Program-made: the position numbers and the translations under genes
From: Escherichia phage ESSI2_ev040
Length of the DNA stretch: 30,597 nucleotides
Sequence record: NC_049393.1
Reading direction: 5' to 3' (one strand)
Notes under the pieces: generated by a model
Databases searched by the model: none
Seen by the model: the letters and a program-made list of their open reading frames with translations, nothing else
Told to the model about the DNA's origin: nothing
Part shown: piece after piece, positions 1 to 30,597 of the stretch
Position numbering within the stretch: the stretch's first letter is position 1
Layout of the letters: every line of letters begins with the position of its first letter

Positions 1-9624: not shown

Positions 9625-9907
9625 TCATACTCTCTCTTAAATTAATTTCGTCCACTAATTGATTATGACGCGCAGCGCACTGCCCATAAATTTCAGGATA
9701 AATTGTCAGTAATTCCGCTGCGTCTTTTCCTGTCGTACCGTTCAGGCGCGGCAGCTGCGTGGTGCATTTAGTTTTCAGGTTTTCCTGATAACGCACGCTC
9801 GGTACCGGCTGCGGCGCTGTTGTACATGCTGACAAACTCATCAGACAGACAACGATTGGTAAAAACGGGTTTAAGTATTTCCGTGCGTATCTCACGTGGT
9901 GCCACAT
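9608..9907 (-). CDS. o-spanin (Rz1-like outer-membrane lipoprotein)
   Basis: ORF in an alternative frame overlapping the 3' end of the Rz-like gene; signal-peptide-like N-terminus with lipobox LSAC; Pro-rich mature part. Confidence 0.5.
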   Translation of the reverse strand: MWHHVRYARKYLNPFLPIVVCLMSLSACTTAPQPVPSVRYQENLKTKCTTQLPRLNGTTGKDAAELLTIYPEIYGQCAARHNQLVDEINLRESMSDGTN

Positions 9908-10106
9908 TTTTTAACGCCTCCAGTTTATCTTCCAGCTCTCTGGCCGAATCACTGGCAATGCCCTGCATTACTTTTCGCGATTCATTACCGGCCACCTGCG
10001 CCGCTGTATTGATCGCCAGCTCTAAGCTGTCACGCCGCCAGTCAGCGGTCAGCCAGCCCCAGACAAACGCCAGCGCCACCACAACCAGCCACTGCCCGCT
10101 GCTCAT
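9768..10106 (-). CDS. i-spanin (Rz-like)
   Basis: 112 aa with N-terminal transmembrane segment (LVVVALAFVWGWL) and charged helical periplasmic part; follows the endolysin. Confidence 0.55.
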   Translation of the reverse strand: MSSGQWLVVVALAFVWGWLTADWRRDSLELAINTAAQVAGNESRKVMQGIASDSARELEDKLEALKNVAPREIRTEILKPVFTNRCLSDEFVSMYNSAAAGTERALSGKPEN

Positions 10107-10447
10107 CAGCGCACCCCGTTATGTTCCATGCTGAAATGATTGCCATCCGGCCTGGATTTGAAGCGCCCGCCCCAGCTGCCACCCAGTGATTCCCAGTATT
10201 CCCCCAGCGGCAGATAATCTTCCGTGCGGGTTTTATATTCGCCCTTCACGAACAGATTAAAATCCACAGCCAGACGCAGAGTGTGCAGACTGTTAGAAAT
10301 GCCGCTGCCTTTCTTCGCATTCAGCGCAGCCTGTTCTGGTGTGCGGTACGCTTCACCAAACGTCAGCCACATGCCATTTGCATTGGCATATTGAATTAAC
10401 AACGCAATCATTGATGTAAACCGTTGCTGTTTTTCACTCAGGGTCAT
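10106..10447 (-). CDS. endolysin, M15-family peptidase type
   Basis: 113 aa; H..D and terminal H motifs (SLHTLRLAVDF, GNHFSMEH) consistent with a zinc peptidase; between holin and spanins. Confidence 0.6.
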   Translation of the reverse strand: MTLSEKQQRFTSMIALLIQYANANGMWLTFGEAYRTPEQAALNAKKGSGISNSLHTLRLAVDFNLFVKGEYKTRTEDYLPLGEYWESLGGSWGGRFKSRPDGNHFSMEHNGVR

Positions 10448-10736
10448 TTGTCTTGCTCCCGTTCTGCTTTCCCGCTGCGCGTCTGCGCAGCCACACTTCC
10501 ACCGCCTGATAACCGGCTATCCCCAGCGCCGCCCCCAGCCCCTGAATGGCCAGCGGGCTGGCATCCGGGATCTGAATCAGCACCGCCCCGGCCACCACTG
10601 AAACCAGACTGCCCAGGATCACGCGACCGGCAAACAGGCGCGGCGTTATGGGGTCATTACTGGTCAGCACATTGCCGATGGCAATCAGTGCGCCAATGAT
10701 CAGCAGTGAATAAAGGCTCTTTTCATGCTCCTGCAT
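10434..10736 (-). CDS. putative holin
   Basis: 100 aa with two hydrophobic transmembrane segments and charged C-terminus, immediately upstream of the endolysin. Confidence 0.5.
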   Translation of the reverse strand: MQEHEKSLYSLLIIGALIAIGNVLTSNDPITPRLFAGRVILGSLVSVVAGAVLIQIPDASPLAIQGLGAALGIAGYQAVEVWLRRRAAGKQNGSKTNDPE

Positions 10737-10745
10737 CCCTGCCCC

Positions 10746-11201
10746 TTATCCGATCAGGTTTTCTGTGGCTTCCGCTTCCAGATACGGCACACCGTTGATG
10801 TTGACGAATTTCGGACTGGTCACGAAATATTTGATTTTGTGCGTGGTCACACCGCCACCTTTCGGATCAATATCCAGCAGGTTGCTGACCTGCAATTTAT
10901 TGCCGAACGTCTCCACCTTCATTTCTTCACTACTGGCTTTGGCATAGAAAAGAAAATCAAGTGGGGGAAGTCCGCGCCATGAACCCGCTGCGCGGGCTTT
11001 GGCTGTCAGCACCTGAAGTGTTTTTGAACTGACTTCAATTTCCCCTTCGGCGGCAACATCGCCGTCCACATACCCGTCAGGGACACCACGCGTCTGGGCG
11101 GCAGCGCTGTTATCCGTAATATCGAGCGTGATTTTCTCGATATGGATTAGATCGCCGTCCATATAGGTGTCAAACGACATACCCGAAATACGTTTGGTCA
11201 T
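10746..11201 (-). CDS. putative tail tube protein
   Basis: 151 aa directly after the sheath gene with ATGA-type overlap; size and position. Confidence 0.5.
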   Translation of the reverse strand: MTKRISGMSFDTYMDGDLIHIEKITLDITDNSAAAQTRGVPDGYVDGDVAAEGEIEVSSKTLQVLTAKARAAGSWRGLPPLDFLFYAKASSEEMKVETFGNKLQVSNLLDIDPKGGGVTTHKIKYFVTSPKFVNINGVPYLEAEATENLIG

Positions 11202-12325
11202 GCTGTGGCCTCCAGACTCGCATCCAGTAACAGACTGATGGTGATTTGCAGCGGCACTTCCCAGGTGCGCACCACAATGTAAATATCCACCGCCTTTTTG
11301 TTTTTCCAGACAATGGTCACATCACCATCCTGCGGCGGCTTCACCTCTCCCGGAAATGACACACCGTTAATGCTGGCCGCAGTGGACATTTCACGCAGTG
11401 GACGGGCAAACAGTGTCTGATGTGCGGCGATACTTCCCGGCGTGCTGTTCAGCGAGCGATCCGCGATTTTGCTGATAGCCAGCAGACGAACACGGCGGGC
11501 AGCTTTATCCGCAACGCGCAGTGTTTCAATCGACTGGTAATCACCGCCCTCAACATCCAGCGTGCGGCCATCAGCCCAGTAAAAACCGTCATAATCCGGG
11601 TACCACATCGGCACACTGAAACGCTGTGCTTCAAGCGCCTGAAGTGTGGCCAGTTCCAGCACTTCTCCGGTACCATCAACCGGCATTTCATCACTGCCCA
11701 GATTCATCAGAGCACCGGTTTTAACCCGCGCCGGACTGTCAGCAATGGTTACAGCGCGGCTACACAGGCGACCAGCCAGCACGCCCGGTTCATTTCCCCA
11801 CAGGCGGGGAACCAGCTGCACCGCCTTTTCTGCAATACCATCCTGAAGGGTGGCCATGCGTACCAGATAATCCGCCTGTGCTTCTTCATCCTGCATTCCC
11901 TGTGCGGCCAGGATGAACCACACCCAGCGGCCATACTTTGAAATCAGGGTGGATCGTAACGTCACGGCCTGATTTACCTGCGCTTTAGCGGTCACATCGT
12001 CAGACAGCACCACGCCTTCCACAGAGCACACCACCTGCGCGGCCAGAACCGCTTTCACCCAGGCATCTGCCTCCGCATCAGCTGGCAGGACGTGAATGAA
12101 CCCCCACCAGTTCTGGCCAGCGTTCGCCAGCGCAGCCAGAACATCATTTTTCAGCGGGCTGGCTTCCTCGCCCAGCAGTGAATCAAAATCACTCTGGACA
12201 TTCACCGCCAGCGTTTTCCCAACATTTTTGGTACCCGTACCGATAAACAGCAGTGTGCGTTCCACCTCATTGGTTTCACCCAACAGCTGATTTACCTGGT
12301 TTACGGTCACAATTGGCCAGGTCAT
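11198..12325 (-). CDS. putative tail sheath protein
   Basis: 375 aa, coupled to upstream and downstream genes, precedes the tube gene; by size and position. Confidence 0.55.
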   Translation of the reverse strand: MTWPIVTVNQVNQLLGETNEVERTLLFIGTGTKNVGKTLAVNVQSDFDSLLGEEASPLKNDVLAALANAGQNWWGFIHVLPADAEADAWVKAVLAAQVVCSVEGVVLSDDVTAKAQVNQAVTLRSTLISKYGRWVWFILAAQGMQDEEAQADYLVRMATLQDGIAEKAVQLVPRLWGNEPGVLAGRLCSRAVTIADSPARVKTGALMNLGSDEMPVDGTGEVLELATLQALEAQRFSVPMWYPDYDGFYWADGRTLDVEGGDYQSIETLRVADKAARRVRLLAISKIADRSLNSTPGSIAAHQTLFARPLREMSTAASINGVSFPGEVKPPQDGDVTIVWKNKKAVDIYIVVRTWEVPLQITISLLLDASLEATA

Positions 12326-13029
12326 GCTTTCCCCTTAATATCCTGCGCTTTAACGTCCCAGCCAAAGCCGATGGCCTGAAGCTGACGCGCCAGCGCCTTG
12401 TCAAATTCATCATCATTCATGCCCAGAAACACACGGGCAGGAAGATCCACTGTCCAGCTGGTTTTCACGGCTTTACCGCTGAGTTTTCGAATCAGCAGCC
12501 CCGCCTGGCTGTATGGCATCGTTTTGGTGATTTCGCCCAGTGTGGGCTTTTTCCATCGCTTACCGGTTTTCACCCGGTACCCCAGCGCCCGTAATTTTTT
12601 GGCCTGGGCAGGTGTCGCCATTTTCCCGGCCTCCGCCTTCCGTGGCTGATTACTGCGGCTGACTTTCACGCGCATTCCGTTTTGTTGCGTGTAACCCACT
12701 GTTCCGGCTGGTACCGGCGTTTCCCCGTTCCGGTATCCGCCGCCCTGCAAATAGATCCGCACAGCCTGAATTTCTGGCATTTCACGGATATGCAGCAGCT
12801 TTGGCAGGTTGCGCAGCATCTTCCCTTTGCGTTTTGTCTTACGTCCCGGCCACTTCTGGCCATCCGGGGATTCCTGATTGCGCACATGCCGTTTTGCCGC
12901 AGCAATCACGCCATATTTGGCCAGACGCCAGATCAGACGCTGCCGTTTTCTCGGCGGCAGCTCCATACTGGCCAGTGCCTTGCGCAATTCGGCCAGCTGT
13001 TTTTTATTCAGCTCGCCACCGGCAATCAT
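12322..13029 (-). CDS. phage virion morphogenesis / tail completion protein (S-like)
   Basis: 235 aa, basic Lys/Arg-rich, between the head completion and sheath genes. Confidence 0.45.
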   Translation of the reverse strand: MIAGGELNKKQLAELRKALASMELPPRKRQRLIWRLAKYGVIAAAKRHVRNQESPDGQKWPGRKTKRKGKMLRNLPKLLHIREMPEIQAVRIYLQGGGYRNGETPVPAGTVGYTQQNGMRVKVSRSNQPRKAEAGKMATPAQAKKLRALGYRVKTGKRWKKPTLGEITKTMPYSQAGLLIRKLSGKAVKTSWTVDLPARVFLGMNDDEFDKALARQLQAIGFGWDVKAQDIKGKA

Positions 13030-13532
13030 TCGCCATCCCCCACCGGCGCCCCGGCCTCATCCACGCTGTAAATACTGGCGGTCAGTGCCGTCCAGATTTC
13101 AGGCTCAACCAGTGACCATCGCTCACCCCGCCACGGAATAGCCCCGTTTTCGTCCTGCCTGATCACCAGTTCTTCCACCATCGGAACAGTCAGCACCACA
13201 GTGGCCACTTCCTCATCCTCCACCGACACATCCCAGTCCGGTTCGGCTTCACTCAGTCCCACTTCATCCAGTAGTTCCCTGTCAGCATCATCCAGCCACG
13301 CCGCCAGTAAGGACATAAGCAGCTGCGGCGGGCACAGGCGATACGGGAAACGCTCCCAGCTCAGAACCGCGTCATATCGGATCACCGCCTGGCGATATTG
13401 TCCCAGTCCGTAATCCTTCGCCGCAGGAATGAACTTCATCTCATCCAGCACACTGTCAAATGACTGCATCGCACGGGGCGGGACATTCTCTTTAAAAAAT
13501 GCGGTCAGGCTCTGGATCTGCGTCTGGCTCAT
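13026..13532 (-). CDS. hypothetical acidic phage protein (possible tail completion, R-like position)
   Basis: 168 aa, start overlaps the stop of the head completion gene; function by position only. Confidence 0.35.
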   Translation of the reverse strand: MSQTQIQSLTAFFKENVPPRAMQSFDSVLDEMKFIPAAKDYGLGQYRQAVIRYDAVLSWERFPYRLCPPQLLMSLLAAWLDDADRELLDEVGLSEAEPDWDVSVEDEEVATVVLTVPMVEELVIRQDENGAIPWRGERWSLVEPEIWTALTASIYSVDEAGAPVGDGE

Positions 13533-14032
13533 ACTTTTTTCACCGTTGCCCGTTTCAGCCCTTTCATACGGCGGATCACCACCGATGCTTCAGCCAGTAA
13601 CCCCGCACGGGTTTCCATGCTTTCCTGTCCCGGATGGGTATCACGCCGCCCGATCGTGGCAAACTCCCCCAGCAGATCCGCTTTTGCCCTGGCAAAAACG
13701 GCCTTCATATACTGGGCGCACAGGCTGTTCAGTCCGCCCATTTTTACGCCTGGTACCTCTGCCGCCAGCGTGTGGCCTTTCGCTTTCCAGCTGGTTTCCA
13801 CGTTTTCCAGCTCCGCATTCACCTCCGCCACTGCCGCAAGTAGCGCCTGGCTGATGGTGTCAGCGTCAATATCTGGCGGTAGTGACCGCTGCGCCTGAAA
13901 ATCCTTCAGATTCAGGTCTGGCCAGAATCCGTTATTGGTCAGCGGTTCATCCCGATAATCCAGCGGTTTTCCGCTAAACATAAATCCCCCGAAAAAGGCG
14001 GACTGGCCGGTTTCCACGGCGCAGTTACACAC
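13529..14032 (-). CDS. L: head completion/stabilisation protein (P2 gpL-like)
   Basis: 167 aa with FWPDLN motif recalled from P2 gpL; position after the terminase small subunit. Confidence 0.65.
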   Translation of the reverse strand: MCNCAVETGQSAFFGGFMFSGKPLDYRDEPLTNNGFWPDLNLKDFQAQRSLPPDIDADTISQALLAAVAEVNAELENVETSWKAKGHTLAAEVPGVKMGGLNSLCAQYMKAVFARAKADLLGEFATIGRRDTHPGQESMETRAGLLAEASVVIRRMKGLKRATVKKV

Positions 14033-14077
14033 AATGTGTTCTGCCCTCCACCGCGTCCGCCTGGCTTGCGGTAGTCT

Positions 14078-14275
14078 TTAAATCTGAACCGGGGTCAGTT
14101 CCCCCTCATCAAACCAGGCATCTACAGCCCGGCCATCAGCAGCCAGATAGTGGATCAGGTATTGATTGGTGCAGTTGGTATACTCTGCACGGGCTTTCAC
14201 ATGCCCTTCTTCACCACTGATAGTAACTGCCACTACCTGCCCCAATTCATGTTTGAATTTGATACGTGTTGCCAT
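14078..14275 (-). CDS. hypothetical small protein (65 aa) between the M-like and L-like genes
   Basis: Compact ORF filling the gap between two head genes; no motif recognised. Confidence 0.4.
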   Translation of the reverse strand: MATRIKFKHELGQVVAVTISGEEGHVKARAEYTNCTNQYLIHYLAADGRAVDAWFDEGELTPVQI

Positions 14276-14277
14276 TT

Positions 14278-14982
14278 TTAAACTCCGTTTTCGAGGCGTC
14301 GAATACGGGCGGCAATCGTCTGCCGTGTAGTCTTTACGCCAATTTTTAAGTAGTGCTTTTCTGCGATGGCCAGCAGTTGATCGGCCTTTTTCAGTGTTTC
14401 AATATCATCCACGCCCGCCGCCGTTTTCTGACCATCGTCATTGCGTAGTAACTCCAGACCGGCAAACTTGAACCATTTGGCCGTCACTTGCTCATGCAGT
14501 CGCCAGGTGTTTGCCACCCGCTCAAACGTGCGGGTGAAATAAGGCTCCACACTTTCCCCGCGCCCTGCGGTTTCCTGCGCCCATGCCAGCATCGTATCCG
14601 CCACGAAAGTGGGAAAATTGCTGCGTAACCGATCCGGGGTTGCCTGCTGCTGGCTGATAGCAATGTCAGCCCAGTCCAGCGCCTTATCCAGATCGCCCAC
14701 GTCAAACAGCCAGATAACACACCAGGCGAAAACCGGATTTGCATACACCAGGCCACTCTCCAGATAGGCTTCCACAGTGGGAACCCAGCGCGGCAACAGC
14801 ACATCGCGTTTATACTCGACGCGATCGGCGATGGTAGGCAGACTTCGAACGTGTTCCACATCCGTTTCCAGCGCCCTGATCAGCAGGTGCATACTTTCCG
14901 TGGTTTCCAGTGCCTGGCTGCGCTTCAGCTTTTGTTCCATTGCAATACGCTGGCTGTGACGCTGCGCGGGGGAAAGTGCCAT
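14278..14982 (-). CDS. M: terminase small (endonuclease) subunit, P2 gpM-like
   Basis: 234 aa immediately after the major capsid gene in P2 O-N-M-L order. Confidence 0.75.
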   Translation of the reverse strand: MALSPAQRHSQRIAMEQKLKRSQALETTESMHLLIRALETDVEHVRSLPTIADRVEYKRDVLLPRWVPTVEAYLESGLVYANPVFAWCVIWLFDVGDLDKALDWADIAISQQQATPDRLRSNFPTFVADTMLAWAQETAGRGESVEPYFTRTFERVANTWRLHEQVTAKWFKFAGLELLRNDDGQKTAAGVDDIETLKKADQLLAIAEKHYLKIGVKTTRQTIAARIRRLENGV

Positions 14983-14985
14983 TTA

Positions 14986-16023
14986 TCAGCCCTCCACCGG
15001 TTCGGAGACTTTGCCGATTGTCACAGCGGATTCATCAATGGCCGCATACAGCTCCGGCACTTCCACCGCGTAACCTTCATTGCGCAGGTATTTGTTTTCG
15101 AACTGCTTACGATCTTCAACAAACTCCGCCTTACGCATACGGGTATTGCGCTGGGTGTAGATGTGCAGATTAGAAAGCGGCGTCACTACCATGCGTTTAC
15201 CCGGCATAAACGGCGGGATAATGGCCTGACGGCCAGCAATGGTGCTTCCCAGCATTTGCGCAGCAATTTTTTCAGTCGGACGGTCTGCTGCCTGATACAG
15301 TCGATACTGTTCAGCAGCGACCAGATCGGCACCGACCAGGACAACCAGACGCGGGTCATTGCGGAACTGCGCCGGGATTTTGGCGTTAATCAGATCGGAC
15401 GCCATTGCATCCAGTGACTTGTAATCCCCGGCCTCATCGAGCACCACGGGATCGGTCATAATCTGATTGCCACCCAGCAGCGTTTTCATTCGCTCATGCC
15501 AGCCGACGTTCACATCTTCGCCGTTCGGGTTAGCTTCGGGATCAGTGGTTTTTGCGCGGCTTTTACCGTTAAAACCAATACGCAGCATATCCAGTGCAAA
15601 AGCCTGCGTGGTGAATGCCTGGACAAGGTTGAAAAACTCGTTTTCATCCTTACCCGCATTTGCCCAGACAGAAAGCAGATCCCAGCGCAACGCGGCGCAG
15701 CTGTCTGTCTCAACCAGCGAATAGTCATTACCGTCAACACCCACACGACGAATAAAACGGCCATTTTCGCTGCGGCCGGTATGCAGCACGGAGGAACCGA
15801 CAGAGATCACCTGGCCACTCAACTGGTCAACATCCAGACAGGTGATCATGTTCAGGAACTCGACGGACTCCAGCAACGCAAGACGCAGCGCATTTTCCTG
15901 CGGGTCATTCAGGGAAAAATAACGACTGGTATCACGTGCGCCAAAATGCTGCGCCATTCCCGCCGAATATTTATCCAGTAAATCCCGCGCACGATTATTA
16001 AGGTGCATAAAACTCCCTCGCAA
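14986..16023 (-). CDS. N: major capsid protein, P2 gpN-like
   Basis: 345 aa, P2-family capsid size and position between scaffold and small terminase. Confidence 0.85.
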   Translation of the reverse strand: MRGSFMHLNNRARDLLDKYSAGMAQHFGARDTSRYFSLNDPQENALRLALLESVEFLNMITCLDVDQLSGQVISVGSSVLHTGRSENGRFIRRVGVDGNDYSLVETDSCAALRWDLLSVWANAGKDENEFFNLVQAFTTQAFALDMLRIGFNGKSRAKTTDPEANPNGEDVNVGWHERMKTLLGGNQIMTDPVVLDEAGDYKSLDAMASDLINAKIPAQFRNDPRLVVLVGADLVAAEQYRLYQAADRPTEKIAAQMLGSTIAGRQAIIPPFMPGKRMVVTPLSNLHIYTQRNTRMRKAEFVEDRKQFENKYLRNEGYAVEVPELYAAIDESAVTIGKVSEPVEG

Positions 16024-16071
16024 TTAAGCGATATATAAAATTTATTCTGGGCTAATCAGCGTTAAAGCGAA

Positions 16072-16872
16072 TTACAGAAAATTATATTTCCCTGCTTTTT
16101 CTGAAATTTTACGCCCCGGTGAACGGGTATTCTTATTACCCAGATCGTTAAAGCGGGTTACGATTTCTTTCGCATTATCACGAATGGTCGCAAACTCTTC
16201 CGTGTCCACAACTTCAACAATAGTATCCACATCTTCCTGAACAGTGCTCAGTTGTGTTTCAATTGCCCCCACTCGCGCTTCCAGATCGTTAACAGCATTC
16301 GCAAGCGCCTGCAATTTATCATCACCCTGCTGCGTATCATCCTGCTGACCTTCGCTTTCAAACTTTGGCTTAATGCCAAATAAATGGTGCCAGGTTTTTT
16401 TCATCAGTTCTTCCTGCTTAATTTTTCCGTCACGGGAAATTACGCAACTGTAATATCCCTGTTTTGATAGTCTGCGCCGACTAAAGCGCAACCGTGTAGT
16501 GCCCACACTGGCGGGATTGTCCGTTACGGCCAGTCCGCCCAGATACGTTCGCTCACCTCCGCGCCAGTTAAGTTCTGGCTCAACAGAGAAATAAAGCAAC
16601 TGCCCTTCATCATTGGCATACAACAGGCGCTTGTTAGGACACAGGCTCACATATAATCGTGCCAGCCCATCTTCCCCGTCCTGCCACATCGCCTTTAGCA
16701 CTTCGCCAAAATTACCGGCATATCGTTCATGTTCAGGCCAGATTAGTGCGGCGTAATGGGTGACATCATAGGTTTCCCCCATGTCAATAATCCATTGCCG
16801 TTCCATGACCCTGCCATCAACCGTATCGCCTTCTGTGGCAACACACAGCCAGTCAGTTTTTAAATGCGACAT
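16072..16872 (-). CDS. O: capsid scaffolding protein, P2 gpO-like
   Basis: 266 aa with acidic coiled C-terminal part; divergent from the P/Q genes as in P2; AGGGGGG RBS before ATG 16872. Confidence 0.85.
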   Translation of the reverse strand: MSHLKTDWLCVATEGDTVDGRVMERQWIIDMGETYDVTHYAALIWPEHERYAGNFGEVLKAMWQDGEDGLARLYVSLCPNKRLLYANDEGQLLYFSVEPELNWRGGERTYLGGLAVTDNPASVGTTRLRFSRRRLSKQGYYSCVISRDGKIKQEELMKKTWHHLFGIKPKFESEGQQDDTQQGDDKLQALANAVNDLEARVGAIETQLSTVQEDVDTIVEVVDTEEFATIRDNAKEIVTRFNDLGNKNTRSPGRKISEKAGKYNFL

Positions 16873-17034
16873 ATCCCCCCTGATTTATTCACTGACCCTG
16901 CGAACTCAATTATTGCCAAATAAAACTGCCGCTGCATTACGCTTTATTCTGAACAGTTCGGTTATAACGCTTTACCGAACAGAGACGAATTAACACCACC
17001 GTTTTTTCATTACAGCCACGGCATAATTATCCGC
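16873..17034. promoter_or_regulatory. divergent late promoter region between the scaffold and terminase genes, with 7-bp inverted repeat GTTCGGT-N11-ACCGAAC at 16956-16980
   Basis: Intergenic region between divergent late operons; perfect inverted repeat seen directly; analogy to Ogr/B/Delta-activated P2/186 late promoters. Confidence 0.45.
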
Positions 17035-18810
17035 ATGGCTAAATACTCTGAAGAATTAAAAGGCGTTGTTCGCGCACTTTATCTGCGCCGCTATACGCCA
17101 AAGGAAATCGCATCTGAATTAAATCTGCCGAATGCGCGGATCGTTTACTACTGGGCGGAGAAATACAGCTGGGCGGATTTGCTCAGTTTTGAAAGCACAG
17201 AGGAAGCAATTGAACGCCGTTACCAGCTGCTGGCCAGCCGCGATAACAAAACCGATCTCGACCTGAAAGAAATGGACATGCTCATTGCTCATGCCACGAA
17301 ACTGCGTGCGCAGAGTAATAAACACAAAGAGAAAATGGCCAGCGGTCAGAATTCAGGGCAAGCAGCTGTGCGGGACAAGAATGACGACGAACCGCGCAGC
17401 AAACGGAAATACAAGAAAAACGATATTTCCTCGCTGACGCAGGAGGACTTTGACGCATGGGCTGAGGAACATCTTTTTGAATATCAGAAACACCTGCGCA
17501 ATAACATTGGCCAGCTTGTCAGGAATATCCTGAAAAGCCGCCAGATCGGTGCAACCTGGTATTTTGCGTTTGAAGCGTTTGAAAACGCGGTGATGACCGG
17601 CGATCCGCAAATCTTTCTGTCAGCATCAAAGGCTCAGGCTGAAGTGTTCCGGTCTTACATCGTGAATATTGCAGAGCAGTATTTCGGTATTACGCTGACC
17701 GGCAACCCGATCCGCTTAAGCAACGGCGCAGAACTGCGTTTTCTCTCCACCAACAAAAACACCGCCCAGTCCTACAGTGGCCACCTGTACTGTGACGAAT
17801 ATTTCTGGGTGCCAAACTTTGCAAAACTTAACGAAGTGGCCAGCGCAATGGCCACACATGACAAGTGGCGCACCACCTATTTTTCAACGCCATCGGCAAA
17901 AACGCACCAGGCGTACCCGTTCTGGACGGGCGATGAGTGGAAACAGGGCAGTAAAAAACGTGCGGCCATTAAATTTCCGTCCTTTAACGAAATGCGTGAC
18001 GGCGGGCGACTCTGCCCGGATGGGCAATGGCGCTACGTCATTACGATGGAAGATGCCATTGCAGGCGGTTTCAACCTGGCAAACATCGAAAAGCTTCGCA
18101 ACCGCTACAACGACGCCACTTTTAACATGCTCTATATGTGCGTGTTCGTTGACAGCAAAGATTCCGTTTTCAGCTTTTCCGACCTGGAAGCCTGCGGCGT
18201 TGAAGTCGACACCTGGCAGGATCACAACCCTGATGCAGCCCGTCCATTCGGTGACAGGGCAGTGTGGGGCGGCTTTGACCCGGCTCGCAGCGGGGATTTG
18301 TCCTGTTTTGTCATCATCGCCCCGCCGATGCTCGCCGTGGAGAAGTTCCGCGTTCTGAAGGTGATTTACTGGAAAGGCATGAACTTCCGGTACCAGGCAA
18401 AACAGATCGAGCAGTTGTTCAAAAAATATAACTTCACTTATCTGGGGGTGGACGTTACCGGCATTGGCCAGGGTGTTTTTGACAACATTCAGCATTTTGC
18501 CATGCGTGTGGCCGTCCCTATTCGTTACGACCTGAACACCAAAAATAAGCTGGTACTGAAAGCGGTGGATGTGGTGGAAAGCCAGCGTATTGAGTGGGAT
18601 AAAAACCTGAAAGAGATCGCGGCCAGCTTTATGTCTGTGCGCCGAACCACCACACAAAGCGGCAACGCCATGACGTTTGTCGCTGACCGCAGCCAGGATA
18701 CCGGCCACGCAGAGGCATTCTGGGCGATTACCCACGGTCTGCATAACGAACCCCTTAACTATGAAAACAAACCGAAATCCCGCTGGGGTGTAAGGAAAGA
18801 GGCAGCATGA
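17035..18810 (+). CDS. P: terminase large (ATPase) subunit, P2 gpP-like
   Basis: 591 aa; P2-like P then Q order; ATGA overlap with the portal gene. Confidence 0.9.
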   Translation: MAKYSEELKGVVRALYLRRYTPKEIASELNLPNARIVYYWAEKYSWADLLSFESTEEAIERRYQLLASRDNKTDLDLKEMDMLIAHATKLRAQSNKHKEKMASGQNSGQAAVRDKNDDEPRSKRKYKKNDISSLTQEDFDAWAEEHLFEYQKHLRNNIGQLVRNILKSRQIGATWYFAFEAFENAVMTGDPQIFLSASKAQAEVFRSYIVNIAEQYFGITLTGNPIRLSNGAELRFLSTNKNTAQSYSGHLYCDEYFWVPNFAKLNEVASAMATHDKWRTTYFSTPSAKTHQAYPFWTGDEWKQGSKKRAAIKFPSFNEMRDGGRLCPDGQWRYVITMEDAIAGGFNLANIEKLRNRYNDATFNMLYMCVFVDSKDSVFSFSDLEACGVEVDTWQDHNPDAARPFGDRAVWGGFDPARSGDLSCFVIIAPPMLAVEKFRVLKVIYWKGMNFRYQAKQIEQLFKKYNFTYLGVDVTGIGQGVFDNIQHFAMRVAVPIRYDLNTKNKLVLKAVDVVESQRIEWDKNLKEIAASFMSVRRTTTQSGNAMTFVADRSQDTGHAEAFWAITHGLHNEPLNYENKPKSRWGVRKEAA

Positions 18811-19868
18811 GTAAAAAGAAACGCTTTGTTAAGCGCGACCAGCGCGGCGACAAATCAAAAAAGATGAGCATTATCACATTCGGCAAACCTGAACCGGTTC
18901 TGACTACCGGCACAGATTACCGTGATATCTGGTACGACAATGCCGCCGATCACTTCACCCAGCCGATTGACCGGCTGGCACTCGCACAACTGATTAATCT
19001 TAACGGTCAGCACGGCGGCATCATTCACGCCCGTAAAAACATGATTGTTTCAGACTACCAGGGGGGCGGGCTTATTCACGACCAGCTGGAAGCGGCAGCG
19101 TTTGACTATATAACCTTTGGGGATATTGCGATTGCCAAAATTCGTAACGGCTGGGGCGATGTGATCGCACTTGAACCCTTGCCCGGTCTGTATATTCGCC
19201 GCCGCAAAGTCAGAGATAACGCGCTGGATAAGCCCGGCGACTACGTGGTGTTACAGGAAGGGGAACCACAGGTATGGCCAGAAGAAGATATTATCTTCAT
19301 CAAAATGTATGACCCGCAACAGCATATCTACGGACTGCCGGACTACATCGGCGGTGTGCATTCCGCGTTACTTAACAGTGAAGCGGTCATTTTCCGACGC
19401 CGCTATTACCACAACGGTGCGCACACTGGCGGTATTCTTTATACCCGCGATCCCAGCATGACGGACGAAATGGAGGAAGAAATTGAACAGCAGCTGCGTG
19501 ACAGCAAAGGGATCGGTAACTTCTCCACCATCCTTGTAAACATTCCTGGTGGAGACGGTGACGCCATCAAATTCATTGAAATGGGGGATATTTCCGCGAA
19601 GGATGAATTTGCCAACATCAAAAACATCAGCGCCCAGGACATTCTGAACGCGCACCGTTTCCCTGCTGGCCTCGCCGGTATTGTTCCGCAGAACACTGCC
19701 GGACTGGGGGATGTTGAAAAGGCTGAACGCATTTACAAGAAAAGCGAAATAGCCCCCATCCAGCGCCGTTTCATGCTGGCCGTTAACAACGATCCCGAAA
19801 TACCGGAAAGGCTACACCTTAACTTTGATTTAAGTTACACAGAATCAACGGATAAGGGTGCGGCATGA
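18807..19868 (+). CDS. Q: portal protein, P2 gpQ-like
   Basis: 353 aa, directly coupled to the terminase large subunit. Confidence 0.9.
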   Translation: MSKKKRFVKRDQRGDKSKKMSIITFGKPEPVLTTGTDYRDIWYDNAADHFTQPIDRLALAQLINLNGQHGGIIHARKNMIVSDYQGGGLIHDQLEAAAFDYITFGDIAIAKIRNGWGDVIALEPLPGLYIRRRKVRDNALDKPGDYVVLQEGEPQVWPEEDIIFIKMYDPQQHIYGLPDYIGGVHSALLNSEAVIFRRRYYHNGAHTGGILYTRDPSMTDEMEEEIEQQLRDSKGIGNFSTILVNIPGGDGDAIKFIEMGDISAKDEFANIKNISAQDILNAHRFPAGLAGIVPQNTAGLGDVEKAERIYKKSEIAPIQRRFMLAVNNDPEIPERLHLNFDLSYTESTDKGAA

Positions 19869-19918
19869 GGCGAAACAGGCTAAAATCCAGGCATCATTTA
19901 ACAGCTGGAGCATGGAAT

Positions 19919-20188
19919 ATGCGAGTTCTGAAAATCGAATGCCCGGAATGCGGCTCAAAGGCTGTTATTCGTAAAACGAACAGGAAGCACCGGCAGATTG
20001 CGGATATTTACTGCGCCTGTTCAGATGTTGAGTGTGGCCATACGTTTGTTATGAATCTGACGTTCTCCCACACTCTCAGCCCCAGCGCTAAAACGGGTGA
20101 TGCGATGGTGCAAAAAATACTGAATGCACTTTCACCCGATCAGCGCCAGATGGCATTAGACCTATTGAAAGCGACTCCCGCCGCCTGA
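19919..20188 (+). CDS. ogr: Ogr/Delta-family zinc-finger late transcription activator (track ORF starts 19865 with ATGA overlap to Q; ATG 19919 has a GGAG RBS)
   Basis: CPECG...(about 20 aa)...YCACSDVECGHTF matches the C-x2-C / C-x4-C Ogr/Delta zinc-finger pattern. Confidence 0.7.
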   Translation: MRVLKIECPECGSKAVIRKTNRKHRQIADIYCACSDVECGHTFVMNLTFSHTLSPSAKTGDAMVQKILNALSPDQRQMALDLLKATPAA

Positions 20189-20192
20189 AATG

Positions 20193-20217
20193 CCCCCATT
20201 ACTGGGGGTTTTGTTTT
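20193..20217 (+). terminator. rho-independent terminator after the ogr-like gene
   Basis: Stem CCCCCA/TGGGGG with 4-nt loop followed by TTTTGTTTT, starting 5 nt after the stop. Confidence 0.7.
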
Positions 20218-20495
20218 CATACTCATCAAGCTTACTTTCCAGATCTGAAGTCAGTTCGCTCAGCCAGGCAAGTGCTATGTCTTTCTCACAGCCGGTGCAA
20301 TTACTTTTAGCTATAAGCCTTGTAAACAACGCAATCCGCTGCAATGCGATAGTTTCCAAAAACAAATCCTGCACAAGCATCCTCCCAAAAACAGAATAAC
20401 TGTATATAAACACAGTATACATTTAAGCACAAAATGTGAAAGTGCTTTTTCCTGCCATCTACTGACAAATGAATGCCTTTCACATACTTACACCA

Positions 20496-22517
20496 CTACA
20501 ACCACCCCGGCCACAGCTCCTGTAATGGCTCGTTTTGAGTCTCTTTAAGCCGCCCGTTGCGGTATATCAGTGCGCCCTGACCAAATATCAAACCACTACC
20601 CCGCAGGAGAATGGCTATTTCTTCATCAGAACCATCAAAACCCCGACTGCGTAATTCCAGTTTTAACCGTCTGCGGGTTCCCCCCTCCGTACAGTTATTG
20701 ACAGAACTCCAAGGGGCGGCGTTGCCGCCAGAAAACCCCGCCTCCGCTGGCGCTTCGGCCAACTTCGCAACCTTTTGCCACTTAACCAGACGGGTGCAAA
20801 CTTCTGAATCAGGAACCAAAGGAGAATAAACACCCTGTACGCGCTGCACGTCCTCCGCGTATTCGTTGCCTTGTTCCGTAATTTCATAGGCCAGACGAAC
20901 AACCAGATCTCGGCGGGCAACCAGTGCACCTCCCTGCGCCTGGGTATATGCAGCCCAGTCCCCGACATCAGCAGCGGCCAGAACCGCATCCATTCTGCGA
21001 TCTGTCAGTACCTGATCCCGCAAACGACGCAGCTCACGCCAGACGGTTACCGGCGCACCACCAATCTGCTGAAACTGGCGAATACGCCAGCGTGAAGCCC
21101 ACGCGGAAACGGACTTAGCCATATCACGCAGGTTTTCGCCGGTTTCTTCGTCCTGCTCACCATCCAGCGCAAAACCATCAATATTTTTTGAAATGTATTT
21201 CGCGATGTAGCCCGTGGCCGAACCTTTGGCGGGATCGATAGCTTCAACATGAAAACGCGCCTTCAGCGCCTTTTCAGATTGCAGTTCTTCAGAATCGGTA
21301 ATTCTGGCGTGATAGCAAAGAATATCGCGTACCGTGTCCACGTCCTGCGGACGCATAAAAAGCAACATATGCCAGTGCGGTGTCCCGTCATGGTGAGGCT
21401 CAACAACCCGAAACCCAAAGACATGAATACCCGCACGCGAGATCGCTGCGCGTGCTTTTGCCCATACGCCGCATAAATAGCGCTGGGTATCCTGCGGCGT
21501 ACATCCATCCCATTGCGATACAAAGCCACCTTTGCTGTGTACTGCGTGGAAACGTGATGGCGCAGTGATGGTGTAAAACTCACCGGCCAGCCCTTCTTCA
21601 TTGGCCATATCTTCAAACCCCCGCATTCTTACCATTAGTTCACATCGACGGATCGCCGGATTTGCAACGCTGCGGTGCACCATGCTGTCCAGTGCAATGC
21701 GCAGCCCCTCATCATTCAGCAGATCAAACTTTTTAAAGAACTCCAGATTCCGCTTTTTCTGGTCTATCCATTCGCCCAGTGTTTTGCGGGATACATAAGC
21801 GCTGGCCGCTTTTTGTACCTGTCCCACCGCGATGGCCATATGTTCGCGCTGTGTATCACGCGCACGTTTAAGACGCAGGTACCACCATTCTGGCGCCATC
21901 ATGCGCAGTATCCCTGATTCCGCCTTACGCATTTCCAGTTGGCCTTCATTGGCTTCGTGTTCAGCCCAGTACGGCGGCTGGTTATTCAGCATCAGGCAAC
22001 ACGCACAAAGATGGCGGTATGATTCCAGGGTGCGGCGGTGCAGCTCTCTGGCGTCGTCAGTGCCGGAATCAAACTGTTCGGTGAAGTCATAAAGTGACTG
22101 GGAAATCCAGCCAGATACCTGGCCAGCCAGTTTTTTAAGATCAGGACGGTCCAGTGACGGCAAGCGCTCCAGCGACTTACCAAAAGGAAGATCAGCAGCG
22201 TCAGCGGCCAGCGAGTAACGCGCAGCCACTTTGCGCAGACGTGGCAATACACTCCCGCCGATAGTCTGGCGCAGGAATGTATTGGCACGGCGACGCCCGT
22301 CACGACCAGCAAACAGCTTTTCGTAACGACGGCCAAAATACCCGGCTAACCAGTCGGGTATCTCATGAAGGTACTGTGAGCGCCATTCGTAATCCTGCGG
22401 GTTAACCGCCCACAGGCGGCGCTCGGTGATCGTGGCGTCTGTAGGCGTACCCGGTGCGAACGTTTCACGCCGCCAGGTATCGACGGCGTGATGTTGGCCA
22501 TTGGCGACAGGAGTCAT
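20496..22517 (-). CDS. A: replication initiation protein (P2 gpA-like rolling-circle initiator)
   Basis: 673 aa; motif GYIAKYISKN with paired tyrosines typical of rolling-circle initiators; last gene of the early operon. Confidence 0.85.
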   Translation of the reverse strand: MTPVANGQHHAVDTWRRETFAPGTPTDATITERRLWAVNPQDYEWRSQYLHEIPDWLAGYFGRRYEKLFAGRDGRRRANTFLRQTIGGSVLPRLRKVAARYSLAADAADLPFGKSLERLPSLDRPDLKKLAGQVSGWISQSLYDFTEQFDSGTDDARELHRRTLESYRHLCACCLMLNNQPPYWAEHEANEGQLEMRKAESGILRMMAPEWWYLRLKRARDTQREHMAIAVGQVQKAASAYVSRKTLGEWIDQKKRNLEFFKKFDLLNDEGLRIALDSMVHRSVANPAIRRCELMVRMRGFEDMANEEGLAGEFYTITAPSRFHAVHSKGGFVSQWDGCTPQDTQRYLCGVWAKARAAISRAGIHVFGFRVVEPHHDGTPHWHMLLFMRPQDVDTVRDILCYHARITDSEELQSEKALKARFHVEAIDPAKGSATGYIAKYISKNIDGFALDGEQDEETGENLRDMAKSVSAWASRWRIRQFQQIGGAPVTVWRELRRLRDQVLTDRRMDAVLAAADVGDWAAYTQAQGGALVARRDLVVRLAYEITEQGNEYAEDVQRVQGVYSPLVPDSEVCTRLVKWQKVAKLAEAPAEAGFSGGNAAPWSSVNNCTEGGTRRRLKLELRSRGFDGSDEEIAILLRGSGLIFGQGALIYRNGRLKETQNEPLQELWPGWL

Positions 22518-23374
22518 GCGCAGGCCATCGCTATAGAATCAATCGGCGACTTCAGAATTAACTCTGCGGCAACTTTCTGGCTTGCAGCTGCGGCACCAAC
22601 ACTACGCGGGGCATTAATGCGAACGGCTTCAAATCCGGCGTACAGGTAATGCACCATTTCCAGATCGGCATTAGAGGCCACAACCGGCACACCTTTTCTG
22701 GCCAGACGGCGCAACTTACGCGCCAGCCTCCCCTGATCCATGTGCGAAAAACCGCGCTCATGGTAAGCGGTGAAATTGTCGCTTTCAGTCAGATAAGGCG
22801 GATCACAGTAAACAACGTCATTCCCGTCCCGAACCAAATCGAGCGTTTCTGAATAGTGGGCAGTAATGAACGTTGCGCGTTTTGCTTTTTCAGCAAAGGC
22901 GCGGATTTCATCAGCGGGGAAATAAGGCTTTTTGTACTTACCGAACGGGACGTTGAACTGGCCTCGACGGTTATACCGGCACAGACCATTGAAGCAGTGC
23001 CGGTTCAGGTACAGGAAACGCGCAGCAGCTTCTACAGATTCCGAACCAAAGGATTTACCTGACTGGTTGAAAGCATCCCGCACAGCATAATAGAAAACTG
23101 CGCGGCTTTCTTCATCACCTAACGAACCGGCAGTAAACAGACTTTCCAGCTCATTGAGCAGCGCATCAGTGTGATACGCCATCGCCTTATAAAGATTAAC
23201 CAGATCAGGATTCACATCTGCGATCAGATACTCGTCATAATCCGTATTCATCATGACGGCGCAGGAACCTGCGAACGGCTCAACCAGGCGTTTACCTTCT
23301 GGAAGGTGCGGACGCAGCTTAGGCATAAGGCGGGCTTTGCTACCCACCCATTTAAGCGGAGTTTTAACGGCCAT
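22514..23374 (-). CDS. dam: DNA adenine methyltransferase (Dam-like, N6-adenine)
   Basis: EPFAGSCAV (AdoMet motif) and DPPY catalytic motif; GGAGG RBS before ATG 23374; stop overlaps the A start (ATGA). Confidence 0.85.
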
Positions 23375-23693
23375 AATGACCTCCGCCAACTAACGACTCT
23401 GTTACACCGTTTGAAATGATGTATTCCAGCACTTCAAGCGGTGACAGCGAACGGATAGATAAAACCACCCAATTTTCGGTATCAGCGATGATTTCATTCA
23501 CCGGCAACACATGGGTGATAACTGCCGCCCACTCTCGCCCGGTGTATTTCCCGTGCTTCCACTCGCACAATGAAAGAACATCACCGGTTTTATACCCGCG
23601 ATCATTTTTACGCAGTTCGGCCTTTTTCTGGCCAGCCACCACAGCATCAAGGTATTTCGGCGCAATTTTTACCGCATGGATTTTGATTATCAT
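23364..23693 (-). CDS. small PUA/ASCH-like protein (tentative)
   Basis: About 110 aa from ATG 23693 (ATGA overlap with the exonuclease stop); weak resemblance to ASCH/DUF3850-type proteins often found next to phage methyltransferases. Confidence 0.35.
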
Positions 23694-24286
23694 TTTGCAC
23701 CGCCTTGCGCTAAAGCTTTGATGACACCTAATGTCATTTTGCAATCAGCTAAAGCACGGTGTGCCTTCCCCTCGATCACAACTCCTTCATGCGCGGCGGC
23801 ATCAACTAACTTATGCCATTTATAACCGTGATATTTCCCCGGCTCGCCACGATATTCTGCATATAGTTTCATTGCGCAAACAGAATGAGCAGCAAGCATC
23901 CATGGCGCACCTTCAGAAGGTCTTCCATTCAATGCGTAGGTCTGACGAATTAACCGGAGATCATAATCGGCGTTATAGATAACAAAGCCAAAACGTCTAA
24001 TAAGTTCTTCCACTGCGCCGCATATATCTGTCCACGCAGGAGCATAGGCAACCATTTCATTTGTGATCCCATGAATGGCAATTGCTTCATCAGGAATAGG
24101 CTTAGTAGGTTTAACAAGCGTGTTAAGCAGAATAAATCCATGGCTATCAATGATGCATATTTCTACTATTTCTGCATCATCACCCAGCCCCGTGGTTTCG
24201 GTATCAATAAATAGGCGATTATCGTCAAGCCACTGTTGTGCTAACAGGCTGATAGAATACTTCAATTGCTTAGTATTCAATTCCAT
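23690..24286 (-). CDS. DnaQ-like 3'-5' exonuclease (DEDDh family)
   Basis: Exo I FIDTETTG, Exo II NADYD, Exo III HRALADC; AGGAGGT RBS 5 nt upstream of ATG 24286. Confidence 0.75.
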
Positions 24287-24510
24287 GCTGCACCTCCTTT
24301 GCTGCAAATCGCCGCTGCTTCTTCGCGGATCAACTCAACGATTTCCGTTGCGCTTAAACCTTCATTGGCCGCATGAGTGGCCAACTTATCCAGACGGGTG
24401 GAACACAGATCAGCAGCTGCGGCTTTACCTTCCTGCGTGGCTTTGGTGAGCATGGCCAGCAGGTCGGTGCCTGATTTTGTTGCGGGTAAATCCTGACGTG
24501 TCATGTGCAT
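24277..24510 (-). CDS. hypothetical early protein (77 aa)
   Basis: ORF in the early operon; no motif recognised. Confidence 0.4.
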   Translation of the reverse strand: MHMTRQDLPATKSGTDLLAMLTKATQEGKAAAADLCSTRLDKLATHAANEGLSATEIVELIREEAAAICSKGGAAWN

Positions 24511-24577
24511 TTTGGTTTCCTTAAGGCAAAAGAATCCCCGGCCACTTGAACCGTGGCCAAAAAATTCAGGCTGTTAA

Positions 24578-24979
24578 TTAGTGAAAAGTGGGTTGTACTG
24601 TGGCGGCTGAGTAGTTCGGTGCCGGAATCAGGTGCAGCTCATAGGTTGTCCGCCACCACTCCTGTATCAGCGCTATTATCTCGCCAATTCCCAACGCCCC
24701 GGCTGTATAGAAAATTGCACGAATCCCCGCCAGCGCTTCTATCTGTGCTTCTTTGCTTTCCGCTTCGCGATACACGCAGCACCAGAAAGCAGCATTGATC
24801 GCCAGCCAGTGACGCGGATTTGTCATGTGTTCAGTGTCATTGAAGAAGAACGGATGCAAAGCGATACGCCCATTTTTACTGGTGCTTTTCTCTGCAAACG
24901 CTAAAGCGTAGTTATGTGGGACGCCCCACACAGCCAGCTCTGCCCCCAACAATTTGCCCTCAACGGAAATAATGGTCAT
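24578..24979 (-). CDS. hypothetical early protein (133 aa)
   Basis: ORF in the early operon with 1-nt overlap to the upstream gene. Confidence 0.5.
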   Translation of the reverse strand: MTIISVEGKLLGAELAVWGVPHNYALAFAEKSTSKNGRIALHPFFFNDTEHMTNPRHWLAINAAFWCCVYREAESKEAQIEALAGIRAIFYTAGALGIGEIIALIQEWWRTTYELHLIPAPNYSAATVQPTFH

Positions 24980-25407
24980 TAGTGATTCCCCTGCTGCTGC
25001 AACTTATGGACGATATGAGGCGCGATCACCATCTGCACCCCGCTACTGCTATAAATTGGATGTACTTTTTTGATCGGGCGGTTCGCGGTGCGTTTCGAAA
25101 AATCGCTGTCACGTAAACTGCCGAAACCTTCAAACGTTAACCGCGCCCGTGAAATGCCCTGCCGCAGTTGAATCATGTCCCGATAGCCCAGACGTTCATA
25201 AAGCTCCCGCCAGCAGCACTTACTTAAATGGGCTTTAAATGCCCCGGTACCAGATGTAACCGCAGCAGCATGAAGCACTACGCCGCGCCACTCCGGTGTT
25301 AAGTTGTCCCACCATTCAGCGGCCTCGCTGCTTTCGCTGAAGTATTTGCGGCGGATCTGTTTTAAATGCTCCAGCCCGCGCTTTTGCTGTTCCTGGCTAA
25401 TAGCCAT
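24979..25407 (-). CDS. hypothetical early protein (142 aa)
   Basis: ORF in the early operon; no motif recognised. Confidence 0.5.
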   Translation of the reverse strand: MAISQEQQKRGLEHLKQIRRKYFSESSEAAEWWDNLTPEWRGVVLHAAAVTSGTGAFKAHLSKCCWRELYERLGYRDMIQLRQGISRARLTFEGFGSLRDSDFSKRTANRPIKKVHPIYSSSGVQMVIAPHIVHKLQQQGNH

Positions 25408-25624
25408 AGCGCCCCCCTATACATCCAACCAGGCGACGGGCTTTTGTAGACAAGAAACGCAAAATCACCCCGCTTTTCATCCGAACAGGCTCATGCGCAT
25501 TGAATTTATACGTGTGGCCTGGGTTCCAGCGCTGACCGTTCGGCAGTTCTATCCAGCCCGTTGAACCACTCGGCGACTGCATGGCTGGAGATTCTTTTTT
25601 CAGGTAAGTGACAAACGCTTTCAT
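25397..25624 (-). CDS. hypothetical early protein (75 aa), in the position of 186 fil/dhr-type genes
   Basis: Small ORF directly downstream of cII. Confidence 0.4.
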   Translation of the reverse strand: MKAFVTYLKKESPAMQSPSGSTGWIELPNGQRWNPGHTYKFNAHEPVRMKSGVILRFLSTKARRLVGCIGGRYGY

Positions 25625-25633
25625 GGTGTTCCC

Positions 25634-26137
25634 TCACATCAGGCCGGTGGCGTTGGTAGTGACCAGATCCACCGCAGCGGCCAGAACAGGCGCAGAGTGA
25701 ATACGGCTTTCAACGGTATAAGCCAGCACGGATAAGCTACGGATTGCATCGCGGGCACGATCCAGAATTTGAGTACGGCGGGCGGCGGTCATATGGCCAG
25801 TTGATACGGCTTCCCCAGCAATCGCGCCCACACACGCAGTAGCGCTCAACGCGCAAAATTGCATGTTGGCTTCAGTGGCGTTATTGACTGGAACGGAGGG
25901 CAAGCAGTTAATCTGCCCCAGCATCCCATCAAGCAAACGAGCATCTTCCGTGTAATCGGTGATAGCCAGCAGCTCGTCACAGGTCAGGCGGTGCGGTTGA
26001 ACCGGGTTCAACTTATTGCGCAGGATCTGCGGACGCATACCAACGGCAGCGGCCACATCTTCCAGATTGTGCGACAGCGCAAACGCTCGGCAAGCTGCAT
26101 CAAAATGTGCATGTTTGGAAGTTTGGTAATCAAACAT
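25634..26137 (-). CDS. cII: CII-like lysogeny establishment activator (186 CII family)
   Basis: N-terminus MFDYQTSKHAHFDAACRAF...LRNKLNP resembles 186 CII as recalled; ATG 26137 with GAGGG RBS (track start 26146 is GTG). Confidence 0.7.
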   Translation of the reverse strand: MFDYQTSKHAHFDAACRAFALSHNLEDVAAAVGMRPQILRNKLNPVQPHRLTCDELLAITDYTEDARLLDGMLGQINCLPSVPVNNATEANMQFCALSATACVGAIAGEAVSTGHMTAARRTQILDRARDAIRSLSVLAYTVESRIHSAPVLAAAVDLVTTNATGLM

Positions 26138-26169
26138 AGTCAGCACCCTCTCTGCGTTTCAAAATCGAA

Positions 26170-26391
26170 TCAGTTAAGTACGATGTTGCAACCCGCGAGG
26201 GCGTCTATGGTCAGAGCCGCGATATTGATCATGACTTTTTCACGCCCCATATCTTTGCGAAGGCGGTGACGAGGCAAGCGGCCATCTTTCAACATCGCGT
26301 CAACGGTATCTTCTGGTAAACCAGTGAGTTCGATGTATTTATCTTTTGAGATAGAAGGGACGGGTAGATTGATTGAAATGTTAGTGGTCAT
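26170..26391 (-). CDS. apl: Apl/Cox-family excisionase and switch regulator
   Basis: 73 aa with HTH-like segment YIELTGLPEDTVDAMLKDGRLP; first gene of the early operon, divergent from cI. Confidence 0.55.
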   Translation of the reverse strand: MTTNISINLPVPSISKDKYIELTGLPEDTVDAMLKDGRLPRHRLRKDMGREKVMINIAALTIDALAGCNIVLN

Positions 26392-26526
26392 AGTGCAAGA
26401 TTCCTCGCTTGGAAGTTAACCGTGGCTAGCGGTGTTAAAAGGTGAACAACCTGTTTTGGAATGTTCGCCTGCAAAATAACTTTCCAAATGCGAAGTGTCA
26501 ACCAATAACTTTCCCGAGGCGGAATT
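26392..26526. promoter_or_regulatory. lysis-lysogeny switch region between apl and cI, with direct repeats AATAACTTTCC at 26475-26485 and 26504-26514
   Basis: Intergenic region between divergent apl and cI; 11-bp direct repeats and TTTTGGAA/TTCCAAA imperfect inverted repeat seen directly. Confidence 0.55.
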
Positions 26527-27147
26527 ATGGATCTCAAAAACGGAGGCCAGGCAGTTATAACCAGGCTCCTTGAAGCTTATGGATTTAAGACAAGGCAGGC
26601 TTTATGCGACCAATTGAAAGTATCAACAAGCACCATGGGAACGAGATGGATGCGTGATGTATTCCCAGCTGACTGGGTTATACAGTGCACAATCGAAACT
26701 GGTGCATCAGTAGAATGGCTATCGTTCGGAACAGGCGAGAAATTTCCCAACGGAACCAGCAAAAACGCAAATGAGAATGAAAATTCCGCAAATGAGAACT
26801 TGTTAGGTGATGTTGTTTCTGTTACCCGAAAAAAGGTAATAGATGGAAATTTATACGATTCTAATTTTTACATGCTCGACAAAGCCATGCTCCCATCCCA
26901 CCTCAGCAAACCCATTATTATTGTGGATGATGATGTCAGCTACTTAGCCGAGCAGAAAAATGATGAATTAACAGACGGTACATGGCTTGTTGAAATTGAA
27001 GGGCAAGTGAGCATAAAAGAGCTAATACGCATTCCAGTAGGCAGGGTTCGTGTAACCTCAGTGCCTGGTAGCGCTAGTTTTGAGTGCGGTATTGATGACT
27101 TAAAACCTATCGCAAAATGCCACTACTACCTGCTGACAGATGTTTGA
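26527..27147 (+). CDS. cI: CI immunity repressor (186 CI family)
   Basis: N-terminal LLEAYGF and ETGASVEWLSFGTGE motifs resemble the 186 CI repressor N-terminal domain; upstream of int on the same strand as in 186. Confidence 0.8.
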   Translation: MDLKNGGQAVITRLLEAYGFKTRQALCDQLKVSTSTMGTRWMRDVFPADWVIQCTIETGASVEWLSFGTGEKFPNGTSKNANENENSANENLLGDVVSVTRKKVIDGNLYDSNFYMLDKAMLPSHLSKPIIIVDDDVSYLAEQKNDELTDGTWLVEIEGQVSIKELIRIPVGRVRVTSVPGSASFECGIDDLKPIAKCHYYLLTDV

Positions 27148-27225
27148 TCGAGAGTGAAACAAACATTGACACTGTATAAATAAACAGTGAATCATACCCC
27201 TATAGCAAGTAATAAGGGGTATTGA

Positions 27226-28275
27226 ATGGCTATTCGTAAACTTGAAACGGGTAAATGGCTCTGTGAATGCTACCCTTCCGGACGTTCTGGGCGCAGGGTA
27301 CGAAAACAATTTGCAACCAAAGGTGAGGCAATGGCCTTTGAGCGCCACACAATGGATGAAGCCGCGTCTAAACCCTGGCTGGGGGATGTTGTTGATCGCC
27401 GCTCTTTAAAAGACATTGTAAACCTCTGGTATAAACTGCATGGCATATCTCTTACGGCTGGCGAACACGTATATGAAAAACTACTGCTGATCGTGGACGC
27501 ACTAGGAAACCCTCTGGCTACATCGCTAACCCCAAAAATGTTTGCTCATTACCGCGATAAACGCCTAACCGGAGAGATTTATTTCAGCGAAAAATGGAAG
27601 AATGGCGCTAGCCCTGTAACGGTTAATCTTGAGCAAAGTTATTTAAGCGGTGCCTTTAGTGAACTGATTCGCTTGGGTGAATGGCTTCAGCCAAACCCTC
27701 TTGAAAACATGCGAAAATTTACCATTGCTGAAAAGGAAATGGCCTGGCTGACACATGAACAGATTGCTGAACTTCTGTATGACTGCCAGCGTCAGAACAA
27801 GCTGTTGACGCTGGTTGTGAAGATTTGCCTCAGTACAGGGGCAAGGTGGAGAGAGGCCGTCAATCTGACAAGGTCTCAGGTAACGAAGTACCGCATCACT
27901 TTCACCAGAACGAAGGGAAAGAAAAACAGAAGCATCCCTATCAGCAAGGAGCTATATGAAGAGATCACCGTGCTGAAGGGGTTTAAGTTTTTTGATGATT
28001 ACTATTTTCAATTTGCATCAGTGATGGATAAAACTTCCATCATTCTGCCGCGAGGCCAGCTAACGCACGTTCTTCGCCACACCTTTGCTGCTCACTTTAT
28101 GATGTCCGGAGGAAACATACTCGCCCTTCAAAAAATACTGGGGCACCACGATATAAAAATGACTATGCGCTATGCCCACCTCGCGCCAGATCACCTTGAA
28201 ACTGCGTTAAGGTTTAACCCCTTAGCTACTATGCAAAATGGCGACAAAATGGCGGCAGCGGTTGCCACTCCCTAA
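27226..28275 (+). CDS. int: tyrosine integrase (P2/186-type)
   Basis: 349 aa; C-terminal catalytic region with HVLRHTFA and HHDIKMTMRYAHL (conserved His/Arg/Tyr). Confidence 0.9.
   Translation: MAIRKLETGKWLCECYPSGRSGRRVRKQFATKGEAMAFERHTMDEAASKPWLGDVVDRRSLKDIVNLWYKLHGISLTAGEHVYEKLLLIVDALGNPLATSLTPKMFAHYRDKRLTGEIYFSEKWKNGASPVTVNLEQSYLSGAFSELIRLGEWLQPNPLENMRKFTIAEKEMAWLTHEQIAELLYDCQRQNKLLTLVVKICLSTGARWREAVNLTRSQVTKYRITFTRTKGKKNRSIPISKELYEEITVLKGFKFFDDYYFQFASVMDKTSIILPRGQLTHVLRHTFAAHFMMSGGNILALQKILGHHDIKMTMRYAHLAPDHLETALRFNPLATMQNGDKMAAAVATP
28239..28260 (+). repeat. 22-bp direct repeat copy 1 (TGGCGACAAAATGGCGGCAGCG) inside the int 3' end; copy 2 at 28422-28443
   Basis: 21/22 identity between the two copies, seen directly. 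Confidence 0.8.
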
Positions 28276-28337
28276 CCTTTAATACTCCTAACTACTCTTT
28301 TAACTTATTGAGTTTAAAGCAAGTAATTGTTTTTCCT

Positions 28338-28366
28338 AACCCATTTATATAAATGGGTTTTTTGTT
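28338..28366 (+). terminator. rho-independent terminator after int
   Basis: Perfect 22-nt palindrome AACCCATTTATATAAATGGGTT followed by TTTTTTGTT. Confidence 0.7.
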
Positions 28367-28421
28367 GCCTGTTATATTAGTCTCTTAAAACCAACCACTT
28401 ACCCCCTCTCACTAAAGCCAT

Positions 28422-28443
28422 TGGCGACAAAATGGCGACAGCG
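28422..28443 (+). repeat. 22-bp direct repeat copy 2 (TGGCGACAAAATGGCGACAGCG) spanning the Abi_C-like ORF start
   Basis: 21/22 identity to 28239-28260; candidate att core or recombination scar. Confidence 0.8.
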
Positions 28444-29286
28444 TACAAACACGTTGATGGAGTCTATATGGGACGACAAATTCCGCAGCCAGTCATTTCA
28501 GTTTTATCTGACCACATGGCGGCAGTTGAAACACACGCAACCATGAATAGTTTATTCATGTACGCAGACGCTCCAGGGGATGCTCCAGATTTAGCAAAAC
28601 CAGCAAAGGCGCAGGATTGGCTTAGAAGAATCAACAAAGAATGTGATGACCCACTCGCAATTCTTGGTCGATTGATTGAAGGCTATATGGAAGCTGACCT
28701 GCCTAAAGGCAGCGTATTCAGTTGGGAGCAACCTAAGGTTGATTTCATAGAAAAGATGACTGATTTGCTTGGTCGGTACGGCCTGCGGTATCTAACTGGA
28801 GGTCATATTTCTGATGGGGCATCGCTTACTTCGGTTACTCTCAAAGAAGCGATTGGAAAACGCAACATACCTGCTGTTGAAATGGAGTTTTCCAGAGCGC
28901 TTGAAAATATCCACACTGATCCACGAGAAGCTGTCTCCGCAGCTTGTAACATTATGGAATCAACCTTTAAGGTTTACATCGCCGATGAGAAGCTGCCCAC
29001 CCCTGCTAAACAAGATTTGCAGGGACTCTGGAAAGTTGTCCGTGAATCCTTGGGGCTAGATACTAAAGCCGTTGAAGATGAAGACCTTAAACGTATTTTG
29101 AGTGGCTTATATTCGTTAACTGATGGGATCGGAGCTTTAAGAACTCATGCAAGTTCTGCCCATGGAGCCGGGAGAAAGATATATAACTTAAAACCTCGCC
29201 ATGCTCGGTTAGCTATAAATGCAGCACATACGTTAACTATGTATATCCTTGAATCTTGGGATGAGCAGAAACAAAAGAAATCTTAA
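28432..29286 (+). CDS. Abi_C-domain-like protein (putative abortive infection / exclusion protein); alternative start ATG 28468 has a GGAG RBS
   Basis: C-terminal LRTHASSAHGAG...KPRHARLAINAAHTLTMYILE resembles the Abi_C domain as recalled; AT-richer than the phage core; own terminator downstream. Confidence 0.45.
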   Translation: MATAYKHVDGVYMGRQIPQPVISVLSDHMAAVETHATMNSLFMYADAPGDAPDLAKPAKAQDWLRRINKECDDPLAILGRLIEGYMEADLPKGSVFSWEQPKVDFIEKMTDLLGRYGLRYLTGGHISDGASLTSVTLKEAIGKRNIPAVEMEFSRALENIHTDPREAVSAACNIMESTFKVYIADEKLPTPAKQDLQGLWKVVRESLGLDTKAVEDEDLKRILSGLYSLTDGIGALRTHASSAHGAGRKIYNLKPRHARLAINAAHTLTMYILESWDEQKQKKS

Positions 29287-29341
29287 CTACATGTTAGACA
29301 ACATGTTTTTCAGTTTTGAAATTATGTCATCTTCTATGAAT

Positions 29342-29376
29342 CCCGCGCCAGTTCTCGCTTTGCGGGTTTTTCTTTG
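29342..29376 (+). terminator. putative rho-independent terminator after the Abi_C-like gene
   Basis: GC stem CCCGC(G)...(T)GCGGG followed by TTTTTCTTTGTT. Confidence 0.5.
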
Positions 29377-29632
29377 TTCGCCTCACCTCAAGATTTTGAT
29401 CTTCTGGCCTAACATAAAATAAATAATACCATTATTTATCAGATAGTTATTATTACTTATCGATCCTCCGTAGATCTATAAAAATGGAAAAAGCTGAAAT
29501 TCTTTTCAATCTTTTCAGTTACAGTTCTCCAGCAAGCCTCCAGCAGTGGCGCGGCCTAGCGATACCGTTTGTAGAAAAATAAAACTGAAAAAATTTCCAG
29601 ATCCAGAAACCGCAGGCGGGTGCCAGAGTAGA

Positions 29633-29665
29633 TCGTCGGCAGCGTCAGATGTGTATAAGAGACAG
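29633..29665 (+). other. exact Illumina Nextera Read-1 transposase adapter (TCGTCGGCAGCGTCAGATGTGTATAAGAGACAG) embedded in the sequence
   Basis: 33/33 nt match to the widely used adapter, including the synthetic Tn5 mosaic end; no second inverted end or transposase nearby. Confidence 0.9.
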
Positions 29666-29968
29666 GTGTAGCGCCGTTTTTGTCTGCGAAAGATTTATTT
29701 CTCTATCATATGACCATACCAGCGTAACGCCACGCTTCGGATCTTTTACACTTGGTGCGCGGGATTGGGTTTGTTACTAAAGGGGTTAAAATGCGTCTGG
29801 CTACGTCTATGACGATGTGAGAAATAGATTTATGACAGTAACCCAACTAAATCATTTTGGATGAAGTAGTCCACTATCAGATCGAACCACATAACCTAGT
29901 GTTGCTAGCAGAAAATCAGACCATTCCCATGTTACGATAATCGTCAGGATTATTGGGACGGACAATTT

Positions 29969-30523
29969 ATGAGCAGCAGCAAAAAAACGCACTACGAGGA
30001 AATGAAGCAGTTATTGTGCGCGGACATACTGAGTAACAGTAAAAAATTCTCATGGAGAAGAATCATACTACGTTGCTGGAGACAGCCCGGATACCGGTTC
30101 ATGTGTTGGTGGAGAATAGCGAATTGCCTTTACTGCCAGGGTGGGAGAGCAAGAGTGAAATGGGCGCGAAGAATCCACCGGAGACTTGTTTCAAAATATA
30201 ATACTGATATTGGGTTGGGGGCACAGATCGGGGAAAAATTCAAAATTTATCACTTCGTTGGAATAGTCATTTGTCCCCAGGCTGTGATTGGTAAGAATGT
30301 GCGTATCCGTCAAAACATAACAATTGGATTAAAAACAGTTGAGGGAATCAAAGCCATCAGGATCGGAGACAATGTCGAGATTGGTGCAAATTCGTGCATC
30401 ATCGGTGATGACCTGACTATTGGTGATAACGTGACAATTGGCGCTATGTCATTTGTTAACAGAGACGTCCCCGCCAATAGCGTTTATATAACCCGCAAAA
30501 GCCATACAATCACCACTGCCTGA
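29969..30523 (+). CDS. hexapeptide-repeat acetyltransferase (left-handed beta-helix family, WbbJ/WcaB-like)
   Basis: 184 aa; repeated [LIV]-G-x-x-x-x hexapeptide units (IGKNVRI, IGDNVEIG, IGDNVTIG); AT-rich, outside the phage core. Confidence 0.6.
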   Translation: MSSSKKTHYEEMKQLLCADILSNSKKFSWRRIILRCWRQPGYRFMCWWRIANCLYCQGGRARVKWARRIHRRLVSKYNTDIGLGAQIGEKFKIYHFVGIVICPQAVIGKNVRIRQNITIGLKTVEGIKAIRIGDNVEIGANSCIIGDDLTIGDNVTIGAMSFVNRDVPANSVYITRKSHTITTA

Positions 30524-30597
30524 TACCCATTTTATTTCGAAATCTTCTGGACTACCCAACAATTGGTAAGGATAGTCCAGAACGTCTCTATTTATCA

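Follow-up and report, generated by a model that had tools for sequence, protein, structure and literature searches.

Among the closest described systems to the locus considered here are the late control modules of phages P2 and 186; what is said of their transcription is taken from the features annotated in NC_001895 and NC_001317. In both phages, the activator (Ogr in P2, B in 186) is a small CX2C-X22-CX4C protein whose gene immediately follows the end of a late operon, F...D, and has its own −10 element 31-34 nt before the start codon (TAAAAT in P2); the terminator after ogr or B is annotated as serving the late operon too. A single activator site of the form TGT-N12-ACA, at −55, lies between divergent head-gene promoters, and in P2 the one annotated site serves both pO and pP. 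P2 proper (Peduovirus) carries its tail genes in the operons V-W-J-I-H-G and FI-FII-E-T-U-D, with ogr after D and cos after Q, cosL lying 187 nt beyond Q in NC_001895. In HP1, cos adjoins attP and int (PMC2771037), and placement of ogr after the portal gene has already been described in K139 (PMC8537503).

The window, by which we mean the whole 30,597-nt stretch of Escherichia phage ESSI2_ev040 (NC_049393.1) that was analysed, contains the following genes around the portal gene:

14278-14982, minus strand: M (Pfam Phage_term_smal)
14986-16023, minus strand: N (Pfam Phage_cap_P2)
16072-16872, minus strand: O (Pfam Phage_GPO)
17035-18810, plus strand: P, gpP-like large terminase subunit (Pfam Terminase_6N, Terminase_6C and Terminase_5)
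18807-19868, plus strand: Q, gpQ-like portal protein (Pfam Phage_portal)
19919-20188 (89 aa) or 19865-20188 (107 aa), plus strand: Ogr/Delta-family zinc-finger gene (Pfam Ogr_Delta)

The minus-strand genes O, N and M diverge from P and Q, and P, Q and the Ogr/Delta gene are arranged head to tail, the start of Q overlapping the stop of P as ATGA. HP1 orf16 and P2 P share 52% and 43% identity, respectively, with the P protein; for the Q protein, identity is 49% with HP1 orf15 and 33% with P2 Q. The tail genes run L, R, S, sheath (DUF2586), tube (Phage_HP1_Orf24), holin, lysin and Rz/Rz1, followed by chaperone, tape measure, DUF2590, J, I, fibre, assembly protein, HP1_ORF34 and spike. This is the HP1-type late order (L-R-S-sheath-tube-lysis-chaperone-tape measure-baseplate-fibre-orf33-35), with the Pfam families HP1_Orf24, HP1_ORF34, DUF2586 and DUF2590 all present. 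By tblastn, the late region proves to be collinear with HP1 from Q to orf35 (orf15-orf35, matches over HP1 14726-32157) at 26-60% amino-acid identity, while tblastn of the tail genes against P2 and 186 gave matches only for the holin and for the C-terminal part of the fibre-assembly protein. The layout of P2 proper is absent, as ogr follows Q and neither the P2 tail genes nor P2 cos find a match.

Comparison with deposited genomes places the phage within a known group. Positions 16873-20500 are 100% identical to Escherichia phage ESSI2_ev015 (NC_049395.1; genus Quadragintavirus), and identity to that phage over window positions 19-25438 is 98.6%; the two differ in the immunity/integrase module (26137-29487), where their CI proteins are 39% and their Apl proteins 44% identical. 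Gene order throughout the whole genome is that of Cronobacter phage ESSI-2 and Yersinia phage vB_YenM_324, the run of P, Q, regulator, small ORF and A included; compared with this group, the window has different morons in the interval from int to the tail spike gene. The window belongs to a P2-family phage whose virion genes are of HP1 type and whose immunity switch is of the 186 type. The region is probably, taking lineage, layout and the late-control mechanism proposed below as one joint judgement, the rightward late operon and late-gene activator of an HP1-type phage in the P2 family (Peduoviridae; ESSI-2/Quadragintavirus group).

The first-pass annotation had described a mosaic of P2-order head genes, a 186-like switch, a tail order unlike that of P2 and an Ogr-like gene after Q. 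Each of these elements is present, the tail order being that of HP1, but the description, though right, is of nothing unusual: the layout is standard for the lineage and already known, common to HP1, K139 and the ESSI-2 group, and is therefore real but ordinary. The same annotation would have taken a gene order identical to that of a characterised phage as evidence against it, and the collinearity with ESSI-2, vB_YenM_324 and, in the late region, HP1 is evidence of this kind. With a sequence already deposited for another phage and a layout that is shared, the region itself adds little. Modestly useful by-products of the comparison are the observation that the activator gene of the HP1 group is absent or wrongly started in several reference records, a candidate promoter for this gene, and a single candidate activator site in a lineage for which we found no experimental study of late control.

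The order P, Q, ogr-like gene occurs in 40 of 53 genomic loci and is also that of K139/kappa, HP2, HP1 and phiO18P, so that the post-portal placement matches published relatives and is not new. In HP1 and HP2, 81-260 nt separate Q from the ogr-like gene, and this gap lacks the upstream open frame seen here; both records leave the gene unannotated, and the HP1 copy is frameshifted. The earlier statement that the Ogr/Delta gene sits where P2 has cos is correct, as P2 cosL lies just beyond Q and a search of the entire window with the P2 cos sequence, allowing up to 3 mismatches, gave no match. After Q there is neither room for cos nor a P2 cos match, and a candidate lies elsewhere:

29596-29700, no strand assigned: probable cos region (the record ends of ESSI-2 and ESSI2_ev015 map to either side)

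The ESSI-2 record bears a 15-nt terminal repeat, GCGGGTGCGGTGTAG, and a Nextera adapter artefact at 29632-29665 interrupts the region in the window. Cos is therefore probably found on the int/attP side, at about 29600-29700, rather than beside Q, as in HP1.

The divergent head genes are separated by a conserved intergenic region with these elements:

16873-17034, no strand assigned: divergent late control region between O and P (162-nt gap)
16909-16914, minus strand: predicted −10 AATAAT of the late promoter of O-N-M-L-tail (54-55 nt from the dyad centre in relatives)
16957-16979, no strand assigned: dyad TTCGGTTATAACGCTTTACCGAA, candidate site of the Ogr-like activator (unique in the window, conserved)
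17022-17027, plus strand: predicted −10 CATAAT of the late promoter of P-Q(-ogr) (GCATAAT kept in relatives)

A scan of the 162-nt gap revealed no consensus sigma-70 promoter, and the same scan over 16700-20700 returned no site against 4.5 expected, the promoters proposed here all falling below its threshold. The layout of the gap is kept in 43 related loci. The dyad TTCGG-N13-CCGAA occurs in the window once, within this gap; enterobacterial relatives carry it as TTCGG(A/T)TA...CCGAA, and K139, HP2 and phiO18P as TTCGGAT...ATCCGAA. In nearly all relatives, the dyad centre lies 53-55 nt from a −10-like hexamer on each side, including the GCATAAT of the P promoter, which has a poor −35 (CCGTTT). 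CATAAT ends 7 nt before the P ATG, and the P mRNA may consequently have little or no leader. The P2 late-promoter site TGT-N12-ACA has five matches in the window, no more than expected by chance, and none in the O-P gap, where the conserved dyad occupies the equivalent place. These observations make the dyad a candidate binding site of the Ogr-like activator, common to both late promoters; as the gap has no TGT-N12-ACA, the pairing of dyad and activator is drawn solely from position and conservation. A single site between divergent head-gene promoters would be shared with P2 and 186, while the candidate itself differs from theirs in sequence and in being centred near −66 instead of −55.

We propose a model for late control in which the product of the Ogr/Delta gene next to Q acts as the activator by binding the single dyad (16957-16979) midway between two divergent promoters without a −35 element, the leftward one driving the O-N-M-L-tail-lysis genes and the rightward one P-Q. 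The activator gene would at first depend on a weak promoter of its own, in the 50-nt spacer between Q and ogr (−10 at 19879-19886, predicted transcript start near 19893), with translation from the ATG at 19919, downstream of GGAG. With late transcription on, P-Q transcripts would run through ogr to the terminator at 20192-20219, and this read-through would let the activator reinforce its own synthesis. The logic of P2 (D-ogr) and 186 (D-B) would in this way have been moved to the end of the P-Q operon, the operon carrying the activator being P-Q here and F...D in those phages; such a move would be possible because cos adjoins the int/attP region in this lineage.

The proposed early promoter lies in the junction between Q and ogr:

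19865-19918, plus strand: optional 18-codon upstream extension (open frame in 36 of 36 unique relatives)
19879-19886, plus strand: predicted ogr −10, G(−14)-N-TAAAAT (kept in 35 of 36 unique relatives)
19907-19910, plus strand: Shine-Dalgarno GGAG (8 nt upstream of the ATG at 19919, read from the sequence)

Comparison of this 54-nt junction across 36 unique relatives, which form 10 clusters at <80% identity, revealed G-N-TAAAAT, GGA and the ATG at 19919 as its invariant elements (the GGA of the Shine-Dalgarno being nearly so) and no codon periodicity. The hexamer is that of the annotated −10 of P2 ogr (TAAAATG), and its distance from the ATG is 32 nt, compared with 34 nt for P2 ogr and 31 nt for 186 pB; its −35 is poor (GTGCGG). 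The position equivalent to 19919 is the start in HP2, K139, phiO18P, P2 Ogr and 186 B alike, and RefSeq NC_049395 places the start of the identical gene there too; in HP2, K139 and phiO18P the gene is preceded by an untranslated gap of 56-260 nt. The conserved motifs, the match to the P2 −10 and the starts of distant homologues together make an independent ogr promoter and an internal start at 19919 likely. No copy of the O-P dyad, which would be a sign of autoactivation at this promoter, lies upstream of ogr. An inverted repeat at 19820-19837 (TAACTT-N6-AAGTTA) was dropped since it is not conserved among relatives.

Beyond the activator gene lies a single element:

20192-20219, plus strand: intrinsic terminator ending the P-Q-ogr unit, GCCCCCATTACTGGGGGT then TTTGTTTT (terminator scan)

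A hairpin followed by a T tract after the ogr stop is found in 13 of 18 lineage representatives, while the scan detected no terminator between Q and ogr, the 50-nt spacer having no hairpin with a T tract. The lack of a terminator at the Q-ogr boundary and the conserved one after ogr make late read-through from Q, and hence positive feedback, plausible; a terminator shared with the late operon would be a further likeness to the P2 and 186 modules, whose D-ogr and D-B arrangements already provide a precedent for the feedback idea. The activator gene could instead be a fully independent unit, transcribed only from its own promoter with neither read-through nor feedback. The conserved −10, Shine-Dalgarno and ATG fit such a unit, as does HP2, with a strong extended −10 (TGATATAAT) in its 81-nt gap after Q, but a spacer empty of terminator signals, a conserved terminator only after ogr and the analogous P2/186 terminator annotated as ending the late operon as well render this reading improbable. 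The first-pass annotation had, on condition that the upstream start is used, placed ogr in the late operon that it activates, with positive feedback, and had set against this an independent promoter and start with no read-through. Its feedback holds as plausible and the lack of read-through finds no support, but the comparative evidence favours a promoter of the gene's own and the start at 19919, with possible use of the upstream one.

That upstream start is the first ATG of the frame (19865-19867), which, as had been noticed, overlaps the Q stop TGA (19866-19868) as ATGA, an overlap of open frame and preceding stop codon that P2 and 186 do not have. Of 36 unique relatives, 35 have a start codon at the Q stop or close by (as ATGA, TAATG, TGATG, TTGA or GTGA), and the frame is always open, although a frame-0 stop would be expected in the extension in 28% of column-resampled and 67% of shuffled sequences. 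The long form is annotated in Yersinia and Salmonella phage records. These facts, with the absence of a terminator between the genes, would suit the model put forward in the first-pass annotation, in which the only product is a 107-aa activator initiated at the ATGA, translationally coupled to Q and lacking its own promoter. That model is nonetheless very doubtful, as a gene activating its own sole promoter would have no way to start. The extension also lacks codon periodicity (entropy 1.04/1.08/1.27, against 0.36/0.13/1.17 in the core), and its invariant positions are the pattern of a −10, a Shine-Dalgarno and a start codon; across relatives, the invariant TAAAAT fixes rare codons (CTA/ATA), with AAG never appearing in the overlapping frame. 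HP2, K139 and phiO18P, with their 56-260-nt gaps, start at the equivalent of 19919, and in the Photorhabdus and Ewingella relatives the overlap is lost, the ATG lying 16 nt upstream of the Q stop.

Under the favoured arrangement, with an own promoter and a start at 19919, the ATGA start may also be used to give a longer isoform. It is conceivable, though we consider it unlikely, that two forms of the activator arise from two transcripts: 89 aa from its own promoter early, and 107 aa from late read-through, the latter made by termination-reinitiation at the Q stop and lengthened at its N-terminus by a basic stretch of 18 residues. Retention of the start codon, and of a frame open in every case, across about 10 divergent lineages is compatible with this possibility; if true, the activator would change form once the late programme is running.

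Assignment of the zinc-finger protein to the Ogr/Delta family is unambiguous from its sequence. ORF 19865-20188 matches Pfam Ogr_Delta (PF04606) across the whole domain (profile positions 1-47 of 47; E=9e-20, 70.8 bits, cutoff 26.3) and phrog_603 (transcriptional regulator; 2e-40). In alignment with P2 Ogr, 186 B, HP2, K139 and phiO18P, CX2C-X22-CX4C (C8, C11, C34 and C39) is invariant, and the 89 aa from the conserved start fall within the family's size of about 70-90 aa. Low identity to P2 Ogr and 186 B (22%; BLASTP to P2 Ogr only E=3e-4), the missing P2-type binding site and a weak, sub-threshold match to Pfam Lar_restr_allev could be taken to mean that the protein has a Lar-like or DNA-binding accessory role while another factor activates the late genes, but the whole-domain match far above threshold, the invariant cysteines and spacing, the lack of a second Ogr/B homologue in the genome by profile and tblastn comparisons, and a late-operon linkage kept across Enterobacterales, Vibrio, Aeromonas and Haemophilus phages leave that reading with very little probability.

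The immunity region has the 186-type architecture, as the first-pass annotation had recognised: CI (Phage_CI_repr, PF07022, with Phage_CI_C, PF16452) faces a Cox/Apl-like gene (phrog_575), followed by CII (Phage_CP76, PF06892) and a Phage_186_Fil homologue (PF10893), with cI divergent from apl. These four families and an exonuclease are shared with 186, at low identity (CI 29%, CII 44%), while HP1 and HP2 have no 186-type CII or Fil. In 186, the B-type activator gene is next to int and pB has CI sites; the activator gene of the window is not next to int, and nothing similar to those sites is evident at the Q-ogr junction. No CI-operator-like word of at least 8 nt is common to the switch region and the junction, and a phage with a CI of just 39% identity carries the same junction sequence, which weighs somewhat against direct repression of the activator promoter by CI. 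The product of the small ORF after A (phrog_698) has no detectable similarity to Tum by tblastn. Its gene occupies the position of 186 tum and is preceded by a perfect LexA box, TACTGTGTTTATATACAGT (20399-20417), which is kept in 26 of 40 relatives.

Six-frame ORF prediction combined with Pfam and PHROG scans identified the window as a nearly complete P2-family phage genome with the following layout:

15-9624, minus strand, tail spike to tape measure
9608-10736, minus strand, lysis genes
10746-12325, minus strand, tube and sheath
12322-14032, minus strand, S/R/L
14278-16872, minus strand, head genes M, N and O
17035-18810, plus strand, P (large terminase subunit)
18807-19868, plus strand, Q (portal)
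ending at 20188, plus strand, Ogr/Delta zinc-finger ORF (ogr)
up to 26391, minus strand, early operon: A (20496-22517), dam, exonuclease, fil, cII, apl
26527-27147, plus strand, cI
27226-28275, plus strand, int

The observations of the first-pass annotation were confirmed, while its interpretation was supported only in part. Pfam bore out P2-type head genes in P2 order, the ORF following Q matched Ogr_Delta (9e-20), and its first ATG shares bases with the Q stop in the ATGA overlap described. The tail order is indeed unlike that of P2, with HP1-type families (Phage_HP1_Orf24, HP1_ORF34, DUF2586, DUF2590) arranged as in HP1, and the 186-type switch is represented by CI, CII and Fil of 186 type along with a Cox/Apl-like protein.

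The 41 window proteins were compared by tblastn with P2, 186, HP1, Cronobacter phage ESSI-2 and Yersinia phage vB_YenM_324. HP1 gave collinear matches (26–60% identity) for every tail and baseplate protein, whereas for these proteins hits in P2 or 186 were limited to the holin and the C-terminal part of the fibre-assembly protein. The head proteins are also nearer to HP1 than to P2 (52% versus 43% identity for P, 49% versus 33% for Q), while 186 is the closest match for cII, fil, the exonuclease and int. ESSI-2 and vB_YenM_324 are collinear with the window across the whole genome, so the gene order is not novel. The proposed mosaic is therefore real with respect to the textbook phages, yet several recognised Peduoviridae genera share it as their fixed architecture.

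The placement of an ogr-like gene after the portal gene is likewise already known, having been reported for K139 (PMC8537503). Homologues of the 89-aa ogr protein were found by tblastn in 142 phage records, and the portal gene lies immediately 5' of the ogr relative in 40 of 53 genomic loci. In kappa/K139, HP2 and phiO18P the homologue directly follows the portal gene, with the replication operon convergent to it; in HP1 it is an unannotated, frameshifted ORF (NC_001697.1, 10447-10635, minus strand). The HP1 frame is broken near codon 15 by a one-base difference from HP2, attributable either to faulty sequencing or to a genuine HP1c1 mutation. The HP2 locus (4998-5260) is, as in HP1, absent from the reference annotation. 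About ten close homologues in Xenorhabdus genomes (69–75% identity) have no portal gene upstream and may belong to satellites or other prophage types.

The ATGA start, if used, had been proposed to place ogr within the late operon it activates, creating positive feedback. An independent promoter and start are supported by the 54-nt junction between the Q stop and ATG 19919, which was aligned across 36 unique relatives (10 clusters at <80% identity, Escherichia to Xenorhabdus). Invariant positions are G 19879, TAAAAT 19881-19886, GGA 19907-19909, AA 19916-19917 and ATG 19919; the remaining junction lacks codon periodicity (entropy by codon position 1.04/1.08/1.27, versus 0.36/0.13/1.17 for the first 50 codons of the frame from ATG 19919). 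In the upstream frame TAAAAT imposes CTA, TTA, GTA or ATA, then AAA-T; enterobacteria seldom use CTA and ATA, and the constraint is therefore on the DNA rather than on a peptide. The candidate -10 lies 32 nt 5' of ATG 19919, compared with 34 nt for the annotated P2 ogr -10 (TAAAATG), 31 nt for the 186 pB -10 relative to the B start, and ~35 nt for TGATATAAT in HP1/HP2. The equivalent of 19919 aligns with the start in all distant homologues, P2 Ogr and 186 B, and is the RefSeq start of the identical gene in Escherichia phage ESSI2_ev015 (ev015). The upstream start may nevertheless be used as well, on read-through RNA: its frame is open in all 36 relatives (28% of column-resampled and 67% of shuffled sequences would be expected to contain a stop), and 35 of them retain a start codon at the Q stop or next to it, as ATGA, TAATG, TGATG, TTGA or GTGA.

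A terminator scan found no hairpin with a T tract between Q and ogr, and a strong terminator directly 3' of ogr (20192-20209 plus TTTGTTTT); 13 of 18 lineage representatives have an equivalent 3' of the ogr stop. In the P2 record the terminator is described as "for ogr transcript and F operon", and in the 186 record tB is said to terminate "pB and late promoter". The family therefore has an established arrangement in which the activator gene closes a late operon, is preceded by its own promoter in a short spacer and shares the operon's terminator; here the gene is joined to P-Q, whereas in the P2/186-type layout it is joined to F...D.

With cos located elsewhere in this lineage, the position after Q is left open for ogr. 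The HP1 record has cosL, attP and int inside its first 1.7 kb. Mapped onto the window, the ends of the ESSI-2 and ev015 records flank 29623-29666, and ESSI-2 carries a 15-nt terminal repeat, GCGGGTGCGGTGTAG, at the matching point. Embedded in the contig exactly there (29632-29665) is TCGTCGGCAGCGTCAGATGTGTATAAGAGACAG, an Illumina Nextera adapter (Tn5 mosaic end). The adapter is an assembly artefact; since it coincides with the record termini, its site is probably a physical DNA end (cos). The same adapter is present in the ev015 record (NC_049395.1, nt 13-48).

Direct repression of ogr by CI, as at 186 pB, appears unlikely from sequence comparison, since the Q-ogr junction and the switch region share no 8-mer or longer word and the junction is identical in ev015 despite CI proteins of only 39% identity.

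The O-P gap contains the sole TTCGG-N13-CCGAA dyad in the window (16957-16979), kept in all enterobacterial relatives and present as TTCGGAT...ATCCGAA in K139, HP2 and phiO18P. On each side a conserved -10-like hexamer is found 53–55 nt from the dyad centre, independent of gap length:

17022-17027, plus strand, -10-like hexamer CATAAT
16914-16909, minus strand, -10-like hexamer AATAAT

The dyad would thus serve, from near -66, both of a pair of divergent promoters without a -35 element; pO and pP of P2 share a single annotated site, at about -55. The P2-type TGT-N12-ACA was not found in the gap, which fits the divergence of the ogr protein, only 22% identical to P2 Ogr. The predicted CATAAT -10 is separated from the P start codon by 7 nt and a Shine-Dalgarno sequence is absent, so the P mRNA may be leaderless in the Escherichia/Cronobacter group. 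In Xenorhabdus relatives P has a leader of ~40 nt; in P2 the annotated V-operon start coincides with the first base of V.

TACTGTGTTTATATACAGT (20399-20417) is a perfect LexA box 5' of a small minus-strand ORF (20162-20374, or to 20422; phrog_698). This ORF comes after A and is convergent with ogr, whose 3' end and terminator it overlaps. An exact CTGT-N8-ACAG box occurs at the matching place in 26 of 40 relatives. In 186 this position is occupied by tum; no similarity to Tum was found in the product, which is possibly the SOS-induction gene of the lineage. A second LexA-like palindrome, CACTGTATAAATAAACAGTG (27170-27189), differs from TACTGT-N8-ACAGT at one position and falls within the 78-nt cI-int gap.

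The ESSI2_ev group comprises temperate coliphages that come from faecal viromes of infants and are relatives of ESSI-2 (PMC6969025). The window is 100% identical to ev015 over 16873-20500 and 98.6% identical as a whole over 19-25438, but the immunity and integrase modules differ. From this pattern the window looks like the product of module exchange, probably a heteroimmune sibling of ev015. The differing segments are 26137-29487 (immunity/integrase) and 29700-30597, the rest being 98.6% identical, and they include cargo genes:

28432-29286, cargo ORF of 284 aa
29969-30523, cargo ORF, hexapeptide acetyltransferase-like

Follow-up and report, generated by a model that had tools for sequence, protein, structure and literature searches.

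The Escherichia phage ESSI2_ev040 (NC_049393.1) carries four genes that follow one another with overlapping stops and starts and encode a DEDDh exonuclease (exo), a small DUF3850/ASCH protein, a Dam-type methyltransferase and the replication initiator gpA. This arrangement raises the question of whether the overlaps mark a set of genes that act together, or reflect the way in which the phage organizes its operons. The whole stretch of 30,597 nucleotides is referred to as the window, and all coordinates are those of the window.

Gene content and operon setting

Pfam searches confirmed all four gene identities proposed in the initial annotation, at the following positions and on the minus strand. 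The neighbouring features used in this analysis are listed with them.

20496..22517, minus strand: gpA rolling-circle replication initiator, 673 aa (Pfam Phage_GPA, E=7e-105)
22514..23374, minus strand: orphan Dam-type (D12, alpha-group) N6-adenine DNA methyltransferase, 286 aa (Pfam, E=1e-66)
23364..23693, minus strand: DUF3850/ASCH (PUA-like) small protein, 109 aa (PF12961, E=6e-23; ASCH, E=4e-5)
23690..24286, minus strand: stand-alone DEDDh (DnaQ/ExoX-like) 3'-5' exonuclease, 198 aa (Pfam RNase_T, PF00929, E=1e-18)
23375..24271, minus strand: exo+DUF3850 cassette, 897 bp, absent from closely related E. coli prophages
24277..24510, minus strand: DUF2732 protein, 77 aa, first gene past the terminator (Pfam PF10809, E=3e-12)
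24535..24563, minus strand: terminator-like hairpin with a T-run, within the 67 nt that separate orf133 from the DUF2732 gene
26473..26501, minus strand: early-promoter-like site TTGACA-17-TATTTT, 5' of the cox/apl-like gene (consensus match only)

The locus with its flanks (window 22300-24600) is 100% identical to the RefSeq phage ESSI2_ev015, and 25.4 kb of the window shows 98.6% identity to that phage, from which it differs in the immunity and integrase region. The record of ESSI2_ev015 annotates the four genes as methyltransferase, RNA-binding protein, exonuclease subunit and nicking protein. The locus is already deposited and annotated.

The position of the promoter-like site matches that of pR of phage 186, and this site would be the source of the transcript reaching the exo, DUF3850, Dam and gpA genes. 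The terminator-like hairpin corresponds in position to tR1 of phage 186, and also to the putative terminator after gene B of P2. The DUF2732 protein encoded just past it is homologous to Orf79 of 186 and Orf80 of P2. A consensus scan of the minus strand gave promoter-like hits at 26501 and 26162 only, and none from 22500 to 24600. A moron would have its own promoter and terminator and be expressed from the repressed prophage; on the consensus scan, this block does not fit that description. The earlier view that the genes are not random morons agrees with these results, as the block has no internal promoter-like site and a tR1-like terminator precedes it in the early operon.

Overlapping junctions and the translation of gpA

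The DUF2732 and exo genes overlap by 10 nt (24286-24277, ATGGAATTGA), and would shrink to a 4-nt TTGA only with the RefSeq start, a TTG at 24280. The exo start assigned by PGAP is an ATG located 6 nt past a AAAGGAGG Shine-Dalgarno (SD) sequence. The junctions of exo with DUF3850 (23693-23690) and of Dam with gpA (22517-22514) are both ATGA, and DUF3850 and Dam overlap by 11 nt (23374-23364, ATGGCCGTTAA). The locus had been described as having four consecutive ATGA-type overlaps. Four consecutive out-of-frame start/stop overlaps are indeed present, but a literal ATGA occurs at only two of them.

As annotated in RefSeq, the near-identical phage has 39 co-directional junctions; 22 overlap, ten of these by 4 nt. 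The genome has three further runs of four overlaps in succession, and one of these, among the tail genes, consists entirely of 4-nt overlaps. The four-overlap run is no more than the genomic background: the stops and starts at exo-DUF3850-Dam-gpA overlap because the operons of this phage are built that way. This corrects the inference drawn from the overlaps, as ATGA-type overlaps are the default packing in compact phage operons and alone provide no evidence of shared function.

The junction into gpA has properties of its own. The gpA start is embedded in the Dam stop, and the SD of gpA (-2.6 kcal/mol) ranks 41st of 43 genes, so that gpA has practically no SD. The SDs of exo and Dam are strong, that of exo being the strongest in the genome. 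The SDs of gpA are also weak in relatives (median, -4.7 kcal/mol), where a comparison of gpA and Dam SD strengths is weakly discriminating, because the starts there were called heuristically as the nearest in-frame start to the upstream stop. With starts called in this way, the last gene ahead of gpA overlaps or adjoins it in 28 of 37 related prophage loci, whatever its family (4-nt overlap in 17, 8-nt in 5, 14-nt in 1, and a gap of 0-1 nt in 5). The families coupled to gpA in this way are Dam, TraR, DUF2732, PAPS-reductase-like and DUF5405-like.

The coupling geometry of phage 186, a stop/start overlap without an independent ribosome-binding site, is therefore present at gpA. According to the phage 186 record (GenBank U32222), the A protein appears to be translated only when orf84 is translated to its end, and an annotated terminator, tM1, acts when A translation is absent. 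A paper by Sivaprasad et al. belongs, by its title, among the phage 186 precedents. A scan of the 5' end of gpA did not find a terminator like tM1. A short GC hairpin without a T-run was noticed there by eye and is not claimed as a terminator. The proposed translational linkage into gpA is plausible from the ATGA junction, the weak gpA SD and the statement in the 186 record. Lacking a usable ribosome-binding site, gpA would rely on ribosomes that have just finished the upstream gene, whatever it is, and would be translated by termination-reinitiation at the ATGA. The coupling would then be a property of gpA expression, and is no sign that the cargo genes cooperate.

The three accessory proteins and their slot

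The phage Dam matched E. coli Dam (PDB 2G1P) with E=5e-61. The two proteins have the D12-class fold and motifs in common, and the phage protein contains EPFAGS (AdoMet-binding, FxGxG-type) and YCDPPY (catalytic DPPY). The likeness includes the aligned GATC-contacting residues, of which those corresponding to K9, N120, L122, R124 and P134 are unchanged and the counterpart of Y119 is F, and the phage Dam is predicted to be GATC-specific. It differs from the E. coli enzyme in being phage-borne, orphan and located within a lytic operon. No endonuclease partner is encoded nearby, the neighbours being DUF3850 and gpA, and without an adjoining restriction endonuclease gene the protein is an orphan (solitary) methyltransferase; 'orphan methyltransferase' was also its best PADLOC model. 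A genome scan revealed no avoidance or clustering of GATC as a clue to Dam function, with 133 sites observed against 144 expected (ratio, 0.92) in an even distribution. Dam made together with the replication initiator would be likely to methylate the 133 GATC sites per genome before packaging. Bobonis et al. describe host Dam as rate-limiting for high-copy DNA and call phage Dam anti-restriction. A need for the phage enzyme would arise if host Dam were limiting during rapid genome replication, and methylation would protect the DNA against GATC-directed, methylation-sensitive restriction and possibly also MutH nicking.

The DUF3850 protein scored 81.2 bits against PF12961 (cut-off, 22.9) and 24.8 bits against ASCH (cut-off, 21.2), which places it in both families, and it matched PDB 3iuw with E=2e-8. 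Its translation contains G-Q-K-K-A-E-L-R, fitting GxKxxExR, reportedly the signature given by Iyer et al. (2006) for the ASCH/PUA-like superfamily. The protein has 48% identity to P2 Orf91, which is also small and ASCH-like. In P2 the gene follows gene A, whose stop it overlaps by 4 nt, whereas here it is upstream of gpA, and P2 has neither Dam nor the exonuclease. A role as a partner of Dam was considered and rejected, since P2 has DUF3850 without Dam and no consistent link between the two was found. DUF3850 recurs beside gpA, on either side, in P2 and Yersinia phages. The family is widespread in unrelated phages, beside helicases, tail genes and other genes. We infer that the protein is a small PUA-like nucleic-acid-binding protein.

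The exonuclease has the Exo I (DxE), Exo II (D) and Exo III (H-x4-D) motifs and the RNase H-like fold of the DEDDh family. Its catalytic residues D28 and E30 (DTET), D109 (NADYD), and H176 and D181 (HRALAD) are invariant in 29-32 homologues. The AF2 model had a pLDDT of 92 and matched DEDDh structures with a Foldseek probability of 1.0; the top fold match was the Pol III epsilon catalytic domain (2ido, TM 0.69-0.77), and the best sequence match was ExoX (1e-8). The nearest sequences and folds are those of DNA exonucleases, namely Pol III epsilon, ExoX, and the exonuclease domains of DinG and PolC. The best 50 PDB fold matches comprise epsilon, ExoX, DinG, PolC, 3'hExo/ERI, RNase T, TREX and ExoI, with no oligoribonuclease among them. 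The protein is not closest to Orn/NrnC-type enzymes and is not placed with the oligoribonuclease/nanoRNase type. The idea that it degrades nucleotide signals like an oligoribonuclease is unsupported, as its closest sequences and folds are DNA exonucleases.

The fold and catalytic residues are the same as in ExoX and epsilon. The phage protein differs from both by an extra conserved N-terminal helix (residues 5-21, with W19 invariant) and by lacking their C-terminal partner-binding regions. In DnaQ epsilon, a C-terminal segment binds the PHP domain of alpha, and a clamp-binding motif follows the catalytic domain. The last helix of the phage protein spans residues 178-193 and the chain ends five residues later, leaving no C-terminal extension; its alignment to DnaQ covers the catalytic domain only. 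Without this extension, the protein does not fit the description of an epsilon proofreading subunit. Its homologues include 186 Orf81 (73% identity) and N15 gp41, and the family also occurs in N15 and VHML-type phages without gpA. The 186 record describes Orf81 and the neighbouring ORFs as 'not essential'. The protein is best seen as a probable catalytic-domain-only DNA 3'-5' exonuclease of the epsilon/ExoX type, presumably dispensable, which most likely would trim DNA 3' ends in phage DNA metabolism.

Closely related E. coli prophages lack the cassette and have the arrangement DUF2732-Dam-gpA, as seen in relatives with a 95% identical Dam. The breakpoints of the cassette are the SD/start-codon regions of exo and Dam. 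The GC contents of its two genes are 43.7% and 47.3%, against 51-55% in the flanking genes, and the GC3 of exo is 36%, against 50-58% in its neighbours. The whole trio occurs in 3 of 5426 complete E. coli genomes. In about 42 enterobacterial gpA loci, Dam was found in about 27, DUF3850 in 7, PAPS-reductase-like and C5-MTase genes in 2 each, and exo in 0. Dam is directly before gpA in 17 loci; it is absent from about 15 of the 42, two of which retain nothing but a deletion scar. None of the 79 species-representative gpA loci had exo, as far as the family seeds used could detect it (very divergent exonucleases would be missed), and 7 had DUF3850. The content of the slot varies among P2, 186, EtG, MHG75, SEN8, ev129 and this phage; DUF3850 is missing from the exo-bearing 186, EtG and SEN8, and exo from P2, which has DUF3850. 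Across the sequences compared, exo, DUF3850 and Dam are present or absent independently. The slot fillers in relatives include a TraR/DksA zinc finger, DUF5405, the DEDDh exonuclease, DUF3850, Dam, a C5-methyltransferase and a PAPS-reductase-like protein. We therefore consider it probable, as a joint reading, that the interval belongs to a 186/P2-family temperate phage (Peduoviridae, Quadragintavirus-like), in whose early lytic operon it forms the promoter-distal part, and that the region between the conserved DUF2732 gene and the essential gpA is a mosaic accessory slot, occupied here by exo, DUF3850 and Dam.

The initial annotation took the coupling to argue for joint function of exo, DUF3850, Dam and gpA in an early module for replication-linked methylation or proofreading, or for anti-restriction. 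In this reading, as developed here, translational coupling would hold the products at a fixed stoichiometry. This reading can point to the four consecutive overlaps, to Dam being directly before gpA in many relatives, to DUF3850 often adjoining gpA or Dam, and to exo, DUF3850 and Dam all being nucleic-acid enzymes or binders. Published surveys report that the members of overlapping gene pairs are often subunits of complexes (PMC10666635), and the frequent Dam-gpA adjacency may mean that methylation and replication initiation are functionally linked, beyond the site simply being permissive for insertion. However, overlaps are the norm in this genome, the gene adjoining gpA is coupled whatever its family, and exo and Dam each start behind a strong SD. 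The genes occur independently, with exo in none of the 79 loci and Dam missing from about 15 of the 42 (in two, with only the scar); close natural relatives keep Dam-gpA without exo and DUF3850; and the homologues are non-essential in 186. A co-functional module is therefore unlikely.

Slightly less likely still is a counter-defence role, in which the exo+DUF3850 cassette would degrade, for example, nucleotide second messengers, retron msDNA or the 3' ends of other defence-associated DNA or RNA. Anti-defence genes are often mobile, AT-rich and patchy, as this cassette is, and it is probably expressed early; DEDDh domains occur in CRISPR-associated and candidate defence contexts (PADLOC hits); and DUF3850 is phage-enriched, the authors of a ParB-fold survey suspecting an anti-defence role for ParB-CTPase fusion proteins, including DUF3850 fusions. 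Against this, no homology was found to any characterised anti-defence protein, the exonuclease fold is nearest to DNA exonucleases, and exo and DUF3850 are not consistently paired. A literature search on DEDDh anti-defence and on 186 Orf81/CP81 found nothing relevant and no supporting study. The counter-defence/oligoribonuclease reading of exo was rejected in view of its DNA-exonuclease neighbours, the PADLOC hits being to generic DEDDh domains only. The least probable proposal, that exo is a phage-supplied proofreading subunit joining host Pol III in gpA-initiated rolling-circle replication, draws on the top structural match to epsilon, the PHROG name 'DNA polymerase exonuclease subunit' and the position of the gene within the replication operon, but exo has no counterpart of the alpha-binding segment or clamp-binding motif, matches ExoX better by sequence, is dispensable in 186, is absent from most gpA phages and belongs to a family found in phages without gpA, so that we rejected an epsilon substitute as the main reading.

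For the mosaic slot, we tentatively raise the further idea, which we regard as rather doubtful, that the site just upstream of gpA in Peduoviridae is a selected, 'insured' cargo site. As gpA would depend on upstream translation, cargo placed there would be assured of early expression and shielded from nonsense or polar decay, since a phage that stopped translating the cargo would no longer replicate. If true, this could explain the build-up of Dam, C5-methyltransferase and PAPS-reductase-like genes at this site as an exchangeable anti-restriction toolkit.

Comparison with related phages

The architecture of the locus is that of orf79-orf80-orf81-orf83-orf84-A in phage 186 (U32222), in which apl/cox, cII, fil, the terminator, DUF2732 and the accessory ORFs are followed by A. 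Phage 186 also has consecutive 4-nt overlaps into A, with TraR, DUF5405 and the PAPS-reductase-like Orf84 in place of DUF3850 and Dam. The phages ev015, ev129 and ESSI-2 were grouped here as Quadragintavirus and relatives. In ev129, the order exo-DUF3850-Dam is the same, but the exonuclease has diverged (52% identity) and an additional C5-methyltransferase gene separates Dam from gpA. In Cronobacter phage ESSI-2, a Dam with 83.5% identity adjoins the replication protein.

Fels-2, SEN8, SopEPhi, RE2010 and Klebsiella P2-like prophages have an orphan Dam before gpA, with about 50% protein identity, and no DUF3850. The order in SEN8 is TraR-exo-Dam-gpA. For Fels-2 and the Klebsiella phages, the features annotated at and next to the Dam match, which is what was compared, name TraR/DksA and no exonuclease. 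The locus points to no new kind of system. The comparative picture is that P2-family phages keep exchangeable DNA-modification cargo before an SD-less gpA, and that Dam, Dcm and PAPS-reductase-like genes recur there.

The gene block and its operon

Three genes, encoding a DEDDh exonuclease, a DUF3850/ASCH protein and a Dam-type methyltransferase, are located between a DUF2732 gene and the replication initiator gene gpA. The exonuclease, the ASCH-like protein, Dam and the gpA-like initiator had been recognized from the sequence alone in the initial annotation, and Pfam confirmed these four as well as DUF2732.

Genes of the block in order of transcription on the minus strand
24510-24277, minus strand, DUF2732 gene (Pfam 3e-12)
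24286-23690, minus strand, exonuclease, 198 aa (Pfam RNase_T 1e-18)
23693-23364, minus strand, DUF3850/ASCH protein, 109 aa (Pfam DUF3850 6e-23, ASCH 4e-5)
23374-22514, minus strand, Dam-type methyltransferase, 286 aa (Pfam MethyltransfD12 1e-66)
22517-20496, minus strand, gpA replication initiator, 673 aa (Pfam Phage_GPA 7e-105)

The interval with its flanks (22300-24600) matched Escherichia phage ESSI2_ev015, a member of the Peduoviridae (Quadragintavirus), at 100% identity; in that record the products are annotated as DNA methyltransferase, RNA-binding protein, DNA polymerase exonuclease subunit, DUF2732 protein and origin-nicking protein. The whole window showed 98.6% identity to ev015 over 25.4 kb (19-25438). 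The region from 25438 to 29487 (cII-distal, cox, CI, integrase) was diverged from or unrelated to ev015, and the comparison indicates a putative swap of the immunity and integration module between otherwise near-identical phages.

The locus is the phage 186 type of the P2-family early operon. Pfam detected cox/apl-, cII- and fil-like genes upstream of the block. Beyond these early genes are a divergent CI repressor gene and an integrase gene. A terminator-like hairpin at 24563-24535 matches the position of the phage 186 terminator tR1. Promoter-like matches in the scan were confined to 26501 and 26162, ahead of the genes resembling cox and cII, and none was found inside the block. Between fil and the hairpin, orf133 and orf142 (24578-25407) encode early-operon proteins with no Pfam or PADLOC match and with PHROGs of unknown function only; their position corresponds to that of dhr in 186 and gene B in P2. 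Two plus-strand genes downstream of the integrase, for an Abi_C/AbiJ-like abortive-infection protein (28432-29286; Pfam 5e-21, PADLOC AbiJ 3e-16) and a hexapeptide-repeat acetyltransferase (29969-30523), probably represent cargo for lysogenic conversion or defence at the end of the prophage.

The initial annotation described four consecutive ATGA-type overlaps. Four consecutive out-of-frame overlaps do exist, and a literal ATGA was read at only two of them, exonuclease/DUF3850 and Dam/gpA. The DUF2732/exonuclease junction is a 10-nt overlap, ATGGAATTGA, and the DUF3850/Dam junction an 11-nt overlap, ATGGCCGTTAA. For the exonuclease start, RefSeq selects a TTG, giving a TTGA overlap with DUF2732, and PGAP selects an ATG that sits behind the strongest Shine-Dalgarno (SD) site of the genome. 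Of the 39 co-directional junctions annotated in ev015, 22 are overlaps, 10 of them 4 nt long, and runs of four overlaps in a row are found at three other places, including one in the tail genes in which all four measure 4 nt. The chain of overlaps from the DUF2732 gene to gpA is thus not unusual for this genome, and the block is real but ordinary.

A mosaic slot before gpA

Our comparison covered 79 gpA loci of species-representative genomes, in which the ORFs upstream of gpA were classified by phmmer seeds and Pfam. The position between the DUF2732 gene and gpA varied in content among related phages.

Contents of the position between the DUF2732 gene and gpA
P2: DUF5405, TraR, DUF5405; DUF3850 (Orf91) after A
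186: TraR, exonuclease, DUF5405, PAPS-reductase-like
EtG: TraR, exonuclease, DUF5405
MHG75: TraR, exonuclease, one small ORF, DUF3850
SEN8: TraR, exonuclease, Dam
ev129: exonuclease (only 52% identity to that of the window), DUF3850, Dam, C5-methyltransferase

Among about 42 enterobacterial gpA loci, Dam was present in about 27, usually directly before gpA, DUF3850 in 7, and a PAPS-reductase-like gene and a C5-methyltransferase in 2 each; the phmmer seeds and Pfam detected no exonuclease in these loci. Several loci run DUF2732 or TraR straight into gpA. The position is best read as a slot for mosaic accessory genes within a 186-like phage's early operon, it seems to collect DNA-modification enzymes, and the exonuclease, DUF3850 and Dam genes are cargo independent of one another. 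A co-functional module of these three genes with gpA, as proposed in the initial annotation, is possible but unlikely, and the comparative data are contrary to it.

Two Pantoea prophages carry a remnant of about 100 nt between TraR and gpA (L021 5861-5968, L022 5855-5968), which starts ATGAGCACCATCC(T/G)GA and encodes MSTILRWAGSKS (L021) or MSTIRKWAGSKS (L022). It corresponds to the Dam N-terminus, and is therefore a deletion scar of a Dam gene lost from the slot. Tandem pairs before gpA, either Dam with a C5-cytosine methyltransferase or Dam with a PAPS-reductase-like protein of the 186 Orf84 family, were observed in ev129 (L002 3229-5087), Serratia (L044 3964-5705, L045 2918-4800) and Xenorhabdus (L029, L033).

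The intact trio of exonuclease, DUF3850 and Dam genes occurred in only 3 of 5426 complete E. coli genomes, and prophages with a 95%-identical Dam have the order DUF2732-Dam-gpA, which occurs naturally in strain CM2010-0578/1. Alignment placed the edges of the 897-bp exonuclease-DUF3850 indel exactly at the SD/start regions of the exonuclease and Dam genes. The exonuclease gene has a foreign composition, its GC being 43.7% as compared with 51-55% in neighbouring genes and its GC3 35.7%; this low GC content and the strongest SD fit a recent acquisition. A separately acquired, dispensable cassette is the best-supported reading of the exonuclease-DUF3850 pair.

Predicted functions of the three proteins

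Dam matched E. coli Dam (2G1P) at 5e-61, and retains the AdoMet motif, DPPY and the residues aligned to K9, N120, L122, R124 and P134, while the residue aligned to Y119 is F. The roles of these residues in the E. coli enzyme were reportedly described by Horton et al. in 2006. No endonuclease partner of Dam was found, the best PADLOC model being an orphan methyltransferase, and GATC was neither avoided nor clustered (133 observed vs 144 expected). The best-supported assignment is a predicted orphan GATC methylase, which would be co-expressed with replication. Bobonis et al. reported that for high-copy DNA the chromosomal Dam becomes limiting, described phage Dam enzymes as anti-restriction functions, and showed that Dam can set off the toxin-antitoxin system of a retron.

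The five DEDDh residues of the exonuclease are invariant across homologues. Pol III epsilon, ExoX and the exonuclease domains of DinG and PolC were the nearest folds to its confident model (pLDDT 92), at a TM of about 0.6-0.7; relatives that act on RNA ranked lower, and no oligoribonuclease was among the top 50 fold matches. The protein stops directly after the catalytic fold, and so has no counterpart of the tails through which epsilon and ExoX bind partners. Homologues are present in N15 and VHML/VP882-type phages, which are without gpA. A proofreading subunit, and a counter-defence role of the exonuclease-DUF3850 cassette, are possible but unlikely readings, each of which is opposed by comparative data. 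Residues 5-21 form a conserved N-terminal helix (A16, W19, L20; W19 invariant), which sequence alignments with epsilon or ExoX leave uncovered and which could be a partner-binding surface.

The DUF3850 protein matched the ASCH structure 3iuw at 2e-8 and has the GxKxxExR signature. Hundreds of unrelated phages carry DUF3850, in gene surroundings that vary, and its literature consists of one survey, on phage-enriched ParB-DUF3850 fusions. Its adjacency to gpA recurs among relatives on either side: upstream in the window (23364-23693) and in several Yersinia and Photorhabdus prophages, and downstream in P2, where orf91 (L004 4501-4830) overlaps the A stop by 4 nt.

Translation of gpA and the phage 186 precedent

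SD strength was calculated as the pairing of the 20 nt before each start with the anti-SD, and ranked among 43 genes. The gpA value was -2.6 kcal/mol (rank 41), and the exonuclease (-12.9, rank 1) and Dam (-10.2, rank 6) genes each have a strong site of their own. Across related loci the median gpA SD was also weak (-4.7 kcal/mol). In 37 related loci with an interpretable gpA junction, the preceding gene overlapped gpA by 4 nt in 17, by 8 nt in 5 and by 14 nt in 1, and a gap of 0-1 nt was found in 5. This geometry was the same for Dam, TraR, DUF2732, PAPS-reductase-like and DUF5405-like neighbours. The overlaps and the weak SD suggest that the coupling is a property of gpA, and translational chaining would arise from operon compaction together with dependence of gpA on upstream translation.

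The GenBank record of phage 186 has the same layout: tR1, Orf79 (DUF2732), Orf80 (TraR/DksA zinc finger), Orf81 (RNase_T exonuclease, 73% identity to that of the window), Orf83 (DUF5405), Orf84 (PAPS-reductase-like) and A, with 4-nt overlaps at the junctions from Orf80 to A. For Orf79-84 the record gives 'unknown function; not essential'. It states that translation of the A protein appears to need translation to the end of orf84, and annotates a terminator, tM1, expected to be active when A is untranslated. The arrangement in the window is itself deposited and annotated. The 186 statement on A translation reportedly derives from Sivaprasad et al. The key mechanistic feature of the exonuclease-DUF3850-Dam-gpA arrangement is already on record for 186.

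Follow-up and report, generated by a model that had tools for sequence, protein, structure and literature searches.

The stretch of DNA analysed here, a 30,597-nt window, carries between 26500 and 30597 genes for a CI-type repressor, a tyrosine integrase, an Abi_C-domain protein and a hexapeptide-repeat acetyltransferase, and Pfam matches confirm the labels that an earlier note had given them (PF07022/PF16452 for cI, PF24624/PF00589 for int, PF14355 for Abi and PF00132 for the acetyltransferase). The attP site, the probable cos region and a sequencing-adapter artefact also lie inside this region and were not mentioned in that note. The window is the circularly permuted, excised attP-form genome of the temperate phage ESSI2_ev040 (Quadragintavirus): proteins filed under ESSI2_ev040 names are identical to those encoded here, and proteins identical to those of ESSI2_ev040 are also on record from Citrobacter farmeri, C. 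amalonaticus and C. sedlakii. Base 30597 directly joins base 1 in the Citrobacter lysogens L001-L003 and L005, and in L001 the acetyltransferase gene runs unbroken into the baseplate gene (10629 to 10630). Because the window is circularly permuted, the "right end" at which the earlier note had placed the AT-rich DNA is a linearization artefact and no true end of the genome or prophage. The host DNA around the lysogens, from potF to ybjL, is absent from the window and is only 81% identical to that of E. coli; jointly with the whole explanation proposed below, it is very likely that the natural lysogens of ESSI2_ev040 are Citrobacter. On the circle, the AT-rich block adjoins the gene for a 567-aa baseplate protein (15..1718, minus strand; PHROG 2258, E = 1e-276; 54.3% GC), which is the first GC-rich backbone gene and a boundary marker outside the block. 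The same architecture is found in ev015 and ev129 (Quadragintavirus), ev239 (Evevirus) and Cronobacter phage ESSI-2 (Seongnamvirus).

A 73-aa excisionase-repressor of the Apl/Cox type is encoded on the minus strand at 26170..26391 (46.8% GC); it matches PHROG 575, "Cox-like excisionase and repressor" (E = 1.5e-22), and shares 97% and 44% amino acid identity with its counterparts in ev129 and ev015, respectively. On the plus strand, cI (26527..27147; 43.0% GC, GC3 0.41) encodes a 206-aa protein with PF07022 (87.8 bits, cut-off 22) and PF16452 (101.8 bits, cut-off 27), which is named "phage repressor protein CI" in C. farmeri and C. amalonaticus records. Judging from the gene orientations, the interval between them (26392..26526) would form a divergent switch like that of the 186-type lysogeny switch; it contains one promoter-like site on the minus strand (26501-26473), which is a consensus match only. 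The 349-aa tyrosine integrase (27226..28275, plus strand), which exceeds the cut-offs of PF24624 (Int_N) and PF00589, is on record as "integrase [Escherichia phage ESSI2_ev040]" and is 100% identical to the ev129 integrase. Its 90%-identity cluster has members in Klebsiella and Enterobacter, whose genomes are 55-57% GC, and the module itself is ~45% GC. The module is of the 186/P2 type: CI combines the Phage_CI_repr HTH and Phage_CI_C domains, the Cox/Apl and CII (CP76; PF06892, 158.8 bits) genes are transcribed divergently, opposite to cI-int, and the tyrosine integrase gene adjoins attP, the core of which recurs at both prophage ends.

The attP core region (28338..28371, plus strand) includes the 19-nt core ATGGGTTTTTTGTTGCCTG at 28353-28371, which is identical in attP, in attL (of L001, and at 8426 in L004) and in attR (at 16977 in L004). 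Homology of the int-side flank stops at 28371, while homology to the attL side of the lysogens begins at 28353. A terminator-like hairpin with a run of T at 28338-28359 mimics the terminator of host ybjL, and the matching host stretch is annotated as attR in Klebsiella phage 4LV2017; on sequence grounds, the ybjL terminator is the predicted attB. A 22-nt direct repeat (repeat family D2; TRF period 11) occurs on both sides of the core. Its left copy, TGGCGACAAAATGGCGGCAGCG (28239..28260, plus strand), overlaps the 3' end of int, is conserved at attR of the remnant L004 and is a candidate arm-type site for the integrase on the P arm. The right copy found by the direct-repeat search, TGGCGACAAAATGGCGACAGCG (28422..28443, plus strand), is a candidate P' arm site, and ev129, in which the flank to the right of the core is otherwise unrelated, retains TGGCGACAAAGTGGCGACA at an equal distance from the core.

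To the right of attP lies the gene for a 272-aa "abortive infection family" protein with an Abi_C domain (28468..29286, plus strand; PF14355, 75.1 bits, cut-off 24). The gene probably starts at 28468 rather than at 28432, the start of the longest open reading frame, because lysogen annotations use the 272-aa form and homologues begin with MGRQIPQP. The protein shares the C-terminal Abi_C domain with AbiJ and other Abi_C proteins and differs from AbiJ in that only its C-terminal 110 residues match the PADLOC AbiJ profile (E = 3e-16, profile positions 170-278 of 281), with no full-length match to this profile; its N-terminal half matches no family among the Pfam, NCBIfam and PADLOC profiles. Among 13 diverse homologues, R225, H227, H232 and R244-H245 do not vary, and these Arg and His residues are compatible with an Rx4-6H motif of the HEPN type. 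The Abi_C protein is predicted to be a HEPN-like defence effector carried as phage cargo. Like a moron, its gene sits where relatives differ in content, and it is absent from all four relatives compared (ev015, ev129, ev239 and ESSI-2).

Within the variable slot, an island conserved among relatives (29339..29700) is the probable region of the virion DNA ends (cos), with cos at ~29616, as suggested by where the records of relatives end. The island (29339/29485-29623) is 75-84% identical to ev015 and ev129 amid unrelated flanking cargo. The ESSI-2 reference record has the 15-mer GCGGGTGCGGTGTAG at both its start and its end, the records of ev015, ev129 and ev239 each end inside this 15-mer, and here it is split by the adapter (29616-29623 and 29666-29671). 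No cos consensus of the P2/186 type was found elsewhere in the window. The adapter remnant itself is a sequencing artefact of 42 nt (29624..29665, plus strand) that consists of C, AGAGTAGA and TCGTCGGCAGCGTCAGATGTGTATAAGAGACAG, with an exact 33-nt match at 29633-29665; we take these last 33 nt to be the Nextera read-1 adapter and AGAGTAGA to be an i5 index. Every integrated copy lacks the insertion, for a net difference of 41 nt. Remnants of adapter are also found flush with the record ends of ev129 (left and right), ev015 (left only) and ev239 (right only). According to the ev040 source paper, read 2 was clipped only from TGTAGATCTCGG... on, which leaves exactly this remnant; incomplete trimming and a subsequent rotation of the contig explain why the adapter sits at the probable cos end.

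The last gene of the block (29969..30523, plus strand) encodes a 184-aa hexapeptide-repeat (LbH) acetyltransferase (PF00132, 41.1 bits, cut-off 27; PHROG 2154, E = 6e-59) of the CysE/WcaB/EpsC-like branch, carried as phage cargo (a moron) beside the baseplate gene. H95, a histidine of the catalytic type, is invariant in eight homologues, and the protein has the features of the LbH superfamily. EpsC, CysE and WcaB are its best NCBIfam matches, all far under their cut-offs (EpsC 88.8 vs. 150 and WcaB 70.5 vs. 196 for the equivalogs). In Leminorella grimontii, a homologue of 46% identity is flanked by waaY and a waaL-like gene within the LPS-core cluster, and in C. sedlakii another, of 74% identity, is found beside tail-fibre genes that belong to an unrelated prophage. 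An acetyltransferase fills the slot in each of the group's four coliphage isolates (ev040, ev015, ev129 and ev239), while ESSI-2 has none there; those of ev015 and ev129 are of the LbH type, and that of ev239 is an unrelated Acyl_transf_3 O-acetyltransferase, of a membrane family that is presumably also that of Oac. Given the circumstantial evidence of the waa-cluster homologue and the ev239 enzyme in the same slot, it is plausible that the acetyltransferase modifies a surface polysaccharide, a context that the earlier note had proposed for it. A 13-nt inverted repeat, I10 (30545..30582), between the convergent acetyltransferase (plus) and baseplate (minus) genes is possibly a bidirectional terminator. 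Together with a promoter-like site at 29680-29709 and a terminator-like site at 29354-29366, this hairpin makes up the signals found around the cargo genes, which are at consensus level and in counts not above those in shuffled sequence.

The earlier note had judged by eye that the DNA at 26500-30597 is AT-rich, and a sliding-window check bears this out: its GC content is 0.434, compared with 0.520 for 1-26499. No other window of 4098 nt has so low a value, and the region falls ~5.4 sd below the windows lying wholly left of 26500 (mean 0.519, sd 0.016, minimum 0.496). While the AT-richness from cI onward stands, a start at 26500 does not, as the shift begins ~200 nt earlier, inside apl/cox, where the best single change point is found at 26306. 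With the adapter taken out and the sequence treated as a circle, a two-boundary segmentation separates a GC-rich arc of 41-26305 (0.521) from an AT-rich arc of 26306 to ~40 (0.432) and improves the log-likelihood by 57.9 nats. The GC content is 43-47% in all five block genes, the cargo genes have the lower GC of morons (44% vs. 52%), and the most AT-rich part of the block is the non-coding attP stretch (33%). Pooled GC3 is 0.443 in the block, 0.551 in 35 backbone genes and 0.631 in nine genes of the host flank of the lysogens, which is itself GC-rich (53%). Synonymous codon usage of the block and the backbone also differs (chi-square 263, 41 df, p = 3e-34), and the RSCU distance of the block, 0.103 against a null of 0.053 +/- 0.008, was reached by 0 of 2000 random sets of backbone genes. 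Smaller AT-rich patches occur in the backbone as well, such as the TAC gene (39%) and the exonuclease gene (44%).

Mosaic exchange of the lysogeny module and the adjacent cargo is well supported by sequence comparison with the relatives. The backbones of ev015 and ev129 are 95-98% identical to that of ev040 at the nucleotide level, and the tail and baseplate proteins tested in ev015, ev129 and ev239 are 92-100% identical to those of ev040. Over 19-26140, ev015 matches ev040 at 98.3%; past this point its alleles are unrelated (amino acid identity 38% for CI and 46% for the integrase). The acetyltransferase alleles of ev015 and ev129 are 43% identical to that of ev040, again inside a backbone of 97-98% nucleotide identity. 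With ev129, homology of 97.5% covers 24277-28371 and ends where the att core does, beyond which ev129 has different cargo. Citrobacter remnants carry identical cargo, but their cII-apl-cI-int stretch is 82% identical. Immunity and integrase alleles, att sites and cargo all differ from those of ev040 in ev015, ev239 and ESSI-2, and both the allele and the position of the acetyltransferase vary between relatives, as is typical of morons; in ev015 and ev129 it lies on the other side of cos. The homology breakpoints, at 26140, ~19 and 28371 (the right edge of the att core), include two that adjoin the composition boundaries: 26140 lies near 26305 and 19 near 40, although the match is approximate, the change point at 26306 being 165 nt from the ev015 breakpoint. 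Across the five genomes (the window, ev015, ev129, ev239 and ESSI-2), GC content is 52-56% in the backbone, 43-51% in the lysogeny module and 41-48% in the slot; the cargo slot is AT-richer than the backbone in all five and the lysogeny module in four, the exception being the ev239 module (50.8%), which is close to its backbone. The mosaic acquisition of the immunity/integration module and cargo proposed in the earlier note holds as exchange; a one-off recent import is not supported as the source of the low GC, as the relatives' alleles are AT-rich here too. Since no donor lineage can be named, the "acquisition" is really exchange within a pool.

We consider it very likely that this AT-rich DNA represents the lysogeny-and-cargo arc in the circularly permuted, attP-form genome of a 186/HP1-like phage, made up of exchangeable cassettes from an AT-rich accessory pool and with the roles of their genes as predicted here; an arc of this kind is nothing out of the ordinary for this temperate phage, which is already published. 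We propose that it comprises three independently exchangeable cassettes: apl-cI-int with the left half of attP, a cargo slot from the att core to cos, which here holds the predicted Abi_C/HEPN-type defence gene, and a cargo slot from cos to the baseplate gene, which here holds the hexapeptide acetyltransferase gene. These may be shuffled among related phages by recombination at a few fixed junctions (between cII and apl, at the att core, in the conserved cos island and where the baseplate gene ends) and drawn from a common accessory pool with a higher AT content than either the phage backbone or enterobacterial hosts. Composition would step down where homology to relatives breaks because the cassettes come from this shared, AT-richer pool. 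CI, Apl and Int would provide immunity and direct integration at the ybjL terminator. Homology and gene context suggest that the Abi_C protein may defend the lysogen against other phages and that the acetyltransferase may O-acetylate a surface polysaccharide precursor, most likely of the LPS core or O-antigen, which could alter receptor or antigen properties of the lysogen.

That the shift instead marks a prophage-host junction, with the Abi_C and acetyltransferase genes belonging to the host chromosome or a neighbouring island, is highly improbable. Although prophages normally end with int, the att core directly follows this gene, and a 45% homologue of the acetyltransferase sits next to rpoD-mug in Enterobacter without a prophage, the window is in attP form and lacks the potF-ybjL host flank (53% GC, GC3 0.63), its end runs unbroken into the baseplate gene, the Abi_C protein and the acetyltransferase are listed among the products of the ESSI2_ev040 genome, which derives from virions, and the composition shift starts 2 kb ahead of att, inside apl. 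An assembly chimera or contaminant joined via the adapter at 29624-29665 would account for the adapter remnant within the region and is scarcely credible: independent Citrobacter genome and metagenome assemblies are contiguous across this position with only the adapter missing, GC content is similar on its two sides (41.6% and 42.8%), and incomplete trimming with contig rotation explains its place at the probable cos end. It is possible, if somewhat doubtful, that low GC is kept by selection on function (switch promoters, Int/IHF sites, or silencing, e.g., by H-NS) rather than being of foreign origin, weakly expressed or silenced DNA being AT-rich in situ and the mosaicism incidental. The relatives are AT-rich at these positions whichever allele they carry, except for the ev239 lysogeny module, the non-coding attP stretch is the most AT-rich, and the composition of a module whose integrase cluster reaches Klebsiella and Enterobacter tracks no host; yet the coding parts also show shifted GC3 and codon usage, and the boundaries coincide with recombination breakpoints. 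Selection on function and mosaic origin are compatible and not mutually exclusive.

Unlikely, too, is that the acetyltransferase is a metabolic serine O-acetyltransferase, i.e., a CysE-like auxiliary metabolic gene product and no polysaccharide modifier. Database names do read so, the protein being on record as "serine acetyltransferase [Escherichia phage ESSI2_ev040]", and in both PDB and NCBIfam it is by sequence most similar to serine acetyltransferases or EpsC. However, its scores are far under the curated CysE cut-offs (TIGR01172, 74.5 vs. 210.65; PRK11132, 51 vs. 397), and its 184 aa align only to the C-terminal half, residues ~105-270, of serine acetyltransferase chains of mostly 270-340 aa, the N-terminal part of which has no counterpart here, without a match to the SATase_N Pfam domain. 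Its homologues in an LPS-core cluster and next to phage tail-fibre genes, and the non-homologous membrane O-acetyltransferase in the same slot of ev239, also argue against a metabolic role. We tentatively suggest that ESSI2-like phages keep an "acetyltransferase slot" beside cos and attP, in which highly divergent LbH alleles that are exchanged rapidly, or an unrelated Acyl_transf_3 enzyme, would acetylate the LPS core or O-antigen; the LbH alleles of the slot are 43% identical within a 98%-identical backbone. If so, the LPS core or O-antigen would be a receptor for the phage itself or for its competitors, and allele-specific superinfection exclusion or serotype conversion would be expected in Citrobacter and Escherichia. 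Prophage-encoded acetyltransferase cargo has precedents in NeuO of CUS-3, a hexapeptide polysialic acid O-acetyltransferase of the LbH superfamily that modifies the K1 capsule (PMC3046976), and in Oac of Shigella phage Sf6, to which the possible change of a surface polysaccharide is a further likeness (PMC3630932). The likeness to NeuO does not extend to a specific sequence relationship, NeuO not being among the PDB matches of the acetyltransferase at E <= 1e-5, and TRF found no NeuO-type phase-variable 5' repeat tract at 29969 or just after it.

The module resembles those of coliphages 186 and P2 in its CI (PF07022/PF16452), Cox/Apl, CII (CP76), tyrosine integrase by attP and divergent layout. 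The non-essential genes of P2, old, tin and Z/fun, are AT-rich, with lower GC than its essential genes, and the accessory genes of ev040 follow the same pattern. The cargo of ev040 differs, being the Abi_C protein and the LbH acetyltransferase rather than old, tin or fun; unlike in P2 and 186, its probable cos adjoins attP and the cargo instead of the portal gene and lacks their cos consensus, and its predicted attB is the ybjL terminator. In Haemophilus phage HP1, int lies near one end of the virion DNA and the last tail genes lie at the other. The layout of ev040 is similar, with its probable genome ends placed on the stretch that separates int from the last tail/baseplate gene, and a 181-aa neighbour protein contains the HP1_ORF34 domain; ESSI2-like phages would differ from HP1 in having two cargo slots that flank cos.

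Base-composition steps in the ESSI2_ev040 genome coincide with the junctions at which its immunity/integration and cargo cassettes have been exchanged. GC content is 43.4% at 26500-30597 vs 52.0% at 1-26499, and 26500-30597 is the lowest-GC window among all 4.1-kb windows of the genome, those wholly left of 26500 having a mean GC of 51.9% (sd 1.6, minimum 49.6). The best single GC change point is 26306, and a two-boundary segmentation, run on the circle with an adapter insertion taken out, yields an arc of 52.1% GC at 41-26305 and an arc of 43.2% GC from 26306 to ~40. All five genes of this AT-rich block have GC contents of 43-47%. Pooled GC3 is 0.443 for the block, 0.551 for the 35 backbone genes and 0.631 for nine host genes flanking integrated copies. 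Synonymous codon usage also differs between block and backbone (chi-square 263, 41 df, p = 3e-34), and the observed RSCU distance was matched by 0 of 2000 random backbone gene sets of equal size. The composition shift is genuine and far beyond chance. Windowed GC and codon usage thus agree with the earlier note, which had judged by eye that the DNA from cI rightward is more AT-rich, and its labels of cI, int, Abi and hexapeptide acetyltransferase are each confirmed by Pfam above the gathering score.

The same note described the shift as lying at the right end of the sequence, which is an artefact of where the circular genome was opened. In the lysogen contig L001, window 28353-30597 runs straight into window 1-9926 (10629 to 10630), so that base 30597 adjoins base 1; this makes the window a circular permutation, in which int-attP-Abi represents the excised (attP) configuration. 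The circle is opened within the 88-nt spacer between the acetyltransferase and baseplate genes, 74 nt past the stop of the former and 14 nt short of the stop codon of the latter (its low-coordinate end, the gene being on the minus strand); this spacer is intact in lysogens. The acetyltransferase protein has exact matches in 16 public contigs, and the order in integrated copies is host potFG-ybjN-rimK-nfsA-ybjC-grxA-ybjM-ybjL, Abi_C, acetyltransferase, the 567-aa baseplate gene and tail genes. The sequences of the acetyltransferase, Abi and integrase are recorded under Escherichia phage ESSI2_ev040 names, and Citrobacter farmeri, C. amalonaticus and C. sedlakii have identical proteins. The flanking host DNA shares just 81% identity with E. 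coli, and its NfsA is a Citrobacter amalonaticus/farmeri protein. These matches agree with the Citrobacter or E. albertii origin that was suspected for the four ESSI2-like virome isolates in the source paper (PMC6969025). Among the complete E. coli genomes searched, only partial integrase matches of <=88% were found, and neither Abi nor the acetyltransferase was found, which argues that the host is not a typical E. coli; a search of species-representative genomes for the exact attL junction found none. Among public genomes, the close relatives are ESSI2_ev015 and ev129 (Quadragintavirus), ev239 (Evevirus) and Cronobacter phage ESSI-2 (Seongnamvirus); public ESSI2-like prophages of Citrobacter, Enterobacter and Salmonella run into the hundreds. 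ESSI2_ev040 appears to be the isolate behind the genus name Quadragintavirus.

The lysogeny genes of the arc are apl/cox (26170-26391, minus strand), followed by the switch region, cI (26527-27147, plus strand) and int (27226-28275, plus strand). In cI, an Asn/Glu-rich low-complexity linker (NANENENSANEN; residues ~77-92, window 26755-26800), coded by an imperfectly repeated AAT-GAG-AA tract, joins the HTH and C-terminal domains. The 19-nt attP core, ATGGGTTTTTTGTTGCCTG, is at 28353-28371 and has the same sequence in attP, in the attL of every lysogen and at both ends (8426 and 16977) of the deleted prophage remnant in Citrobacter contig L004. It corresponds to the 3' half and T-run of the ybjL terminator, whose hairpin is rebuilt by the phage copy at 28338-28359, and the matching host stretch is annotated as attR in Klebsiella phage 4LV2017. 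A tRNA scan of the window found none, which rules out a tRNA gene as the location of att, and the window has no Rfam match at the gathering threshold. A 22-nt direct repeat, TGGCGACAAAATGGCG(G/A)CAGCG, is found at 28239 and 28422, on either side of the core. This repeat is a candidate arm-type site of the integrase, a role supported by ev129, which has the same integrase and keeps TGGCGACAAAGTGGCGACA at equal distance from the core despite an unrelated right flank.

A conserved island at 29339-29700 is surrounded by otherwise variable DNA. Within it, the 15-mer GCGGGTGCGGTGTAG is split into 29616-29623 and 29666-29671 by a 42-nt insertion (29624-29665) that consists of C, AGAGTAGA and TCGTCGGCAGCGTCAGATGTGTATAAGAGACAG and is missing from every integrated copy. 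The last 33 nt of the insertion, TCGTCGGCAGCGTCAGATGTGTATAAGAGACAG, are the Nextera read-1 adapter, and AGAGTAGA is an i5 index; numerous unrelated phage records match the same adapter stretch. The records of ev015, ev129 and ev239 all terminate within the same 15-mer, which is also present at both the start and the end of the independently sequenced ESSI-2 record, and adapter remnants abut both ends of ev129 (L010 1-43 and 30880-30927), the left end of ev015 (L009 1-48) and the right end of ev239. According to the source paper (PMC6969025), trimming of read 2 began only at TGTAGATCTCGG, which would leave over exactly the remnant seen at 29624-29665. This insertion is an artefact, most simply read as coming from a linear contig that ended at a physical DNA end and was rotated afterwards, and the remnants are flagged here for the ESSI2_ev040, ev015, ev129 and ev239 records. 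The adapter position still carries information, as it locates cos within the AT-rich arc, between the two cargo genes. Judged from these shared termini, the 15-mer in the conserved island is probably the cos site; the P2/186-type cos consensus is absent from the window with <=3 mismatches allowed. Whereas cos of P2 is beside the portal gene, the probable virion DNA ends of ESSI2_ev040 are between the Abi and acetyltransferase genes.

Comparison with the relatives supports and refines the mosaic acquisition proposed in the earlier note, as ev015, ev129 and the Citrobacter prophage remnants in contigs L004 and L006 differ from ESSI2_ev040 in module or cargo alleles. ev015 is 98.3% identical to window 19-26140, beyond which nucleotide similarity is lost; amino-acid identity to the window is 44% for apl, 38% for cI and 46% for int. 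ev129 is 97.5% identical to window 24277-28371, where the similarity ends at the right edge of the att core and is followed by different cargo. In the Citrobacter-type contigs L004 (8426-16995) and L006, the same attB is occupied by what is left of a related prophage after heavy deletion, with fusions of the baseplate gene to a tail-fibre fragment and of baseplate J to cII; their cargo has 100% protein identity to that of ESSI2_ev040, with 82% nucleotide identity over cII-apl-cI-int (cI 71% at the amino acid level). From these differing breakpoints, the arc comprises at least three independently exchanging cassettes, whose junctions are the cII/apl intergenic region, the att core, the cos island and the end of the baseplate gene. 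The outer junctions, 26140 and ~19, lie close to the composition boundaries, at distances of up to 165 nt and about 20 nt, respectively. Site-specific recombination of a phage with a prophage or remnant already resident at the same attB would be expected to leave a break exactly at the att core, and such remnants are present in L004 and L006.

Low GC content recurs in all five genomes, in which the backbone ranges from 52 to 56%, the lysogeny module from 43 to 51% and the cargo slot from 41 to 48%; the ev239 lysogeny module (50.8%) is the sole value near that of its backbone. As these modules are AT-rich in every relative whatever the allele, low GC is a standing property of the accessory gene pool rather than the mark of one recent import. 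The 90%-identity cluster of the integrase includes members in Klebsiella and Enterobacter, which are GC-richer genera, and Abi homologues of 57-61% identity are found in Acinetobacter, Vibrio and Legionella. Mobile DNA is generally AT-biased, and AT-rich accessory genes like those of ESSI2_ev040 are familiar in temperate phages, for example in P2. Other sources of the low GC were weighed. Strand bias is ruled out by terL and portal, which are on the same strand with 51% GC, and amino-acid composition alone by the shift in GC3. A host-prophage junction is ruled out by the attP form, the GC-rich host flank and carriage in virions, and an assembly chimera by independent assemblies that show the same contiguous sequence with the adapter absent. 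AT-richness could also be maintained by selection, through regulatory sites or xenogeneic silencing, which would complement cassette exchange and not replace it. The phenomenon is already familiar and the genome already public; the exchange described here is chiefly useful as a clean worked example from a small P2-family phage.

The Abi_C protein has a PF14355 match, aligns with the AbiJ profile over the C-terminal part of that profile, contains Arg and His residues that are invariant across diverse homologues and probably has an abortive-infection or defence role; a PDB sequence search gave no significant match. It is labelled as HrpA ATP-dependent RNA helicase in some public records, a label that is wrong, as Abi_C is the only domain present. 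The likely true start is 28468, giving a 272-aa protein (28468-29286), which is the form called in lysogens and common to homologues. The longest ORF (284 aa) has an additional segment at 28432-28467 that overlaps the right-hand arm repeat, and its absence from the record in an exact look-up is explained by the 272-aa form being the real gene. The reference-genome map is clarified for the attP core in the ybjL terminator, the probable cos and the likely Abi start.

The acetyltransferase (29969-30523), followed by a hairpin (30545-30582) that precedes the convergent baseplate gene, is in the hexapeptide (LbH) superfamily and strongly matches PHROG 2154, a phage family of unknown function. Its nearest curated families, EpsC, CysE and WcaB, each score far below the cut-off, and its alignment with serine acetyltransferases of solved structure is confined to their C-terminal half. 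The database name serine acetyltransferase thus lacks support and, like HrpA helicase, is misleading. PADLOC gave no match for any of the three acetyltransferases or the ev015 hypothetical proteins. The slot is recurrent among these phages: ev015 and ev129 have 43%-identical homologues in it on the opposite side of cos, and ev239 has an unrelated 367-aa Acyl_transf_3 O-acetyltransferase. Elsewhere, a 46% homologue in Leminorella grimontii is inside a waa LPS-core cluster, adjoining a WaaL-like ligase gene and downstream of genes for GT4, GT8, WaaY and a 258-aa ORF of unknown family, and a 74% homologue in C. sedlakii adjoins tail-fibre genes of a different prophage. These homologues and contexts, together with the ev239 enzyme, point to a role in surface-polysaccharide modification, the context proposed in the earlier note, and a surface polysaccharide in general is a plausible, if tentative, substrate. 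A prophage-borne hexapeptide O-acetyltransferase has a precedent in NeuO of prophage CUS-3 (PMC3046976). The stronger reading, that the slot gives receptor exclusion, is somewhat less likely; should LPS prove to be the enzyme's substrate, the slot would offer a compact system in which to study receptor-level exclusion.

In Enterobacter contigs L094-L096 (6001-7955), a 45% homologue of the acetyltransferase is paired with a 389-aa protein matching no family. The pair adjoins mug-rpoD, with a 186-like prophage (cI-int) directly beside it in one contig and absent in two, as if it sat at or beside attB of a 186-like phage. Within the backbone, the exonuclease gene (23690-24280) contains a second, small AT-rich patch at 23748-24276 (43.8% GC, GC3 0.36), which coincides with ~73% or no similarity to ev129 and looks like another swapped cassette, within the replication module. 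The TAC gene (9364-9621) is likewise AT-rich, with 39% GC.

Follow-up and report, generated by a model that had tools for sequence, protein, structure and literature searches.

Direct repeats around the integrase terminator of Escherichia phage ESSI2_ev040 as very probable arm-type integrase sites of an intact 186-type attP

Attachment sites with tandem direct-repeat arm sites flanking the core are textbook matter for phages λ, P2 and 186. In λ attP the arm-type sites P1, P2 and P'1-3 are placed on both sides of the core, together with the proteins IHF, Xis and Fis. The sequences of these sites are unrelated to that of the core, they are bound by the N-terminal domain of Int, brought to the core by IHF bending, and parted into attL and attR upon integration. 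The attP of phage P2 comprises two direct repeats per arm (consensus tgTGGaCa), with IHF and Cox as accessory factors. Nilsson et al. reported arm repeats in all P2-like phages and prophages except PhiO18P and distinguished the P2-type consensus from a 186-type one, tgccGCCActt. The record of phage 186 (GenBank U32222) lists Int arm-type sites with the consensus YAYCGCCAYTY, three to the left and two to the right of attP, which are themselves annotated as "predicted", along with IHF footprints on both sides of the core, Apl sites and a core derived from tRNA-Ile (ileY 3' end). Read in the direction of int, the arm next to int in 186 contains ATGGCGATAaagTGGCGGTA and the distal one TGGCGATAgaaTGGCGGTG, with the sites in tandem and an 11-bp pitch.

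The DNA analysed here, further called the window, is the whole 30,597-nt stretch of Escherichia phage ESSI2_ev040 (NC_049393.1). It is the free, unintegrated genome of a P2/186-like (Peduoviridae, Quadragintavirus-like) E. coli phage and not an integrated prophage. With Escherichia phage ESSI2_ev015 it shares 98.3% identity over positions 19-26140 (about 26 kb), and with ESSI2_ev129 97.5% over positions 24277-28371, rising to 99.6% over 26500-28371, the cI-int-attP module. Both relatives were derived from virions; they belong to Peduoviridae (Quadragintavirus), have genomes of about 30.6-30.9 kb and share the gene order of the window. Positions 29624-29666 are occupied by what is taken to be an Illumina Nextera adapter, composed of the index AGAGTAGA with TCGTCGGCAGCGTC and AGATGTGTATAAGAGACAG; the ev129 record both starts and ends with this sequence, and the ev015 record starts with it. 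It follows that the window is a phage contig in circularly permuted form, with termini joined through the adapter, and its attachment site should accordingly be an intact attP. Like that of 186, and not like the C/Cox switch of P2, its switch contains cI and cII: CI has the Phage_CI_repr and CI_C domains and CII belongs to the CP76 family.

The integrase gene is located at 27226-28275 on the plus strand (stop codon 28273-28275) and encodes a tyrosine integrase of 349 aa and 186 type with the Pfam domains Int_N and Phage_integrase. Over 339 aa, N-terminal residues 1-45 included, the protein shares 54% identity with Int of phage 186, and with Int of ev129 the identity is 100%. A 22-bp direct repeat, noticed before in a sequence-only reading of this DNA, was found exactly where that reading had placed it: TGGCGACAAAATGGCGGCAGCG at 28239-28260 and TGGCGACAAAATGGCGACAGCG at 28422-28443, both on the plus strand, agree in 21 of 22 bases, start 183 bp apart and leave 161 bp in between. 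The first copy indeed lies within the last int codons (about 338-345). The int terminator was likewise correctly put between the copies; it extends over 28338-28365 on the plus strand and consists of the hairpin AACCCATTTAT/ATAAATGGGTT (28338-28359), detected by terminator scan and as an inverted repeat, and a T-run. When up to three mismatches were allowed, no third match to the 22-mer was present in the window, and none of 100 dinucleotide-preserving shuffles gave the pair by chance.

Each 22-mer is built of two tandem 8-mers TGGCGRCA with a pitch of 11 bp: TGGCGACA (28239-28246) and TGGCGGCA (28250-28257) in the first copy, and TGGCGACA twice (28422-28429 and 28433-28440) in the second. The degenerate pattern TGGCGRCANNNTGGCGRCA matches these two places of the window only. 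Read on the minus strand, the sites of the first copy are TGTCGCCATTT (28236-28246) and TGCCGCCATTT (28247-28257), and in this form the likeness to 186 becomes apparent, as both phages carry the consensus on the strand opposite to int, in tandem at the 11-bp pitch and on both sides of the core. The arm motif is YGYCGCCAYTT in the window against YAYCGCCAYTY in 186, that is R for A at position 2, and three of the four half-sites match YRYCGCCAYTY exactly. The remaining one, the first of the second copy (TGTCGCCAATG), departs from the 186 consensus at one pyrimidine position. The arm consensus of the window is thus of 186 type and not of P2 type. Further features shared with 186 are the gene order cI-int-attP, the related Int, and a terminator followed by TTTTTGTTGCCT ahead of the distal sites. 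Differences are also seen: the window has two plus two sites in an attP of 205 bp, 186 has two plus three in 259 bp, and the int-proximal sites overlap the stop-proximal int codons in the window, whereas orf69 stands between int and attP in 186. In comparison to λ, the sequences are unrelated, the number and orientation of the sites differ, and λ int is not overlapped by arm sites.

Very likely the two repeats serve as arm-type sites for Int binding, one in the P arm and one in the P' arm, and belong to an intact attP of a temperate P2-like phage of 186 type. This view is based on the fit to the 186 consensus, the 186-like Int, the core and empty-site data and the distribution of the repeats in lysogens. 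The attP extends over about 205 bp (28239-28443), and its core, ATGGGTTTTTTGTT, is a 14-bp sequence at 28353-28366 which occurs once in the whole window, lies between both repeats and forms the T-run of the int terminator. The 3' half of the terminator, which is conserved in relatives, overlaps the core, and among phage attP sites conservation continues past the core through GCCTG to 28371. A putative IHF site is placed in the P arm at 28301-28313 on the minus strand, where TAACTTATTGAGT differs from YAANNNNTTGATW by one mismatch.

The host partner of the core was recognised in E. coli. Megablast of positions 27900-29630 against E. coli genomes gave query coverage of not more than 27% per genome and yielded related integrases with 77-87% nucleotide identity; those of the two genomes examined, 1008S19 and 300709, adjoin rcdA. 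In strain 1008S19 a complete P2-like prophage is inserted between ybjL and rcdA. Its attR reads TGGCGACAAAGTGGCGGCAGCG, the int stop and then AACCCGTTTACATAAATGGGTTTTTTGTT joined to ATCTAAAATTTATCTA, which continues into rcdA (junction part ATGGGTTTTTTGTTATCTA), and its attL passes from ybjL through GGTTGATGGGTTTTTTGTT joined to GCCTG (together GATGGGTTTTTTGTTGCCTG), followed by 50 nt, TGGCGACAAAATGGCGGCAGCG and ogr. The only sequence common to attL and attR is ATGGGTTTTTTGTT, and exactly the same block is shared by the junctions of strain 300709. In the latter, attL consists of GATGGGTTTTTTGTTGCCTG, 50 nt and TGGCGACAAAGTGGCGACACAA, is identical to ev129 downstream of the core and is followed by the same acetyltransferase gene, while the 22-mer TGGCGACAAAATGGCGGCAGCG occurs without change in attR. 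In the window the sequence is TATAAATGGGTTTTTTGTTGCCTG; here the flank of attR on the int side runs into the flank of attL on the phage side, this being the configuration of attP. When the ybjL side of attL and the rcdA side of attR were put together to rebuild the empty attB, the resulting sequence proved to be uninterrupted in 4227 of the 5426 complete E. coli genomes, with 100% identity over 341 nt among the matches listed, and it contains the 14 bp of the core identically.

These junctions decide about the first meaning that had been proposed for the repeat, that of an attachment core or a remnant of successive integrations; if the 22-mer itself were the core, its duplication might also represent the attL and attR of a small inserted element. 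Short direct repeats at the 3' end of an integrase gene do resemble att cores, and this one is highly non-random. The empty attB, present in 4227 genomes, contains neither the 22-mer nor the tandem arm motif and has only ATGGGTTTTTTGTT in common with the phage; the lysogen junctions fall in ATGGGTTTTTTGTT, with one 22-mer each on the phage side at a distance of 69 or 114 bp. As for an integration scar, the core is present once in the window and the paired arrangement recurs in four other unintegrated genomes or contigs (183 bp, in one of them 182 bp). The sequence-only reading was right in assigning the repeat to the attachment machinery of the integrase, but as a description of the core or of a scar it has almost no probability left. 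The search for a third copy beyond the left prophage end, which it had recommended, started from a wrong premise, because the window is unintegrated and circularly permuted; what holds from it is that in integrated relatives one copy is found at each prophage end. Both of these copies belong to the prophage DNA, where they form the P and P' arms, and neither is a duplicate of the core; the core, identical to the host attB, is present at both junctions of the two lysogens, the P copy being in attR on the rcdA side and the P' copy in attL on the ybjL side.

Strand exchange must occur inside the core, 28353-28366, and for lysogens of this phage the junctions GGTTGATGGGTTTTTTGTTGCCTGTTATATT (attL) and ATAAATGGGTTTTTTGTTATCTAAAA (attR) are predicted. 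The window contains no tRNA or tmRNA gene, therefore the core is not a tRNA 3' end, unlike in 186 and ev015; a 14-bp T-run of an intergenic terminator (ybjL/rcdA) takes the place of the 36-bp tRNA-Ile 3' end used by 186. Since both partners have the core as a terminator T-run, the ybjL terminator stays intact upon integration and int receives a terminator of its own. A literature search for prophages at ybjL, for 186 arm-type sites with Apl and for ev129 returned nothing relevant.

The geometry of the site was compared among five intact attP sequences: the window, ev129 and three metagenomic viral contigs (L018, L019 and L087). Counted from the first core base, the first and second tandem pair begin at -114 and +69, respectively, in four of them and at -114 and +68 in L019, which gives a pair spacing of 183 bp or, in this one contig, 182 bp; in lysogens 1008S19 and 300709 the -114 pair stands in attR and the +69 pair in attL. 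The pairs thus sit at fixed helical positions around the core, and the 8-mers within an arm are one helical turn apart. Alignment of the five sequences leaves four conserved islands, which are the P-arm pair, the AACTTATTG block, the hairpin with the core through GCCTG, and the P' pair. The AACTTATTG block is invariant in all five, and in L018 and L019 the IHF-like site (TAACTTATTGATT) agrees with the consensus at every position. The 50-nt spacer of the P' arm (28372-28421) has kept its length and not its sequence, being unalignable between the lineages represented by the window, ev129, L018/L019 and L087/1008S19. Strain 300709 is instructive with regard to the P arm. An insertion with a Gly-rich ORF shortens its int ORF (...ATMKSY*), so that the 22-mer and the leftover codons of the int tail are non-coding, and despite this detachment the 22-mer is found unaltered at -114. 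What is constrained is thus the DNA, and not the C-terminal tail of Int.

In ev129 (LR597640) Int is identical, the DNA of the P arm and core is 99.6% identical and a second tandem pair occurs at exactly 183 bp. Its P' spacer is another one, and its cargo is a serine acetyltransferase instead of Abi_C. Homology between the two genomes breaks at 28371/28372, a point five bases beyond the core that precedes the second copy by 50 bp; from there on they are unrelated except for the arm 8-mers, and the P' 22-mer of ev129 differs at five positions, all outside the two 8-mers and their spacing. This bears on a further proposal of the earlier reading, in which the repeat marks where the Abi_C cassette was captured; illegitimate or short-homology recombination between the copies would be an example of such a capture. 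The cargo behind the second copy does change among relatives, as such a capture would have it: Abi_C in the window, acetyltransferase in ev129 and 300709, ogr in 1008S19 and L087. The break, however, does not coincide with the second copy, and ev129 keeps a copy of its own; moreover, with different cargo and spacers the second copy is still found at +69 (+68 in L019) and is present in five of five intact attP sites. Its retention next to unrelated cargo and spacers indicates selection on the site itself and not a by-product of one capture, and a capture junction is accordingly considered very improbable, with the P' arm preferred as the explanation of the second copy.

The cargo gene of the window, located directly after the P' arm and outside attP, is Abi_C/AbiJ-like (Pfam Abi_C; PADLOC AbiJ) and is placed at 28468-29286 on the plus strand. 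The second copy had been described as spanning the first ATG of the Abi_C-like ORF. This is true of ATG 28432, the first in-frame ATG of the longest ORF, but the real start is most likely ATG 28468, corresponding to M13 of the long ORF, because M13 is the position with which the first residue of all eight homologues (269-278 aa) aligns. The listed homologues have about 268-280 aa, and GGAG precedes ATG 28468 by 5 nt. Comparison of the protein with a phage collection gave two weak matches only, by which the start could not be located. With the start at 28468 the second 22-mer would be non-coding and would end 24 nt before the start codon. By eye, the P' tandem site overlaps a weak promoter-like sequence, TTGGCG-17-TACAAA, just upstream of abi; a promoter scan of 28100-28600 detected no consensus promoter.

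A position 24-45 nt upstream of the abi start codon is one where a promoter or operator might be expected, and phage 186 has Apl and CI sites scattered in the equivalent region. It can thus be asked whether the tandem 8-mers are operators of a protein other than Int (CI, an Apl-like protein or a cargo regulator), their arrangement around the core being secondary. This is judged improbable. The motif is limited to two places of the window and, in a pattern scan of the window, was absent from the cI/apl switch region (about 26400-26530), and it fits the 186-type consensus that has been assigned to arm binding by Int. It also tracks Int homologues across genera. A pattern scan of genome contigs, with one genome per species, gave at least 120 motif-bearing loci; in 22 of the 120 listed an Int homologue (40-88% identity) was present within the 8-kb locus, and in 21 of these 22 the distance from the motif to the int 3' end was about 90 nt at most (1189 nt in the other, as with the insertion in 300709). 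The other 98 of the 120 listed loci have no Int homologue within 8 kb and are a mix of probable attL-type ends and chance matches in unrelated phyla. Finally, ev015, which has a different Int, shows a different tandem motif, TGYCCCCT, in the two equivalent positions, by eye TGCCCCTTTTCTGTCCCCT within the 3' end of int and, some 227 bp further downstream, TGTCCCCTTTTTGTCCCCT; between these pairs lies a tRNA-like core, which by eye matches the tRNA-derived part of the 186 core. Arm-type sites of Int therefore remain the preferred reading of the 8-mers.

By analogy with the related systems, the function of such an attP can be outlined as follows. The N-terminal domain of a heterobivalent Int would bind the four arm 8-mers, while its core-binding and catalytic domains would bind the core at 28353-28366. 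IHF, probably acting at about 28301-28313, would bend the P arm so that arm-bound Int could reach the core, and the resulting intasome may capture naked attB in the ybjL terminator. Strand exchange would then take place with the identical 14 bp of the E. coli ybjL-rcdA intergenic terminator, after which the int-embedded copy would be expected in attR beside rcdA and the other copy in attL beside ybjL, which is the same principle of parting as in λ. Excision would need a directionality factor, for which the small ORF at the apl position (26170-26391; 73 codons, 72 aa) is a probable candidate. As its product falls into no Pfam family and similarity to 186 Apl could not be detected, this ORF is put forward by its position only, and so is the excision side of the model.

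With at least four modules of "P' arm plus cargo" standing on the same core, an explanation of the mosaic boundary at the core edge can be suggested: Int-catalysed recombination between elements sharing att specificity, to which modulation of cargo expression by Int occupancy might be a weaker addition. This proposal is speculative and, on the whole, rather unlikely. If it were true, Int-mediated exchange of the attP x attL or attP x attP type would swap modules (Abi_C, acetyltransferase, ogr side) at the core, and co-resident phages or prophages would be the setting for it.

As regards the general concept nothing is changed, since this is an unannotated but typical 186-type attP. What is gained concerns annotation. 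The attP of this phage group can be placed at about 28236-28443 with the core at 28353-28366 and the ybjL-rcdA intergenic terminator of E. coli as the host target, the window is recognised as a free phage genome, the most likely start of Abi_C is moved, and exact prophage boundaries become available for relatives. In the ev129 record, attP and the arm sites are unannotated. Many IMG/VR prophage calls end at the int stop codon and in this way miss the P arm and core.

Judged by nucleotide identity along its length, the genome of ESSI2_ev040 is a mosaic of parts resembling two related virion-derived phages, ESSI2_ev015 and ESSI2_ev129. The structural and replication genes (window positions 19-26140) share 98.3% identity with ev015. 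The immunity/int/attP module is of the ev129 type, with 97.5% identity over 24277-28371 and 99.6% over 26500-28371, and this identity stops at 28371, five bases past the att core. Within this module, a 73-codon ORF on the minus strand (26170-26391), which stands in the lysis-lysogeny switch at the position of apl/cox, encodes a 72-aa product for which neither a Pfam family nor similarity to 186 Apl was detectable; the product may therefore be an unclassified excisionase or repressor.

In the attP of ev015 (28320-28338, 28425-28480 and 28547-28565 of its record) the core matches that segment of the phage 186 core which derives from a tRNA, while the tandem motif of both arms, TGYCCCCT, is unlike the TGGCGRCA of the window and, read on the other strand, closer to GGGGACA of the P2 type. 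Such a pairing of a 186-like core with a different arm motif suggests that the specificity of the core and that of the arms are combined independently of each other. The orientation of arm sites may also differ between some lineages, since at six Vibrio/Vibrionaceae loci among the matches listed (L091, L094, L104, L130, L198 and L199) the exact tandem motif, found at most ~90 nt from the 3' end of the Int homologue, lies on the strand opposite to int. Variation was also noticed on the P' side of relatives. In IMGVR_UViG_3300011506_000010 (locus L022, ~4165-4190) GTCGACAAAATGGCGACTG is placed ~25 nt past the core, as compared with 55 nt, and the P' arm could have been shortened or rearranged. 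In IMGVR_UViG_2775507005_000001 (locus L020, ~4180-4255) a long (CACCAA)n hexanucleotide array follows the core and occupies the position of the P' spacer of other relatives. On the P side, the int body of E. coli 300709 (NZ_CP025903) is separated from its arm-site-encoding tail by an insertion that holds a 104-aa ORF built of tandem PGGG(L/M)YTG-like repeats (3455-3769 of locus L003); Int is thereby truncated, yet the P-arm sites stay at -114 from the core.

Directly 3' of the P' arm the window carries a cargo gene for an Abi_C/AbiJ-like abortive-infection protein (28468-29286), the true start of which is probably M13 of the longest ORF. Its homologues, of which about 1950 were found, are ~270-280 aa long and come from Enterobacterales, Acinetobacter, Vibrio and others. 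Further downstream, positions 29624-29666 hold an embedded Illumina Nextera adapter, composed of an i5 index AGAGTAGA, TCGTCGGCAGCGTC and the mosaic end AGATGTGTATAAGAGACAG. The ev129 record carries the same adapter at its two termini, and so does the beginning of the ev015 record, which ends at the equivalent of window position 29623. The adapter is an assembly artefact marking contig or genome termini, and the window is therefore a circularly permuted phage contig. From the termini to the 567-aa gene there are ~915 bp in the window versus ~160 bp in ev129. A hexapeptide-repeat acetyltransferase gene (29969-30523) is situated beyond the adapter, and a similar gene stands immediately 3' of attP in ev129 (29934-30551) and ev015 (28696-29322). 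In P2, 186 and the prophage of E. coli 1008S19, ogr or B adjoins attP; the Ogr/Delta-like zinc-finger gene of the window (19865-20188) adjoins the portal gene.

Follow-up and report, generated by a model that had tools for sequence, protein, structure and literature searches.

Adapter contamination of phage genome records is a known phenomenon, found mostly at record ends and in some cases internally, as in Acinetobacter phage TAC1, Escherichia phage vB_EcoM_WFK, and P2_2H1. Hyperactive Tn5 tools work with the 19-nt mosaic end, which mini-Tn5/EZ-Tn5 insertions have in common with the locus described here. Cohesive-end (cos) sequences have been defined experimentally in phages P2 (19 nt, GGCGAGGCGGGGAAAGCAC) and lambda (12 nt, GGGCGGCGACCT), and contigs assembled from virion DNA stop inside both of them. 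In the genome of Escherichia phage ESSI2_ev040 (NC_049393.1), whose full 30,597-nt sequence we refer to as the window, we find a sequencing adapter that owes its internal place to the circular permutation of the sequence, and whose position is informative rather than random, as it probably lies inside the cohesive-end sequence of the phage. The site resembles the P2 and lambda cos in that virion-derived contigs stop within it, the P2 record and the record of Cronobacter phage ESSI-2 both carry a short terminal repeat, and a conserved cis element is a further likeness. On the other hand, the repeat is 15 nt long rather than 19 or 12, has no similarity to the cos of P2/186, and, in contrast to P2, is placed between attP-proximal cargo and a baseplate-spike-like gene rather than next to the portal gene.

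The window is the genome of a P2-like phage of the genus Quadragintavirus, family Peduoviridae, as established by its gene order and by its 98.7% identity over 25 kb to ESSI2_ev015 (ESSI2_ev129 is 95.6% identical over 25 kb). Four ESSI-2-like isolates were reported among infant-gut coliphages by Mathieu et al. 2020 (PMC6969025), and ESSI2_ev040 is the third species in the taxonomy of Quadragintavirus. An exact copy of the Nextera Read-1 33-mer, TCGTCGGCAGCGTCAGATGTGTATAAGAGACAG, lies on the plus strand at 29633-29665, and the earlier note was right to equate it with this adapter and its synthetic mosaic end; it is the single exact copy in the whole window, where a search allowing up to 3 mismatches found no other. 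The same note's view that a chance match is implausible is borne out by the absence of the 33-mer from dinucleotide shuffles of the window (0 of 100) and of a second site at up to 3 mismatches. The foreign block extends 9 bases further to the left than the 33-mer flagged at first—positions 29624-29665 (42 nt, plus strand) are exactly the 3' 42 nt of the Nextera i5.4 library adapter (P5...CTACAC-AGAGTAGA-TCGTCGGCAGCGTC-AGATGTGTATAAGAGACAG), the primer sequence of which, with P5 ending in ...CTACAC, is given in PMC12702366.

This i5-side residue, an exact match to P5-i5.4-A14-ME, can be divided on the plus strand into four parts. The C at position 29624 closes the P5 flow-cell sequence (P5 ends in ...CTACAC, and the clipping rule described below leaves one P5 base), and the original linear contig probably began with it. 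This base is followed by the i5 sample index AGAGTAGA at 29625-29632 (Nextera i5 no. 4, N504/S504, by primer match), by A14, the Read-1 sequencing-primer part TCGTCGGCAGCGTC, at 29633-29646 (an exact match directly 5' of the mosaic end), and by the 19-nt Tn5 mosaic end AGATGTGTATAAGAGACAG at 29647-29665 (0 mismatches, unique in the window), the final G of which coincides with natural base 9 of a 15-mer that we regard as the candidate cos. When P5 was sought upstream of the index, its last base C alone was present, because the published read clipping removes the remainder; elsewhere in the window, no P5, P7, Read-2 adapter, or TruSeq sequence was found. Every component of an i5-side Nextera adapter is thus in place—mosaic end, Read-1 primer, a valid 8-nt index with the P5 end, and a block that is missing from independent assemblies—and the 33-mer is a sequencing-library artefact, a data-cleaning error rather than a biological feature.

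It had been suggested in the earlier note that the sequences on either side of the adapter may not be contiguous in the real genome, and that other assemblies be searched for the junction. Five independent assemblies of the same phage (L015-L019, three from ENA and two from Logan) carry flanks identical to those of the window and read ...CCGCAGGCGGGTGCGGTGTAGCGCCG... without the adapter, and the block is also missing from a sixth contig, L020. By BLAST, window 28353-29623 corresponds to positions 1426-2696 of ENA contig L015 at 100% identity, and the window from 29665 onward to L015 from 2697 onward at 99.95% identity; window bases 29623 and 29665 are in this way matched to the abutting L015 bases 2696|2697. 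The net excess in the window is exactly 41 bases (29624-29664), with the last G of the mosaic end replacing one natural G. The site is read through by 14 related sequences (the five same-phage assemblies, eight IMG/VR contigs, and one E. coli prophage) and likewise by a Yersinia phage, and an exact IMG/VR search for both adapter junctions of the window returned no match. Because independent assemblies cross the site uninterrupted, with abutting coordinates, the flanks are, judging from these sequences, contiguous in the replicating/integrated phage. For the prophage or circular form, the suggested discontinuity was therefore mistaken, and the proposed search, which recovered the same flanks without the block, rules out both a real insertion and a mis-join of unrelated DNA. 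In the packaged virion, by contrast, the flanks probably lie at opposite termini of the linear chromosome, with the adapter inside cos.

Three sister records, those of ev015, ev129, and ev239 (Evevirus), are of the same genome type and library chemistry as the window and bear adapter remnants within the same 15 nt. Whereas these records start and end at the candidate cos, with their adapters terminal, the window starts approximately 930 bp further on and its adapter is internal. The ev015 record opens on the left with a P5 remnant, the index GCGTAAGA (S517; PMC7770539), and the adapter, which runs into GTAG..., and closes on the right with ...GCGGGTGC, the same base as the left flank in the window. 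The ev129 record opens with AC, AGAGTAGA, and the adapter followed by GTAG..., and closes with ...GCAGGCG followed by the reverse-complement adapter. The i5 index AGAGTAGA is common to ev129 and the window, while that of ev015 differs, and in both sister records the adapter joins 2 nt further in (GTAG...) than it does in the window. The right end of ev239 reads ...GCGGGGGC, ending on the homologous base at cos position 8, and continues into the full Read-2 adapter, i7, P7, and poly-A. Since the ends of all three records carry adapter remnants, they are true contig ends rather than chosen rotation points. The ev239 record (LR597637.1) has a further peculiarity, in that its positions 1-123 are an exact copy of its own positions 5096-5218 in the tail-fibre region; the copied 123 nt are fused to the left end of cos via a GGTG microhomology, and the adapter-bearing 3' end occupies 29090-29203.

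Phages with experimentally known cos from the study of Mathieu et al. 2020 provided positive controls. The Lambda_4C10 record (LR595861.1) starts at position 4 of GGGCGGCGACCT and ends at position 3 of it, with the adapter following at the end, and the P2_2H1 record (LR595870.1 / NC_049386, Peduovirus) carries a terminal adapter at 1-31 whose junction falls within the P2 cos, at position 10 of GGCGAGGCGGGGAAAGCAC. Another lambda record, Lambda_ev207 (LR597636.1), starts with CTACAC, ACTGCATA (i5.6), and the adapter. P2_2H1 also contains, at 1293-1329, a second, bare 33-nt adapter plus GG, with no index, lying between contiguous terminase sequence. This insert is 36 nt and in frame, and the annotated large terminase is therefore 12 codons too long; as this adapter is built unlike that of the window, it implies a second route to internal adapters. 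More broadly, a search with the adapter region matched 26 phage records, and most of the matches listed cover the adapter alone.

The natural junction sequence split by the adapter block is the 15-mer GCGGGTGCGGTGTAG, composed of GCGGGTGC, G, and GTGTAG. Its positions 1-8, GCGGGTGC, are found at 29616-29623 on the plus strand and would form the right terminus of the contig or virion DNA, as the record ends of ESSI-2, ev015, and ev239 indicate; its positions 10-15, GTGTAG, are found at 29666-29671 on the plus strand and would form the left terminus, as indicated by the ESSI-2 record and the starts of the sister records. Around the 15-mer, approximately 80 nt of natural sequence make up a putative conserved cos region, interrupted by the adapter (29580-29700, assigned to neither strand), in which column conservation across 11 relatives from 3 genera reaches a local maximum of 0.93-0.97, compared with 0.4-0.7 in the cargo regions on either side. 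Cronobacter phage ESSI-2 was sequenced independently, and its record carries GCGGGTGCGGTGTAG at both ends, the same style of deposition as that of the P2 record with its 19-mer cos at both ends, and the ESSI-2 15-mer also contains the contig ends of four virion-derived assemblies. The adapter thus probably sits inside cos, at what would be the physical ends of the packaged DNA. This assignment is based on record ends and conservation because homology to known cos is lacking—neither the P2 nor the 186 cos gave a significant alignment to the window, and the best window 19-mers, with 4-6 mismatches, are located elsewhere. A search of one literature collection found no account of ESSI-2 cohesive ends.

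The portal gene (18807-19868) is approximately 10 kb from the candidate cos, unlike in P2, and the terminase gene is also approximately 10 kb away. A P2-style cos beside the portal gene was considered and set aside as unlikely, there being little non-coding space at that position and no contig ends that map there. We lean towards the reading, which we rate as somewhat better than evenly balanced, that Quadragintavirus/ESSI-2-like phages have a 15-nt cohesive end, GCGGGTGCGGTGTAG, unrelated to the P2 cos, and that the adapter remnant accurately marks where the virion DNA ends; the cos would then lie between the attP-proximal cargo genes and the baseplate-spike gene and not beside the portal gene. 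One further contig, L020 (Logan ERR12450741_3709, from an unrelated run), is 2.5 kb long and starts 6 nt upstream of the 15-mer (CCGCAG|GCGGGTGCGGTGTAG); it may be another assembly that stops at a virion terminus.

The structure of the block is consistent with the read processing described for these isolates. According to the methods of PMC6969025, read 1 was clipped with CTGTCTCTTATACACATCTCCGAGCCCACGAGAC and read 2 only with TGTAGATCTCGGTGGTCGCCGTATCATTAAA, such that read 2 was clipped solely from TGTAGATCTCGG... onward, and assembly was performed with SPAdes in meta mode. A read-2 read-through consists of the insert followed by CTGTCTCTTATACACATCT, GACGCTGCCGACGA, TCTACTCT, and GTGTAGATCTCGG..., and clipping at TGTAGATC leaves ...TCTACTCTG; the reverse complement of the clipped remainder is CAGAGTAGATCGTCGGCAGCGTCAGATGTGTATAAGAGACAG, which equals window 29624-29665 base for base. 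Position 29624 is the furthest reach of any clipped read, and is therefore a contig terminus.

Very probably, then, an untrimmed Nextera adapter remained at the cos ends of a linear contig, which was subsequently circularised or re-originated into the deposited genome. Virion DNA of the P2-like cos phage (Quadragintavirus, ESSI-2-like) would have been tagmented and sequenced, and, with packaged DNA stopping at cos, the assembler would have had no genomic reads at the termini. At the left end, the assembly would have run into read-through adapter (mosaic end, A14, i5 index, and one P5 base), and this stretch would have escaped removal since the clipping of read 2 began only at the P5 part; at the right end, read-1 read-through would have been cleanly clipped at position 8 of the 15-mer (29623), as in ev015. 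The resulting linear contig (adapter and GTGTAG ... GCGGGTGC) would then have been treated as circular and given a new origin, with the contig end placed before the adapter-bearing start, and the outcome would be an apparent 41-nt "insertion" between naturally adjacent bases inside cos. The origin of the window differs from that of the ev015 and ev129 records, which start at cos; this counts against the account to some degree and leaves the re-origination an inference. The join was probably made by post-assembly circularisation or rotation.

The positions of the adapters relative to cos were also compared with the geometry of a single Tn5 insertion (a 9-bp stagger, with a right-going start at p and a left-going end at p+8), and this was rejected as the observed pairs do not fit. 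The right-end (q) and left-end (p) joins are q=8/p=10 in the window, 8/12 in ev015, 3/12 in ev129, and 3/4 in lambda, with p=10 in P2_2H1 (left end only), and they likewise fit no fixed distance from the boundary between single strand and duplex at the overhang. All of the lambda, P2, and ESSI-2-like adapter leftovers examined lie inside the overhang sequence, which hints that annealed, nicked cos duplexes are ready targets for Tn5 insertion; that the adapters came to lie inside the overhang via tagmentation of such annealed, nicked ends is a plausible guess.

Other routes to the same structure deserve consideration, and the closest is one in which the circular path through the adapter arose within the assembler from rare chimeric molecules or reads bridging 29623/29624, with no manual joining. 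PMC6969025 mentions "repeats at the contig ends," that is, circular-looking SPAdes contigs, physical ends do spawn chimeras in this dataset (as in the tail-fibre copy fused at cos in ev239), and the bare adapter embedded in the terminase sequence of P2_2H1 might be taken in the same sense. The block, however, starts exactly at the bioinformatic clip point with a single P5 base; in a chimera the whole of P5 would stand left of the index, and since clipping discards everything past that point, no bridging read would remain. The orientation of the adapter argues in the same direction, since a forward adapter after the right end cannot be produced by ordinary read-through, and in the de Bruijn graph terminal adapters are reverse complements that come to a dead end. 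We therefore regard this route as improbable, and see only a small chance that the left junction GCGGGTGC|CAGAGTAGA was made in the assembler from a few chimeric reads and not by later rotation. Post-assembly joining of a linear contig predicts that no read contains GGGTGCCAGAGTAGA, whereas reads bridging the left junction would favour the chimera.

Less likely still is that the contig was broken arbitrarily, at a Tn5 hot spot or coverage gap rather than at the genome end, and that the shared record ends reflect alignment to the start of the ESSI-2 reference. The authors did set nt 1 relative to reference genomes (PMC6969025), and the site, with no similarity to the P2/186 cos, is at an unusual place far from the terminase and portal genes. 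Against this, the ends of ev015, ev129, and ev239 bear remnants of P5, index, P7, and poly-A; the breaks fall in one and the same 15 nt in libraries that carry three distinct indices; the independently deposited ESSI-2 genome has its 15-nt terminal repeat exactly there; the lambda and P2 controls break inside experimentally known cos; and the site is a local maximum of conservation. As for the idea that the phage genome was really engineered, by a mini-Tn5 or an in vitro transposon, the mosaic end is indeed that of hyperactive Tn5 tools, but every other defining feature fails, and we rejected this possibility as vanishingly improbable. The 30.6-kb window has one mosaic-end-like site, with no second one at up to 4 mismatches; no 9-bp target-site duplication or other direct repeat flanks the block, where one natural base is instead replaced; and no cargo, marker, or transposase lies between ends, the entire block being 42 nt. 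Mini-Tn5/EZ-Tn5 insertions differ from the window on each of these points, and also in that the mosaic end of the window stands beside sequencing-specific sequence, being preceded by the sequencing primer, a sample index, and a P5 base. The block is moreover missing from the five other assemblies of the same phage, and an insertion here would interrupt the packaging site. The earlier note's statement that this is not a real transposon is thus upheld by the single end and the lack of target duplication, transposase, or cargo; of the two origins that it proposed, assembly artefact or engineered insertion, the artefact stands, whereas the engineered insertion is contradicted by the index and P5 base, by the cut at the published clip point, and by the five same-phage assemblies.

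The genes around the site place it within the phage and prophage maps. The window is a circular permutation of the whole genome, and its end-to-start join is continuous in L009 and L015. A tyrosine integrase gene (27226-28275, plus strand; Int_N and Phage_integrase matches) is followed downstream by the prophage boundary on the attP side, near 28353 and within 28276-28431 (L015 1282-1426). Identity to the integrated prophage L015 starts at window position 28353, next to a ybjL-like host gene, and as the window is uninterrupted across this position, it represents the excised or virion form. In the integrated form, the order is the ybjL-like host gene, att, the Abi_C gene, the adapter/cos site, the acetyltransferase gene, and the baseplate-spike-like gene. 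The host flank gene, a ybjL-like aspartate:alanine antiporter, is approximately 82% identical to E. coli ybjL, and the natural host is therefore probably another enterobacterial genus and not E. coli, which agrees with the authors' remarks on ESSI-2-like phages (PMC6969025).

Both flanking genes were correctly named in the earlier note. To the left, between attP and the candidate cos, is an Abi_C-domain cargo gene (28468-29286, plus strand; PF14355, E 4.6e-21); a look-up of its 284-aa reading came back empty, as other assemblies call the gene at 272 aa. To the right, just inside the left genome end, is a hexapeptide-repeat acetyltransferase cargo gene (29969-30523, plus strand; PF00132, E 1.2e-10), the identical protein of which occurs on 16 other contigs. 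Among 5,426 complete E. coli genomes, no near match to either cargo region turned up. The cargo beside cos differs between the window, with Abi_C and a 184-aa acetyltransferase, and the sister records; at the same positions, ev129 carries a serine acetyltransferase and ev239 a larger acetyltransferase. A 567-aa gene across the window origin (15-1718, minus strand) matches Gp5_C and Phage_base_V weakly, which suggests a baseplate hub or spike; the sister records annotate it simply as "putative phage gene." A shortened relative in E. coli Combat13F7 (NZ_CP019245.1 77327-83497) is without the tail and head modules between, such that the conserved cos region and a spike-like 579-aa gene directly adjoin fil, cII, and cI; it may be what a deletion left behind, or a satellite-like element that bears cos.

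For the deposited genome, these results mean that 42 synthetic bases (29624-29665) should be removed and one G restored, a net excess of 41 that leaves a true genome of approximately 30,556 bp. The sister records, RefSeq entries included, bear the same contamination, and records of this kind will continue to be picked up in searches for transposon ends, repeats, or "engineered" DNA. If the adapter remnant does mark virion termini accurately, cos sites might be found by mining public phage records for leftover Nextera sequence. For this phage group, the artefact pinpoints the probable cos, giving a likely cos location for Quadragintavirus, and shows that the Abi_C and acetyltransferase cargo genes flank the genome ends.
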